A stretch of 64,000 bases of DNA, from assembly GCA_965208575.1 (NCBI GenBank), contig CBDBOV010000004.1, positions 1,280,001 to 1,344,000 of the forward strand, read 5' to 3'. Source of the DNA: Spirochaetia bacterium. Lineage in GTDB: Bacteria; Spirochaetota; Spirochaetia; SZUA-6; Bin103. A program made the position numbers and the translations under genes. Positions 1 to 64,000 of the stretch are shown here, piece after piece. How positions within the stretch are numbered: position 1 is the first letter of the stretch; each line of letters starts with the position of its first letter. The notes below the pieces were generated by a model. It searched no databases. It was not told where the DNA came from and was given only the letters and a program-made list of their open reading frames with translations.

Positions 1-66
1 GAGCTGGTCCCGGAAAAACGGACGGTATGGTAGAGTGTATCCAAGGCCACGAGGAGGGCCAGCAAG

Positions 67-351
67 ATGGCGACGAAGAGGCGTCGGTTCACAGCGGAGT
101 TCAAGGCGAAGGTAGTGATTGAGGCGCTGCGGGGAGACCGTACGATCCAGGCGATCGCGGCCAAGCACGAAATACATCCGAACCAGATCAGCAGTTGGAA
201 GCGGCAGGCTCAGACCGGTCTGCGGGACCTGTTCGCCGACGGCCGGAGCCGGCGGCAGAAGGAGCACGATGAGACCATTCACGACCTGCATGCCAAGATC
301 GGGGAGTTGACCGTGGAGCGCGATTTTTTAGCACGCGGGCTCGGGCGCTGA
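67..351 (+). CDS. IS3 transposase OrfA (HTH)
   Basis: RRRFTAEFKAKVV...IAAKHEIHPNQISSWK...KIGELTVERDFL; slippery GATTTTTTA at about 322-330 for a -1 frameshift. Confidence 0.92.
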   Translation: MATKRRRFTAEFKAKVVIEALRGDRTIQAIAAKHEIHPNQISSWKRQAQTGLRDLFADGRSRRQKEHDETIHDLHAKIGELTVERDFLARGLGR

Positions 352-371
352 GCCGGGCCGAGCGACGAGAG

Positions 372-1208
372 ATGATCGACCGCGAGCACGAGGGTCTGAG
401 CATCAGCCGGCAGTGCCGCCTGATCGGGCTGAACCGGTCGACGCTGTACTACCGAGCGGTGGGCGAGAGCGCTGACACGCTCGCGTTGATGCGCCGCATC
501 GACGAACTTTATCTGGAATGTCCGTTCTACGGCAGCCGGCAGATGATGCGCCATCTGGCACGCGAGGGAAAGCGGGTCGGTCGGCACCGGGTGCGGCGGC
601 TGATGCGGCTGTTGGGGCTGGAGGCGATCTACCGCAAGCCACGCACCAGCGTCGCGCACCCGGACCATCGGGTGTATCCGTATCTGCTGCGAGGGCTTAC
701 GATTGAGCGCCCGAACCAGGTGTGGTGCGCGGACCTGACCTACATCCCGGTGCAGGGAGGATTTCTGTACCTGGTGGCGATCATGGACTGGGCGAGCCGG
801 CGGGTGTTGGCCTGGCGGCTGTCCAACACGATGGACACCTCCTTCTGCCTGGAGGCGTTGGCGGACGCTCTGGAAGACTTCGGCATTCCCGAGATCTTCA
901 ACACCGATCAGGGCAGCCAGTTCACCAGCATCGCGTTCACCGGCCAGTTGGAGGCGACCGGGATACGGTGCTCGATGGACGGGCGCGGTCGTTGTCTGGA
1001 TAACGTATTCATCGAACGGTTGTGGCGCTCGCTGAAGTACGAGTCGGTATACCTGCACGATTTGGAGGATGGCTTCGAGGCGCAGCGGGTGATCGACGGG
1101 TGGATGGCATTCTACAACGAGACCCGACCACACTCGGCGCTCGGCGGGCGTACGCCCGCGGAAGCGTACCGCGACGGGGTGGCGGAACAACAGCAGGAGG
1201 TGGCGTAG
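372..1208 (+). CDS. IS3 transposase OrfB (rve DDE), probably expressed as an OrfAB fusion
   Basis: NQVWCADLTY, FNTDQGSQF and DNVFIERLWRSLKYE motifs. Confidence 0.93.
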   Translation: MIDREHEGLSISRQCRLIGLNRSTLYYRAVGESADTLALMRRIDELYLECPFYGSRQMMRHLAREGKRVGRHRVRRLMRLLGLEAIYRKPRTSVAHPDHRVYPYLLRGLTIERPNQVWCADLTYIPVQGGFLYLVAIMDWASRRVLAWRLSNTMDTSFCLEALADALEDFGIPEIFNTDQGSQFTSIAFTGQLEATGIRCSMDGRGRCLDNVFIERLWRSLKYESVYLHDLEDGFEAQRVIDGWMAFYNETRPHSALGGRTPAEAYRDGVAEQQQEVA

Positions 1209-2274
1209 CGAACAGGAACGGCAGGCGCTTGGCATGGGGTGCAAGGGCATCCGAGGACCAACGGGAGCGCGAGCAGTGTGGACGAAGTATCCACATATCC
1301 ACAGGCTCGCTCACCCCCTCCCCGGACCCCACCCCCATTACCGCCGCCTGATCATCTCGACCAGGAGGGTGGGTTGACAACGAACGAGATGCACTCTACA
1401 ATATCCCATCCACTGTCCAACCTATCGGGTCCACGTCACTGTTGAAAGGCGCACCAGTAACTCGATAGTCTTACCAACAGGGACATGGCCGCTTCCTCCG
1501 ATCATGTGGGTTGTGGTTACACACATGGTACTACGGAGGGAGCCGGTCTGAGTACCGATCATATCAGCCCCTGACTGCCTCTCTCATCTCTAATTCTCGC
1601 TACCTCGGGCTTTTGCAAAAGGCTCCCTGTGTTGAAAATCTCAATGAGATCTCCTTTACAACAATTTCGAGAGCACTGTTGCCACTGCCGGCCCCTCGCC
1701 TGCTCCCATAGTCGAGCGAGGGCGACACCATTTCGCGGCCGCGGCCGCCGGTCTCTGCGTTAATCATCTAGGCCCGTACCTGTTTTGACGCTTGCGCGCC
1801 GCGCCGAAATCGCACGCCACGCGTGGTGGCGGCCGGCAAGCGTCGCTACGCATGTTGGTCTGGACTGGTGGAAGTGGCGGGCGACGGGATCGGCTGCTGG
1901 ACGCACCGATGCGTGGCGACTGTGTGCCACACGCATCAATGGTGCAGCGGTCAGCACCGGCGCAGCGAGGTCGGCTTCTACGCGGTAGTCGGTAGTCGGT
2001 CTGAATGCTGTCAGTGCCCATTCGCGGACGAGTGTAGAGGACGGCCCAAATCCGTGTCAGACGCGATCCACCGCATTGTGTCACTGCCAACCCGTCAATG
2101 CGCAAACTGGCATCGTCCTACGCCATCCTGGTGCGTCATCTTCGATCCGTCGAACCCCATCCAGAGCGAGCGAACCTTACTATGGGGGCGACCACCCTGT
2201 CAACGACTCGCAGGTGATCGCTGGTCCGCTCTGGCGTTTGCCGAGTAAGCTTCTCTGCACGGTAGGCTGGCGCG

Positions 2275-3954
2275 GTGAGTGAGCGGCCCAACATCCTGGT
2301 GCTGATGACCGATCAGCAGCGCGCCGACGCGATGGGGTGCGCCGGCAACCCGGTGCTGCGCACGCCCGCCATGGACGCCATCGCGGACGCCGGGGTGCGC
2401 TTTAGCGATGCGTGCGCGTCCACGCCGGTGTGCGTGGCCTCGCGCATGAGCTTCATCACCGGCCAGCGGGCGTCGTGCACCCACTGGGTCGACAACAGCG
2501 CCCTGCCCGGCCCGCCGCCGGAGCTGCCGACCATGATGAGCCTGCTGCTCCGCGCCGGCTACTGGACCCACGGCGTGGGCAAGATGCACTTCGGCGGGCG
2601 CTCCTACGGCTTCCGCAACCTGTTCACCATGGAGGAGGGCGTCGAGCACCGCGTTGACGACGACTACCTGCGCTACCTGCGCGACGCCGGCGTGCACGCC
2701 CGCTTTCCCAAGGGGATGCGCGATCTGCTCTACTTCCAGCCGCAGACCAGCGGCGTGCCGGTCGAGCACAGCGCCAGCAACTGGGTTGCCGACCGCTCCA
2801 TCGAGTTCCTGCACGAGCACGCCCGCTACCGCAGCGGGCAGCCGTTCTTCCTGTGGTCCTCCTGGATCGCCCCGCACCCACCGTTCGCGCCCAGCGAGCC
2901 GTACGACGAGCTGTACGATCCGGCCGCCATGCCGCTGCCGGTGTACGCCGACCGGCCGGTGCGCGACCTGCCGTCGGCGCTGTGGCCGCACCGCGCCCGG
3001 CTGGACGGCGCCCACCGCGACCCGAACCGCATGCGCCGCATCCGCGCGCTCTACTACGGCCTGATCGGCCAGGTCGACGACGGCATCGCACGCATCATGG
3101 CCACGCTGCGCGAGCTGCGGATGGAGCAGAACACGGTGGTGCTGTTCACGGCGGACCACGGCGAGATGCTCGGCGACCACGGCCTGGCGCAGAAGAACTG
3201 CCCCTACGAGCCGTCGGTGCGCGTGCCCCTGCTGCTGCGCTGGCCGGGGCGCACGCGCGCCGGAAGCACCTGCGACGACCCGGTCGGCCTGACCGACGTG
3301 CTGCCCACCCTGGTGGATGAGCTGGGCCTCGACTACCCCGCCGGCCACGGCCCGCTGCCCGGCGAGAGCCTGCTCGGCAAGGCCGGCGGCGGCCTCGCCT
3401 CCGGGCGAGACGACTATGTGATCGACTACGGCCAGCGTACGCGGCGCTGGATCGCGGTGCGCACCCGCCGCCACAAGTACGCGCTGTTCGCCTGCGACGG
3501 CGGCCGCGAGGAACTGTACGACTTGCACGCCGACCCGCACGAGCGCCACAACCTGGCCGCCGCACAACCGGCGCTCACCGCCGAGTTCCGCGAACGCGCC
3601 CTGGACTGGGAGCGCACGTCGGGCCTGGCCCGCGCACCGGGAGACGCCGCCTCATTTCGCGGAGAGCGCTTCCGCACCTGGCCGGCGCCGGCGGCCATCC
3701 CCACCGAAGGCGAACTGCGCGATGTAACGGTCAACGAAGGAGCGTGGCCAAAGCGCGTCCCCGATGACGAGGCTGCCACCCTGGAGACTTTCGCGGACGC
3801 CTTCACGCGCGCGATCAGCAAGGAAACGACCCTCAGCCCCGAAAAGCTCTCTCTGGCTGCCTACAAGCACAAGATCAGCAGCCTCGGCCGCCGCGACCCG
3901 GGCGGCGAATCCCTTGTCGGCACCCCATGGGAGCAAGCATGGCACGACGCTTGA
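2275..3954 (+). CDS. Formylglycine-dependent sulfatase
   Basis: RPNILVLMTDQQR, CVASR (CxAxR), GKMH and ADHGEMLGDHGL motifs; TAGGCT -10-like box 6 nt before the GTG. Confidence 0.92.
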   Translation: MSERPNILVLMTDQQRADAMGCAGNPVLRTPAMDAIADAGVRFSDACASTPVCVASRMSFITGQRASCTHWVDNSALPGPPPELPTMMSLLLRAGYWTHGVGKMHFGGRSYGFRNLFTMEEGVEHRVDDDYLRYLRDAGVHARFPKGMRDLLYFQPQTSGVPVEHSASNWVADRSIEFLHEHARYRSGQPFFLWSSWIAPHPPFAPSEPYDELYDPAAMPLPVYADRPVRDLPSALWPHRARLDGAHRDPNRMRRIRALYYGLIGQVDDGIARIMATLRELRMEQNTVVLFTADHGEMLGDHGLAQKNCPYEPSVRVPLLLRWPGRTRAGSTCDDPVGLTDVLPTLVDELGLDYPAGHGPLPGESLLGKAGGGLASGRDDYVIDYGQRTRRWIAVRTRRHKYALFACDGGREELYDLHADPHERHNLAAAQPALTAEFRERALDWERTSGLARAPGDAASFRGERFRTWPAPAAIPTEGELRDVTVNEGAWPKRVPDDEAATLETFADAFTRAISKETTLSPEKLSLAAYKHKISSLGRRDPGGESLVGTPWEQAWHDA

Positions 3955-3969
3955 GAGATCGAGCATGAA

Positions 3970-5106
3970 CTACTTGTAGGGGTCGGCGGCGTCGCGCAGG
4001 CCGTCGCCGACGGCGTTGTAGCACAGCACCGTCACCACCACGAAGATACCCGGGATCAGCAGCCACGGGTTCAGCGCGATCACGCTCACATTGGAGGCCT
4101 GCTGGAGTTGGACCCCCCAGCTCACCGTCGGCGAGGTCAAGCCGAGGCCCAGGAAGCTGAGGCCGGTCTCGCCGATGATCATCCCCGGTATCGACAGGGT
4201 GAGGTGGACGATCAGGTAGCCGACGAAGTTGGGCAGCATGTGCCCGGTGATGACCTTGTAGTTGGTGGTGCCGGCCACCTTCGCGGCCGTGACGAAGTCC
4301 TCTTCGCGCAGTTGCAGGATCTTGCCGCGCACCGTACGCGCCAGCCCGGTCCAGCCGAGAATCGACAGGATCACGGACATCAGGAAGTACTTGGTCACGG
4401 GAGGCCACTCCAGTGGTATTGCCGCGGCCAGCGCCATCCACAGCGGCAGGCCTGGCATCGCCTCGATGAACTCCACGATACGCTGGATGATCAAGTCCAC
4501 ACCGCCGCCGAGCAGGCCGGAGGCGCCGCCGAGCAGGGCGCCGAGCACGAAGCTGACCGCGATGCCGACCAGGCCGATAGACAGCGAGACCTGCGCGCCG
4601 TGGATGATGCGGGTCAACACGTCACGGCCCAGGTCGTCGGCGCCGAACAGGTAGACCACGCCCGGATCGTCGACGCCGTACAGGCGGAGTCTGCTGTCGA
4701 GCAGGCCCCAGAACTTGTAAGGGTCGCCCTTGACGAACAACTTGATCGGATAGCGCGTCTCCCGGTCTTCCGAGAACACCAGCAGGAACGTCGCCGGGTC
4801 GCGTTCCTGCGCCAGACCGTACACGAACGGCCGCTGCAGTTGCCCGTCATGGAACACGTGGATCCGCGTCGGCGGCAGGAACGCCAGTTCCGTCCGGCTC
4901 TGAATCTTGTCGTAGGGAGAGAAGAAATCCGCAAAGACAGCCGTGAAGTACAACACGCCCAGGATTGCCGCCGAAACCACCGCCAGCTTGTGGCGCGCGA
5001 ACTTGCGCCGCATCAGCACCCAGTGGGACGCGACGAAATACTGTTCCCGTTCCTCCTCGGCCCGCGAGGCCGCGGCGGATGGCATCGGCTCCCGCACGGT
5101 GCTCAT
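3970..5106 (-). CDS. Peptide/nickel-type ABC transporter permease (DppC/OppC-like)
   Basis: FGADDLGRDVLTR, EEDFVTAAKVAG (EAA) and GDGLRDAADP; ATG at 5106 overlaps the stop of the upstream permease. Confidence 0.9.
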   Translation of the reverse strand: MSTVREPMPSAAASRAEEEREQYFVASHWVLMRRKFARHKLAVVSAAILGVLYFTAVFADFFSPYDKIQSRTELAFLPPTRIHVFHDGQLQRPFVYGLAQERDPATFLLVFSEDRETRYPIKLFVKGDPYKFWGLLDSRLRLYGVDDPGVVYLFGADDLGRDVLTRIIHGAQVSLSIGLVGIAVSFVLGALLGGASGLLGGGVDLIIQRIVEFIEAMPGLPLWMALAAAIPLEWPPVTKYFLMSVILSILGWTGLARTVRGKILQLREEDFVTAAKVAGTTNYKVITGHMLPNFVGYLIVHLTLSIPGMIIGETGLSFLGLGLTSPTVSWGVQLQQASNVSVIALNPWLLIPGIFVVVTVLCYNAVGDGLRDAADPYK

Positions 5107-6102
5107 CACATCTGCTTCTCGAACCGGATGCGCGGATCCACCACTACCAGCAGGAGATCCGATATCAACGTACCGAACAGCCCCAGCGACCCCAGGAACA
5201 GTATCAGGCTCGCGGCAATCTGCAGGTCCTGCTCCAGGAGCGCGGTCAGTAACAGCGGTCCCACCGTGGGCAGGCTGAGCACGATCGACACCAGCGCCTC
5301 GCCGGACACGACCCCGGCCAGCAGACCCGCCAGTCCGGACACCATCGGATTGATCGCCAGCCGGATCGGGTACTTGAACAGCAGACGCCGCTCGTGGACT
5401 CCCTTCGCACGTGCGGTTACCACGTACTGCCTGCCGAGTTCGTCCATGAGCGTGGTACGCAGCACGCGGATCATGCCGGCCGTGCCGGCGGTGCCGATCA
5501 CGAGCAGCGGCACCGGCAAGTGCTTCATCAGGTCGACCACCTTGGCGAAGCTCCACGGCGCGATCAGGTACTCGGGCGAGAACAGGCCGCCGGGGCTCCA
5601 GCCGAAGTGACGCTGGAACAGGAACATCAGGATGAGCGCGAGCAGGAAAGTTGGGCGTGGCCAGGCCCATGAATCCAAATACGGCGCCCGTGTAGTCGCC
5701 CACCGAGTAGGGATGGGTGGCCGAGTAGATTCCGATCGGAATCGCGATGATGTAGGTGACCACCATGGTGGACATCGACAGGACGATCGACAGCATGATG
5801 CGCTCGCCGATCAGGTCGGCGACCGGCCTGTTGTGGGTGGCCGACTCACCGAAGTCGCCGCGAAAGATGATGTTGGAGATCCACTTCCAGTACTGGACGT
5901 AGAACGGATCCCGGAAGCCCCAGCGCTTGTTGAGGGCTTCGATTGCCGACTCGTCCAGCTCCACCCCGAACCGCTCCATGTAGTAGAGGAAGTTGTCGAT
6001 CCAGTCACCCGGCGGAAGCTGGATCACGGCGAAGGCAACGAAGGACAGCATAATCAGCATCAGGACCATGTAGAACAGCCGCCGCCCGATGTAGCCCGCC
6101 AT
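5106..6102 (-). pseudogene. DppB/OppB-like ABC permease with a +1 frameshift near 5648
   Basis: N-terminal half (YIGRRLF...QLPPGD...ATPNF) and C-terminal half (FLLAL...YVVTARAKG...DPRIRF) lie in different frames: AAC TTT CCT instead of AAC TTC CTG. Could be a sequencing indel. Confidence 0.8.
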
Positions 6103-6108
6103 CATGCG

Positions 6109-6137
6109 AGCCTAAGGCCGCCAATGACCGCTGTCAA
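6109..6137 (-). promoter_or_regulatory. Sigma70-type promoter of the permease genes (leaderless geometry)
   Basis: TTGACA-17 nt-TAGGCT, then 6 nt to the ATG at 6102. Confidence 0.7.
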
Positions 6138-6169
6138 GGAAGCCGTCGCGTGCGACGGCTTCCTTGACA
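6132..6169. repeat. Perfect 18-bp inverted repeat with a 2-nt centre
   Basis: TGTCAAGGAAGCCGTCGC-GT-GCGACGGCTTCCTTGACA. Confidence 0.9.
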
Positions 6170-6233
6170 TAGGCGGGTTGGGCCGGAAGCGGCGCCGCAG
6201 GCGGCGGTTGCGGGGCGCAAGGAAGCGCGCACC

Positions 6234-6270
6234 AAGAAAAGACGGCCGCCCCGCGAAGGGCGGCCGCCTT
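6234..6270 (-). terminator. Rho-independent terminator of the solute-binding protein gene
   Basis: Minus strand reads AAGGCGGCCGCCC-TTCGCG-GGGCGGCCGTC followed by TTTTCTT. It lies about 20 bp past the SBP stop once IS1634 is removed. Confidence 0.75.
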
Positions 6271-6293
6271 GGTTGCATACTAGAGAACGCTAG

Positions 6294-8367
6294 CCTGACC
6301 TTCCTACTTATCCCGTTGATTTGACCGCGGGATTCTCTGGTTCATCCAGATAAGTTGTTACCATGAAACAAGATAGGTTCACGGAAGTGGACTCTCCTCT
6401 TGAGAGGATCAGTGTATACACTGAATATATCGAGCGCCGTGCCGGACAGCTTCCTCAATACTACTCGAAGTATCCCCTCTTCGATCCTTCCGACCCACTC
6501 ATGCCGGTTCTCCTTGACTGTCTCCGTACTAAGTGTATACACTGATTGCAGTGGCCACCCTCCAGAAAAAGGTCTCCCGCGGGCACACCTACTGGCAGAT
6601 CGTCGAGTCCAGACGCGTCAACGGCAAACCACGTCCCATCGTCCTCGAACATCTCGGCAGCGCAGAGAAGTTGCTCCAGCGCCTCCGTGAGGCTCCCACC
6701 CGACCGGCAAAGGCGAAGGTCATTCAGTTCGGTGCGTTGGCCGCGCTCTGGCAGATCGCCCAAGAGTTGGATGTGGTGGGCCTTATCGATACCCAGGTCC
6801 CCAAGCGAGACCAAGGACTGTCCTGCGGACAGTATCTGCTGGTGGCGGCGCTGAACCGTTGTGTGGCCGCCTCCAGCAAGGCTTCTCTGTACCAGTGGTA
6901 TCGACGCACGGTGTTGAATCGGCTGCTCCCCGCTGCACAGCGCTCGCTCGCCAGTCAGCGATTCTGGGATCACATGAACATGCTCGACAGCGCTGCCATC
7001 GGCGCGATTGAGCAACAACTGGCGCAGCGGGTGATCGACCACTACCGGATCGATCTGCGACCGCTCATCTTCGATGCGACCAACTTCGATACGTTCATCG
7101 ACAGTCGCACCGTCAGTGCACTGGCACAACGTGGCCACGCGAAAAGCAAACGCGCCGATCTGCGGATCCTGGGCTTGGCACTCCTGGTAAGCTGCGACTA
7201 CCACATTCCGCTGCTCTCACACCCGTATCCGGGAAATCAGAATGACGCCGCGATGTTCTCGAGCTTGATCGAGACGCTGATCAGCCGCTGCAAGCAGTTG
7301 GCCCAGGACTGCGAAGATGTCACGCTGGTGTTCGATGGCGGCAACACCTCGAGAGCGAATATCGAGGCGCTGCAAGCCGGCCCATACCATTTCGTCACCT
7401 CCTTGACCGTGACTCAGCACGAGGATCTGCTGGCGGTTCCCGCCGGCAGGTTTCACTCCTTCACTGACCCACGGCTGGCCGGGGTGACCGCTTACCGCAG
7501 CGACAAGGTGATCTGGGGTGAGCGCCGCACCGTGGTGGTCACCAACAGTCGCCGGTTGCTGGACGGGCAGCTGGCTGGGATCAACCACGCGTTGCGCAAG
7601 AAGCGCGCTGCGTTGCGCGCCTTGCGCAGCAAGCTGGCGCGCAGCCAGCTACCGGGAGCAAAGGGCAAAGGCTACAGCAGAGCATCCTTGCAGAAGCATT
7701 TCGACACGATCACCTCGGGTCAGTACGTAAAGCAGATTCTCAAGGTTCAGATCAGCGAATCCGACGGCGTGCTCAGTTTTCGATTTCGCACCGATTGGGC
7801 AGCGTACCAGCGCTTGCAACGCCGGCGCTTGGGCAAACGCATCCTGTGCACCGACAACGAGTCGTGGAGCGACCAGGAGATCATCTTGGCCAGCCGCGCT
7901 CAACATCACGTGGAGCGGGCGTTCAAGCAGATGAAGAATCCCCACTGGGTGAGCTTCTCGCCGACCTTCCACTGGACCGATCAGAAGCTGCGCGTACACG
8001 TGTTCTATTGTGTGTTGGCACTGCTGCTGAGTTCGCTGCTGCAACGCAAGGCGGCCGACGGCGGACAACTCCTTACCATCGAGCAACTACTGACGGAACT
8101 CAGCGGCGTGACCGAAGTGGTCAACCTCTACGCCGCGCCTGAGCCGGCCACCAGAGGGCGCTACCGGGCTCAATACGTGCTCTCTGAACGGTCGTCCCTG
8201 CAAGACAAACTGTGCCGCCTACTTGACGTATACCGACACGCCCATCCCTGACAGCACCACGGTCAGTGTATACAAGCCCCGTCCGACAGGATAGCGAGTA
8301 ACTTGCTATCCTAAAATGACTTATCCACTCAAACTACCAGCCACCCGAAATAACTAGGAAACTCACG
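6294..8367 (+). mobile_element. IS1634-family insertion sequence
   Basis: Imperfect IRs CCTGACCTTCCTACTTAT (6294) and ATAACTAGGAAACTCACG (ending 8367); flanking CTAG at 6290-6293 and 8368-8371. Confidence 0.85.
6551..8251 (+). CDS. IS1634-family transposase
   Basis: N-terminal YWQIVESRRVNGKPR; FDATNF, VFDGGN and VERAFKQMK DDE residues; RVHVFYCVLALLL. The GTG start at 6551 is preferred over 6533. Confidence 0.9.
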   Translation: MATLQKKVSRGHTYWQIVESRRVNGKPRPIVLEHLGSAEKLLQRLREAPTRPAKAKVIQFGALAALWQIAQELDVVGLIDTQVPKRDQGLSCGQYLLVAALNRCVAASSKASLYQWYRRTVLNRLLPAAQRSLASQRFWDHMNMLDSAAIGAIEQQLAQRVIDHYRIDLRPLIFDATNFDTFIDSRTVSALAQRGHAKSKRADLRILGLALLVSCDYHIPLLSHPYPGNQNDAAMFSSLIETLISRCKQLAQDCEDVTLVFDGGNTSRANIEALQAGPYHFVTSLTVTQHEDLLAVPAGRFHSFTDPRLAGVTAYRSDKVIWGERRTVVVTNSRRLLDGQLAGINHALRKKRAALRALRSKLARSQLPGAKGKGYSRASLQKHFDTITSGQYVKQILKVQISESDGVLSFRFRTDWAAYQRLQRRRLGKRILCTDNESWSDQEIILASRAQHHVERAFKQMKNPHWVSFSPTFHWTDQKLRVHVFYCVLALLLSSLLQRKAADGGQLLTIEQLLTELSGVTEVVNLYAAPEPATRGRYRAQYVLSERSSLQDKLCRLLDVYRHAHP

Positions 8368-10272
8368 CTAGTTCTTGAAAAACATCTGGTCGGCGTAGTA
8401 GTTGAAGCCGATGTCGCCCTCGAAGAACGGCGGCACCTTGTTCGGCACGTTGGTCAGGTTCGAGCGGTACACCATCACCACCGGTGCGGCCTGCGAGATG
8501 CCGATGTTCCACAGCCACTCGGCCTGCAGCTCCCACGCCATGGAACTGAGCCGTTTCTGTTCCGCACTGCCGAACGGGTGCTTCTTGCTCTGCACGATCT
8601 GCACCTCGAAGTACTCCATCAGCTCCGGCGGCGGCTCCTCGCCCGGCAGGTCACCGGTCTCATCGGATACCCCGGTTCGCCGCTTGTTCATCTCCTGCCA
8701 CCAGATCCAGTACTGGTTCGCCATGTGGGACAGCGACTGCGTGTGGCCGCCGCCACTGCTCAGGTAGTCCTGCATCTCGCCGATGGTCTCGTTCCACTGG
8801 ACGAAGTCGATCGTGCCGCCCGACATGCCCTGGTCGATCACGCTGATGTCCGCCGGGCGCAGCTCCAGGTCGATACCGACCGCTGCGAAGTCTTCCTTGA
8901 CCAATTCGTAGGCGCGCGACGGCGTCTTGCCGCTGAACGCGTTGATCACGACGAACGGCTCGCCGTTGGGCAGGAGCCGGATGCCGTCGGCGTTGCGCTT
9001 GTCCAGGCCGAGCGCATCGAGCATGCGGTTGGCCTCATCCGGATCATGGCGAGCGTAAGGGTGGTCCTCGCCTCACTCCGGCCGGTAGATGCTGGCCAGC
9101 TTGGTGATGGTCATTTGCGATGGCGTGCCCTGGCCCAGGAACTGCGCCTCGTTGATCCGGTCGCGGTCGAACGCCAGCGAGATCGCGCGCCGGAATTCGA
9201 CGTTCTCGAACAACGGCCGCTTCGCCTCATCCTTGATGTTGAGATTGAACGCGAACGCCATGCCGACGCCCTCGAACCACGACTCGATCAGGTTGAGCTT
9301 GTAGTTGCCGGCCTGCTGCCCCTGCACCAGCAGCGGGTAGTTGACCAGACCCATCATCGCGTAGTCCGCCTCGCCGCCGATTATCTTCAGGTTCATCGCC
9401 TCGCGGTCGGACACGATCTGGATCAGTCCCGAGTCGATGTAGGGAAGCTGCTGGCCCGCGCTGTCGACCGCGAAGTAGTACGGGTTGCGCTCCTTGAGGC
9501 GGAAGGTGGGCTGCACGTCGGCGAGCATGAACGGGGCCATGGTGGGCCGCTCGATGTCGCGCTGCGGGCAGCAGAAGGTGGAGTGATCGGCGAACGCGTC
9601 CTGCCAGTTGTCGAATCCCTCTTCCTTGGCCTTCGCGTTGGCATCTTCGTTGTACTCGGCGTGCCACTGCTTCAACCAGGTGCTCGGCTGGTAGAGCGTC
9701 CAGTCGGTGCCCTTGTAGGTGACCAGGTCGTTCATCACCTTGGGATACGGTTCCTTGTACTCGATCACCACCGTTACGTCGTCGACGGCAGTGACGGTAG
9801 TGACCTGCGAGGGATAGCCCCACACGTAGCCCAGTTCCGCCTTCTGCATGTCGTTGTAGTGGAACGAAAAATCCTCGGCCGTGAAGGGATCTCCATTGGA
9901 CCACTTCGCCCCTTCGCGCAGGGTCAGGGTGAAGGTCCGGTAGTCGTCGGATATCTCGAAGTCCAGCGCCATGTCCGGCTCCAGCGATCCGTCGTAGTCC
10001 ATCCGGATCGGGGTCGGCGTTCCCTCGGGATTCTCACCCACCAGCGGCGCCCACGGATTCGGGCCGTTGCCGAACACGATGACCTGCCCGCCGTAGGTGC
10101 CTATCTCGTCGAACACCGCGCGCACCTTGGGCTCCAGCGGCAGCCGTTCCTCCACCGGCGGCAACTCGCCGGCTGCCACCCGTGCCGCAAGCATGGGCGC
10201 TTCCTTGTAATCCGCCCAGGCCGAAGCGACAATCAGCGGCACAACCGCTGCCATCAGCAGGACTCGTCTCAT
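8368..10272 (-). pseudogene. Family-5 ABC solute-binding protein with an in-frame TGA at 9073-9075
   Basis: Signal peptide, GELPPVEERLP, LREGAKWSNGDPFTAED and QLPYID motifs. ORFs 9073-10272 and 8368-9024 share one frame: RPE*GEDHPYARHDPDEANRML. Confidence 0.85.
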
Positions 10273-10299
10273 ATCTGTCCTTTCCTCCTGTAACGAGCC

Positions 10300-10328
10300 A
10301 CGCTAAGCCATGGCCGGGCCGCTGTCAA
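10300..10328 (-). promoter_or_regulatory. Sigma70-type promoter of the SBP gene
   Basis: TTGACA-17 nt-TAGCGT, followed by an AGGAGG RBS and ATG 10272. Confidence 0.7.
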
Positions 10329-10358
10329 ACACGCACGGGCGGGTGGTAGGGTGGAGGC

Positions 10359-11552
10359 ATGGACGATAGACGGTATCGAGCGGCGCTCATCGGGCTGGGC
10401 CGGATCGCGGACACGATCGACGACGAGGTCGTGGGCAGCGGCTGGCTGGAGCCGTTCAGCCACATGGGCAGCTACATGGACGTGCCACAGGTGGTGGTGG
10501 CCGGCGCCGCCGACAAGTACCGCGAGCAACGGGAGGCGTTCGGACGGCGCTGGGGCGTTCCCGAGGACAAGCTGTACGAGGACTACCGGGAGATGCTGGA
10601 GCGCGAGCGACCCGACATCGTGAGCGTGTGCACCCACGTCGCGCCGCGCGCGGAGATCACGCAGGAGATCGCCCGCATGGTGCGCGAGGGACGCACCGGC
10701 GTGAAGTGCATCTGGGTCGAGAAGCCGATGGCGACCTCGCTGCAGGAGGCCGACGCCATGGTCGAGGCGTGCCGGGAGGCGGGCGTCATCCTGATGTTGA
10801 ATGCCATGCGCGCCTCCGACGTGTACTACCGCCGGGCGCGCGCGCTGATCGACGAAGGGGCGCTGGGCAGGATGCTGCAGGTCACCGCACACGGCTCCGG
10901 GCCGCTGGCGCACATGGGCGTCCACTGGATCGGCGCCATGTGCGTGCTGGCCGGCGGCAGCGAGCGGGTGTCGTGGCTGGTGGGCGAGGCGGAGAGCGAC
11001 GAGAAGGCGCACAACGGCGGCGACCTTGCCGGCAACGCCTACCTGGCGTTCGAAAGCGGCGCCCGGGGATTCTGCCGGATGATGCCGAGCGGCGCGTCCA
11101 CCTGGACGCTGGACGCCATCGGCGAGCAGGGTACGATTTCCATTCGCAACGGCAACGAGGGCTACGAGTTCGAGCTGTGGCGGATGGGGGAGGTGGTCAA
11201 TGGCGCCCGGCCGACCCCGGTGCGGTACGTGTTCCCGCGCCCGCAGCGCATCTGGAGCGCCGGGGTCGGGCAGGTCAAGGACGCCATCGCCTGCATCGAG
11301 ACCGGCAAGACGCCCAACTGCTCCGGCGACATGGGCCGCCACCTGCTGGAAATCGCCATCGCGATTCGCGAGTCGCACCTCGGCGGCAACGTCCGCGTCG
11401 ACCTGCCGCTCGCCGACCGCAGCCTCGCGCTACGCAGAGAGTCGGACGACACCCCCGCCGCGCTCGCCAACCGCGGCCGCCCCGACCCCACGCACCTGCT
11501 CGCCACCATCGCCCGCCGCGAAGGCGTCGACAAGCGGCGCTCGCTCTCATAG
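10359..11552 (+). CDS. Gfo/Idh/MocA-family oxidoreductase
   Basis: IGLGRIA Rossmann motif, PDIVSVCT, VEKPMATS and HMGVHW. Confidence 0.9.
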   Translation: MDDRRYRAALIGLGRIADTIDDEVVGSGWLEPFSHMGSYMDVPQVVVAGAADKYREQREAFGRRWGVPEDKLYEDYREMLERERPDIVSVCTHVAPRAEITQEIARMVREGRTGVKCIWVEKPMATSLQEADAMVEACREAGVILMLNAMRASDVYYRRARALIDEGALGRMLQVTAHGSGPLAHMGVHWIGAMCVLAGGSERVSWLVGEAESDEKAHNGGDLAGNAYLAFESGARGFCRMMPSGASTWTLDAIGEQGTISIRNGNEGYEFELWRMGEVVNGARPTPVRYVFPRPQRIWSAGVGQVKDAIACIETGKTPNCSGDMGRHLLEIAIAIRESHLGGNVRVDLPLADRSLALRRESDDTPAALANRGRPDPTHLLATIARREGVDKRRSLS

Positions 11553-11782
11553 CACCCGGGTGGACCGGGGCGCCACACCGTGAGATGCGCGGCGCCCGGC
11601 CGGCGGCGACGCCAACGAGGATGGCGACCCGGGCCGTCCTCGCATTCGAAGCAGGCGGGGTCGCGCCACGGGCTGTCAGAGTTCCGGGCGTCGGGCCCAA
11701 CGCGAAGTGCGCGTCGCGGAAGAGGCACATCTTGCATTGCCCAGACGCCGCATCCCCCGTAGGAAACCGGTGCCTGCGCGGC

Positions 11783-13269
11783 TCAGAACGGCGGCCTTGC
11801 GCCTGACGTGGCTGCCGCCGCCCGAACCAGTTGGCGGCGGCGCTGGCTGGCGCGCACTTCGCGGTCGATGCGGCGCCAGTCCCAACGGCGCAGCAGGGCG
11901 GCGGTCATGTGTTGCTGCACGCCGGCGGCGGCGGGGTCGCCGGCCAGGTTGGTGAACTCGCCGGGATCGCTCACCACGTCGTACAGTTCCGGCTCCAGGT
12001 CCTCGGCGCCGGACAGGCACAACTTCCAGCGCCCCCGCCGCAGCATCGCACGCGCCCGGTCGGTGCCGTGCGCGGTGTGCTCGGCGAACGCTTCGTCGCG
12101 CCACTCGGGGTCGGGGCCGGCCAGCAGGCCGGCCAGGCTGCGGCCATCCATCGGCGCCGCCGGGGAAGCCGCGCCGGCTGCCGCGGCGATGGTCGCGGAC
12201 ACGTCCACCAGCGATACGCACTCACCCACCCGGCGCCCGGCCGCCGCGCGGCCCGGCCAGCGAATCTGCAGCGGGACGCGCGCGGACTGCTCGTAGAAGC
12301 TCATCTTGCGCCACAGGCCGTGCTCGCCGAGCATCTCGCCGTGGTCGCTGGTGTGGATCACCACGGTGTCATCGGCCAGTCCCAGCTCGTCGAGTGCCTC
12401 CAGGAGCTGGCGCAGCTTGTCGTCGGCGTAGCTTACCAGCCCGTAGTAGGCGGCCCGCGCCCGGCGCACCTCCGCGTCGCTGTGGCCGTGGAAGCCGCGC
12501 GGCGCAGCCGGCGCGCCGCCGCCGGCAGCACATCCAGGTGTCCTTCCGGCAGGTCAGGCAGGTCGGCGTGGTGCGGGAAGTACTGCGAGAAGAACGGCTC
12601 CGGCACCACGAACGGGAAGTGCGGCGCGATCAGGCCCACGCACAGCGCGAATGGCCGCGCCCCGGTGCCGTGCGCCCGCGCACGCAGGTACGCAAGCGCC
12701 GCATCGACCGCCTCGTCGTCGGCATCGATCTCCGGGGTGCGCCCCGGCCCGGTCGGCGGGGTGGCCGCATCCTCGCCCGCGGACGCCGGTTCCTCTCCAT
12801 CCGGACCCGGAGGCACACGCGAATCCGTGCGCACCACGCCCGGCCATGGCTCGCGCGCCTCCGGCACGCCGTCGTCCCAGGAAAAGATCGGGTGCTGCAG
12901 TTCGATGTGCAGGTCGCGCGCCAACTGCTCGTCGAAACCGTGCAGGGGATCGTCGCCGACCAGGTGCATCTTGCCCGCCAGCGCCACGTCGTAGCCGGCG
13001 GCGCCGAGCAGGTGCGGCCAGGTTACCGCGTCGGCCGCCAGCGGGGTGGCGTTGTCCCAGCCGCGGCAGCGGTGAGTGTACTGCCCGGTCAGAAACGAGA
13101 GCCGCGACGGCACGCACAACGGGTTGTTGCAGTACGCGGCGTCGAAGGTCACGCCCTCCACCGCCAGCCGGTCCATGGCCGGCGTCGCGACTGACGGGTG
13201 GCCGTACGTGTCGCTGAACTGCGCACCGTGCTCGTCGGTCATCAGCACCAGGATGTTCGGCCGGCTCAC
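11783..13269 (-). pseudogene. Choline-sulfatase-like sulfatase, frameshifted near 12495
   Basis: RPNILVLMTDEH, CVPSR and GKMH in one frame; GFHGHSDAEVRRARAAYYG...SDHGEMLGEHGLW in another. Confidence 0.85.
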
Positions 13270-13290
13270 GAGCCCGGTGTTACCACGCTC

Positions 13291-13668
13291 TTATGCACTA
13301 CTTGCCGCCAACTCCTGGGGCGCTTTGCTGACCCACTCCGGTGCATACAGCAATACCGGCGCGACATCGTCATCGTCCCACAGCGGCGAGTCCTGGCACC
13401 AGTAGAAGAAGTGAGCGATACGGTCGTCGCTAATCGGCTTTTGTTTGGATCCACCGGTCTTGCTATAGACGACGACGATGTCGCCGGCAGAGGCGGCCTT
13501 GTAAGGGAACCAGAAGGTGTTCAGGATCTCAGTGGTGACCTGATCATCCTCGAATCCTGTCCGAACAAGCATGAAGTCACCCAGATCCACGTCTCCGAGA
13601 ACCCGAAACACAAGCCGCTCATGATCCAAGTCACCCTTGTCTACCACGAATTGAATCCGAATTTTCAC
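13291..13668 (-). CDS. Hypothetical beta-rich protein (about 125 aa), lower GC than its neighbours
   Basis: Protein-like ORF (DKGDLDHERLVFRV...FWFPYK...DIVVVYSK...HFFYW); GTG start preceded by AGAGGA. Confidence 0.7.
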   Translation of the reverse strand: MKIRIQFVVDKGDLDHERLVFRVLGDVDLGDFMLVRTGFEDDQVTTEILNTFWFPYKAASAGDIVVVYSKTGGSKQKPISDDRIAHFFYWCQDSPLWDDDDVAPVLLYAPEWVSKAPQELAASSA

Positions 13669-13867
13669 CTCAAGCCGATCCTCTTGAACAGGCGGCCGCC
13701 ATACGGCCGCCCTTCTTGCTATCGGATGAACTGTGATCTCGATCGGAGGGCTCACGGTCCTCCCGACGTGCGCGGCTCGGGCGCCGCTCCCCTCTGTCAC
13801 GCGGAGCCAAGCGAGTAGCTGTCCCTCATCTTCCGTTGGCATCATATTAGCGCACCCGGCCCGGCGG

Positions 13868-14005
13868 TCAAGGTGGGTACTCAGACCTTATCTGACGATG
13901 TGCTACATCGCTGCCGCTGAACTGGGCGCCGTGCTCGTCGGTCATCAGCAGCAGGAAGTTGGGTGGGCGGGCGGTTGCAGCGGCGGCAGGACGCGGGCCG
14001 CTCAC
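13868..14005 (-). pseudogene. 5' remnant of a sulfatase gene
   Basis: RPPNFLLLMTDEHGAQFS matches the start of the 13269 sulfatase (42/46 nt); its GTG overlaps the transaldolase stop. Confidence 0.75.
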
Positions 14006-14727
14006 GGCCCTTGCCGCACCACTCCGTCGAGGAGGCCGGCTTCCTCCATCTGGCGCCACTCGCCGGCGAAGGTGTCGTTCCAGGTGGCGGTGAGGGAGTG
14101 TTCCAGCATGGCCTGGAAGATCGGCCAGAACACGATGATGCCGTCGGCGCCGGCGGCCAGCGCCGCGGTCGCCGTCTCCACCGAGCGCACCAGGGCGGCA
14201 GTCACGAACGGGCGCTGCTGCCACGGTGCGAACATGGCAGCGCACTCGCGCACCAGCTTGCCCGGGTCGCCGCCCATCTCCCGAACCGGCTCGCAGAACG
14301 GCAGTACGTGGGTGGCGCCCGCCCGCGCCGCGGCCGCGGCCTGGCCGAGCGAGAACACGGTGGTGCAGAAGGTGGTTACCCCCTCCTCCGCCAACGGCCC
14401 GAAGGCGCCGAGGCCGTGCGCCGTGCACGGGATCTTGATCGCGATCTGCGGCGACAGGGCGGTGAACACGCGGCTCACCTCCAGCAGTTCCTCGGTGGTG
14501 TGGCCCTCCACCTCGATCACCACCAGCTTGTCGGTAATGTCCAGGTAGCGGCGCGTCACTTCCAGCAGGCCGCCGTACTTGGCCGCCAGCTCGCGCTGCA
14601 CCACCGTGTTGGTCACGATGCCCGCCGCGCCGCGGGCCAGCCACTCGCCAAGATCCGCGGGATCGCCGGCCAGCCAGACGCCGGGGCCGGGGCGGCTGCT
14701 CAGTACTTCACTTACCGTCAAACTCAT
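14002..14727 (-). CDS. Transaldolase / fructose-6-phosphate aldolase family protein (divergent)
   Basis: GIVTN, IAIKIPCT (Schiff-base Lys), TTVFSLGQAAAAARAGA; GGAGAG RBS. Confidence 0.8.
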   Translation of the reverse strand: MSLTVSEVLSSRPGPGVWLAGDPADLGEWLARGAAGIVTNTVVQRELAAKYGGLLEVTRRYLDITDKLVVIEVEGHTTEELLEVSRVFTALSPQIAIKIPCTAHGLGAFGPLAEEGVTTFCTTVFSLGQAAAAARAGATHVLPFCEPVREMGGDPGKLVRECAAMFAPWQQRPFVTAALVRSVETATAALAAGADGIIVFWPIFQAMLEHSLTATWNDTFAGEWRQMEEAGLLDGVVRQGP

Positions 14728-14750
14728 CTCGTCTTCACCTCTCTCCGGGA

Positions 14751-16664
14751 TCAGTAGTGAAACCGCTGCAGGTCGGCTCGGTCGCGCTCGTACTCGGAGC
14801 GCAACGTCTGCGTCACCTCGCTGCGGCTCACCTCGGCCGGGGCGACGTCCCACCAGGTATCCGCGCCCGGCACGTAGCGGTGCTTCTCCACCTCGCACAC
14901 GATCACGCAGGAACCGGTCTCGGCACGCGCCTCGCGCAGCGCGCCGCGCACCTGCTCCGGTGTGGCCGCGTTCCAAGCGCGCGCCCCCATGCCGCGGGCG
15001 ATCGCGGCAATGTCGACCGGCAGATAGCCGCCCTCCAGGCGCGGCCCGCCGTCCGCGGACGCAGCGCCGTTCTCCTCGCCGCCGCGGGCGCGGAACTCGT
15101 TGCCGAACGCGTGCCCGGTGCGCCACATCTGCAGGCGCCGGATCACCTGGAAACCGTGGTTGTCGATCACCACCACCGTCACCTTGAGCTGCTCCTGCAG
15201 CGCCGTGATCAGCTCCATCGGGTTGAGCAGGAAAGTGCCGTCGCCGATGTACACGAACACCTCGCCGGCGCTGCCGGTACCGCCGGCCGCCATGCGCACG
15301 CCGAGGCCGGCGGGCAACTCGTAGCCCATGCAGGAGAAGCCGAACTCGATGTGGCAGCGGCTGCCGTTGCTGCCGTCCCACAGCTTGAGGATGTTGCCGG
15401 GCGGCGCCCCGGCGGCTGCCACCACGACGTCGTCGCCCTGCGACTCCGCGTTCAGCACCTCGATCACCTGTCCCTCGCTCATCACCTCGCCCGCGTGATC
15501 GCCGTAGGCGTCGCTGCGCACGACCTTGTCCCAGTCCTGCTGCGCCTCGGCGACCCGTTCGCCGTAGCCGGGAAATGCCACCGCGGCGCTCTGCCCGGCG
15601 GCCAGCAGCGCCTCCAGCGCCAGGCGCGCGTCCGCCACCACCGGCAGCGCGCCCTGCTTGAAGGCGTCCAGCGCGCACACGTTGACGGCGATGAAGCGCA
15701 CCTCGGGGTCGTGGAACAGGCTCTGCGACGCGGTGGCGAAGTCGCTCATGCGGGTGCCCACCGCAATCACCAGGTCCGCCTCCTCGGCGATGCGCGCCGC
15801 CGCGCTGGTGCCCTCCACCCCATGGCCGCCGAGCGACCACTCCGGCGCGCCGCGCAATGCCCCCTTGCCGGCATGGGTCTCGCTCACCGGGATGCCGAAC
15901 CCGGTGGCCACCGCACGCAGCGCATCCCACGCCGCCGAATAGTGCACGCCGCCGCCGGCGATGATCACCGGGCGCCTGGCGGCGCGCAGCATGGCGACCG
16001 CCTCCTCGATGCGCTCCGCGGCCGGCGGCCGGCGCTCGATGCGCCACGTGCGCGGAGCGAAGAAGTGGCTCGGATAGTCCCAGGCGTGCGCCTGCACGTC
16101 CTGCGGCAGCGACAGCGTCACCGCGCCGGTCTCGGCCGGGTCGGTGAGCACCCGCATCGCCTGCGGCAGCGCGGTAAGGAGCTGCTCGGGCCGGGTGATG
16201 CGGTCGAAGAACCGGCTCACCGGACGGAAGCAATCGTTCACGCTCACGTCCGCCGCGGAGGGATGCTCCAACTGCTGCAGCACCGGCCCCTGGTGGCGGG
16301 TGGCGTAGTAGTCGGAGGCGAGCAGCAGCACCGGCATGCGGTTGATGGTAGCGGTGGCCGCGCCGGTCACCATGTTGGTGGCGCCGGGCCCGATCGAGCT
16401 GGTGCACGCCAGCGTCTGGGTGCGCAGCGTGGCGCGCGCAAAGCCGGCCGCGGTGTGCACCATCGACTGCTCGTTGCGGGTCTGGTGGTAAGGCAGCTCT
16501 GCCCCGCCCTGCTCCAGCGCCTGCCCGAGGCCGCACACGTTGCCATGCCCGAAGATGCCGAAGATGGCCGGGATCAGCCGCCGCCGCTCACCGTCGAATT
16601 CGCTGTACTGAGCCGCCAGGTACTTCACAAGAGCCTGCCCCATGGTCAGGCGTTCGGTCCCCAT
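14751..16664 (-). CDS. iolD: 3D-(3,5/4)-trihydroxycyclohexane-1,2-dione acylhydrolase
   Basis: RLTMGQALVKYL, GIFGHGNVCGLGQAL, NEQSMVH, EFGFSCMGYE, GDG TPP motif and WWDV. Confidence 0.95.
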   Translation of the reverse strand: MGTERLTMGQALVKYLAAQYSEFDGERRRLIPAIFGIFGHGNVCGLGQALEQGGAELPYHQTRNEQSMVHTAAGFARATLRTQTLACTSSIGPGATNMVTGAATATINRMPVLLLASDYYATRHQGPVLQQLEHPSAADVSVNDCFRPVSRFFDRITRPEQLLTALPQAMRVLTDPAETGAVTLSLPQDVQAHAWDYPSHFFAPRTWRIERRPPAAERIEEAVAMLRAARRPVIIAGGGVHYSAAWDALRAVATGFGIPVSETHAGKGALRGAPEWSLGGHGVEGTSAAARIAEEADLVIAVGTRMSDFATASQSLFHDPEVRFIAVNVCALDAFKQGALPVVADARLALEALLAAGQSAAVAFPGYGERVAEAQQDWDKVVRSDAYGDHAGEVMSEGQVIEVLNAESQGDDVVVAAAGAPPGNILKLWDGSNGSRCHIEFGFSCMGYELPAGLGVRMAAGGTGSAGEVFVYIGDGTFLLNPMELITALQEQLKVTVVVIDNHGFQVIRRLQMWRTGHAFGNEFRARGGEENGAASADGGPRLEGGYLPVDIAAIARGMGARAWNAATPEQVRGALREARAETGSCVIVCEVEKHRYVPGADTWWDVAPAEVSRSEVTQTLRSEYERDRADLQRFHY

Positions 16665-16839
16665 GGGCGCTACCTTACGGCCCCGCTCGGCGCAGCGTCA
16701 AACGATCAGCGCAGGCCGCGGCGCCGGCAGATCATGTCAGCAGCTTTCTCCCCGGTCGCAGTGGGGTCATCACACTCACGAGCCGGAAGCCACGCTCCTC
16801 GAAGTGCGGATCGAAAGCGAATGCCAGATCCTCCTTGGA

Positions 16840-16912
16840 TGGGCGATGACGGGCTCGAACCGCCGACCGCCTGGGTGTAAACCAGGTGCTCTACCATCTG
16901 AGCTAACCGCCC
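16840..16912 (-). tRNA. tRNA-Val(TAC)
   Basis: GGGCGGTTAGCTCAGATGGTAGAGCACCTGGTTTACACCCAGGCGGTCGGCGGTTCGAGCCCGTCATCGCCCA folds as a cloverleaf with anticodon TAC. Confidence 0.96.
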
Positions 16913-16938
16913 GCACGCGCTTTCGCAGCGCCCGCAGC

Positions 16939-16968
16939 AAGCTATCCATCGCGCGTGCGTCCTGTCAA
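16939..16968 (-). promoter_or_regulatory. tRNA promoter
   Basis: TTGACA-18 nt-TAGCTT upstream of the tRNA. Confidence 0.6.
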
Positions 16969-17088
16969 ACCGGCGCGCGTCCGTCGCACCCTCGCGGGGG
17001 CGAGCGGCGGATTCGACACCGTGTCCGATATTTCCCGGAGCCGGTGAACCCGTCCGCCTCCGGTGCCGAGCATAAGGATAGAACCTCC

Positions 17089-18264
17089 ATGGACTCCATA
17101 CTCGCGCGGCTGTTCGATACGCCCTTCAGCTTCGAGGCGTTCGACTCAGTCTTCACACCGCTCGCCCTGCTGTTGAGACTGATCCTGCCGCTCGGCGGCG
17201 CCTTCCTGTTGTACCGGCTGCTGCTGACCCTGCTGCGGCGCAAGATCGGGCACCTGCGCGCGCAGTTCGACACCGCGCAGCGCCTGTACCGCTACGTGCG
17301 CGCCGTGCTGCGCATCCTGCTGATCGCGCTCGCCCTGCTGCTGGTCTACGGCCTGTTCGGCACCGACGCCAGCCGCGGCGCGGTGGTCTTGTGGAACATC
17401 CTGTCGACGCCGATCATCGAGACCGCCGGCAGTTCGATCTCGCTGGTCACGGTGATCTTCGCCATCCCCATCGGTTACGTGGCGGTGTGGACCGCGCGCA
17501 CCGGTTCCGGGTTCCTGAAGACGCGCGCCCTGTCGCGCCTGCCGCTGACCGATGCCACCCGGTTCTCGATCGGCGGCATCACTCACTACCTGATCCTGAG
17601 CGTCACCCTGGTGATCGGGCTGTCGTTTCTGGGCGTGAACCTGTCCACCTTCTCGGTGCTGATCGGCACCCTCGGCATCGGCATCGGCTTCGGCCTGCAA
17701 AACGTGGTCGCGAGTTTCGTGTCCGGGCTGGTGATCATCTTCGAACGCCCCATCAAGGAGGGCGACCGGGTCGTGGTGGAAGGCACCGAGGGCGACGTGG
17801 CACACATTCGCCTGCGTTCCACCATCATCACCACGCTCACCGACGAGACCATCATCGTGCCCAACCACCAGCTCGTGGGCAACAAGATCTACAACAACTC
17901 GCACGAGGTGCGGCGCATCACGGTGATCAACCACGTGAGCGTGGCGTACGGCACGGATCTCGACTTCGCAGCCGAGGTGCTCAAGGGAGTGGCGCTGGCC
18001 AGTCCGTACGCGCGCGCGTCTGCGGAACCGGACGTCCGGGTGCGCGAGTTCGCGGACTCCGGCATCCTGATGGAGTTGTGGACCGGCATCGAGGATGCCG
18101 GCACCAAGTGGCCGGCGCACTCCTGGGCCAACTTCGAGATCGCCCGCGCGTTCCGCCGCGCCGGCATCACCATCCCCTTCCCGCAACGCGATCTCCATGT
18201 CAAGGAGTTGCCGGCCGGCGCGACCGGCGTGGATCTGAAGCCGGTCCCCTCCGCCGCCGAGTAG
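17089..18264 (+). CDS. Small-conductance mechanosensitive channel family protein
   Basis: GIGIGFGLQNVVASFVSG, ERPIKEGD, IIVPN, VAYGTD and IPFPQRD. Confidence 0.92.
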   Translation: MDSILARLFDTPFSFEAFDSVFTPLALLLRLILPLGGAFLLYRLLLTLLRRKIGHLRAQFDTAQRLYRYVRAVLRILLIALALLLVYGLFGTDASRGAVVLWNILSTPIIETAGSSISLVTVIFAIPIGYVAVWTARTGSGFLKTRALSRLPLTDATRFSIGGITHYLILSVTLVIGLSFLGVNLSTFSVLIGTLGIGIGFGLQNVVASFVSGLVIIFERPIKEGDRVVVEGTEGDVAHIRLRSTIITTLTDETIIVPNHQLVGNKIYNNSHEVRRITVINHVSVAYGTDLDFAAEVLKGVALASPYARASAEPDVRVREFADSGILMELWTGIEDAGTKWPAHSWANFEIARAFRRAGITIPFPQRDLHVKELPAGATGVDLKPVPSAAE

Positions 18265-18312
18265 CCCGCCGGCAGCATTTGTGCAAGGGGTCGCCTATCC
18301 GTATATTGCCGG

Positions 18313-19686
18313 ATGATGGATAAGCTGAAGGTCTGCCGGAAGGCTGGTTTCGGTGCCCGCGTGGGCGTCGTCGGAATCGTGTTGGGAGTGCTGGCCGGCA
18401 CGCCGGTATACGCGCAGGATGCATCGGTAGCGACGCAGATCGCCGACCTCGTCACCGGCATCAACACGGTGTGGGTGCTGATGGCGGCCTTCCTGGTGTT
18501 CCTGATGCAGGCCGGCTTCGGCATGCTGGAGGCGGGCCTGATCCGCGCCAAGAACACCGCCAACATCCTGATGAAGAACCTGATGGACTTCTGCATGGCG
18601 TCGCTCGGCTTCTTCATCTTCGGCTACGCGATCATGTTCGGCTCCGGCAACCCGCTGTTCGGCACCACCGGCTGGTTCCTGATCGGCGCCGAGTCGGCCC
18701 CCGGCGTGCCGCTGTACGCGTTCTGGCTGTTCCAGGCGGTGTTCGTCGGCGCCGCCGCCACCATCGTGGCCGGCGGCATGGCCGAGCGCATGAAATTTCC
18801 GGCCTACGTGATCTACTCGTTCCTGATCTCGGCGTTCGTCTACCCGATCGTCGGCCACTGGATCTGGGGCGGCGGCTGGCTGGCCAGCATGGGCTTCGCC
18901 GACTTCGCCGGCTCCACGGTGGTGCACGCGGTCGGCGGCTGGGCGGCGTTCATCGGCACCCGCGCGCTCGGTCCGCGGATCGGCAAGTTCGGTCCCGACG
19001 GCAAGCCCAACGTGATCAGCGCCCACTCGCTGCCGCTGGCGTCGCTGGGCATGTTCCTGCTGTGGTTCGGCTGGTTCGGCTTCAATCCCGGCTCCACCCT
19101 CGGCGTCGGAGACGGCTCGCTGATCGCACGCGTGGCGATCAACACCAACCTGGCCGCCGCGGCGGGCGCCATTGCCGCTACCGCGACGGTATGGATCGTG
19201 GCCGGCAAGCCCGACCTCACCATGGGCATGAACGGCGCGCTCGCCGGACTGGTGGCGATTACCGCGCCGTGTGCGTTCGTGGAGCCGGGGCACGCCATCA
19301 TCATCGGTCTGATCGGCGGGGTCATCGTCGTGTTCGGCGTGCTGTTCCTGGACCGCCGCCGCGTCGACGACCCGGTCGGGGCGATCGCCGTGCATGGCAT
19401 GAACGGCATCTGGGGCACGGTCGCCGTGGGCATCTTCGGCCAGGCCGCCCTCGGCGTGGCCAACGACGGCCTGTGGTTCGGCGGCGGCTTTACCCAGGTG
19501 GGCATCCAACTGCTCGGCACGGTGACCGTGAGCGTGTTCATCATCGTGGTGATGGGGCTGATCTTCAAGCTGATCGACGCCGTCGTCGGGCTGCGCGTGC
19601 CGCGCAACGAGGAACTCAAGGGCCTCGACGTGGCCGAGCACGGCACCGAGGCGTACGGCGGCTTCCAGGTGTTCACTACCGAGTAG
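18313..19686 (+). CDS. amtB: Ammonium transporter
   Basis: MQAGFGMLEAG, DFAGSTVVH, WFGWFGFNPGS, DDPVGAIAVH; both pore histidines present. Confidence 0.95.
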   Translation: MMDKLKVCRKAGFGARVGVVGIVLGVLAGTPVYAQDASVATQIADLVTGINTVWVLMAAFLVFLMQAGFGMLEAGLIRAKNTANILMKNLMDFCMASLGFFIFGYAIMFGSGNPLFGTTGWFLIGAESAPGVPLYAFWLFQAVFVGAAATIVAGGMAERMKFPAYVIYSFLISAFVYPIVGHWIWGGGWLASMGFADFAGSTVVHAVGGWAAFIGTRALGPRIGKFGPDGKPNVISAHSLPLASLGMFLLWFGWFGFNPGSTLGVGDGSLIARVAINTNLAAAAGAIAATATVWIVAGKPDLTMGMNGALAGLVAITAPCAFVEPGHAIIIGLIGGVIVVFGVLFLDRRRVDDPVGAIAVHGMNGIWGTVAVGIFGQAALGVANDGLWFGGGFTQVGIQLLGTVTVSVFIIVVMGLIFKLIDAVVGLRVPRNEELKGLDVAEHGTEAYGGFQVFTTE

Positions 19687-19770
19687 AACTCGGTTTCGAG
19701 TAGAACTCGGTTTCGAGCGACTTCAGTTTCCGGGTAGAACTCGGTTTCGAGCAGGGCTGGTTTCGAGTGA
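19681..19770. repeat. Degenerate tandem repeat, about 5 units of 16-18 bp
   Basis: GAGTAGAACTCGGTTTC twice exactly (19681-19714), then three degenerate units ending in GTTTC. Confidence 0.85.
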
Positions 19771-19835
19771 CCCGCTCGTCCGAGTAAGCAGGAAGCTGCG
19801 GTGGGGTCTGTCGCCTCGGCAGACTCCGGTCCGCT

Positions 19836-20516
19836 TCAGACGCGGTTCAGGTCGACGTGCTTGCCGGTGGTCACGAAGATCACCGACTCGCAGATGTTGG
19901 TGGAATGGTCGCCGACCCGTTCCAGTTGCTTGGCCACGAACAGCAGCGACGACGCCTGCGCAACGTTGCGGGTGTTCTCCATCATGTACGACAGCAGGTC
20001 TCGGAATATGTTCGCGTACACCTCGTCGACCTTGCGGTCGCGTGCGCTCACCTGCTCGGCCATCGCCGCGTCCTGCGACACGAATGCCTGCAGCGAGTCG
20101 CCTACCATGGCGCACACGTCCTCCGCCATCTGCATGATGGCGCCCACGCCGCGCGAGAACTGCTCCGGGGCAAGCCGCTGCGCCACGCTCGCCACGTGTA
20201 CGGCCAGGTCGCCGATGCGTTCGAGTTGCCCGATGACGTTGAGGGTGCCGACGATCTGACGCAGGTCGGTGGCCACCGGCTGCTCGGTCGCCAGCAGCCG
20301 CAGACAGTAGTCGTCGATGTCGTGATGCATCCGGTTAACCTCGGCCTCGTCCCGCAACACCACAACGGCGGCGTTCACGTCATGCCGGCCGAGCGCGTTC
20401 ACTGAGCCGCGGATGGAGCGCTCGACCTGCTGCCCCATGACCAGCAGCGCCCCCCGGAGCTGCTCCATGGAGAGATCGAACTGGCCGCGCAGCGGGGAAG
20501 ACTCGCCGTTAACCAC
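19836..20516 (-). CDS. phoU: Phosphate signalling protein PhoU
   Basis: QPVATDLR, LERIGDLA, LERVGDHSTNICE. Confidence 0.95.
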   Translation of the reverse strand: MVNGESSPLRGQFDLSMEQLRGALLVMGQQVERSIRGSVNALGRHDVNAAVVVLRDEAEVNRMHHDIDDYCLRLLATEQPVATDLRQIVGTLNVIGQLERIGDLAVHVASVAQRLAPEQFSRGVGAIMQMAEDVCAMVGDSLQAFVSQDAAMAEQVSARDRKVDEVYANIFRDLLSYMMENTRNVAQASSLLFVAKQLERVGDHSTNICESVIFVTTGKHVDLNRV

Positions 20517-20522
20517 TCACGG

Positions 20523-21338
20523 TCAACCGAAGCGCCCTGAGATGTAGTCCTCGGTGCGCTTCTCGTCAGGATTGGTAAAGATCCTGCCGGTGGGCCCGTA
20601 CTCGACCAAGTATCCGGCACGGTCCTCGTCCATCATGAAAAACGCAGTATAGTCGGAAACCCGCGCCGCCTGCTGCATGTTGTGGGTCACGATGATAATC
20701 GTATAGTGCGCCGCCAATTCCCGCATCAGGTCCTCGATGCGCAGGGTGGCGATCGGATCCAGCGCCGAGCACGGCTCATCCATCAGGATGATCTCGGGAT
20801 GCACCGCAATCGCCCGCGCAATGCACAGGCGCTGCTGCTGGCCGCCGGACAGGCCGAGCCCGCTGTCGGCCAGTTTGTCCTTCACCTCATCCCACAGCGC
20901 CGCCTTCCGCAGAGCTTTCTCCACCAGCTCATCGATGTTGCCGGTAAGGCCGTTGATGCGTGCGCCCCAGGCGATGTTGTCGTAGATCGACTTCGGGAAC
21001 GGGTTGGGTTTCTGGAACACCATGCCGATGCGGCGCCGCACCTCCACCGGGTCGACGTCCGCATCGTAGATGTTGCGGCCCTGGAAGGTCACCACGCCCT
21101 CGGTGCGCGCGGTCGGCACCAGCTCGTTCATGCGGTTCATCGAACGCAGCACGGTCGACTTGCCGCAGCCGGAAGGCCCGATCAGGGCCGTGATGCGCCG
21201 TGTTCCGAAGTTCATCGAAATGTCGCGCACCGCCTGGAACGCACCGTAGTAGACGTTCAGCCCGGTCACCGAAACGGCACTGGAATCGGCAACCGGCACC
21301 GGAAGATCCGCCGCATGCGTGTTCATTTGCGTCGCCAC
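20523..21338 (-). CDS. pstB: Phosphate ABC transporter ATPase
   Basis: [44 protein letters not shown]. Confidence 0.96.
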
Positions 21339-21423
21339 GGCCTACTCCCCGCCCGCATGGGCACCCCCGCCGGCAACGGTACCGGAAGATCCGCCGCATG
21401 CGTGTTCATTTGCGTCGCCACGG
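21298..21423. repeat. Exact 43-bp direct duplication of the pstB 5' end
   Basis: 21298-21340 is identical to 21381-21423. Confidence 0.9.
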
Positions 21424-21458
21424 TGCGGTTCACTCCTCGTGCGCCCGGTACCGCCGGC

Positions 21459-22688
21459 TCATGCGGTTACCTGCTTCTTGGCGTGGTAGTTGCGCAACAG
21501 GATCGCGGTCGCGTTCAGCGTCAGCAGCAGCACCAGCAGCACCAGGATCGCCGCCGCCGCGGCGTTGCGGAACTCCGCCTGCGGGCGCGCCGTCCACTGA
21601 TATATCTGGATCGGCAGGGTGGTGAACTTGGAGAACGGTCCGCTCGGATCGAGGGTCACCAGCGTGGACGCACCCACCACCACCATCGGCGCCGTTTCGC
21701 CGATGGCGCGCGAGGTGGCCAGGATCGTCCCGGTCAGGATGCGGTCGAATGAACTGGGCAGCACGTGGTGGCGGATGGTCTGCCACTTGGTGGCGCCGAG
21801 CCCGTAGCTCGACTGGCGCAGACTGTCGGGAACCGCCTTGATCGCCTCCTGGGCGTTGATGATGATCACCGGCAGGATCAGCAGGCCGAGGGTGAGCCCG
21901 GCGGACAGAATCGTCCGGCCGTTAGCGGAACCGTCACCGAGGCCGAGCAGCGCACCGCTGGTGACCGGTTCCATGGCGCGCACGAACACCGTCAGCCCGA
22001 GCATCCCGTAGATGATCGACGGCACCCCCGACAGGTTGTTGATGTTGGTCTGGATGATCCGGTTGAGCCGGTTGTCATGGGCGTACTCCTCCAGGTAGAT
22101 GGCGGCTCCGACGCCGACCGGGAAGGCGAACAGGATGGTGATGAAGATGGTGCCGAGCGACCCCTTGATGGCCGCGCGCACGCCCGCGTCCTCGGGAATG
22201 CTCGACTGCGCGTCGGCGATGAACGATCCGGTGAGCCAGGAGCGGAACACCAGCCGCGCGTTCGGAAACCGCCGCATCGCCTCCTCGACCACCGCCCGGC
22301 GGCGCAACAGCGAGTCCCACAGCGACCACGCCTGCACCACGGACGGGTCCACCACCCGCTCCACCACCAGCCCGTAGATCTCGTCCCGGCTGCGCTCGGC
22401 CATCGGCTGCTCGCGCTCGAAGCGGCGCATCAGGCCGCGCGACACGTGGTCGGCGAGCACGGCGGTCAACGCCGCCCCGTCCATCCGCTCCAGCGGCACG
22501 CCGTCGCGCGCCAGCTCCGCCGGGTCTATGGCGTTCTCGATCGCCACCAGGCCGAACGCGCGGTTGACGATGGTCAGCAGCAGCGCCGTCAGCATCACGA
22601 TTGCCACGGCGGTGGCCAGGTGGAACACCAGGCGCCACACCAGGCCGGCGCGGTGGCGCGCCGGCAGGTTGGCCGACATGCTGTTCAA
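21459..22688 (-). CDS. pstA: Phosphate ABC transporter permease PstA
   Basis: AAIYLEEY, NLSGVPSIIYGMLG, SRAIGETAP. Confidence 0.94.
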   Translation of the reverse strand: MNSMSANLPARHRAGLVWRLVFHLATAVAIVMLTALLLTIVNRAFGLVAIENAIDPAELARDGVPLERMDGAALTAVLADHVSRGLMRRFEREQPMAERSRDEIYGLVVERVVDPSVVQAWSLWDSLLRRRAVVEEAMRRFPNARLVFRSWLTGSFIADAQSSIPEDAGVRAAIKGSLGTIFITILFAFPVGVGAAIYLEEYAHDNRLNRIIQTNINNLSGVPSIIYGMLGLTVFVRAMEPVTSGALLGLGDGSANGRTILSAGLTLGLLILPVIIINAQEAIKAVPDSLRQSSYGLGATKWQTIRHHVLPSSFDRILTGTILATSRAIGETAPMVVVGASTLVTLDPSGPFSKFTTLPIQIYQWTARPQAEFRNAAAAAILVLLVLLLTLNATAILLRNYHAKKQVTA

Positions 22689-23695
22689 TCGTATACCTCG
22701 CGGAAGCGCACCACGATGCGCCGGCTCAGCATGTTCAGCGCGAGGGTGATGAAGAACAGCATCATGCCAATTGCATAGATGCTGTTGTAGTCGATCGACT
22801 GGTAGCTCAGGTCGCCGCCGCTGATGCGCACGATGTGGCCGGTCATGGTCTCGGCGGCGTGGAACGGGTTGAACGTGAACGCGGAACCGGCGCCGGCGGC
22901 GAGGGCAACCACCATCGTCTCGCCGACGGCGCGCGACAGGCCGATGATGAACGCCGCGGCGATGCCGGAGAATGCCGCCGGCACCACGATCCGTACCGAG
23001 GTTTCCAGCCGCGTGGCGCCCAGGCCCAGCGCCGCCTGGCGCAACGAGTCGGGCACCGCCGACAGCGCGTCCTCTGCCATCGAGGAGATCAGCGGCAGAA
23101 TCAGAATGCCGATCACGATGCCCGCCGAAGCGGTGTTGTAGATCTGCACCACGTTGTCCCCGAATACGCCGCGCAGCAACGGGGTCATGAAGGTGAGGGC
23201 AAAGTAGCCGTACACCACGGTCGGAATCCCGGCCAGCACCTCCAGGATCGGCTTGAGGAGCGCGCGCGTGCGCGGCGCGGCGTACTCACTGAGGTAAATC
23301 GCCACGCTCATACCGATCGGCACCGCCACCAGCATCGCCGTCAAGCTGGTCATCAAGGTGGCGTTGACGAGCGGCAGAATCCCGAACTTGCCGATCGCCG
23401 GCTGCCACTCGGTGGTGGTGAAGAACATCCACAGGTTGACCGCGTCGTTGCGGAAGAACAGGATCGACTCGCGCCCGAGCACCACCACGATGCCGACGGT
23501 CACCAGGATCGACACCGCTCCGCACACGAACAACAGCCCCTGAATCACGCTCTCGCCGGGCCGCGGGCGGCGGGTCAGGGCGCGGTTTTCCTGGCGAGCG
23601 TACGAACCGGCGGCCGCCACGTCGGAGGCTGGCAGGTCGGAGGCGGGCGTTACGCTTCCGACGGTCGACAAGCGTTCATCCTTCTTGATGGGCAC
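22685..23695 (-). CDS. pstC: Phosphate ABC transporter permease PstC
   Basis: AIYLSEYA, LAGIPTVVYG, SRAVGETM; start codon uncertain. Confidence 0.94.
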   Translation of the reverse strand: MPIKKDERLSTVGSVTPASDLPASDVAAAGSYARQENRALTRRPRPGESVIQGLLFVCGAVSILVTVGIVVVLGRESILFFRNDAVNLWMFFTTTEWQPAIGKFGILPLVNATLMTSLTAMLVAVPIGMSVAIYLSEYAAPRTRALLKPILEVLAGIPTVVYGYFALTFMTPLLRGVFGDNVVQIYNTASAGIVIGILILPLISSMAEDALSAVPDSLRQAALGLGATRLETSVRIVVPAAFSGIAAAFIIGLSRAVGETMVVALAAGAGSAFTFNPFHAAETMTGHIVRISGGDLSYQSIDYNSIYAIGMMLFFITLALNMLSRRIVVRFREVYD

Positions 23696-23768
23696 AATGC
23701 CGCGGGATTGTTAGCGTCGTGTGAGCAGGGGGCCAGGAAAATATGAATGCCGGCCGGCGGCGTGCCGG

Positions 23769-24536
23769 TCAGGCGCCGCGCAGGGCTTCGCGGTACAGTG
23801 CCTCGCGCCGCTTGAGGAAATCGAACGGGATGTCGTACGCGCGCTCGAGCTGCTCGCGATTGTGCAGTTCCCCGGTGGGTCCGATCAGCGGCGGCTGACC
23901 CTGGCGGAACAGCGCCACGTAGTCGGAGAATTGCGCCGACAGCTCCAGCTCGTGCACCGAGTAGTACCAGCTCAGCCGCTCCCGGTGGGCGTACTCGTAG
24001 AGATACCCCATCACCCTGCGCTTCTGCTGTTCTTCCAGGGCGAACACCGGCTCGTCCATCATCAACACGCGGGAGCCGTACAGCAGGCAGAATGCCAGCA
24101 GGGTGCGCTGCAGCTCGCCCTTGCTCACCTCCTGAGTACGCTTGTGGAGCACGTCGCGCAACTCGAACGCGTCCACCAACTCGCGCACGAACTCTTCGCT
24201 GTGCTGCTCGTGGTACCCGGTACGGTACACGTACATGATCAGGTTGCCGATCGACTCCTCGGTTTCGAACTCCATGTTCTGGTGGATCAACGACACGTGG
24301 CGCTGCCGCGTGTGCGCGTCGCGCAACTGGCGCGTGTCCACGCCGCGCAGCAGCACGGTGCCGGCGCTCGGCACCGCAATGCCGCTGGCCAGCAGCATGA
24401 AGGTGGACTTGCCGGTGCCGTTCTGCCCCACCAGGGCGGTCACGCCCGCCGGCAGCCGCGCCGACAGGTCGTGGAACACCAGCTCGGTGCCCTCCGGGTA
24501 CGCGTAGCTGACGCCGCACAGTTCGACCGCATGCAT
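23769..24536 (-). CDS. ABC ATP-binding protein with no cognate permease nearby
   Basis: Walker A GQNGTGKS, signature VSKGE, Walker B LMMDEP, H-switch SVHE. Confidence 0.85.
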   Translation of the reverse strand: MHAVELCGVSYAYPEGTELVFHDLSARLPAGVTALVGQNGTGKSTFMLLASGIAVPSAGTVLLRGVDTRQLRDAHTRQRHVSLIHQNMEFETEESIGNLIMYVYRTGYHEQHSEEFVRELVDAFELRDVLHKRTQEVSKGELQRTLLAFCLLYGSRVLMMDEPVFALEEQQKRRVMGYLYEYAHRERLSWYYSVHELELSAQFSDYVALFRQGQPPLIGPTGELHNREQLERAYDIPFDFLKRREALYREALRGA

Positions 24537-24705
24537 CGCGCCGCCATTCTGACCGGCCCGGCGGGCCTTGGCCAGTGGGCGCATTGACTCATCGAAAATC
24601 TAACCGTAGCGAAAGCATGCCTCATCTAAAAATCTAACCGAACGGGCTGGACCTTCCGGGTCCGGTTGGAGCCTCTCCGAGGGACGTGAGGAGGTTCCGG
24701 AGGAG

Positions 24706-25980
24706 ATGGGGTTGAAGATGAGTTCAAGGCGAGAGCTCACCGAGCAGCACGCGCAGCGGTATCGTCGGGCGGGCAAGAAGGAGAAGGGGCGCATACTCGA
24801 CGAGTTCGTCGAGTCGACCGGGTACCAGCGCAAGTACGCGATCCATCTGTTGACCTGGTGGGGACGGACCCGCATGGTGCGAGTCGACGGCACACTGGTG
24901 AAGCTGGTGGTCGGGCGTCCGCGGCCTGCCCAGCGCCGCGTGCGACCGCGGCGCTACGACCAGGAGGTGCTGGTCGCTCTGAAGCTGATCTGGTACGTGT
25001 TCGACTGCATGTGCGGCAAGCGCCTGGTGGTCGTGCTGCGCACCATGCTGCCGACGCTGGAGTCGTTCGGCGAGATCGAGCTGACCGCAGCGGTGCGCGG
25101 CAAGCTGCAGACCATCAGCGCCGCGACCATCGACCGGCTGCTGCAGCAGGAGCGCGCACGGCTGCGCCTGAAGGGTCGCACGCACACCAAGCCGGGCACC
25201 CTCCTGAAGGATCAGATCGCGATCCGAACCTTCGCTGACTGGGACGAGCAGGAGCCGGGCTTCTTCGAGATCGACTTGGTGGGCCATGAAGGCGGCAACG
25301 CGTCAGGCGACTTCTGCCACACGCTCACCATCACCGACGTTGACACCGGCTGGGTCGACCTGTACGGCGTGCAGAACAAGGCGCAGCGCTGGACCCACGA
25401 GGCGATCGACGCTGCCCGGCAGAGCCTGCCGATCGTGATGCGGGGGATCGACACCGACAACGGCAGCGAGTTCATCAATCATCATTTGCTGCGCTATTGC
25501 GAAGCGCACGGCATCACGTTCACTCGGGGTCGCCCGCATCGCAAGAACGACACCTGCTACGTCGAGCAGAAGAATGGCCACGTGGTGCGACGGGCGGTCG
25601 GCCACCTGCGTTACGACACCGACCGGGAACTGGCTGCCCTCAACGCGATATACCGCCCGCTGTGCCTGCTGGTGAACTTCTTCTATCCCTCGGTGAAGCT
25701 GGTGAAGAAAACCCGCACCGGCAGCAAGGTGCGCCGCATCTATGACGACCCGCAGACGCCGTATCACCGCATGCTGGCCTCCGAGTCGGTGAGCGAGAAG
25801 GTGAAGAACCGCCTCAAGCAGCAGTACGCGACGTTGAATCCGGTCGCCCTCAAGCGCGAGCTGACCAGGTTGACCGAGGATCTGCTGCAGCTGAACGTCA
25901 GCAAGACCGCCAAGGCCGCACCAAGCACGGTGCAAACACCGAGCGAGGAGCGTGGTGGCAGCGGTCGCACGGCAAAATGA
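24706..25980 (+). CDS. Integrase-core (rve) DDE transposase
   Basis: ILDEFVESTGYQRKYAI HTH, PGFFEIDLVGHEG, DTDNGSEFIN, KNDTCYVEQKN. Confidence 0.9.
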   Translation: MGLKMSSRRELTEQHAQRYRRAGKKEKGRILDEFVESTGYQRKYAIHLLTWWGRTRMVRVDGTLVKLVVGRPRPAQRRVRPRRYDQEVLVALKLIWYVFDCMCGKRLVVVLRTMLPTLESFGEIELTAAVRGKLQTISAATIDRLLQQERARLRLKGRTHTKPGTLLKDQIAIRTFADWDEQEPGFFEIDLVGHEGGNASGDFCHTLTITDVDTGWVDLYGVQNKAQRWTHEAIDAARQSLPIVMRGIDTDNGSEFINHHLLRYCEAHGITFTRGRPHRKNDTCYVEQKNGHVVRRAVGHLRYDTDRELAALNAIYRPLCLLVNFFYPSVKLVKKTRTGSKVRRIYDDPQTPYHRMLASESVSEKVKNRLKQQYATLNPVALKRELTRLTEDLLQLNVSKTAKAAPSTVQTPSEERGGSGRTAK

Positions 25981-26040
25981 CCCTCTCAGGCGGGTCTGAC
26001 GGTCGATAATCGGAGAATGGGCGGTCAGCGATGAGAAAAC

Positions 26041-26104
26041 GTCGCCTCAGCCGCGCTGTAAGGCCCCTCCACGACACGAGGTGGTGTCTGGATACCCCCG
26101 TGTC
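26041..26104. repeat. 64-bp direct repeat, copy 1 (copy 2 at 28013-28076)
   Basis: 60/64 identical by eye; the pair brackets the nested transposase remnant. Confidence 0.88.
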
Positions 26105-26144
26105 TATGCATAACCATGCAATTCAGTGCAACTTTATCCGCGAC

Positions 26145-27710
26145 CGTAAGCCGGGTGGCGGAGTCCCGGTGCCGTCCCTGCAGTGCCTCGGCGAGGCGAT
26201 TGCGGACCGCTGCCAGCCGGCTGCGTACCCGCCTGATGCTCTTTTCCAGGGCCCGGCGCACCGGTTCACGACCCGTGCGTCGGGCTCCGGCGGCGCAAGG
26301 TCATGGCTCGGCAGCGCGTCAAGGTTGAACTGCTCGCGCAGGTACTTGAAGAAGTTCTCCTGCGACCAGCGCGAGAACATGGCGCCGGCGACCTGCGCCA
26401 ACGGCATCTGCGGGTGCGTGGTGATCACCGCCACCTGACGACCGTTGGCCAGACGCCGCCGGATCTGGCGCACCACCAGCCCGTTGCGCAGCATGATCGG
26501 CTGCTCGGCCAGATCAACCGCAGTCGTGCTGGTGCCGGCGGGACCATGGATCGGTACCTCGAAGGTGTGGAAGTCTTCCGGCAGCCAGTCCGCGCCGTTG
26601 AAGTTCTTGTGCCAGGTGATGCAGGCGATGCCACGCCGGGCCAGGCGCTTGAACAGGTCCGGGCTCCAGCCCTCGCGGTCGAACACCAGGGTCAGCTGCG
26701 GGGTACCGGCCGGTGCTCCGGTCAGGTCGGGGGCCGCTTCGGTCACCACCCCCAGGTGCTGCAACTGCGGCACCACGTCGTGCTTGATCGCATTCACCGG
26801 CTTCGGGTCCAGCGCCTTGTGCAGGCACAGCAGCGGTGCGCCGCCGAGGGCGTTGATCCAGTAGCTCACCGACGCCGGCAGACACAGCTTCTGGCGTGCG
26901 ACGAAGTGTTTCGGCAACCGCCCGTTGCGCCCGGTGTACACCTTCACGTGGCCATCCACGGCCAGCGTCGTCCAGTCGTCGTCGTGCTCGCTGGCCCAGG
27001 TACGCGCCAGTACCGATTGCCAATCGCGCACGGTGTGCTCGGCGCTGGCCAGCAGCCTGATCTTGCGGCGCAGCGTCTTGGTCTCCGGACAGCGGTCGAG
27101 GCCGAGGATGGCGCCCCACTCGCCGGGTGCCTGGTAGCGCAGGCTCTCGGGGTTGCGCACCCGGGCCAGGGTCATGCAGGCGACGAACAGGAGGATGGTG
27201 GTCAGGCCGTAGAATCCGGCCGGCAGGCGGAACAGGCGGTTGGCGGCGGTGAGCAGGCCCTCGCGCAGCAGCATCGCCAGTGCGGCCAGCACGCCGCCGC
27301 CAGCGACCGCGTGGGCGGGCTCGACGAACGCTGGTGTGGCCTCGGTCAGCAGGCCGGCTCTGGCGAGCGTGCGGCGTTCCACGTCGCGCGCCGCGCGGCC
27401 CATGGGCGCGTGCTTGTCGCGGGCGTCGCGGCTGGCGCGCTCAGTGGCGACCGCCGGGTCGCTGACCGCGGCGGCGGTGCTGACCGGGTGATCAGTGGTG
27501 GTGGCCGCCGGCGCAACCTCGGCGCTGGCGGCGGGCTCCCGGGTGGGATCTGTGATGACGCCGGCGCGGCGGTTCTCGTTGAAGGTGCTCACCGGGATGC
27601 CGAGTTCGCGAGCGCAGGCTGAGCCGCTCATCCCGGAAGCGAGCAGCTTGGCTGCCTGGTCCGCCATCTCGGCGTCGTCCACGGTGGCCTCCACGGCACC
27701 GCGCCGGCTG
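26145..27710 (-). pseudogene. Truncated and frameshifted DDE (IS4-superfamily-like) transposase remnant
   Basis: LAVDGHVKVYTG, LVFDREGWS and FSRWSQENFFKY; frameshift near 26262 (VVN|PVRRALEK); no credible start, and the C-terminus runs into unrelated sequence. Confidence 0.75.
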
Positions 27711-28012
27711 ACTCCGGTCGGGCTACGCCCTCCGTCCGTCAGCGGGGTACAGCATCTCCTCCGCCCCGTTCGATCCCGACGGCTCCGGTGTCGCAACCTC
27801 GTCGCCTACCCCGTCCCGGCGGTGGGGAATTGTCATGACCCTGCCCCGGGCAACGCACCTCGGTGCAGTTGTCCGGGGCGCCTCGCTCCGTGCGCTCCGC
27901 AGCAACCTGCGCGCCGCTCGCGGCGTGGGCGGCATCACCCGGCTCGGCAAATGACTTCTGAGCGTCTCTGACGCCCGTATATCCGTGAGCCAGACGGTCG
28001 GCGTCAAGAAAT

Positions 28013-28076
28013 GTCGCCTCAGCCGCGCTGTAAGGCCTCTCCGCGACACGAGGTGGTGTCTGGACATCCCCGTGTC
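28013..28076. repeat. 64-bp direct repeat, copy 2
   Basis: Matches 26041-26104. Confidence 0.88.
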
Positions 28077-28528
28077 ACCAGCACCGAAGTCGCCTCCAGA
28101 CCCGTCCGCCCCCTCTTCGGTCAGCGACACGACACGGCACCGACCACCTCCCTGCCGTTGACGCCTCCTCATCCGCGCCGACCAACCAGATACGCCCCCG
28201 GTCGCGTTGGTGTGCTTGAATCAACCCGGCCGGTCGCCCAGCAGCCTATCCACTTATCCACAATTTATGAGTCTCCCCCCTCGCGCTCCCCCCTCGTTCT
28301 CCGCCTCCCTTTCGGTTAGATTCTTACGTGAGGCACGCTCACCGTAAGGTTAGATTTTTACGTGAGGCAATAGGGTGGGCACGGCCCGGCAGGCCCGGCA
28401 GCGCCTGGTCAGCAGCCCGGCAGCCAGGTTCGCCTGCGAACCACGAACGCGGTGTCCTTTGACGGCCCGGCCCAGGGAAGTGGGGGGCCCGAGACGCGAC
28501 CCGGACCCGGCGAGCGCGGTGCGGGCGT

Positions 28529-28558
28529 TTGACCAGCGCCCGGCGGCACCGGTATCGT
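28529..28558 (+). promoter_or_regulatory. Sigma70-type promoter (leaderless geometry) for the helicase gene
   Basis: TTGACC-18 nt-TATCGT, then 6 nt to the in-frame GTG at 28565. Confidence 0.6.
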
Positions 28559-28564
28559 GCGCGC

Positions 28565-30628
28565 GTGTCGGGCACTGGCGTCGCCCTCAATCCCCAACAG
28601 GAGCGGGCGGCAGCCGCCATCGACGGCCCGGTCATGGTGCTTGCCGGCGCCGGCTCCGGCAAGACGCGGGTCATCACCGCACGGCTGGCGCGCATGCTGA
28701 GCGCCGGTATCGATCCGCGCTCCATCGTCGCCCTCACCTTCACCAACAAGGCCGCCGCCGAGATGCGCGAGCGCGCCGGCACTTCCCGGCGCGGCCGGCG
28801 GGCCGCCCCCACGGTAAGCACGTTCCACGCCCTGGGCCTGCAACTGGTGCGCCGCTACAGTGCCGAGCTGGGATTCCGCACCGGTGCCGCCGCGCCGGTC
28901 ACGGTGTACGACCAGCAGGACAGCGCCGCGCTCCTGCGCGAGGTGGCGCGCGACCTGCGCGTCGACGCCGACCTGGCGGAGGCCGACCCGGCCGTGCTGC
29001 AACGCCTGGTGTCCGCCATGCGCATGGGCGGCGCGGGCGTCCCGGACGTGGAGAGCGCAAGCGAGCAGTTGCGCGGACTGGTGTCCGCCTACCGGCGCCG
29101 GCTGCGCCTCTACCACGCGGTCGACTTCGACGACCTGATCCTGCTGCCGCTGGAGCTGCTGCGCGGCGAGTCGGGCAACGACCTCCGGACGCGCTTCAGC
29201 CACGTGATGGTGGACGAGTTCCAGGACACCTCGCGGCGCCAGTATCAGCTCCTGCACGGTCTCGGCGGGGCCTCTCGCAACGTGTGCGTGGTGGGCGACG
29301 ACGACCAGTCGATCTACTCCTGGCGCGGTGCCGAGGCGGCCAACTTCGACCACTTCAGCCGCGATTTCCCGGAACGGCTGGAGATCAAGCTGGAACAGAA
29401 CTACCGCTCCACCGGCTCCATCCTGGCGTTCGCCAACGCGGTCATCGGCGGCAACAGCGGGCGGCGCCCGAAGAAGCTGTGGAGCAGCGGAGGCGCCGGC
29501 GAGCACGTGATGGCCACCTATCCGGACAGCGACGCCGACGAAGCGGAGTGGATCGTGCGCCGGATCCGCAGTCTGGCACTGGCCAGCGGCCTGCGCTACG
29601 CCGACTGCGCCGTGCTGGTACGCGCCAACAACCTTACCCGCGCCGTGGAGGAAGTGCTGCTGCGCGAGGGCATCGCCTACCAGGTGTCGGGCGGCATGAG
29701 CTTCTTCAGCCGGCGCGAGGTGCGCGACCTGATCGCCTACCTGCGCGTGCTGGCCAACCCGGACGACGACGTGAGCATGCGGCGCATCGTCAACACCCCG
29801 CGCCGCGGCCTGGGCGCCGCCGCCCTGGAGCGCATCACCGCCACCGCCGAGGCGCACCGCTGCTCGCTGTACTCGGCCATGGTCCTGATCGGCAGCGGCA
29901 AGGAGGCCGCATCACCTCCGCCCGAGCACGCCCGCCTGCGCGCGCCGGCCGGCGAGTTCGTGGAGTTGCTGGAGCGCTTCGCGGCGCGCGTCCGCGGCGG
30001 CGAACGGAGCCGTACCATGGCGCCGGTGCTCGCCGACCTGGTCGACGAACTGCAGTACCGCAACCACTTGCTGGACGGCGTCCGGCTCGATGCCGCACGC
30101 TGGAAGCTGGCCAACGTCGACGCCGTCATCGACTCGCTGGCATCCTTCGAGCAGCACCCGGACCGCATCACGCCCACCCTGGCCGACTACCTAGCGCGCA
30201 CCGCCCTGGTAAGCCGCGACGACGACTCCCCGGACCGCGGCGGCGATCCGCGCGGGCGCGTGCAGCTCATGACCATCCACGCCGCCAAGGGGCTGGAGTT
30301 CGACACCGTGTTCATCGCCGGCGCCGACGACGGCTCCATCCCGCACGCGCGTTCGCTCGCCGACAGCGAGGCCAACCTCGCCGAGGAGCGGCGCCTGTTC
30401 TACGTCGCCGCCACCCGCGCCCGCCGCCGCCTGTTCATCACCTGCCCGGCGGTGCGCAGGCGGCGCGGCCCCGGCGGCCGTCCCGAGCAGCACCCCGCCG
30501 AGCCGTCCCGCTTCCTGGCCGAGATACCGCCCCACCTGGTCGACGGCGCCCCGGACGAACAGGAGCTGGCCCCCGAGCAGGCCTCCGCGCTGTTCGCCGA
30601 CCTCAAGCGCCGCCTCGCCTCGCGCTAG
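28565..30628 (+). CDS. UvrD/Rep/PcrA-family SF1 helicase
   Basis: LAGAGSGKT, TFTNKAA, VDEFQDT, VGDDDQSIY, LEQNYRS, MTIHAAKGLEF, EERRLFYVA. Confidence 0.95.
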   Translation: MSGTGVALNPQQERAAAAIDGPVMVLAGAGSGKTRVITARLARMLSAGIDPRSIVALTFTNKAAAEMRERAGTSRRGRRAAPTVSTFHALGLQLVRRYSAELGFRTGAAAPVTVYDQQDSAALLREVARDLRVDADLAEADPAVLQRLVSAMRMGGAGVPDVESASEQLRGLVSAYRRRLRLYHAVDFDDLILLPLELLRGESGNDLRTRFSHVMVDEFQDTSRRQYQLLHGLGGASRNVCVVGDDDQSIYSWRGAEAANFDHFSRDFPERLEIKLEQNYRSTGSILAFANAVIGGNSGRRPKKLWSSGGAGEHVMATYPDSDADEAEWIVRRIRSLALASGLRYADCAVLVRANNLTRAVEEVLLREGIAYQVSGGMSFFSRREVRDLIAYLRVLANPDDDVSMRRIVNTPRRGLGAAALERITATAEAHRCSLYSAMVLIGSGKEAASPPPEHARLRAPAGEFVELLERFAARVRGGERSRTMAPVLADLVDELQYRNHLLDGVRLDAARWKLANVDAVIDSLASFEQHPDRITPTLADYLARTALVSRDDDSPDRGGDPRGRVQLMTIHAAKGLEFDTVFIAGADDGSIPHARSLADSEANLAEERRLFYVAATRARRRLFITCPAVRRRRGPGGRPEQHPAEPSRFLAEIPPHLVDGAPDEQELAPEQASALFADLKRRLASR

Positions 30629-30679
30629 GAACGGAGGGGCATTTGCGCACGGGCGACGGGGCCGAACGGGCAGTCGCAT

Positions 30680-30708
30680 TTGACATGGCGCGGCGGTTTT
30701 CTTAGGTT
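30680..30708 (+). promoter_or_regulatory. Sigma70-type promoter of ppdK
   Basis: TTGACA-17 nt-TAGGTT. Confidence 0.7.
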
Positions 30709-30794
30709 GCGTGCGACGGGACAGGCCGGAAACGGCCGTACTTCCTCACCTCCCGGAAACCGCAACCCGATCTGATCAGAACGAGGTAAATCCC

Positions 30795-33467
<2,673 letters not shown>

Positions 33468-33688
33468 CGGCGCGCCGGTAAGCGCCGCCGGCGTCATCGA
33501 CCGGCAGGCCCTTCGGCCTCGATGACCTGGCGATTCACCCGCCCAGCGGGTCGCACCCGGCCGGCGTGCGCACCGCCGTTGCCGTTGGCAGAGGCTGCCG
33601 GGGCATGTGCCGCCTCCACTCCCAGCTCCTGGTAACGGCACATTCGGGTCTACTGGAATGATCGGTCGAAGCATGGTATCCTGGCGCC

Positions 33689-34693
33689 ATGGCTGAGTAC
33701 CGCGCCGCCGCCGTGCCGCGCCCGGTCAGGCGCGCGACGCCGCCCTTGGAGTTTCCCGGCTGCCGGGCGGTGCGCATTGCGCGCGCCGACATCGAGCGCT
33801 GCGAACGCCGCATCGAGTACTGGGACGCCGCCACCGAGACCGCCATGATTTGCGATCCGGTCAGCGTCTACCACGAACACCCGGGCCAGCGCCTGCGCGA
33901 GCTCGCCACCCGCATCGCCCAGGTGCGCGGCTCGCCGATCGAGACGTTCGGCGCGGCCGACCTCCTGCTGCGCGATGCCGACGGCGCCTGGCGGCGCATC
34001 CTGGAGGCGGACCAGACCGTCTACCTGCACCCGCGCACCACGCGGCCACAAGGCGCCCGGATCGAAGTGGGCACCGACGCGCTGCCGGACGTGGTGCTGG
34101 AGGTGGACAACACCACCGACGTGCGCCGCGGCAAGCTGTCGCTGTACGAGTCGTGGGGCTTCCCGGAGGTGTGGGTGGAGGTGCCCGAGCAGTCCTCGCC
34201 GAGCCGCCCGGCGGCGCTGCGCCCCGGCCTGACGATCTACCTGCTCGAGGAAGGCCGCTTTCGCACCGCGCCCGCCAGCCGCGCCTTTGCGGGCTGGACG
34301 GCGGCGGAGATCCACCAAGCGCTGAACGAGCCGGAGCTGTCGGACGCCTCCATGGCCGTGTTGCGCAGCATCGGACGAACACTGGGCGCGGCGCTGGGAA
34401 CCGGTCCGGACGACGACCCGCTGCTGCGCACCGAGCGCCGGGAGAGTCGCGCCGAGGGCCTTGTCGCAGGCCGGACAGCGGGACACGCGGAAGGCCGGAC
34501 CGCGGCGCGCGCGGCGACGCAACGGGAGGCCGTCCTGCAGGTGTTGCAGTCGCGCGGCCTGCCGGTGTCCGCGGCGTTCCCCCGCCACCTGGCGCAATTG
34601 CAGGGCGTCTCCACCGCGGCATTGGTTCAGGCCGCGCTGGACTGCCGCGACGAGGACGACTTCCTGCGGCGGACTCGCACCAAACAACACTGA
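33689..34693 (+). CDS. Uma2-like (DUF820) PD-(D/E)XK nuclease, copy 1
   Basis: HE..., EADQTVY, PDVVLEVD, GKLxLYESWGFPEVWV; EG-type repeats and a helical C-terminal tail. Confidence 0.85.
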   Translation: MAEYRAAAVPRPVRRATPPLEFPGCRAVRIARADIERCERRIEYWDAATETAMICDPVSVYHEHPGQRLRELATRIAQVRGSPIETFGAADLLLRDADGAWRRILEADQTVYLHPRTTRPQGARIEVGTDALPDVVLEVDNTTDVRRGKLSLYESWGFPEVWVEVPEQSSPSRPAALRPGLTIYLLEEGRFRTAPASRAFAGWTAAEIHQALNEPELSDASMAVLRSIGRTLGAALGTGPDDDPLLRTERRESRAEGLVAGRTAGHAEGRTAARAATQREAVLQVLQSRGLPVSAAFPRHLAQLQGVSTAALVQAALDCRDEDDFLRRTRTKQH

Positions 34694-34957
34694 AGCGCCC
34701 GACGTTCAAGTGACCCGCTCGCGGCAGGCGCTGCGCTGAGTTCTCAGCACCGGCCCGCAGTCGAGCATCGTGGCAGAAGATGCCGCCACCCGAACGGCGG
34801 TACTGGACCGGCTGCCGCCGTTGCAGCGAGGCACGGCGCCACTCAACTTGCAACTGGGGAAGCACGAAGCGACGGCGACGACGCGGTAGCCCAGATCCCT
34901 TGTACCGCATAATCGGGTCTACTGGAATGATCGGTCGAACCGTGGTATCCTCGTGCC

Positions 34958-35938
34958 TTGGCTGAGTACCGTGCCGCCGCCGTGCCGCGCCCGGTCAGGC
35001 GCGCGACGCCGCGGTTGGAGTTTCCCGGCTGCCGGCCGGTGCGCATTACGCGCGCCGACATCGCCGACTACGAGCGCCGCATCGAGTACTGGGACGCCGC
35101 CACCGAGACCGCCATGGTGTGCGATCCGGTCAGCGTCTACCACGAACAACCGGGGCAAGCGTTGGCGCGGCTGCTCCAGACCATCGCCCACTTACGCGGC
35201 GCGCCCATTGCCACCTTCGGCGCCGCCGACCTCCTGCTGCGCGATGCCGACGGCGCCTGGCGGCGCATCCTGGAGGCGGACCAGACCGTCTACCTGCACC
35301 CGCGCACCACGCGGCCCCCGGGTGCCCGGATCGAAGTGGGCACCGACACGCTGCCGGACGTGGTACTGGAGGTGGACAACACCACCGACGTGCGCCGCGG
35401 CAAGCTGGCGCTGTACGAGTCGTGGGGCTTCCCGGAGGTGTGGGTGGAGGTGCCCGAGCAGTCCTCCCCGAGCCGCCCGGCGGGCCTGCGCCCCGGCCTG
35501 ACGATCTACCTGCTCGAGGAAGGCCGCTTTCGCACCGCGCCCGCCAGCCGCGCCTTTGCGGGCTGGACGGCGGCGGAGATCCACCAAGCGCTGAACGAGC
35601 CGGAGCTGTCGGACGCCACCATGGCCGTACTGCGCAGGATCGGACGAACGCTGGGTGCGGCGCTGGGAACCGGCCCGGACGACGACCCGCTGCTGCGCAC
35701 CGAGCGCCGGGAGAGTCGCGCCGAGGGCCATACAGCAGGCCGGACCGAGGCGCGCGCGGCGACACAGCGGGATGCCGTCCTGCAGGTGTTGCAGTCGCGC
35801 GGCCTGCCGGTGTCCGCGGCGTTCCCCCGCCACCTGGCGCGCTTGCAGGGCGTCTCCACCGCGGCGTTGGTAGAGGCCGCGCTGCACTGCCGCGACCAGG
35901 ACGACTTCCTGCGGCGGACTCGCCCGAAACAACACTGA
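34958..35938 (+). CDS. Uma2-like nuclease, copy 2 (TTG start)
   Basis: Paralogue of copy 1. Confidence 0.85.
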   Translation: MAEYRAAAVPRPVRRATPRLEFPGCRPVRITRADIADYERRIEYWDAATETAMVCDPVSVYHEQPGQALARLLQTIAHLRGAPIATFGAADLLLRDADGAWRRILEADQTVYLHPRTTRPPGARIEVGTDTLPDVVLEVDNTTDVRRGKLALYESWGFPEVWVEVPEQSSPSRPAGLRPGLTIYLLEEGRFRTAPASRAFAGWTAAEIHQALNEPELSDATMAVLRRIGRTLGAALGTGPDDDPLLRTERRESRAEGHTAGRTEARAATQRDAVLQVLQSRGLPVSAAFPRHLARLQGVSTAALVEAALHCRDQDDFLRRTRPKQH

Positions 35939-36014
35939 AGCGTCGGGCGTTCACGTGGCCCGCTCGCGGCAGGCGCTGAGTTCTCAGCATCGGCCGGTCA
36001 CCCAGCGCCGTGAC

Positions 36015-36254
36015 TCAGTAGCGGTACGTGGTCTTGAAATTCGCGGCGTGTTCGGGCAGGGAGTGCGCGCGCTCGCGCCGTTCTCCAGACAACTCGACGT
36101 CCAGGGCGGCTGACGACGCCCTGAAACGGGTGCCGAGCCGCACGTGGCTCGCGCCGTCGGCGAGCCCTGCCTCGGTGAAAGGCGTGAACACCCCCCACGG
36201 CGAGGCGAAACCATAGCCGATGCTCGCTTCGAGCGAACCGGTCTCGGCGCCCAT
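36015..36254 (-). pseudogene. C-terminal fragment resembling an autotransporter-type outer-membrane beta-barrel
   Basis: LEASIGYGF...VFTPFTEAGL...VRLGTRF...LDVELSGERRE...PEHAANFKTTYRY*: amphipathic strands and a terminal aromatic residue, with no N-terminal part. Confidence 0.55.
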
Positions 36255-36400
36255 GCTTGCCGTAACAGCGAGTTGCCGCGCCACTCCGCTGGCAACTGGG
36301 GGAAGCACGAAGCGACGGCGACGACCCGGTAACCCAGCTCCCGCGTACCGCATACTCGGGCCTGCTGGAATGATCGGTCGAGACATGGTATCCTCGTGCC

Positions 36401-37357
36401 ATGGCTGAGTACTGCGCCGCCGCCGTGCCGCGCCCGGTCAGGCGCGCGACGCCGCCCTTGGAGTTTCCCGGCTGCCGGGCGGTGCGTATTTCGCGCGACG
36501 ACCTCGAACGCTGCGAGCGCCGTATCGAGTACTGGGACGCCGCCACCGAGACCGCCATGATTTGCGATCCGGTCAGCGTCTACCACGAACACCCGGGCCA
36601 GCGCCTGCGCGAGCTGGCCACCCGCATCGCCCTGGTGCGCGGCTCGCCGATCGAGACGTTCGGCGCCGCCGACCTCCTGCTGCGCGATGCCGACGGCGCC
36701 TGGCTGCGCATCCTGGAGGCGGACCAGACCGTCTACCTGCACCCACGCACCACGCGGCCACCGGGCGCCAGGATCGAGGTGGGCAGCGACACGCTGCCCG
36801 ACGTGGTGCTGGAGGTGGACAACACCACCGACGTGCGCCGCGGCAAGCTGGCGCTGTACGAGTCGTGGGGCTTCCCGGAGGTGTGGGTCGAGGTGCCCGA
36901 GCAGTCCTCCCCAAGCCGCCCGGCGGGCCTGCGCCCCGGCTTGACGATCCACCTGCGGGAGGGCGGCGCTTTTCGCACCGCCGCGCACAGCCGGGCCTTC
37001 GCGGGCTGGACGGCGCCGGAAATCCACCGCGCGCTGAACGAGCCGGAGTTGTCGCACGCCACCCTGGCCGCGCTCCGGCGCGTGGGGCGCGCGCTCGGCG
37101 CGGCCGCGGGCACCGGGCCGGACGACGACCCGCAGATGCGCACCGAGCGCCGGGAAAGCCGCGCCGCGGGCCGGGTGGAGACACAGCGGGAGGCCGTGCT
37201 GCAGGTGCTGCAGTCGCGCGGCCTGCCGGTGTCCGCCGCGTTCCCGCGGCGCCTGGCGGAGTTGCAGCCCGTGTCCACCGCCGCACTGGTTCGGGCGGCT
37301 CTGGAGTGCCGCGACGAGGACGACTTCCTGCGGCGCACTGGCACGAAACAACACTGA
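36401..37357 (+). CDS. Uma2-like nuclease, copy 3
   Basis: Paralogue with a divergent 3' half. Confidence 0.85.
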   Translation: MAEYCAAAVPRPVRRATPPLEFPGCRAVRISRDDLERCERRIEYWDAATETAMICDPVSVYHEHPGQRLRELATRIALVRGSPIETFGAADLLLRDADGAWLRILEADQTVYLHPRTTRPPGARIEVGSDTLPDVVLEVDNTTDVRRGKLALYESWGFPEVWVEVPEQSSPSRPAGLRPGLTIHLREGGAFRTAAHSRAFAGWTAPEIHRALNEPELSHATLAALRRVGRALGAAAGTGPDDDPQMRTERRESRAAGRVETQREAVLQVLQSRGLPVSAAFPRRLAELQPVSTAALVRAALECRDEDDFLRRTGTKQH

Positions 37358-37416
37358 AGCGCCGGCGCACTCGATTCTACTGGAATGATCGGTCGAAGCT
37401 ATGGTACCCTCGTGCC

Positions 37417-38385
37417 GTGGCTGAGTACCGTGCCGCCGCCGTGCCGCGCCCGGTCAAGCGCGCGACGCCGCGGTTGGAGTTTCCCGGCTGCCGGCCGGTG
37501 CACATTGCGCGCGCCGACATTGAGCGCTGTGAGCGCCGCATCGAGTACTGGGACGCCGCCACCGAAACCGCGATGATTTGCGATCCGGTCAGCGTCTACC
37601 ACGAACATGCTGGGCAACGCCTACGCGAGTTGCTGACGCTGATTGCGCAGGTGCGAGGTTCGCCGATTGCTACTTTCGGCGCCGCCGACCTCTTGCTGCG
37701 CGATGCCGACGGCGCCTGGCGGCGCATCCTGGAGGCCGACCAGACCGTCTACCTGCACCCGCGCACCACGCGGCCACAAGGCGCCCGGATCGAAGTGGGC
37801 GCCGACACGCTGCCCGACGTGGTGCTGGAGGTGGACAACACCACCGACGTGCGCCGCGGCAAGCTGGCGCTGTACGAGTCGTGGGGCTTCCCGGAGGTGT
37901 GGGTGGAGGTGCCCGAGCGGTCCTCCCCGAGCCGCCCGGCGGGCCTGCGCCCCGGCCTGACGATCTACCTGCTCGAGGAAGGCCGCTTTCGCACCGCGCC
38001 CGCCAGCCGCGCCTTTGCGGGCTGGACGGCGGCGGAGATCCACCAAGCGCTGAACGAGCCGGAGCTGTCGGACGCCTCCATGGCCGTGTTGCGCAGGATC
38101 GGACGAGCGCTCGGTGCGCCCCTCGGCACCGGGCCGGACGACGACCCGCTGCTGCGCACCGAGCGCCGGGAAAGTCGCGCCGAAGGCCGGACCGAGGCGC
38201 GCGTGGAGACACAGCGGGAGGCCGTGCTGCAGGTGTTGCAGTCGCGCGGCCTGCCGGTCTCGGCGGCGCTTCCCCGCCACCTGGCGCAATTGCAGGGCGT
38301 CCCCACCGCCACGCTGGTAGAGGCCGCGCTGCGCTGCCGCGACGAGGACGACTTCCTCCGCCGGACTCGCACGAAACAACGCTGA
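37417..38385 (+). CDS. Uma2-like nuclease, copy 4 (GTG start)
   Basis: Paralogue; start set by homology. Confidence 0.85.
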   Translation: MAEYRAAAVPRPVKRATPRLEFPGCRPVHIARADIERCERRIEYWDAATETAMICDPVSVYHEHAGQRLRELLTLIAQVRGSPIATFGAADLLLRDADGAWRRILEADQTVYLHPRTTRPQGARIEVGADTLPDVVLEVDNTTDVRRGKLALYESWGFPEVWVEVPERSSPSRPAGLRPGLTIYLLEEGRFRTAPASRAFAGWTAAEIHQALNEPELSDASMAVLRRIGRALGAPLGTGPDDDPLLRTERRESRAEGRTEARVETQREAVLQVLQSRGLPVSAALPRHLAQLQGVPTATLVEAALRCRDEDDFLRRTRTKQR

Positions 38386-38540
38386 ACCGCCCGTATTCAA
38401 GCGGCCCGGCTCACGGCAGGCGCTGCGCTGCCATTGCCGATCCGCGTATTCGCGAACCCGTCGGTGAACGAGGAATGGGCTTGGGTGAGCCTATTCGGAC
38501 CTACTGGAATGATCGGTCGAGCCCGTTGTATCCTCGTGCC

Positions 38541-39521
38541 ATGGCTGAGTACCGCACTGCCGCCGTGCCGCGCCCGGTCAGGCGCGCGACGCCGCCCTTG
38601 GAGTTTCCCGGCTGCCGGCCGGTACCCATGTCGCGCAACGAGATCGAACACTGCGAGCGCCGTATCGAGTACTGGGACGCCACCACCGAGACCGCCATGA
38701 TTTGCGATCCGGTCAGCGTCTACCACGAACACGCTGGGCAACGCCTACGCGAGTTGCTGACGCTGATTGCGCAGGTGCGAGGATCGCCGATTGCTACTTT
38801 CGGCGCCGCCGACCTCTTGTTGCGCGATGCCGACGGCGCCTGGCGACGTATCCTGGAGGCCGACCAGACCGTCTACCTGCACCCGCGCACCACGCGGCCA
38901 CAAGGCGCCCGGATCGAAGTGGGCAGCGACACGCTGCCCGACGTGGTGCTGGAAGTGGACAACACCACCGACGTGCGCCGCGGCAAGCTGTCGCTGTACG
39001 AGTCGTGGGGCTTCCCGGAGGTGTGGGTCGAGGTGCCCGAGCAGTCCTCCCCGAGCCGCCCGGCGGGCCTGCGCCCCGGCTTGACGATCCACCTGCTGGA
39101 GGAGGGCGGCTTTCGCACCGCGCCCGCCAGCCGCGCCTTTCCGGGCTGGACGGCGGCTGAGATCCACCAAGCGCTGAACGAGCCGGAGCTGTCGGACGCC
39201 ACCATGGCCGTGTTGCGCGGCATCGGACGAACGCTTGGTGCAGCGCTGGGAACCGGCCCGGACGACGACCCGCTGCTGCGCTCCGAGCGCCGGGAAAGTC
39301 GTGCCGAGGGCCATGCAGCAGGCCGGACCGAGGCGCGCGCGGCGACACAGCGGGATGCCGTGCTGCAGGTGTTGCAGTCGCGCGGCCTGCCGGTGTCCGC
39401 GGCGCTTCCCCGCCACCTGGTGCAGTTGCAGGGCGTCTCCACCGCCACGCTGGTAGAGGCCGCGCTGCACTGCCGCGACGAGGACGACTTCCGCCGCCGG
39501 ACTCGCGGGAAGCAACGCTAA
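38541..39521 (+). CDS. Uma2-like nuclease, copy 5
   Basis: Paralogue; start set by homology. Confidence 0.85.
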   Translation: MAEYRTAAVPRPVRRATPPLEFPGCRPVPMSRNEIEHCERRIEYWDATTETAMICDPVSVYHEHAGQRLRELLTLIAQVRGSPIATFGAADLLLRDADGAWRRILEADQTVYLHPRTTRPQGARIEVGSDTLPDVVLEVDNTTDVRRGKLSLYESWGFPEVWVEVPEQSSPSRPAGLRPGLTIHLLEEGGFRTAPASRAFPGWTAAEIHQALNEPELSDATMAVLRGIGRTLGAALGTGPDDDPLLRSERRESRAEGHAAGRTEARAATQRDAVLQVLQSRGLPVSAALPRHLVQLQGVSTATLVEAALHCRDEDDFRRRTRGKQR

Positions 39522-39854
39522 ACCGCCGGTATTCAAGTGGCCCGGCTCACGGCAGGCGCTGCGCTGCCACTGCCGATCCGCGTATTCGCGAACCCGGGAA
39601 AGCAGGTACCTGCGCTTCCATCTCCACCGCGCGGTCCTGCACAATGGCATCCACCGTCCCGGATCGATAGATGCGCTCGGCAAGCAGACGATCATAGGCG
39701 CGGCTAAAGCCGCGGCAACCTGTCCTCGGACCCGGCACGCGCACATCCTGATCTATCCTGACAAGTCGGACACGTCGGTGAACGAGGAATGGGCTTGGGT
39801 GGGCCTATTCGAGCCTACTGGAATGATCGGTCGAAGCTATGGTATCCTCGTGCC

Positions 39855-40811
39855 ATGGCTGAGTACCGCGCCGCCGCCGTCCCGCGCCCGGTCAAACGCG
39901 AGATGCCGCCCTTGGAGTTTCCCGGCTGCCGGGCGGTGCGCATTGCGCGCGCCGACCTTGAACGCTGCGAGCGCCGCATCGAGTACTGGGACGCCGCCAC
40001 CGAGACCGCCATGGTGTGCGATCCGGTCAGCGTCTACCACGAACAACCGGGCCAGGTGTTGGCGAGGCTGCTCGGGACCATCGCGCACGTGCGCGGCGCG
40101 CCCATTGCCACCTTCGGCGCGGCCGACCTCCTGCTGCGCGATGCCGACGGCTCTTGGCGGCGCATCCTGGAGGCGGACCAGACCGTCTACCTGCACCCGC
40201 GCACCACGCGGCCACAAGGCGCCCGGATCGAAGTGGGCACCGACACGCTGCCGGACGTGGTGCTGGAAGTGGACAACACCACCGACGTGCGCCGCGGCAA
40301 GCTGGCGCTGTACGAGTCGTGGGGCTTCCCGGAGGTGTGGGTCGAGGTGCCCGAGCAGTCCTCCCCGAGCCGCCCGGCGGGCCTGCGCCCCGGCTTGACG
40401 ATCTACCTGCTGGAGCAAGGGAGCTTTCGCACCGCGCCGGACAGCCGCGCCTTTGCGGGCTGGACGGCGGCGGAGATCCACCAAGCGCTGAACGAGCCCG
40501 AGCTGTCGGCAGCCACCATGGCCGTGTTGCGCAGGATCGGACGAGCGCTGGGGGCGGCGCTGGGAACCGGGCCGGACGACGACCCACTGCTGCGCTCCGA
40601 GCGCCGGGAGAGTCGGATCGCAGGCCGCGTGGAAACACAGCGGGAGGCCGTGCTGCAGGTGTTGAAGTTGCGCGGCCTGCCGGTCTCGGCTGCGCTTTCC
40701 CGCCACTTGGCGCAGTTGCAAGGCGTCTCTACCGCGGCGTTGGTGGAGGCCGCGCTGCACTACCGCGACGAGGCCGACTTCCTGCGGCGCACTCGCAGCA
40801 AACAACGCTGA
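39855..40811 (+). CDS. Uma2-like nuclease, copy 6
   Basis: Paralogue; start set by homology. Confidence 0.85.
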   Translation: MAEYRAAAVPRPVKREMPPLEFPGCRAVRIARADLERCERRIEYWDAATETAMVCDPVSVYHEQPGQVLARLLGTIAHVRGAPIATFGAADLLLRDADGSWRRILEADQTVYLHPRTTRPQGARIEVGTDTLPDVVLEVDNTTDVRRGKLALYESWGFPEVWVEVPEQSSPSRPAGLRPGLTIYLLEQGSFRTAPDSRAFAGWTAAEIHQALNEPELSAATMAVLRRIGRALGAALGTGPDDDPLLRSERRESRIAGRVETQREAVLQVLKLRGLPVSAALSRHLAQLQGVSTAALVEAALHYRDEADFLRRTRSKQR

Positions 40812-41079
40812 AGCGCTGGTATTCAAGTGGCCCGGCTACTCGCGCGACGCCGCCGGAACGGAGGCCGATCGCTTGCTTGGAGTCCGTTAGCTCGCTATTC
40901 TATGCAACACGAAAGCGCGTTAGGGCGAGTTGGAGGTATGTCGATGAGTAGCCCCCAACCGAGCAGTGCGTCTCGGCGCCGAGATACAGTTCCACGTTGG
41001 TAACGAGGAATGGGGGCCCGGGCAAGCCTGCGCCAGCCGCCGCCGAGGCGGACGGCTGGCACACGACTCAGGACAAGCT

Positions 41080-41982
41080 TCAGGCCGAGTTGGCGAAGGC
41101 CTCCAGATGTTGGCTTCGGGAGGGGTGGCGCAGGCGGCGCAGGGCCTTCTTCTCGATCTGTCGGATGCGCTCCTTGGTGAGCGAGTAGCGCGAGCCGATC
41201 TCCTTCAGCGACAGCGGCTGCTTGCCGTTGAGGCCGAAGCGGCGCACGATGATGTCCGCTTCCTTCTCGGTGAGGGTGGCCAGCACCTTGTTGATCTGGT
41301 CCTTCAGCGCGCTGTCGTAGGCTTGGTCCTCGGGCGACTGGTACTCGGTGTCGGCCACGAAGTCGCCGATGCTGGAGGCGTCGCGGTCGGTCCCCACCGG
41401 GCTGTCGAGCGACACCAGGTCACGCGAGATGCTGACCAGCGACTCGACGTGCGCCGGGGCCATGTCCACTTCCTTCGCCACCGAGGCGAGGTTGGGCTCC
41501 GCGGAACGGTCGCCCTGCAACTGCTTGCGGGCCTTCTCGATCTGCACCAGCTCGTTGGCGCGGTTCAGCGGCAGGCGGATCATGCGCGACTTCTCGCACA
41601 CCGCCTTGAGGATCGCCTGGCGGATCCACCACACCGCGTAGGAAATGAAGTGGTATCCCTTGGTAACGTCGAAGCGCTCGACGGCGTTCATCAGGCCGAT
41701 GTTGCCCTCGCTGATCAGGTCGATCAGCGGCAGGCCCTGGTTCTGGTACTTCTTGGCGACGTTGACCACGAAGCGCAGGTTGGCCCGTACCAGGTGTTCC
41801 TTGGCGGCTTCATCGCCGTCGCGGGCACGGGTGGCCAGGTCGACTTCCTGCTCGCGGGTGAGCAGCGGTATCCGGTTGATGTCGCGCAGGTACAACGACA
41901 GCACGCTGTCGTCGCCACTGTCCGTGGTGGAGCGCTGCCGGGTGACGGACTTACGCGCACTGGTAGATTTCCTCTGAGGCAT
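41080..41982 (-). CDS. Group-2 (RpoS-like) sigma70-family factor lacking region 1.1
   Basis: LYLRDI, ANLRFVVNVAKKY, DLISEGNIGL, FISYAVWWIRQ, ERIRQIEKKALRRLRH. Confidence 0.92.
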   Translation of the reverse strand: MPQRKSTSARKSVTRQRSTTDSGDDSVLSLYLRDINRIPLLTREQEVDLATRARDGDEAAKEHLVRANLRFVVNVAKKYQNQGLPLIDLISEGNIGLMNAVERFDVTKGYHFISYAVWWIRQAILKAVCEKSRMIRLPLNRANELVQIEKARKQLQGDRSAEPNLASVAKEVDMAPAHVESLVSISRDLVSLDSPVGTDRDASSIGDFVADTEYQSPEDQAYDSALKDQINKVLATLTEKEADIIVRRFGLNGKQPLSLKEIGSRYSLTKERIRQIEKKALRRLRHPSRSQHLEAFANSA

Positions 41983-42015
41983 AGTTCTTTTCTCTTCCTG
42001 TTTCGGAAGTCGTTA

Positions 42016-42031
42016 AGCAATTTCCATGCCA
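42016..42031 (-). promoter_or_regulatory. Sigma54 (-24/-12) promoter of the sigma factor gene
   Basis: TGGCATG-GAAA-TTGCT against consensus TGGCACG-N4-TTGCW, 33 nt before the ATG; AT-rich tract upstream. Confidence 0.85.
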
Positions 42032-42136
42032 ACATTCACCGGCCGCTCCGGTGCCACCTATTTATTTACTATATAAAATCTTAACGAATGACGACAGCAG
42101 CCTGCTCAGGTCACCGTGTCTTGTGCGGTGGGTAAC

Positions 42137-42178
42137 AATGACACAGTTGGCAGGCACCTGTCAGCGAACTGTGTCATT
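42137..42178. promoter_or_regulatory. Inverted repeat, candidate enhancer-binding-protein site
   Basis: AATGACACAGTT-N18-AACTGTGTCATT, 105-147 bp upstream of the -24 box; no U-tract on either strand. Confidence 0.45.
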
Positions 42179-42239
42179 CTGATCCAGTACCGGTGCGCCC
42201 GCCGGGGAGAATGCGCCCAAAGTACGCCATGACAACGCC

Positions 42240-42938
42240 TCAGGAGCCGATGGCGACCTCTTCACTGGCCGGAACGCGTCCACAACAGAGCGCGTATGGC
42301 AATGCGCTGCCACACACGCAGGGATCGGCCGCCGACGGACGGCGCCCGCGCACGAAGTCCACGGCGATGGTGTTGCCGGGCGGCTCGCTTGGCAGGCGCA
42401 ACAGCGGGAACGGTATCCGCATGTTCATGAACAGTTCGCGCCGCTGCTCGGTGCTCAGACCCTCCAGCACGCCGCGACGCAGCAACTCGGTGAAATGGCC
42501 CCACAACAGGTCGCGCAGCATGTCCGATTCGGCGGGGCCAAGCGGCAGCCGTCCGCCGACGACGACGTAGCGGGAGAGTTGCAGCGAATGGAATGCCCGC
42601 CAGTCGTCCAGAATCCGGTGGTGCTGGCGCGGCATGCCGTAGTCGTTGCTGCAGCGGCGAATGAGGCGCGCCAGCCGCGCCTGCTTGCGGGTCCGCTGCG
42701 CATCCACCCAGCAACGCAGCGCGGCATCGCGGCGGCCCAGGCGCGCACAGGCGAACCCCAGCGCGCGAAGCGCGGCCGCCAGTTCCGAGCGCGCGTCGGC
42801 GGGACACTCGGCCACGGCGGCGGTGAGCAGTTGCAGGGCCTTGCGGTTGCGGTGACGCCGCAGAGCGCGCCTCCCGTTGCGGAACTGTTGCCGCGACAAC
42901 TGTCGCCGCCTCGGCGCCGTCCGGCGTGGCTCTCCCAC
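42240..42938 (-). CDS. TPR-like protein with a C-terminal SEC-C metal-binding motif
   Basis: Helical N-terminus; DPCVCGSALPYALCCGR. Confidence 0.75.
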   Translation of the reverse strand: MGEPRRTAPRRRQLSRQQFRNGRRALRRHRNRKALQLLTAAVAECPADARSELAAALRALGFACARLGRRDAALRCWVDAQRTRKQARLARLIRRCSNDYGMPRQHHRILDDWRAFHSLQLSRYVVVGGRLPLGPAESDMLRDLLWGHFTELLRRGVLEGLSTEQRRELFMNMRIPFPLLRLPSEPPGNTIAVDFVRGRRPSAADPCVCGSALPYALCCGRVPASEEVAIGS

Positions 42939-43005
42939 GCCCCGAAGATACCTAGCTCATCGTCCGCAGGCTACCGCGACCGGCCCCGGCGCGGCGCGGT
43001 TTCGG

Positions 43006-43035
43006 TTGACGCCAATTTCGCCGCGTCCTTATATT
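43006..43035 (+). promoter_or_regulatory. Sigma70-type promoter of groES
   Basis: TTGACG-18 nt-TATATT; AGGAGG RBS. Confidence 0.55.
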
Positions 43036-43093
43036 GCGCGCGAGCCTTACACATCAAATCAACTTCATTTATTGCTCACAGGAGGGTATAGCC

Positions 43094-43357
43094 ATGACCA
43101 TCAAGCCTCTCGGTGATCGCGTACTGGTCAAGGTCGAAGAAGCGGACCAGAAGACGGCCGGCGGTATCTACATTCCGGATACGGCGCAGGAAAAGACCCA
43201 GAACGGGGTCGTTCTGGCGATCGGCGACGACGAGGAGATCACCGTCAAGGTCGACGACAAGATCATCTACGACAAGTACGCGGGCACCACGGTCAAGGTG
43301 GGCGACGAGGAGCAGTTGATCCTCAAGGCCGCGGACATCCTGGCGGTGTTCAGCTAG
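43094..43357 (+). CDS. groES: Co-chaperonin GroES (monocistronic)
   Basis: IKPLGDRVLV, KTAGGIYIPDTAQEK, KYAGT, DILAV. Confidence 0.96.
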   Translation: MTIKPLGDRVLVKVEEADQKTAGGIYIPDTAQEKTQNGVVLAIGDDEEITVKVDDKIIYDKYAGTTVKVGDEEQLILKAADILAVFS

Positions 43358-43393
43358 AGCCCGCTCCCCGTCAAGAAGCTCGTCTTCTTCAAG

Positions 43394-43421
43394 AAGCCCG
43401 TCAATGCGACGGGCTTTTTTT
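43394..43421 (+). terminator. Rho-independent terminator after groES
   Basis: AGCCCGTC-AATGC-GACGGGC followed by T7. Confidence 0.85.
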
Positions 43422-45986
43422 CTGCCCGCCCGACTCGTCCGCTGCCGTCCCCTCGAACCCGAGGAACTCGCGCACCCGGTCCACCAGTTCCGCCCCCGGC
43501 GCGGTTTCCAGGCGTACGTCCGGCAGCGAGCGCAGAAACGCCGCCCCGTAGCTCTTGCGTGCCAGCCGCACGTCGAGGAACAGCACCACGCCGCGGTCGT
43601 CGTGCCGCCGGATCAGGCGGCCGAACCCCTGCCGCACGCGCATCACGGCGCGCGGCAGCGTGAGCGCCAGGAACGGGTCGGCGCCGCTCTGCGCCACCCG
43701 CGCCATCTGTGCCGCGGCCACCGGGTGGCTCGGAACCGAGAACGGCAGGCGGCAGATCACCACCAGGCTGAGCGCTTCGCCCGGCGCGTCGATGCCCTCC
43801 CAGAACGAATCGGTTGCCAGCAGCACGCTCGCGGTGTCGCCGCGGAACCGGTCCAGCAGGCGGTGGCGGTCGTCGTCGCCCTGGCGCAGGACGGTGATGC
43901 CGGCGGCCGCCAGCGGTTCCTGGAGCTGGCGAAACGAACGGTCCAGCATCGCGTACGAGGTGAACAGCACCAACGCCCGCCCGCGGCTGGCGCGCAGCAC
44001 CGCGACCAGGTAGCGGCCGAGCCACGCCTGGTGTTCGGCGGCGGTGGGCTCCGGGGCATCGATCGGGATGCCGGCCAGCGCCTGCTCCCGGTACGCGAAC
44101 GGCGACGGATACTGCTCGGTGAATACCGGCCGCGAGGTGACCTCGGCCAGCCCCACCCGCCCGCACCAGAACCCGAAGTCGCCGGCAACGGTCAGCGTCG
44201 CCGAGGTCAGCACCACGCTCGGATAGCGGTCGAAAATCGCCGCCCGCATCAGCGGCGCCACCTCCACCGGTGTCACCACGAGCCGCGCCGCCGCCGTGCC
44301 GTCGCGGCGGCGGAAACCCTCCACCCAGCGCACGGCGTTGCCCGCCAGTTGGCCATCCGCGCGTGCCGGCACGCTGCCCAGGCGCTCGCACAGCCCGGCG
44401 GCGGCGCGCATGCGGCGCGCCTGAATACGCAGTTCCACCGCATCGGCGTCATCGCGGTCCGCCGGCTCGGCGGCATCCAGCGCCGCCGACACCGCACCGG
44501 CGAGGCTCGCCAGCGTTGCCCCGGTCGCCTCCAGCGTTTCCACCAGGCCGCGGTCGCCCGGCACGTCCAACACCGCCGCCGGTTCGCCGACGAGCTGGCG
44601 CGCGGCGGCGCGCTCCAGCCGGCCGGCCAGGCGGCGCAACTGTTCCACCTGCGCCACTACCGCGCCCAGATCTCGGCCGGCGCCGATGAACCAGTCAGCG
44701 CGGCGCGGCACCAGCCCGTGTTGCCCGCCGAGTCGTCCGCCACGGCTGCCGCCGAGTCGTCCGCCACGGCTGCCGCCGTGGCGGGCGCTGACCAGCCGGC
44801 CGGCAAGTCGTTCCAGCCCGGTGCGCGCGAGCCGCTGCGAAAAGAACGAGGCGGCGTTGCTCTCGATGGCGTGCGCTTCGTCGAACACGATGCGCCGGAA
44901 CCCCGGCAGCACGGCCGCGCTGGCCAGGGCTTCGCGCCCGCCGCCGCCCGCCAGGCGGATCGCCAGGTCGGCGAACAGCAGGTGGTGGTTCACCACCAGC
45001 AGGCGTGCCGCCGCCGCCTCGCGGCGGGCGCGCAGCACGAAGCACGCCTCCCGGTCGGGGCAGCGCAGCGCGTTGCAGGCATCGCCCTCCGAACACACCA
45101 AGTCCCAGGTGGCGCCGGCGGTCGCAAACGGCAGGTCGCTGCGGCTGCCGGTGGGGCTGGCCAGCGACCACTCGTAGATGGCGCGCACCTCGGCGGCGGC
45201 GTGTGGGTCGAGCGCACCCTCCGCGATGGCCGCGGGCAGGCCCTGCGCGTCGGCATGCACCTCGCGCAGGCGGCGCAGACACAGGTAGTTGCCGCGCCCC
45301 TTGACCAGGCAGCTCTTCACGTCGGTGCCGAGCATGCGCTGCACCAGGGGCAGATCCTGCGCCATGAGCTGCTGCTGCAGGTTGATGGTGGCCGTGGACA
45401 CCACCACCCGCTCGTCGTTGGCGTCCGCCCACGCCACCGCCGGTACCAGGTAGGCGAGCGACTTGCCGATGCCGGTGCCCGCCTCGGCCGCCACGATCAC
45501 CTCGTCGTTGAACGCGTCGCATGCCGCCTGCAGGAGCGAGACCTGGCCCGCCCGCTGCTCGAACCCCGGGTGCAGCCGGTGCAGGGCGCCGCCCGCGCGC
45601 AGCGTGGCGGCCAGCGCGCGCGTGTCGAGCGGCCTGCGCTCGCGGCGCGGCGCCGGTTCGGCGACCACGTAGATGCGCGACACCGCATTGTCGACGATGC
45701 AGAACCCCTTGCCCTGGTCGCCCACCCAGCCGGCGACGGCGAGGTCCGCCTCGCTCGGCTGCAGCAGTCCCGAGGGATGGTTGTGAATCAGCAGGTCGGC
45801 GCCGTCGACGTAGGGGGCGAGTACCGGCACTTCGCGGTCGTTGCCGCGCGCGGCGATGGTCACGCTGCGCACCAGGCCGCCGGTATCGCAGTTGCCGACG
45901 CAGAACACCTCGCGGCCATCCGCCTCCGCGATGGCGTCGCGCAGCGTGCCGGCCGCCGCCGGCGTAAACCAGGCGCCGATCTCCAT
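43401..45986 (-). CDS. DinG/YoaA-family helicase with an N-terminal JAB (RadC-like) domain
   Basis: E...IHNHPSG..QPSEAD JAB motif; EAGTGIGKS, KGRGNYLC, FeS cysteines, DEAH, FWEGID, QGFGRLIR. Confidence 0.9.
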   Translation of the reverse strand: MEIGAWFTPAAAGTLRDAIAEADGREVFCVGNCDTGGLVRSVTIAARGNDREVPVLAPYVDGADLLIHNHPSGLLQPSEADLAVAGWVGDQGKGFCIVDNAVSRIYVVAEPAPRRERRPLDTRALAATLRAGGALHRLHPGFEQRAGQVSLLQAACDAFNDEVIVAAEAGTGIGKSLAYLVPAVAWADANDERVVVSTATINLQQQLMAQDLPLVQRMLGTDVKSCLVKGRGNYLCLRRLREVHADAQGLPAAIAEGALDPHAAAEVRAIYEWSLASPTGSRSDLPFATAGATWDLVCSEGDACNALRCPDREACFVLRARREAAAARLLVVNHHLLFADLAIRLAGGGGREALASAAVLPGFRRIVFDEAHAIESNAASFFSQRLARTGLERLAGRLVSARHGGSRGGRLGGSRGGRLGGQHGLVPRRADWFIGAGRDLGAVVAQVEQLRRLAGRLERAAARQLVGEPAAVLDVPGDRGLVETLEATGATLASLAGAVSAALDAAEPADRDDADAVELRIQARRMRAAAGLCERLGSVPARADGQLAGNAVRWVEGFRRRDGTAAARLVVTPVEVAPLMRAAIFDRYPSVVLTSATLTVAGDFGFWCGRVGLAEVTSRPVFTEQYPSPFAYREQALAGIPIDAPEPTAAEHQAWLGRYLVAVLRASRGRALVLFTSYAMLDRSFRQLQEPLAAAGITVLRQGDDDRHRLLDRFRGDTASVLLATDSFWEGIDAPGEALSLVVICRLPFSVPSHPVAAAQMARVAQSGADPFLALTLPRAVMRVRQGFGRLIRRHDDRGVVLFLDVRLARKSYGAAFLRSLPDVRLETAPGAELVDRVREFLGFEGTAADESGGQKKSPSH

Positions 45987-46168
45987 CGGGCGCCGGTCGC
46001 CGCTCCTTCTCATCCGTCCTGGCTCCTGGCGCGCATCGGGTGCTGGCACTCTATGGCGTGCGCTGGCCATAGACAAGCTCCTACAGAGCGTGGACACACG
46101 GCCGCGCGGACGCACCGGTGTTGACCCGGACGGCGCCGGCATAGTACTCATAGCGCTACATCACAGGA

Positions 46169-46338
46169 TCAGTAGAGGAGCGGCCTCCAGGAGTAGGCCC
46201 GGCGGATGGTTGGATGCTAGGTCGCCGGGAGCGCCGAAAGGGGCGGGCCGCCGAAGCGGATGGCCGCCAACCCGGCCGTCGCTGGTTGCCGGGGCTAAAT
46301 CCCCGGGACTGTCACCCGCTGCGGGTGGAGCGCTCTGA
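46169..46338 (+). ncRNA. Lysine riboswitch (L-box)
   Basis: AGAGGAGC...AGTA...GAAAGGG...GCCGAA...CTGG...GACTGTC...GGAGCGCT in canonical order, with P1 TCAG/CTGA, upstream of lysine biosynthesis genes. Confidence 0.92.
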
Positions 46339-46419
46339 GGCCTGTCTCCGGTGTGGCGAGCCCGCCGCGCCTCCCGCCCGCAGCGAACGCACCCACGATC
46401 CGAAAGCGAGGTGCTCAAG

Positions 46420-47538
46420 ATGGCACGTATTCCGGTTGCCGTGGTCGGCGCCACCGGCATGGTGGGACAACGCATAATCGCCATGCTCGACGGTCATCCC
46501 CAATTCGAACTGCGCGAGGTCGCCTCCTCGGCACGCACCGCGGGCAAGCGATACGGCTCCGCCGCCACCTGGCGCGTGCCGGCGGCGATGCCGGACGGAG
46601 TGGGCGGCATGAGGCTCAAGGAAGGCGGCAGCCGGCTCGACAGCGGCGTCGTTTTTTCCGCCATGCCGGGCGGGCCGGCGACCGCCATCGAGCGCGCCTA
46701 CGCCGCCGCCGGCAAGGTCGTGGTGAGCAACTCCAGCAGCTACCGGATGGACCCCCGTGTGCCGCTGGTGATTCCGGAGGTCAACGCCGATCACCTGCAA
46801 CTGGTGCGCAGCCAGGGAACGCCGGGCGGGATCGTCACCAACTGCAACTGCGCCGCCATGTTTCTGACCATGGTGCTGGCCCCGCTGCACCGCCGCTACG
46901 GCGTCGAGGCGGTGCAGGTCACCACCATGCAGGCGGTGTCCGGCGCCGGCTATCCCGGTGTCGCCAGCCTCGACATCCTCGGCAACGTGTTTCCGCTGCC
47001 GGGCGAAGAGGAAAAGATCGAACGCGAGACCCAGAAGATGCTCGGCTCCGTGGCCGGCGGCGTGGTCACCCCGGCGTCGTTCCCGGTGAGCGCGCAGTGC
47101 CAGCGGGTGCCGGTCGAGGACGGCCACACCGAGACCGTGTCGGTGCGCCTGTCCGGCAACCCGGATGCCGGCGACGTCGCGGCCGCGCTGCGCGACTTCC
47201 GCGCCATGCCGCAGGTACAGGGGCTGTACAGTGCCCCGCCGCGCCCCATCGAGGTGTTCGAACAGGAGGACCGCCCGCAGCCGCGGCTGGATGCCAACCG
47301 GCACGGCGGCATGGCCGCATCGGTGGGCCGCATCCGCGCCTGCCCGGTGTTCACGGTGAAGATGCTCGTGCTCGGGCACAACCTGATGCGCGGCGCCGCC
47401 GCGGCCGCCATGCTGAACGCCGAGGCGATGCTGGCCATGGACCTGCTGCCTCCGCGGCCGGCGGCGGCCACGACATCCCATGCGGAGGCCACGGAGGCCG
47501 GCGTCGGGGCCGCCATGCAGGTGCCGGCGAACGCATGA
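46420..47538 (+). CDS. asd: Aspartate-semialdehyde dehydrogenase
   Basis: VGATGMVGQR, PEVNADHL, TNCNC, QAVSGAGYPG, GHNLMRGAA. Confidence 0.95.
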   Translation: MARIPVAVVGATGMVGQRIIAMLDGHPQFELREVASSARTAGKRYGSAATWRVPAAMPDGVGGMRLKEGGSRLDSGVVFSAMPGGPATAIERAYAAAGKVVVSNSSSYRMDPRVPLVIPEVNADHLQLVRSQGTPGGIVTNCNCAAMFLTMVLAPLHRRYGVEAVQVTTMQAVSGAGYPGVASLDILGNVFPLPGEEEKIERETQKMLGSVAGGVVTPASFPVSAQCQRVPVEDGHTETVSVRLSGNPDAGDVAAALRDFRAMPQVQGLYSAPPRPIEVFEQEDRPQPRLDANRHGGMAASVGRIRACPVFTVKMLVLGHNLMRGAAAAAMLNAEAMLAMDLLPPRPAAATTSHAEATEAGVGAAMQVPANA

Positions 47539-48884
47539 CCGTGATGAAGTTCGGAGGCTCCTCGCTGGCAACGGCGGAGCTTCTGGACCACGCCATCGGG
47601 ATCGCCGCCGGCGCGCTGGCGGACGGCGTCGTGCTGGTGGCTTCCGCCATGGGCGACACCACCGACCGGCTGCAACAGATCGCCAGCCTTGCCGGGGAGG
47701 GCGAGCGGGACGCCGCCGGCCAGGAGGTCGCGCGCCTGGAACGGGAGCACCGCCGGACTGCCCGTGAGTTGCTGGGGGGCACCGCCGCCGGCGCCACCGC
47801 GGAGGACCAGCTCGGCGAGCTGTTCGGCGAGTTGCGCGCCATCGTGACCGGCATGGGGCTGCTGCGCCAGTGGACGCCGCGCAGCAACGACGCCGTGCTT
47901 GGCTTCGGGGAGCGCGCGGTCACCGTGCTGCTGGCCGCACGCGCGCGGAAGCGCGGCATCGACGCCCGCCTGCTCGACAGCCGTGAGCTCATCGTGAGCG
48001 ACGACCGGTTCATGCAGGCCAAAGTCCGCCAGCCGGAGACCGCCGAGCGCATCCGCCGCCGCGGCCGGCCCGCAGCCGGGCAGATGCTGGTCGCGCAGGG
48101 CTTCATCGCCGCCACCGGGGATGGCATCGACACCACCCTCGGGCGCGGCGGCTCCGACTATACGGCCACCCTGTTCGGTGCCGCCCTCGGGGCAACCGAG
48201 GTGACGATCTGGACCGACGTTACCGGCATCATGAGCAGCGACCCCCGCCTGGTGCCGGCGGCGCGCACGCAGCCGTGTATCAGTTACCGGGAGGCGGCCG
48301 AGATGGCCTACTTCGGCGCCCGCGTCATTCACCCCGCCACCATTCAGCCGGCGGTACGGGGCGGCGTCCCGGTTTCGGTACGGAACTCGTGCGAGCCGGA
48401 GGAGGCGGGCACGCGTATCGCAGCCGACGCCGCACCCGGCGTCAAGGCGATCGCCTGCAAGCGCGGCATCACCCTGATCAACGTCACCTCGTCGCGGATG
48501 CTGCTGGCGTACGGATTCCTGCGCCGCATCTTCGAGATCTTCGAACATCACCGCACGCCGGTGGACCTGGTCGCCACCTCCGAGGTGTCGGTATCGATGA
48601 CCATCGACGACGCCGCCCACCTGGATGCCATCGCCGCCGATCTCGCCGAAGTCGGCGCGGTCAACATCGACCGCGACGCCAGCCTGGTGTCGATCGTGGG
48701 CCAGGACCTGTGGGCGCAGCCCGGCTTTCTCGGCACCGCCGTCAGCGCGCTCGACGGAGTGCCGCTGAAGATGATGTGCCTGGGGTCCTCCGACATCAAC
48801 CTTTCGCTGGTGGTGGCCGATGCCGCCACCGAGACCGCGGTGCGGTCCTTGCACCGCCGCTTTTTCGAGGCCTCACCATGCTGA
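47535..48884 (+). CDS. lysC: Aspartate kinase
   Basis: MKFGGSS, TLGRGGSDYT, WTDVTGI, ACT domains (TSEVSVS). Confidence 0.95.
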   Translation: MTVMKFGGSSLATAELLDHAIGIAAGALADGVVLVASAMGDTTDRLQQIASLAGEGERDAAGQEVARLEREHRRTARELLGGTAAGATAEDQLGELFGELRAIVTGMGLLRQWTPRSNDAVLGFGERAVTVLLAARARKRGIDARLLDSRELIVSDDRFMQAKVRQPETAERIRRRGRPAAGQMLVAQGFIAATGDGIDTTLGRGGSDYTATLFGAALGATEVTIWTDVTGIMSSDPRLVPAARTQPCISYREAAEMAYFGARVIHPATIQPAVRGGVPVSVRNSCEPEEAGTRIAADAAPGVKAIACKRGITLINVTSSRMLLAYGFLRRIFEIFEHHRTPVDLVATSEVSVSMTIDDAAHLDAIAADLAEVGAVNIDRDASLVSIVGQDLWAQPGFLGTAVSALDGVPLKMMCLGSSDINLSLVVADAATETAVRSLHRRFFEASPC

Positions 48885-50125
48885 ACCTGGGCGGCGTTTC
48901 CGCCGCATCGCTGGCGGAACGCTACGGCACGCCGCTGTACGTATACGAGGCGGGCCGCATTCGGGACGCGTACGCGACCCTGCAGCGCGCCTTCGACGTG
49001 CCTGACCTGCGCATTCACTTCGCCACCAAGGCGAATTCCAACCCCTGGATCCTGCGCATCCTGGCGCACGCCGGCGCCTGGGCGGATGTCGTTTCGCCGG
49101 GAGAAATCCTCATGGCGCGCACCGCCGGCTTCCCGGCGCGGCGCCTGCTGTACAACGGCAACTCCGCCTCCGACGCCGAGCTGCGCGAGGCGGTCGAGCA
49201 GCGCGTGCGCATCAACGTGGAGTCGCTGTCGCAACTGCGCCGCCTCGGCACGGTGGCGCCGGGAGTGGCGGTCAGCATCCGCTTCAACATCTACGTCGGC
49301 GGCGGCCACCACTCGCACGTGATCACCGGCGGCCCGGAGAGCAAGTTCGGCATCGACTGGGAGCTGGCGGACGAGGCGCGCGCGCTCGCCGGGCAGGGCC
49401 GGCTGCGCATCGCCGGCGTACACTGCCACATCGGCTCCGGAGTGCTGCAGGCGGAGCGGTTCGTGGAGGCGGTGACCAACCTGCTCACGGTGGCGCGCCG
49501 CTTCCCGGACCTGGAGACGGTGAACTTCGGCGGCGGCATCGGTATCCCCTACCGGCGCGGCGACCGGGAGCTGGCCGTCGACCGCCTCGGCGCGCTGCTG
49601 ACCGCGGAGTACGACCGATTCTGCGCCGCCTACGGCGCCCGGCCCGCCCTGTGCCTGGAGCCGGGGCGGTTCCTGGTGGCACGCTCGGGCACCCTGCTGT
49701 GCCGGGTGACGGCGGTGAACCAGGCGCGCAAGTACCTGTTCGCCGGCACCGACAGCGGCTTCAACCACCTGGTCCGGCCGGCCATGTACGGCTCCTACCA
49801 CCACGTGGAGCCGGTCGAGCCGCGCTCCGGGGAGCCGCGCGAGACGGTGCTGACCGGCAACATCTGCGAATCGGGAGACGTGTTCACGCGTGACGAAGAG
49901 GGCATCGTGCCGCGCGCCCTTGCGCCGCTCGAGGAGGGCGACCTGGTAGCGATCCGGGACACCGGCGCGTACGGCTTTGCCATGGCCTCGCGCTACAATT
50001 CGTTCCCCCTGCCGGCCGAGGTGCTGGTCGAGGACGGCGCCGACACCCTGATCCGGCGCCGCGACACGCTGCCGCAACTGCTCGACAACATCCCCGGCCT
50101 GCCGGATGAAGATGGAGAACGATGA
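48878..50125 (+). CDS. lysA: Diaminopimelate decarboxylase
   Basis: YGTPLYVY, FATKAN, HCHIGS, GGGIG, EPGRFLV, GNICESGD. Confidence 0.95.
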   Translation: MLNLGGVSAASLAERYGTPLYVYEAGRIRDAYATLQRAFDVPDLRIHFATKANSNPWILRILAHAGAWADVVSPGEILMARTAGFPARRLLYNGNSASDAELREAVEQRVRINVESLSQLRRLGTVAPGVAVSIRFNIYVGGGHHSHVITGGPESKFGIDWELADEARALAGQGRLRIAGVHCHIGSGVLQAERFVEAVTNLLTVARRFPDLETVNFGGGIGIPYRRGDRELAVDRLGALLTAEYDRFCAAYGARPALCLEPGRFLVARSGTLLCRVTAVNQARKYLFAGTDSGFNHLVRPAMYGSYHHVEPVEPRSGEPRETVLTGNICESGDVFTRDEEGIVPRALAPLEEGDLVAIRDTGAYGFAMASRYNSFPLPAEVLVEDGADTLIRRRDTLPQLLDNIPGLPDEDGER

Positions 50126-51030
50126 TGCAGATTCCATTCGTCAAGATGCACGGCATCGGCAACGATTACGTCTACCTGGACCGTGCCTCGCGCCAGCGCG
50201 AACCGGCGTCGCGCCGCCGCGAGCGCGTGGCGGACACGCCCGAGTGCGCCGCGCCCGAGGTGGCGGAGGAACAGTGGCCGGCGCTTGCGCAGGCGATCGC
50301 CGACCGCCACTTCGGCGTCGGCGGCGACGGGCTGGTGCTGATTCTGCGCGGCGACGCCGAGCCGCTGCGCATGCGCATGTTCAACGCGGACGGATCGGAG
50401 GCGGAGATGTGCGGCAACGCAATCCGCTGCGTGGCGCGCTATGCGCGCGACAGCGGCCTGGTGGAGGGCGATCGGTTCAGCATCGAGACCATGCGCCGCG
50501 CGGTCGCCATGGAAATGCTTGGCGACGGGCGCGTGTGCGCCGACATGGGCGCCCCGATGACGCTCGACAACGGCGCCGAGCTCACGCCCGCGCCGCGCTG
50601 CCCCGAGACACTGACCATCGACGGCGTCGAGCGGGAATTCACCCCGGTGAGCATGGGCAATCCCCACGCGGTGGTGTTCGTGGACGATCTCGACTTCGAC
50701 CTGGCGGCGGTCGGCACGCGGTGGGAACACCATCCGCGCTTCCCGCAGCGCACCAACACCGAGTTTGTGGTGCCGCTGGCCCGCGACCGGCTGCGCATGC
50801 GGGTGTGGGAACGCGGCAGTGGAGAAACCCTGGCCTGCGGCACCGGAGCGTGCGCCGCGGCCGTGGCGGCCGTGGTCACCGGACGCGCCGAGCGCCGGGT
50901 CACGCTGCACCTGCGCGGCGGCGACCTGGAGATCCACTGGTCGCCGGACGACAATCACGTATACATGACCGGGCCCGCGGCGTACGTATTCAGCGGCACG
51001 TTCACCTGGCACACGACGGAGCAACCATGA
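50122..51030 (+). CDS. dapF: Diaminopimelate epimerase
   Basis: KMHGIGNDY, EMCGNAIRC, SMGNPH, ERGSGETLACGTG. Confidence 0.95.
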   Translation: MMQIPFVKMHGIGNDYVYLDRASRQREPASRRRERVADTPECAAPEVAEEQWPALAQAIADRHFGVGGDGLVLILRGDAEPLRMRMFNADGSEAEMCGNAIRCVARYARDSGLVEGDRFSIETMRRAVAMEMLGDGRVCADMGAPMTLDNGAELTPAPRCPETLTIDGVEREFTPVSMGNPHAVVFVDDLDFDLAAVGTRWEHHPRFPQRTNTEFVVPLARDRLRMRVWERGSGETLACGTGACAAAVAAVVTGRAERRVTLHLRGGDLEIHWSPDDNHVYMTGPAAYVFSGTFTWHTTEQP

Positions 51031-52214
51031 GTCGCAATCCAACCTACGCCAGCCGGCGTCTCGCCGGCCTCGGCAGCTACGCCTTCGCCGAGGTCGGCCA
51101 GGAAGTCGCCAAGCTGCGCGCGCGCGGCATCGAACCGATCGACTTCGGCGTCGGCGATCCGACCGTCCCGACGCCGGAGATCGTGCGCCGCGCCACCGTG
51201 CGCGGAGTCGAGGAGCGGCAACGCGCCGGCTATCCCAGCTACATCGGCGAGGCGGCGTTCCGGATCGCCGTCGCCGACTGGACCGGCCGGAGATTCGGCG
51301 TCGCGCTCGACCCCGAGAGCGAAGTCTCGGCCACCATCGGCGCCAAGGAGGCGGTGTTCAACTTCCACGAGGCATTCGTGGACCCGGGCGACGTGGTGCT
51401 GTGCCCCTCCCCCGGCTATCCGCCCTACAGCCGCGGCACGCTGTTCGCCGAGGGCGAGCCGTACCACCTGCCGCTGACCGCCGAGCGCGGCTACCTGGTG
51501 GATCTCGGCGCCATTCCCACCGACGTCGCGCGGCGCGCGAAGGTGCTGTGGATCAACTATCCCAATTCACCCTCCGGCGCGGTCGCCCCGCGGTCGTTCC
51601 TGCAGGAGGTGCTGGAATTCGCCGCCTCCCACGACCTGATCGTGGCCTCCGACGAAGCGTACTCGGAGATCTACTTCGGCGCGCCGCCGCTGTCGATGCT
51701 GAACGTCGGCAAGGAGCGGGTGCTGGTGTTCAACTCGCTGTCCAAGCGGTCCGCGATGACCACCTACCGGATCGGCTGGGTCGCCGGCGACCCCGAACTG
51801 GTGGCGCTGTTCCGGCAGGTCAAGACCAACATCGACTCCGGTACCCCGACGTTCATTCAGGACGGCGCGGTGGCCGCCCTCGGCGACGAGAGCCACGTGC
51901 GCGCCTTTCGCGAGCAGTACCGCCGCAAGCGCGACCTGCTGTGCGCGGCGCTGGTCGAGGCGGGGCTGGCCGACTGCCGGCCGGACGCGTCGCTGTACGT
52001 GTGGCAGCGCGTGCCCGAGCACCTGAGCTCGGTGGAGTTCGCCACCGCCCTGCTGCATCCGGAGATCGCCATCGTGACCACTCCGGGCGCCTGGATCTCC
52101 GACGCCAACCCCGGCGAGGCCAACCCCGGCGAGGGCTACGTGCGCTTCGCCCTGGTGCCGTCGGAGGAGCAGACGCGGCGCGCCGCCGACCTGCTGCGCA
52201 TGGCATCGTTCTAA
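51027..52214 (+). CDS. dapL: Class I/II PLP aminotransferase, probably LL-diaminopimelate aminotransferase
   Basis: GVGDP, NYPNSPSG, DEAYSE, SLSKR, VKTNIDSG; lies in the lysine operon. Confidence 0.75.
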   Translation: MSRNPTYASRRLAGLGSYAFAEVGQEVAKLRARGIEPIDFGVGDPTVPTPEIVRRATVRGVEERQRAGYPSYIGEAAFRIAVADWTGRRFGVALDPESEVSATIGAKEAVFNFHEAFVDPGDVVLCPSPGYPPYSRGTLFAEGEPYHLPLTAERGYLVDLGAIPTDVARRAKVLWINYPNSPSGAVAPRSFLQEVLEFAASHDLIVASDEAYSEIYFGAPPLSMLNVGKERVLVFNSLSKRSAMTTYRIGWVAGDPELVALFRQVKTNIDSGTPTFIQDGAVAALGDESHVRAFREQYRRKRDLLCAALVEAGLADCRPDASLYVWQRVPEHLSSVEFATALLHPEIAIVTTPGAWISDANPGEANPGEGYVRFALVPSEEQTRRAADLLRMASF

Positions 52215-52277
52215 CGGCCCGTTCCACCGCGCCGCCGAGCTTGCCGCCGGGCGCCGTCTGCTTCTAGACTGTTGAGC

Positions 52278-52724
52278 GTGGATCGCCTGTTCGACCGCCT
52301 CGGTGACATGCTGCGCGCGGTGCTCGGCGGCGACGGCGCCGGTGCCGCCGAGCGCGGCGCGCAACGCCGGCGGCCGCTGCACACCGACGACCCCGACCTG
52401 GCCGCCGCCTGGGACGAGCTGGAGAGCTTCCTCGACGGGGACGACCAACCCGCGCACGGCGGCCCCTCGTCCGCGTCCGGTACGACCGGGGCCGGCGCGC
52501 CGCATCCACGCGAGCCGCTGCGCGCCGACTACGCGACGCTCGGCGTGGCCTTCGACGCGCCGCTGAACGAGGTGAAGCGCGCCTACAAGCGCCTGATGCA
52601 GGCCCACCACCCCGATCGTTTCGCGCACGACCCCGCCCGCCAGGCCGACGCCACGCGCAAGGCGGCCCTGATCAACTCCGCATTCGCGCGCATCGAGCGG
52701 GAGGTACGCGCCGCGCGCGAGTAG
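52278..52724 (+). CDS. Protein with a C-terminal J-domain
   Basis: YATLGV...VKRAYKRLMQAHHPDRF; TAGACT box 7 nt before the GTG. Confidence 0.85.
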   Translation: MDRLFDRLGDMLRAVLGGDGAGAAERGAQRRRPLHTDDPDLAAAWDELESFLDGDDQPAHGGPSSASGTTGAGAPHPREPLRADYATLGVAFDAPLNEVKRAYKRLMQAHHPDRFAHDPARQADATRKAALINSAFARIEREVRAARE

Positions 52725-52815
52725 CGCGCTGCCCCGGCCGCGGCGGCCGCGACGCGACTGCCGCGACACCGGCGGGTGACGGACGGTTACGCCCTGCGCT
52801 ATAGTGCAGGCCACG

Positions 52816-53967
52816 ATGATGACCGGTGACGCCAGCCAAAGCGCGGTACTGGCGGCCGTAATGGCTGCGGTCGTCGTGACCGCGTGGCTGGTCAACGGTC
52901 TGCTCACGCCGGCGGTGACCCGCCTCGCCCACCGCCACAAGTGGTACGACATACCGGATTCGCGCAAGCTGCACACCGGCCTGATTCCGCGCATCGGCGG
53001 GCTTGCCATCTTCGTTTCCATGGCGCTGGCGATCGGCCTCGGGTTCACCGGCCTCGACCTCCTGGACCGGCTGGCCGCGACGCCGCCCGGGCCGCTCATT
53101 GCCGCCGCCGTCGGGGTGGCGATGATCTTCGCCGTCGGGCTGTACGACGACTTCGTACCGCTGCGCGCGCGCACCAAGCTGCTCCTGCAGGTGATCGCCG
53201 CCACCGTCGTCGCCGCCAGTGGCATGCGCGTCGACAGTATCGCCATTCCGCTGCTCGGCAACCTGCACCTCGGCGGCATGGCCGTTCCCCTGACCGTGTT
53301 CTGGATCGTGGGAATGACCAACTCGGTAAACCTGATCGACGGCATCGACGGCCTGGCCGGCGGCATCTCGGCGATTGCCGCGGCCTGCATGGCGATCATC
53401 GCGCTGCTGCAAGGCCACCTGCTGACCGCCCTGGTGGCGTTGGCGCTGTTCGGCGCACTCGGCGGCTTCCTGCTTCACAACTGGCCGCCCGCGTCGATCT
53501 TCATGGGCGACTCCGGCAGCCATCTGCTCGGCTTCGCGCTGGCCATACTCCCGTTCCTGGACATTGGCGGCGCCGCCACCCTGGGCACCCTCGTGGTACC
53601 CGCGACGCTGGTGCTGATCCCGATCGTGGACTGCGGCGCCGCCACCGTGCGCCGCATCCGCCAACGGCGCTCGGTCGGTTCGGCCGACACGGACCACATT
53701 CACTACGTCCTGCGTGCCCTCGGCATGTCGGACCGCAAGATTCTGCTGGCCGTGTACTCGGTGTGCGGCTACCTGGCCGTCGTGGCAATCACCACCACCC
53801 TGCTGCTGCGCGGCACGGCCCTCTACCTGTTCATGTTCATGGTGTCCTGGGCCGGCGTGCTGCTCGCCTACGGCATCCTGGTGGCGCTGCACGCCCATCG
53901 CAGGCAGCGCCGCGGCGAAACCGGCTTTCAACGCGACGCCGGCAGCAACGGCCCGCGGCAGGCGTAG
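52816..53967 (+). CDS. WecA/TagO-like undecaprenyl-phosphate GlcNAc-1-phosphate transferase (MraY/WecA family)
   Basis: PRIGGLAIF, GLYDD, NLIDGIDGLAG, FMGDSGS, DHIH. Confidence 0.9.
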   Translation: MMTGDASQSAVLAAVMAAVVVTAWLVNGLLTPAVTRLAHRHKWYDIPDSRKLHTGLIPRIGGLAIFVSMALAIGLGFTGLDLLDRLAATPPGPLIAAAVGVAMIFAVGLYDDFVPLRARTKLLLQVIAATVVAASGMRVDSIAIPLLGNLHLGGMAVPLTVFWIVGMTNSVNLIDGIDGLAGGISAIAAACMAIIALLQGHLLTALVALALFGALGGFLLHNWPPASIFMGDSGSHLLGFALAILPFLDIGGAATLGTLVVPATLVLIPIVDCGAATVRRIRQRRSVGSADTDHIHYVLRALGMSDRKILLAVYSVCGYLAVVAITTTLLLRGTALYLFMFMVSWAGVLLAYGILVALHAHRRQRRGETGFQRDAGSNGPRQA

Positions 53968-54016
53968 CGGCGCGGGCCGTTGCCGCCGGCCGCGGCACCG
54001 TCAACCCGACGGTGAG

Positions 54017-55371
<1,355 letters not shown>

Positions 55372-55375
<4 letters not shown>

Positions 55376-56568
55376 ACCGCCTCCGCTACGAATCCGAGCA
55401 GCCGCTTCTCGGTCTGCGGCACCGGGATCGATATGGCGAACGTGCTGCCCGCGCCCGGCTTGCTGTCCAGCTCGATCTCACCCATGTGCTCCTTGACGAT
55501 CTTGTACACGAGCGTGAGCCCGAGTCCCGAACCGAAGTCGCGGGTCGTGAAGTAGGGCTCGAAAATCTTGCCCTGGATCTCCGGTGGAATGCCCGGCCCG
55601 GTGTCGCCGATACGGATGGTCACCGCGTCGGCGCCGGCGAACGACGACACCGACAACACCCGCGGACGGTCCCCTGACGGCATCTCCACCATCGCCGCGA
55701 TCGCGTTCTTGATCAGGTTGAGCAGCGCCTCGCGCAGGTAGCGCTGATCCAGCAGCACCTGCGGCAGCTCGCGCCCCAGGTCTTCGCGCAGTTCGATCTC
55801 CGCCTCCTTCAATTCGGGGCGCAGCAGCCGCAGCAGCTCCTCCAGAACCTCGTTCACCTCGCCGCTGGCCAGGTCCACGTTCATGGGACGCACCGCGAAC
55901 AGATAGTCCACCACGATCTGATTGAGGCGCGCGACTTCCTCTCCGATCACGTCGACCGCGTCGCGAATCGCCTCCCAGGCAACCGCGCCCAGGTCGTGCG
56001 GCTCGGCGCCGAGGTGCCGCTCGATCAACTGCAGGTGGATGCCTACCGCGCCAAGCGGATTCTTGATTTCGTGCGCCACGCCGGCGGTCAGCGTGGTCAG
56101 CGCGGCCAGCGACTCGGCGCGCCGCAGGCGCGCCTCGGTGGCGCGTCTCTCGGTGACGTCCTCGGCGTAAATCAGGTTGCCGGCCACCTGCCCCTCGTGG
56201 ACCAGCGGCAGCACCCCGAAGCTCAGCGTGCGCGTCGCACCCGCGCTGATCGTGAACTCGCGGTCGCGCACGGTGTCGCGCCGTTGCACCGTGTCGCGCA
56301 GGAACTCCGCAATCTCCTCGTCGGCAACCGCCCTCCAGACCCGCTGCTGGGCGTACTCGTGGCTGCGCAGCGGCACCAGGCGCACCGCCGCGCGATTGGC
56401 CAGCAGGATGTCGCCGTCCGTATTGGTCACCACGATGCCGCGCGCCATGGAGTCGAGCACCATGCCCAACAGGTCATTGTCGGATGCCAACTGGCGGAAC
56501 AGCCCGCGCAACTGGGGTTGGTCGATCTTGTCGAGCCGTTCCACCGCCCGCTGATAAAACCCCCGCAT
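55372..56568 (-). CDS. PAS sensor histidine kinase (Hk2-like)
   Basis: AHEIKNPL, NLIKNA, DTGPGI, GSGLGL. Confidence 0.93.
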
Positions 56569-56576
56569 CTCTCCCG

Positions 56577-57791
56577 CTACCCTCCTCGCACCGTGCCGGC
56601 GCTGCGCCCGAGCGCGCTGCCGAGGCTCTGCAGCGCGTGCCGCGGCTGGATGCGCAGCGCCGCCACCCGTGCCGCGCACTGATCGACCTGGCGCGCCCAA
56701 CCCTGCAGCAGCGCCGGTGAGCCGCCGCCGCGCAGGCGCACTAGCAGTTGCTCAGCCAACTCGTCCAGGAACACCAGCAGCCGTTCCCGCTCGACCCGCT
56801 GCGGCAGGCCGGCTGCCTCGGCGTAGCCGCCCGGTGGGCCGGCAACCCAGCCGTCGCGATGGTCGCCCGGAACGGTGGCGGCGGCCAGAAAGCGTTCCAC
56901 CTGCTCGCGCAACTCTCCCGTGTCCACCTCTCCCCAGGACAGGAAAAAGCCGCGCAGCGTGGCCTCCGGCGGCTCCTCGGTGCGAAAGATGCGCGCCAGC
57001 ACTTCGCGCTGATGGGCACGGCTGCGCTCGCGCAGCGCGTACTCGCGCAGCCGCGACCGCAGCGTCGGGATCAGGGCATCGGCGCGCCGCGCCAGCAGAA
57101 TCACGTAGGTGTCGGGCGGGGGTTCCTCCAGCAGCCGCAACAGCGCGTTGCGCGACGACTCGCCCAATCCGTCGGCATGCTCGATCAGCACCACCTTGCG
57201 CCCCTCCGGCCCGGCCAGGTGCAGCCAGCGCTCGACGTTGCGGATCTGGCTGATCGGCACGTTGTCGGTCTTGACGGTTGCGGCCAGCCTGGCTGCCTGC
57301 GCCTCGATCTTGTCACACCGCCCGGCAAGGGCGGCGCCGGCCAGCTCCGGGGTCAGTCCTTCCAGCAGCTCGTGCAACTCGGTCACCGGTCCCAGCGCCG
57401 GCCGCAGCCGCGACTCGTCACCCTCCCACAGGATGCGGTCGTAGCGGCGCGTCAACTTGCGCACGGCGCGCACGAAGAAGAAGTGGGCAGCCGGCGAACT
57501 CGACCGGCGCAGCAGGTCGGCGCCGGCGCGGATCTCCGCCAGCCAGTAGCGCCAGCCCAGCAGGATCAGGTACGGGTAGCTCAGGTCGCGCGCTCTCGCA
57601 CACGCCGCACAACTGCAGCCCCAGGCGCCGCTGCGCCGGCACGACAACCCGCGTGCCAGTTCCAGCGCCACCGACAGCTTGCCGCAGTACGCCGGGCCGC
57701 TCAGCAGCAGGGCGCGCGGCAACCGTCCGGACGCCAGCTCCGTTCTCAGCACGCCGGTAACGGCGGCGTGGCCTATGATGTTCTCGAACAC
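56577..57791 (-). CDS. DNA polymerase III delta-prime-like clamp loader subunit
   Basis: FENIIG, SGPAYCGK, CSCAAC, NALLRLLEEPP, TLRSR. Confidence 0.8.
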   Translation of the reverse strand: MFENIIGHAAVTGVLRTELASGRLPRALLLSGPAYCGKLSVALELARGLSCRRSGAWGCSCAACARARDLSYPYLILLGWRYWLAEIRAGADLLRRSSSPAAHFFFVRAVRKLTRRYDRILWEGDESRLRPALGPVTELHELLEGLTPELAGAALAGRCDKIEAQAARLAATVKTDNVPISQIRNVERWLHLAGPEGRKVVLIEHADGLGESSRNALLRLLEEPPPDTYVILLARRADALIPTLRSRLREYALRERSRAHQREVLARIFRTEEPPEATLRGFFLSWGEVDTGELREQVERFLAAATVPGDHRDGWVAGPPGGYAEAAGLPQRVERERLLVFLDELAEQLLVRLRGGGSPALLQGWARQVDQCAARVAALRIQPRHALQSLGSALGRSAGTVRGG

Positions 57792-57800
57792 GCTAACACG

Positions 57801-58298
57801 CTAGACGAACGGCGCCTCCTGCGCGGACGGCAGCGCCGGGAACGGCATGATGTCGAGCAACCGCGGCACCAGCAGTTCCTGCACCCGCGAGTCGGCAAAC
57901 CACGACTCGACGTCGACCACGGTCTGCACGTGCAGGAGAAACAGCAGCAGGTAGACCACGACCAGCCCCTCGGCGGCCCCCACCGCCAGCCCGAGGATGC
58001 GATCGAGCCCCTTCAGACGCATCGAGTTGAAGAAGCTCTCGAACAGCGCCTCCACCAGCTTGACCAGCAGGTAGCCGGCCACGAACAGCACCAGGGACGC
58101 CACCACCACGTTCCACCAGCCGTCGCCCCACCACTCGGCAAGTTGGCGCGCGGCCAGCGGGTGGCCAATGAAGGCGGCCGCAAGTCCCGCCGCGACCGCG
58201 CCGACGGAGAACACTTCCGCCACGAAACCGCGCACCGCCGCCCGTATTCCCGCCGCCAGCAAGATGACGCCGCACACCACGTCGATGGCCGCCATCAC
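57801..58298 (-). CDS. cvpA: CvpA family membrane protein
   Basis: RGFVAEVFS, LDRILGLAVGAAEG. Confidence 0.85.
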   Translation of the reverse strand: MMAAIDVVCGVILLAAGIRAAVRGFVAEVFSVGAVAAGLAAAFIGHPLAARQLAEWWGDGWWNVVVASLVLFVAGYLLVKLVEALFESFFNSMRLKGLDRILGLAVGAAEGLVVVYLLLFLLHVQTVVDVESWFADSRVQELLVPRLLDIMPFPALPSAQEAPFV

Positions 58299-59443
58299 TC
58301 CACTCCCGCACCGTGGCCGGGTGCCGCGCTCCCGCCCGCGGCGTGTCCGTCGCCGCCGGTCTGCGCCACGATCGCCGCAATGCGCCGCGCCGCCGCGCGG
58401 TCCGCCAGCGCCGCCATGGCGCGGCCCATGGCGGCGCGCCGCGCCGGATCGGTGCGCAACTCTTCCAACACCGCGATCAACTTCGCCGCCGACGCCTGCT
58501 CCTCCGGCATCGCCAGCGCCGCTCCGCGCTCGGCAAACAGCCGCGCGTTGGCAAGCTGCTCACCGCGGCTCTGCGTGCGCGGCAGCGGAATGAGCACCGC
58601 CGGCGTGCCGGTCGCGGCCAGCTCGCCGAGCGTATTGGCGCCGGCCCGGCTCACCACCACGTCCGCCGCCGCCAGCAGGTCGGCGAATCCTTCGTTCACG
58701 AACGTGACCGCCCGGTAGCGTCCCGCCGCCTCCGGCGGCACCCCGCCGCCGCGCGGTTGCCACGCCGGCCCGGTCTGATGCACCACGAACCAGTGCCGGG
58801 CGACGGCCGGCAGCGCGCCGTGGATCAACTCGTTGACGGCACGCGCGCCGCTGCTGCCGCCGGTGACCAGCAGCACCGGCAGCCCGTCCGGCACCGCGAG
58901 CCGCGCCCGCGCGCGCGCCGCGTCGCCCAACTCCAGGCCGGTGCGCAGGGGGTTCCCGGTAACGCGCACGCGGCCGTGCACGCGCGGCGGCAACAGGGCA
59001 CGGGTAGCATCGAAGGCAACCAGCACGGTACGGGCCATGGTAGCATTGATGCGCGTCGCAAGCGCAGGCGTGGCATCCGACTCGTGCGTGATCACCGGGA
59101 TGCGCAGCAGCCGCGCCGCGATTACCGGCGGCACGCTGACGTAGCTGCCCTTGGCGAACAGCACCGCCGGGCGCAGCACCGCCAGCAGGAGCAGTGCGCG
59201 CGCACAACCGGCCGCCACCAGCACCAGGTCGGAGAGGTTGCGCAGCGACAGGTAGCGGCGCAGCTTGCCCGCCGGAATGGCATGGAACGGCACGCCGGCG
59301 GCGCCTACCAGTTCGCGCTCGGACGGCAGCCGCGAGCCGATCCACGCTGCCTGCCAGCCGTGCCGGCGCAACTCGTCGATAACCGCGAGGCCGGGGATGA
59401 TGTGTCCGGCGGTCCCGCCGCCGGTGAACACCGCTAACGGCAT
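58295..59443 (-). CDS. murG: Lipid II GlcNAc transferase
   Basis: TGGGTAGH, HESD, TGNPLR, GGSSGA, SRAGANT. Confidence 0.95.
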   Translation of the reverse strand: MPLAVFTGGGTAGHIIPGLAVIDELRRHGWQAAWIGSRLPSERELVGAAGVPFHAIPAGKLRRYLSLRNLSDLVLVAAGCARALLLLAVLRPAVLFAKGSYVSVPPVIAARLLRIPVITHESDATPALATRINATMARTVLVAFDATRALLPPRVHGRVRVTGNPLRTGLELGDAARARARLAVPDGLPVLLVTGGSSGARAVNELIHGALPAVARHWFVVHQTGPAWQPRGGGVPPEAAGRYRAVTFVNEGFADLLAAADVVVSRAGANTLGELAATGTPAVLIPLPRTQSRGEQLANARLFAERGAALAMPEEQASAAKLIAVLEELRTDPARRAAMGRAMAALADRAAARRIAAIVAQTGGDGHAAGGSAAPGHGAGVE

Positions 59444-59505
59444 GCCGTGCCGGGCGCCGCCCGCCTGGCTTGCTTCACCCGTGCTCCGCCCGTAGGATGG
59501 CCGCC

Positions 59506-60303
59506 GTGACCACCGCCCGTTGCCGGCGCCGGCCGGGACCGCGCATCGTGCTGCCGGGCATGCTCCTCCTTGTCCTGACCGGCACCCTCGCCGACGCCGT
59601 GTGTCCATCGCAACTGGCGCGCGTGATACCGGACGGCGACACCCGGGCGCGGCTCCTGGCGGAGGGTCTGGAGGTGCCGCTGACCACCGCCGGTCCGGCG
59701 CTGACCCCGGAGCTGGCCGGCCGGGCGCTCATCGTCGAGTGGCTCAAAGCGATTCCGGTGACGTACGGGGCCGAAGTCCTGCGCCTCATCCCGCACGGCG
59801 GCGGCACAGGCTGCCGGTGGACCGATCTGTACAACCATCTACGCGCGGTGAGCACCTTGCAGGGCATCGAATACTACTCCGGAAGTCGCGGCTACCATCG
59901 TACGCTGTACCACAGGTCGTACGCCATAGCGGGACCCGACGACCGCACGCCGCTGCCCGATCCGGTGGCGAGCGCGGTGCCGGCGAGTGCCACGCTGTAC
60001 CTGGTCCAGGAAGACTCCACGTTCGGCAGCAACGTCTACCAGGCCGATTATCGGTTCGACGGCGCGACCATTACCATGCAGGTGCAAAACCTCACCACCA
60101 TGTGGTGGTCGATTCTTCCGCTGGTCAACCCGGGCGACTTCCGCAGCGTCCTGGCCGTCACTCCCACCGACCAGGGGCTGCTGTTCTACGCCGCGGCAGG
60201 AATCCATACGATCGCCATCGGTGGGGTACGGGAACGCAGCCAGACTTCGTTGCGCAACCGTCTCGATGCGCTGGAGCGCTGGCTGCGCGCACGCGTGCCA
60301 TAA
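59506..60303 (+). CDS. Exported hypothetical protein (spirochaete-type, possibly DUF6675-like)
   Basis: Signal-like N-terminus; VSTLQGIEYYS, QEDSTFG; TTGCTT-17-TAGGAT promoter-like sequence 7 nt before the GTG. Confidence 0.65.
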   Translation: MTTARCRRRPGPRIVLPGMLLLVLTGTLADAVCPSQLARVIPDGDTRARLLAEGLEVPLTTAGPALTPELAGRALIVEWLKAIPVTYGAEVLRLIPHGGGTGCRWTDLYNHLRAVSTLQGIEYYSGSRGYHRTLYHRSYAIAGPDDRTPLPDPVASAVPASATLYLVQEDSTFGSNVYQADYRFDGATITMQVQNLTTMWWSILPLVNPGDFRSVLAVTPTDQGLLFYAAAGIHTIAIGGVRERSQTSLRNRLDALERWLRARVP

Positions 60304-60315
60304 CCCGCACTCGCT

Positions 60316-61956
60316 CTACGCCGCCGCCGGGCCGACCGCCTGCAGGACGATCATCAGCACCCCGATCGCCGCCCCGATCACCGCCCCGAACAGCTTCACC
60401 CACTTCAGGTGGCGCTCCATGACGGTGAGCAGGAGCTGCTCCACCGCGCGCGCATCAAGAGAGTCGATCCTGGCCACCACCATCGCTTCGACGTCCACCG
60501 TGGCCAGCAGCGACGGCAGCCGGTCGGAGAGGAACGCGATGCTGCGCCGGGCCAGGAACCGGTCCAGCTCTTGCGCGGTGTCCGGTGCGACCGACACCAC
60601 GTCCTGCACGGTCGCGGAACCGGCGTCGGCGGCGTCGCCGAGCGCGCCGCTGACCATGCCGGGAATCTGCTCGGCCAGCCGGCTGGCGGTCTCCGGCCGG
60701 GCCAGTGCCGCCAGCAACAGGTTGGACAGGGCATCGGCCACCGCCGCCGGCTGCACGCCGAGGTGGCGCGCCGCCAGTTCAGCCACCGATGCGTCCTCCT
60801 GCTCGCGGTACCAGCCCTCGACCGCGCGCACCACCGGCGACCCGCCCGAGTTCGGCCCGTCGCCGGCCAGCGCGTCGAACACGCGGCGCACCAGGTGATC
60901 GACCAGCGCGTCGAGCTGCTCGGCGGTGTCTCCCGTCAGCTCGCGCACGCCGCGCTCTCCCCACCGGTTCAGGGCGCTGCGCGCCGCCGCCACGATCTGC
61001 TCCTGCACCGCGGGCGTGCCGGTCGCCGCCTCGGCCTGGGCGATCACGTCGGTCACGATCTCGGGCATGCGCTCACGGAGACTCTCGTCGTACTGCCCGA
61101 CGGTCACGAACATCCGCTGCATCACGTTGAGCTTGTCGAGAATGTCACGCAGCAGGGCGCGGCCGCGCACCTCCAGTTGGCGCCTCATCTCGGCACCGCG
61201 CAACCAGGTGAACAGCGCCTCCAGCAGCGCCGGCAGGTTGCGCTGCAACAGTTCGGCCAGCAGGTCGACCGTGTCGGGAGTAAGGAACCGGTTCAGCGGC
61301 GTGTTCTGTTCGCGGCGGCGGCGCAGCCACCGCCGCACCGCGGCAGCGACCTGCGCGCGAACGGCGCTCCCGGTCAGCGCCGGCAGCACGCCGCCGGCCA
61401 CCAGCCGGGTGAGCTGGTCGGCGGTTACCAGGTCGCGCAGCCGGCGCGCGCCGAGGTCGTCCACCAGCCGCTCCACCAGGGAGCGCACCCCGTAGATGAA
61501 CGCGCGCGAGCCGACCAGCCGGCGCAGCATCTGTTCCATGATCCGCCGCACCAGGTGCGGCCAGTCGATCGGGGCGCCGGTCTGCCCCGCGGGCGCCTCC
61601 CCGCCGCCGCGGCCGCCGCCGACCGCGGCCGCCAGGTCGGCCAGGGGCTTGCGCGCGATCGCCTCGCGCACGGTGCGGAACTGCGCCTCCAGCATACGGC
61701 CGAACGCCTCCGACTCAAGCCGCTCACGCAGCGTCTCGGCGGACAGCAGTTGGCGCGACACCATGCGGCCGATGCTGCGCGCGAGCTCTCCGCGGCGGCG
61801 CGGTATGATGCCCGGCGTCAGCGGCACCGGAATGCCGAACAGGTGCTTCCGCGTCAGCGGGCGAAACAGCATGCGGATGGCGAGCGCGTTGGTCAGGTAG
61901 CCGATGGCGCCGCCCCACACCAGCGGCAGCACCCAGTTGAGAATGATCGTCTGCAC
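60316..61956 (-). CDS. DUF445-family membrane-anchored protein
   Basis: GAIGYLTNALAIRMLFRP, TPGIIPRRR, FGAVIGAAIG. Confidence 0.85.
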   Translation of the reverse strand: MQTIILNWVLPLVWGGAIGYLTNALAIRMLFRPLTRKHLFGIPVPLTPGIIPRRRGELARSIGRMVSRQLLSAETLRERLESEAFGRMLEAQFRTVREAIARKPLADLAAAVGGGRGGGEAPAGQTGAPIDWPHLVRRIMEQMLRRLVGSRAFIYGVRSLVERLVDDLGARRLRDLVTADQLTRLVAGGVLPALTGSAVRAQVAAAVRRWLRRRREQNTPLNRFLTPDTVDLLAELLQRNLPALLEALFTWLRGAEMRRQLEVRGRALLRDILDKLNVMQRMFVTVGQYDESLRERMPEIVTDVIAQAEAATGTPAVQEQIVAAARSALNRWGERGVRELTGDTAEQLDALVDHLVRRVFDALAGDGPNSGGSPVVRAVEGWYREQEDASVAELAARHLGVQPAAVADALSNLLLAALARPETASRLAEQIPGMVSGALGDAADAGSATVQDVVSVAPDTAQELDRFLARRSIAFLSDRLPSLLATVDVEAMVVARIDSLDARAVEQLLLTVMERHLKWVKLFGAVIGAAIGVLMIVLQAVGPAAA

Positions 61957-61984
61957 GAAATCCCGCGGCCCGCCGCCCGCCGCG

Positions 61985-62440
61985 TCAGTTGCCCGCGGCG
62001 CGCACGGCGCGCACCAGGGCCTCCACCTCTGCCGCGGCGGTGCCCGGAGTCACCATCTCGAGGTGGGAGCCGAACACCCAGCCGCGCACGCCCTGATGGG
62101 AGACTTCGAACCAGTGGTCTACGTTGCCGGCGACCCGCTCCTCGAATTCACCGCGCCGCACCACCTCCACCACCTCGCCGCGGCGGAAGTGCGACAACAC
62201 CTCCGCTCGCACCGACGGCTGGGCGCGCACGCGCAGGGAGTCGGCCGCGATGACGGCGCGCTGCTCGCTGGTGGAGATGACTGACGTTGCGGGCAGCACC
62301 AGGTGCCCCGCGGAGGACTCCTGCTTCTGGCAGCCGGTCAACGCCGCGGCCAGCGCCACCGCGGCCAGCACGCCCGCGGCGCCGGCCCCGCGGCGCACGC
62401 ACCCGACGCGGCGCAACCACCTCCTGTTACCCCTCGACAT
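61985..62440 (-). CDS. SH3b-domain lipoprotein
   Basis: Lipobox LTGC; LRVRAQPS, WFEV, GWVFG. Confidence 0.8.
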   Translation of the reverse strand: MSRGNRRWLRRVGCVRRGAGAAGVLAAVALAAALTGCQKQESSAGHLVLPATSVISTSEQRAVIAADSLRVRAQPSVRAEVLSHFRRGEVVEVVRRGEFEERVAGNVDHWFEVSHQGVRGWVFGSHLEMVTPGTAAAEVEALVRAVRAAGN

Positions 62441-62455
62441 CAGCTTGACCGGTGC

Positions 62456-64000
62456 CTAACGCGGGGCTGCCGGCGCACCGGCCGGCTGCGCGCCCTCCAG
62501 CTCCCTCAGCTTCTCGATCTCGTCGCGTAGCACTGCCGCGCGCTCATATTCCAGGTCCTTGGCCAGCTCCAGCATCTCTTTCTCCAGGGTCCGGATCAGC
62601 GCCCGGCGCTCCTTCGGCACCAGCACGTTGAAGCGCTGCTTGACCACTTCGACATCGAGCTTCTCCGCGGACGTCTTCTCCTCGCTCTTGCGCACCAGCA
62701 GATCCTGCACCGCCTTGCTGATCGTGGTCGGCGTGATGCCGTGCTCGGCATTGTACGCCAACTGGATAGCCCGGCGCCGCGCGGTCTCGGCGATCGCGTC
62801 GCGCATCGACTCCGACTCCCGGTCGGCATACATCACTACCCGTCCATTCACGTTGCGGGCGGCGCGCCCGATGATCTGGATCAGCGACGTGGTCGAACGC
62901 AGGAAGCCGATCTTGTCGGCGTCGAGGATGGCGATCAGCGACACCTCCGGCAGGTCGAGGCCCTCGCGCAGCAGGTTCACCCCCACCAGCACGTCGAATT
63001 GGCCGGCGCGCAGGTCGCGCAGAATCTCCACCCGCTCGAAGGTGTCCACCTCGGAGTGCAAAAAGCGGCAGCGCACGCCGATGTCGGCGAGGTAGTCGGA
63101 CAGGTCCTCGGCCATGCGCTTGGTCAAGGTGGTGACCAGGGTGCGTTCGCCGCGCCCGATGCGCTCGCGGATGCGCCGGTACAGGTCCTCGATCTGGCCG
63201 GCCGAATGGCACACCTCTATCTGTGGATCCAGCAAACCCGTCGGCCTGATGATCTGCTCCACCACCTGCGCCGAGGTGCGCAGTTCCTCCGCCGCGGGCG
63301 TGGCCGACACGTACACGACCCGCTCCATCAGCGCCTCGAACTCGCCGAACGTGAGCGGACGGTTGTCCAGCGCCGACGGCAGCCGAAAGCCGTGATCCAC
63401 CAGCGCCTGCTTGCGCGAGCGGTCGCCCTCGTACATGGCGCCGATCTGCGGCACGGTAACGTGCGACTCGTCGATGAATACCAGGAAGTCCTGCGGGAAG
63501 AAATCGAGCAGGACCGCCGGACGCTCGCCGGCGTGCCGGCCGCTCAGGTGGCGCGAGTAGTTCTCGACGCCGCTGCAGTAACCGATCTCGGCCAGCATCT
63601 CCAGGTCGTACTCGCAGCGGGTCATCAGCCGCTGCGCCTCCACCAGCTTGCCGTGCGCCAACAGCGCTTCGTGGCGCTCGGTCAGTTCGGCGCGAATCGC
63701 CTGCACCGCGCGTTCGACGCGCTCCTCCGGGGTTACGAAGTGCTTGGCCGGATACACCGCCGCGAACTCGAGCTCGGCCAGGGTGTCGCCGGTGAGCGGA
63801 TCGATGCGGCGCAGGCGTTCGATCTCGTCGCCGAAGAACTCGATCCGCAACCCCTCCCTGGCGTGCGGCGGCAGCAGCTCCAGCACCTCGCCGCGGCTGC
63901 GGAACCCGGCCCGCATCAGCACTGCGTCGTTGCGTGAATACTGCAGGGACACCAGCCGGCGCATCAGGCGGCGCGGCTCTATCTCCATGCCGAGCTGCAA
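62456..64000 (-). CDS. uvrB: Excinuclease ABC subunit B (5' end outside the window)
   Basis: GVENYSRH, DESHVT, GFRLPSALDNRPL, IRPTGLLDP, GRAARN, C-terminal UVR domain. Confidence 0.97.
   Translation of the reverse strand: MQLGMEIEPRRLMRRLVSLQYSRNDAVLMRAGFRSRGEVLELLPPHAREGLRIEFFGDEIERLRRIDPLTGDTLAELEFAAVYPAKHFVTPEERVERAVQAIRAELTERHEALLAHGKLVEAQRLMTRCEYDLEMLAEIGYCSGVENYSRHLSGRHAGERPAVLLDFFPQDFLVFIDESHVTVPQIGAMYEGDRSRKQALVDHGFRLPSALDNRPLTFGEFEALMERVVYVSATPAAEELRTSAQVVEQIIRPTGLLDPQIEVCHSAGQIEDLYRRIRERIGRGERTLVTTLTKRMAEDLSDYLADIGVRCRFLHSEVDTFERVEILRDLRAGQFDVLVGVNLLREGLDLPEVSLIAILDADKIGFLRSTTSLIQIIGRAARNVNGRVVMYADRESESMRDAIAETARRRAIQLAYNAEHGITPTTISKAVQDLLVRKSEEKTSAEKLDVEVVKQRFNVLVPKERRALIRTLEKEMLELAKDLEYERAAVLRDEIEKLRELEGAQPAGAPAAPR

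Follow-up and report, generated by a model that had tools for sequence, protein, structure and literature searches.

What keeps six closely related nuclease-like genes side by side in one genome, alike over most of their length and different in a few discrete blocks, and do these blocks carry specificity? The genes form an Uma2-like array at positions 33689-40811 of the window, i.e. of the whole stretch of 64,000 nucleotides that was analysed, with ppdK on one side and a sigma-70 gene on the other.

The array and its six copies

All six paralogues lie on the plus strand with homologous starts and stops, and in the ORF list and the alignment none of the six has a broken frame: copy 1 (c1) spans 33689..34693 (334 aa, ATG start), c2 34958..35938 (326 aa, TTG), c3 36401..37357 (318 aa, ATG), c4 37417..38385 (322 aa, GTG), c5 38541..39521 (326 aa, ATG) and c6 39855..40811 (318 aa, ATG). 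Searching the 64-kb window by tblastn with c2 as query returned these six copies and nothing further, i.e. no silent or partial cassettes; inverted terminal repeats were looked for at the array and not found. ORFs, alignment and tblastn thus bear out the initial annotation, which had described six intact head-to-tail paralogues. Relative to c1 the other copies are 87-92% identical at the protein level; nucleotide identity among the copies is 85.4-93.1%, with 226 variable sites (96 of them informative) in 954 ungapped columns. The core that had been called near-invariant (EADQTVY...PDVVLEVDNTTDVRRGKLxLYESWGFPEVWVEVP) is invariant or nearly so in the six-copy alignment, and the N-terminal block said to differ in every copy does so at aa 27-38. 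Selection on the array is purifying (overall dN/dS 0.31 across the six copies), in agreement with the earlier suggestion that the intact frames reflect selection. According to the window annotation the neighbourhood consists of housekeeping genes, without a defence island, and the array region encodes no enzyme of a diversifying kind, be it an invertase, a reverse transcriptase or another.

In this array, which expanded as units of gene and spacer were duplicated in tandem, each copy is preceded by an invariant 17-nt element, CTGGAATGATCGGTCGA (33653..33669, 34922..34938, 36365..36381, 37380..37396, 38504..38520 and 39818..39834 for c1 to c6, all on the plus strand). It occurs exactly six times, one per copy, and six matches were reached in 0 of 100 shuffles. 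The upstream layout comprises a -35-like TGGAAT, a 17-nt spacer and TGG-TATCCT ending 6 nt 5' of the start; before c4 the -10-like hexamer reads TACCCT, and in all six copies TANNNT ends 6 nt from the start codon, with a Shine-Dalgarno-like motif in none. From this layout we infer a promoter-like element and leaderless genes. A non-ATG start would weaken leaderless translation, so that the TTG of c2 and the GTG of c4 count against the leaderless reading. The spacers between copies are distinct (59-462 bp) and carry their own relics. Between c1 and c2 lies a 62-bp ppdK relic (34767..34828, plus strand), 85% identical to an internal segment of ppdK (32577-32638) in the same orientation; between c2 and c3 lies a relic ORF on the minus strand (36015..36386), which ends in ...NFKTTYRY, has no family matches and, read by eye, may be the C-terminus of an outer-membrane beta-barrel. 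A shorter version of this ORF is seen in the c1-c2 spacer.

Each gene appears to encode two modules. Module 1 (about aa 40-215) is predicted to be a divergent Uma2-type PD-(D/E)XK nuclease in which the catalytic residues E63, D108, E138 and K149 are intact, and a near-invariant GTGPDDDP hinge separates it from module 2. The Uma2 profile matches 71/74 and 122/148 relatives (best E 6.5e-10); scores for the six copies are 17-23.5 bits, under the 27-bit cut-off, which one relative (L004) passes with 29.9 bits. Membership of the Uma2 family, as originally proposed, is thereby upheld as a distant one. D108, E138 and K149 align onto the PD...E...K residues of PDB chain 9y1l_A, are invariant in all six copies and are at least 90% conserved across 74 relatives. 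The PF04754 profile found no match in the six copies, PADLOC returned weak matches to the candidate system PDC-S17 for five of the six (E 4e-4 to 0.013), and plasmid, phage and PHROGs searches gave zero matches.

Helix types and recombination

Three classes had been distinguished in the helix block (codons 63-86), and all three stand: class A in c1 (33875..33946) and c3 (36587..36658), class B in c2 (35144..35215) and c6 (40041..40112), and class C in c4 (37603..37674) and c5 (38727..38798), all on the plus strand. The AT-richer codons ascribed to class C are likewise confirmed, GC3 of codons 63-93 being 0.65 in c4 and 0.68 in c5 versus 0.84-0.97 in the other copies (outside these codons it is 0.87-0.92 in all six genes). 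Entropy along the block has a periodicity peak at 100 degrees, with the invariant residues on one face and the variable residues on the opposite face; the variation appears to be that of one face of an amphipathic helix, which would fit an interaction surface. The one-sided pattern is compatible with the earlier proposal that the variable helix sets specificity or pairing, but no co-variation was detected between the helix face and the tail or any other region (best pair rank 162, z 3.3; limited power, Neff 117).

Between classes, the exposed-face codons have a pN of 0.51 and a pS of 0.48 and the remaining helix codons a pN of 0.03 and a pS of 0.81; within each class, across genomes, helix pN is 0.04-0.12 versus a pS of 0.29-0.36. 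Helix dS between classes is about 1, i.e. saturated, at a dN/dS of 0.24, so that rapid positive selection is not supported; dN/dS is <1 in every region of the array genes. In the helix-block tree the classes cluster across genomes (class B support 99/98), and the AU test rejects a tree that groups them by genome (p-AU 0.0018), whereas the flank trees cluster by genome (100/100) and reject grouping by class (p 1.7e-57 and 8.6e-55). The helix classes are old family-wide types common to other genomes, and the grouping of the flanks by genome is concerted evolution. Most of each gene is kept alike within the genome by gene conversion, while about 24-40 codons, which encode the exposed side of the core helix following the catalytic His-Glu, persist in three old versions. 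Within the genome the core is near-invariant at synonymous sites too (dS 0.12), which indicates gene conversion beside purifying selection. Other contigs with at least two family clusters carry at least two helix classes in 6 of 6 cases. An origin of the helix alleles as products of local diversification was considered and is ruled out by the presence of the same conserved types in other genomes.

Recombination among the six copies is statistically solid, as PHI-type test, breakpoints, shared tracts and AU tests agree. An equally low PHI-type statistic was obtained in 0 of 5000 site permutations. Parsimony steps fall from 170 to 154, 147 and 140 with 2, 3 and 4 breakpoints, and permutations were equally low in 0 of 200 for 2 to 6 breakpoints and in 2 of 200 for one. 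Four copy pairs share tracts of a length reached in 0 of 2000 permutations. Block-wise reassortment, part of the initial annotation, is upheld by the first three of these lines of evidence. Its description of c3 as allele A joined to a distinct 3' half holds only in part: this half is the most divergent (dS of 0.40-0.57 to the other copies, codons 184-256), but it clusters with class-A proteins from other genomes (SH-aLRT 99.6), and the mixed copy is c1, in which a class-A helix is joined to the 3' half common to c2 and c4 (placement of c1 beside the A clade was not rejected by the AU test, p 0.418). On the 3'-half tree the helix classes require at least 20 changes versus a minimum of 3, and thus helix and tail reassort family-wide. 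Of the proposed recombination-diversified repertoire the reassorting segments remain, but the helix types are old and common to other genomes, with the low dN/dS given above.

The tetrad linker and the C-terminal tail

A C-terminal module with a tetrad repeat is a second variable element, absent from the initial annotation. Length differences between the copies are all multiples of 4 aa and fall within an (R/H)xEG tetrad repeat after 'ESRAEG'. Between DDDP and AVLQVL this tetrad (GX3) linker measures 36 aa in c1 (34421..34528), 28 aa in c2 (35690..35773), 20 aa in c3 (37133..37192), 24 aa in c4 (38149..38220), 28 aa in c5 (39273..39356) and 20 aa in c6 (40587..40646), all on the plus strand. 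The distance from DDDP to the next helix is thus a multiple of 4 aa in six of six copies, and the rule holds for 81 of 82 further proteins of the family (range 12-52 aa; only proteins with both anchors were counted, and 33 of 120 listed lacked an anchor and were left out), which argues for constraint on the register. Tetrad number changes in 12-bp steps; a 24-bp tandem repeat (x2) lies in the c1 linker (34468-34514), and the relative L001 has a 12-bp tandem repeat of 10.8 units. The repeat gives weak Pfam Yae1_N and NCBIfam FliH matches, Yae1_N (deca-GX3 motif) matching 12/74 and 11/148 relatives.

For module 2 (from about aa 245 onwards, up to the C-terminus) we predict a small helical tail, the first helix of which opens with the variable tetrads, and the co-variation pairs within it (286-325, 286-324, 286-315 and 282-322) would fit a compact helical bundle. 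Tetrad numbers are equal in c2 and c5 and in c3 and c6, so that length alone cannot insulate all six copies; by simple arithmetic, six unique combinations of class and length are expected by chance in about 60% of cases. Nothing points to a separate small protein started from within the gene: of 121 relatives only 65% have the in-frame Met222, and no Shine-Dalgarno-like or -10-like motif was seen before it by eye in the aligned DNA.

No conserved neighbours were found across 6 related loci. At L001 family copies are adjacent, as in the array, and the gene pair adjoins RHH-PemK genes, PIN genes, an integrase and a CRISPR array. In related clusters Uma2 occurs with DUF4351 in 15% of members and with HTH_Rpn_C in 14%, and stand-alone tail-only ORFs are present in databases.

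Interpretation and comparison with known systems

We propose that the tandem array consists of six separately promoted two-module toxin-like nuclease genes with an Rpn-like mechanism, a reading to which, mechanism included, we give a probability of roughly 45%; the anatomy and evolutionary pattern alone we regard as very probably correct. By analogy with the Rpn(L/S) toxin-antitoxin defence nucleases, the tail would serve both self-association and inhibition, and in-register pairing would be limited to tails of equal tetrad number. Copies of unequal number would in this way be insulated from each other, and the helix type might add another surface of specificity, towards a partner, trigger or substrate. 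The six copies (A/36, B/28, A/20, C/24, C/28 and B/20) could then be six separately addressed nucleases, possibly serving abortive-infection-type defence or addiction. Against this reading count the lack of sequence similarity to Rpn, the housekeeping surroundings, the weak PADLOC matches, the zero matches in plasmids, phages and PHROGs, the want of an internal start, the helix face that co-varies with no other region and the tetrad numbers common to two pairs of copies.

The same pattern might also arise by plain concerted evolution of tandem duplicates without any specificity code, which we consider rather unlikely. The helix types would then be old paralogue lineages, whose divergence now blocks local gene conversion for want of identical sequence to start from, the tetrads would drift by slippage, and the proteins would be either nucleases with a housekeeping role or Uma2 cassettes of a selfish or 'solo toxin' kind. 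This account gains from dN/dS values <1 throughout without a sign of positive selection, from the helix face co-varying with no other region, from the flanking housekeeping genes and from the high chance of six unique class/length combinations. However, conservation of the helix within each class across genomes (pN well below pS), together with its invariant and variable faces, makes the types look like maintained functional variants rather than decay, and the absence of a code also sits poorly with the co-residence of at least two classes on all six other multi-copy contigs, with the multiple-of-4 linkers in the relatives and with the fact that all six copies have kept their catalytic residues and the conserved element upstream.

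Still less probable is an actively diversifying repertoire, in which recombination between cassettes would go on producing novel specificities, much as antigenic-variation or diversity-generating systems do. Frequent recombination, the family-wide reassortment of helix and tail and the foreign-looking GC3 of the class C block, which suggests import, would all suit it, but the same few helix types recur near-unchanged in other genomes, so that old modules are shuffled and none created, and neither a diversifying enzyme in the region nor a silent or partial cassette in the window was found. That dispersed or fewer copies were misjoined into a six-copy array during assembly is very improbable. 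Repeats of about 1 kb with 85-93% identity can confuse assemblers, but 226 of 954 sites vary among the copies, and distinct spacers with their own relics lie between them; collapse or chimerism would not yield six different intact in-frame genes, the window proteins sit on a contig of 1,387,874 bases, and relatives have adjacent copies (L001) as well as several family proteins per contig.

Among known systems, Uma2 (DUF820, COG4636) is described as a lineage-specific expansion with paralogue cassettes, on record since 2009, and a solo toxin role has been proposed in the family papers, of which we draw on parts (PMC2701414, PMC1274311, PMC3424549). The array shares with Uma2 the fold by profile, the acidic and Lys catalytic positions and the paralogue cassettes; it differs in its scores below the Pfam cut-off, in its length (about 320-330 aa versus a profile of 172 positions) with an extra tetrad-repeat tail, and in its host, which appears Spirochaetia-like by the names of homologues, as opposed to cyanobacteria or Thermus. 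The GX3 repeats of Yae1-Lto1 and FliH mediate helix-helix pairing, according to the part of the report used here (PMC4523923), and likewise place a Gly at every fourth residue of a helix; this is a resemblance of motif only: the array paralogues differ from one another in unit number and are in all other respects unrelated to these proteins. For DUF4351 (PF14261, stand-alone RpnS-like tails), a language-model search with residues 228-322 from a homologue of 81% identity gave 30 named hits, of which 23 were DUF4351 clusters, at a score of 0.91, a lead-level value that shuffled proteins approach (0.9 in 4-10 of 100), and one DUF4351 cluster also has Yae1_N repeats; in contrast, the Pfam DUF4351 HMM matches 0/74 and 0/148 relatives and 0/6 isolated tails.

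The closest parallel is Rpn. In the parts of the two Rpn reports considered here (PMC10400941, PMC10400984), Rpn is a PD-(D/E)XK toxin with a C-terminal three-helix dimerising tail, whose number of four-residue repeats varies and which neutralises the toxin only when the number matches; such variation would block trans inhibition between co-resident copies, and rpn arrays originate by tandem duplication without transposon ends. Differences from Rpn are the Uma2-type nuclease (PF05685 versus Transposase_31, PF04754), the lack of detectable sequence similarity in nuclease or tail (family versus RpnA, hhalign probability 0.1; tail profiles versus the RpnA tail, E 0.14 and 0.73; the RpnA tail structure 7th0_A missed by the tail profile search), the long N-terminal extension and GTGPDDDP hinge, the want of an evident internal start site, and the core-helix types, a second variable element not found described for Rpn in those parts. 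On the other side, RpnL/RpnS (Zhong et al. 2023, PMC10400941) and the array proteins share the order of modules, with a PD-(D/E)XK nuclease first and a small helical one at the C-terminus, a first tail helix with four-residue repeats (12-bp units) varying in number between close relatives, direct-duplication tandem arrays without transposon ends in variable genomic context, and stand-alone tail-only ORFs in databases. We therefore read the array as a candidate for a new version, built on Uma2, of the Rpn-type design, the function of which we infer from this analogy.

Anatomy and surroundings of the array

Six tandem paralogues of a predicted Uma2-type nuclease (c1 to c6) are flanked by ppdK (30711-33467) on one side and by a sigma-70 family gene in divergent orientation (41080-41982) on the other, and both the anatomy and the evolutionary pattern of this array are established by our data. 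The ORFs are all on the plus strand and have homologous starts and stops: c1 (33689-34693, 334 aa, ATG start), c2 (34958-35938, 326 aa, TTG start), c3 (36401-37357, 318 aa, ATG start), c4 (37417-38385, 322 aa, GTG start), c5 (38541-39521, 326 aa, ATG start) and c6 (39855-40811, 318 aa, ATG start). The six intact paralogues reported in the initial annotation are confirmed, and the observation is stronger than first put. In tblastn exactly six are recovered, with no seventh copy or fragment in the window. Protein identity of c2-c6 to c1 is 87-92% and nucleotide identity among the six is 85.4-93.1% (of 954 ungapped columns, 226 are variable and 96 parsimony-informative), while GC3 (0.86-0.92) is similar to that of the genes around the array. 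This neighbourhood is a housekeeping one, with UvrD, PPDK, GroES, a DinG/YoaA-like helicase and asd-lysA-dapF. The copies have neither terminal inverted repeats (only short GC-rich chance inverted matches) nor a transposase domain, so an identity as insertion sequence or transposon was rejected; we also found no plasmid, phage or PHROG relatives of the array proteins, and no conserved neighbour genes across six related loci (L001-L006) from other MAGs.

Elsewhere in the window, four transposase genes (372-1208, 6533-8251, 24706-25980 and 26123-27796; rve/IS3-like, IS1634 family with an NCBIfam E-value of 2.6e-80, rve-domain and Transposase_29) are probably the 'decaying island' of the initial annotation, and none of them touches the array. 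A lysine riboswitch (Rfam RF00168, 65.3 bits; 46165-46343, plus strand) is located directly upstream of the asd-lysA-dapF run (46351-51030). A tRNA-Val gene (anticodon TAC; 16840-16912, minus strand) falls within the longest-ORF prediction of an MscS-like gene (16642-18264), which therefore probably starts further downstream. Two tandem repeats were also seen: a perfect 24-bp repeat (2.2 copies, 44725-44778) that doubles an eight-residue Gly/Arg-rich stretch in the DinG/YoaA-like helicase gene, and a 17-bp repeat (5.3 copies, 74% matches, 19680-19768) just past the ammonium transporter gene.

In the Pfam search of c1-c6, Uma2 (PF05685) was the sole family, at 17.2-23.5 bits compared with a gathering cut-off of 27 bits. 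No other family recurs among the relatives, where Uma2 is matched by 71 of 74 and by 122 of 148 proteins, at best with E 6.5e-10; the relative at L004 reaches 29.9 bits and so passes the 27-bit cut-off. For the Uma2-like nature proposed initially, the copies' own scores fall short of the cut-off, and the assignment is firmer for the family than for the six copies alone. One PDB sequence match was obtained, 9y1l_A (E 0.016), and in the HMMER alignment D108, E138 and K149 pair with its PD...E...K residues, the predicted PD-(D/E)XK catalytic arrangement; these three residues and H62-E63 do not vary in c1-c6, and their conservation across 74 relatives is 90% or more. NCBIfam returned nothing meaningful for c1-c6 except a spurious weak FliH match on the repeat, and PADLOC gave weak matches to the candidate system PDC-S17 in five of the six copies; PDC-S17 is not mentioned in the freely available papers searched. 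The family is sizeable: of 8000 candidates scored, 3517 proteins reach E<=1e-3, and in a separate count of 50%-identity clusters 893 reach E<=1e-3 and 244 reach E<=1e-30. The closest matches are named by their sources as hypothetical proteins of 'Spirochaetaceae bacterium' MAGs or as 'Uma2 family endonuclease'. A scan of genome contigs matched at least 590 stretches, and at least six loci were confirmed; the loci among the matches listed belong to one Spirochaetia MAG (L001) and five Vicinamibacterales or Acidobacteria MAGs.

The spacers are of two kinds, one before c1, c2 and c3 and the other before c5 and c6. The c1-c2 and c2-c3 spacers agree at 85% over 142 nt, and those before c5 and c6 at 96% over 75 nt; the c3-c4 spacer measures only 59 bp. 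A relic ORF on the minus strand in spacers of the first kind (36015-36386, with a shorter version in 34857-34937) ends in ...NFKTTYRY, which by eye resembles the C-terminal end of outer-membrane beta-barrel proteins; it has no match in Pfam or NCBIfam and no full-length copy in the window. In the c1-c2 spacer, 62 bp (34767-34828) are 85% identical to an internal piece of ppdK (32577-32638) in the same orientation. The piece has the look of a remnant left by an old duplication or import that took in flanking DNA, and an early duplication unit may have extended beyond the gene in this way.

Before each copy stands an invariant 17-nt element, CTGGAATGATCGGTCGA, which occurs exactly six times in the window (none of 100 shuffles reaches six) and whose 15-nt core is also present before the first copy of L001. 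The element is non-coding, for an indel of one base within it puts the copies in different frames. Downstream of it, TGG-TATCCT ends 6 nt before the start codon, so that the two read as a -35-like hexamer separated by 17 nt from an extended -10; TANNNT is found at that position in all six copies compared with 6 of 35 other genes when these are taken from their longest-ORF starts. None of the six copies has a Shine-Dalgarno-like motif, and from these upstream sequences we infer that each copy may be transcribed without a leader. A generic promoter scan detected no canonical sigma-70 promoter or terminator at the copy starts, and the search for an RNA element in the conserved 5' and 3' flanks yielded no Rfam match, no covariation and folding z-scores of -0.5 to +1.3. 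Two copies deviate in this region: c2 (34958) and c4 (37417) have TTG and GTG where the others have ATG, and the -10-like hexamer of c4, TACCCT, is weaker. If the mRNAs are leaderless, c2 and c4 may be poorly translated.

Recombination and the helix types

Several tests, independent of one another, show that the mosaic structure of the array is real. The PHI-type incompatibility statistic (96 informative sites) lies below all 5000 site-order permutations for windows of 5 and 10 sites, and below all 2000 permutations for a window of 20 sites; the Hudson-Kaplan Rmin for c1-c6 is 32, an upper-leaning figure at such divergence. We placed breakpoints by dynamic programming over the parsimony scores of all 105 six-taxon topologies, whereby the parsimony length dropped from 170 to 154, 147 and 140 steps with two, three and four breakpoints. 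No permutation out of 200 matched the gain for two or more breakpoints, and two out of 200 did so for one. A GENECONV-like test identified four shared tracts that none of 2000 permutations reach, namely c1-c4 (nt 541-679 of the alignment), c2-c4 (nt 510-657), c1-c3 (nt 142-214) and c4-c5 (nt 193-240), and a further one for c1-c2 (nt 541-657, p 0.001), with no significant shared tract in the other ten copy pairs. The independently reassorting blocks described in the initial annotation are thus borne out by the PHI-type test, the shared tracts and the breakpoints. Also its pairing of the copies by the type of variable helix after the catalytic His-Glu, i.e. classes A (c1, c3), B (c2, c6) and C (c4, c5), recurs as the tree ((1,3),(2,6),(4,5)) of codons 54-86, while other segments give different trees.

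One reading of the mosaic probably has to be reversed. It had been suggested that c3 joins allele A to a distinct 3' half; the c3 3' half, however, forms a clade with 15 class-A proteins from other genomes (SH-aLRT 99.6), and the rows nearest to it are all class A. The nearest relatives of the c1 3' half are c2 (class B) and c4 (class C), with 96-97% identity over residues 184-256 (ranks 1 and 2 of 120), and c1 also has a significant shared tract with each of them. Given these affinities, c3 looks like a congruent A-lineage gene and c1 like the chimera; a position of c1 beside the A clade in the 3' half was not rejected by the AU test (p 0.418).

Nei-Gojobori estimates for the helix block (codons 63-86) are dS about 1.0, dN 0.24 and dN/dS 0.24, compared with 0.12, 0.017 and 0.14 for the core (codons 87-183); dN/dS is 0.66 in the first 40 codons, 0.77 in the repeat region and 0.31 for the whole gene. 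The differences between the helices are therefore old rather than fast, and the near-identity of the core reaches silent sites, as gene conversion would produce. The helix types also recur in proteins from other genomes: 38 of the 121 rows (six copies and 115 others) are A-like, 40 B-like and 22 C-like, with three of a fourth kind and 18 outside the search pattern. For comparison between genomes at the DNA level we used L001 (70% protein identity), the one related locus that offered both DNA and two copies, in which a class-B copy is directly followed by a class-A copy. In the helix block, the L001 B copy shows a dS of 0.46 and 0.37 to c2 and c6 compared with 0.71 to its own neighbour, and the A copy is closest to c1 and c3 (dS 0.49 and 0.38). 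In the flanks of the block the relation is inverted, with a dS of 0.09 between the two L001 copies and of 0.29-0.59 between L001 and the window. Consistently, the helix block tree (120 nt) recovers a class B clade (99/98) and rejects grouping by genome (p-AU 0.0018), whereas the flank tree (300 nt) unites the copies of each genome in one clade (100/100), with rejection of a grouping by class (p 1.7e-57 and 8.6e-55). The helix block is a protected island amid concerted evolution. Of the original interpretation there remains an array of paralogues that recombine and differ in a surface helix; the helix does vary, but the dN/dS values do not fit fast, local diversification, and the types are ancient modules set against a homogenising background. 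On a FastTree phylogeny of the 3' half, built from 121 family rows, at least 20 changes are required to place the four helix classes, the minimum possible being three, so that helix and tail reassort family-wide. The AT-richer codons noted earlier for class C (c4, c5) were found as well (GC3 of 0.65-0.68 in the block compared with 0.87-0.92 elsewhere in the same genes), which hints that this block was perhaps imported from a lower-GC source.

The variation is concentrated on one side of the helix. Across the 121 rows, Q67, L69, L72, I76, A77 and R80 are invariant or nearly so and positions 64, 68, 70, 71, 73-75, 78 and 79 are variable, and the strongest period of the entropy profile, 100 degrees per residue, is the alpha-helix value. 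Between classes, codons of the putative exposed face have pN 0.51 and pS 0.48 and the remaining block codons pN 0.03 and pS 0.81, whereas within a class, between genomes, the block has pN 0.04-0.12 and pS 0.29-0.36; hence the types differ on one helix face, and each type is conserved. The range of the Pfam alignment, together with what is known of the fold in general, leads us to infer that this is the core helix of the PD-(D/E)XK fold. When 203 rows (Neff 117) were scanned for co-variation by mutual information with average-product correction (MI-APC), sensible intradomain pairs were recovered (67-109, and 286 with 325, 324, 315 and 322), and the helix face had no convincing partner, its best pair ranking 162nd (z 3.3).

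The repeat linker and the tail

All length differences among c1-c6 fall at a single site, after 'ESRAEG', and are multiples of 4 aa. They reflect the number of tetrads, four-residue units of the form (R/H)(A/T)(E/K)G, in a linker that opens the C-terminal tail. The initial annotation was right about the helix as a variable element and lacked this repeat tail, the most telling feature of the proteins. Measured from the conserved P(D/E)DDP to the next helix (AVLQVL..RG), the linkers of c1-c6 are 36, 28, 20, 24, 28 and 20 aa long. Both anchors are present in 87 of 120 listed proteins (33 are uncounted), five of them the window's own, and in 81 of the remaining 82 the linker is a multiple of 4 aa (range 12-52 aa). 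At the DNA level, the full copy of L001 contains a 12-bp tandem repeat (10.8 copies, 90% match), and c1 a 24-bp repeat (two copies) in the tetrad linker. The Pfam family Yae1_N (deca-GX3) matches 12 of 74 and 11 of 148 relatives, and the GX3 repeat behind these matches likewise explains the weak FliH match and the name 'FliH' that one database source gives to a tail fragment. According to PMC4523923, GX3 repeats pair helices in Yae1-Lto1 and are also present in dimeric FliH; the likeness consists in a GX3-type repeat, here as (R/H)(A/T)(E/K)G tetrads.

The linker follows the hinge GTGPDDDP (aa 237-244; 34397-34420 in c1), which is near-invariant in 121 relatives, far above its surroundings, and could be a cleavage or docking site. 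The repeats are followed by about 55 conserved residues, and the co-varying pairs in this segment are consistent with a small helical bundle. The distant relatives L003-L006 have (RAEG)n and then a different but homologous tail (hhalign probability 97.9%, E 5e-13 for the two tail alignments, a score raised by the shared hinge and repeats). An internal start at a conserved in-frame Met was not found among the 121 rows, Met222 being present in 65% of them; the databases hold 44 matches to tail-only ORFs of 60-177 aa, which may be fragments.

Comparison with Rpn nucleases

The Rpn proteins are toxic PD-(D/E)XK nucleases described by Zhong et al. (PMC10400941) and in an accompanying commentary (PMC10400984), from which the following is taken. 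An internal start gives rise, in addition, to a small protein consisting of their C-terminal domain; the tail is a three-helix dimer with a long first helix, in which the number of four-residue repeats is highly variable, and the long form is neutralised only by a tail of equal repeat number. One plasmid Rpn system protects from phage, rpn arrays arise from tandem duplication without transposon ends, and repeat variation would block inhibition in trans between co-resident copies. By sequence, homology of c1-c6 to the Rpn/YhgA-like family was not found: none matches Transposase_31 (PF04754), which the control, E. coli RpnA, matches at 1.6e-91, and hhalign of the 74-relative family alignment with RpnA gives a probability of 0.1. 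The two tail profiles compared with the RpnA tail are not significant (E 0.14 and 0.73), the first of them aligning QVLKSRGLPVSA with KIMLESGVPLADI, as does the alignment by eye, and the tail sequence profile did not recover 7th0_A (PDB 7TH0, the RpnA three-helix tail). Nor did DUF4351 (PF14261) give a Pfam match in any of the sets tried (0 of 74 and 0 of 148 relatives, 0 of 6 isolated tails). The likeness to DUF4351 lies in language-model similarity of the tail: with residues 228-322 of an 81%-identical homologue as query, DUF4351 accounts for 23 of the 30 look-alike clusters that carry a name (score 0.91, a lead only by the tool's calibration), and related whole-protein clusters combine Uma2 with DUF4351 (15% of members) or HTH_Rpn_C (14%), again as a lead only. 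A published link of Uma2 to DUF4351, Rpn tails or phage defence experiments was not found in our search of freely available papers.

Taken as a whole, the best-supported mechanistic reading is that the array would be an Rpn-like panel of self-inhibited toxic nucleases, built on a Uma2 nuclease. In its full form, to which we assign a probability of about one in five, a Uma2-type family would combine the 'antitoxin inside the toxin' design of Rpn with two independent address codes. The pairing register would be set by the number of tetrads in the tail helix, and the choice of trigger or substrate by the core helix with its exchangeable surface; gene conversion among co-resident cassettes would reshuffle both, so that one genome could carry a set of abortive-infection nucleases insulated from one another. 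The array proteins are here presumed to be toxic, to pair by such rules and to act in defence. If true, the two-code reading would explain the Uma2 paralogue cassettes, a long-standing puzzle. If the subfamily is Rpn-like, the 'gene within a gene' logic of Rpn would extend beyond one nuclease family and the Uma2 cassettes would gain a concrete, testable model; the array would further be a natural case of paralogues homogenised by gene conversion in which a short surface-coding island and a repeat register are kept different, and a clean system for studying how co-resident toxin paralogues avoid cross-talk.

In L001, the two copies share an overlap of 8 nt, and the second is interrupted after 'PDVVLEVD' by DNA carrying a tyrosine integrase (11076-11543 and 11676-12875 of that locus). 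RHH-PemK and PIN genes lie upstream, and a CRISPR array comes next, at 13567-16644 (61-bp period, 28-nt repeat consensus GGTCTATCCCCGCGTGGGCGGGGAAACC).

Both halves of the proposed model are already in print, separately. Expanded cassettes of Uma2/DUF820 proteins, predicted to be nucleases and without an assigned function, have been on record for about twenty years (PMC1274311, PMC2701414), and the tetrads are known from Rpn. The array shares with the Rpn systems the architecture of a nuclease with a putative helical tail, a variable number of four-residue repeats at the start of the C-terminal helix, and the organization in arrays without terminal inverted repeats or, across the six loci, conserved neighbours; the setting of L001, with its RHH-PemK and PIN genes, an integrase inserted in the second copy and a CRISPR array, is Rpn-like as well.
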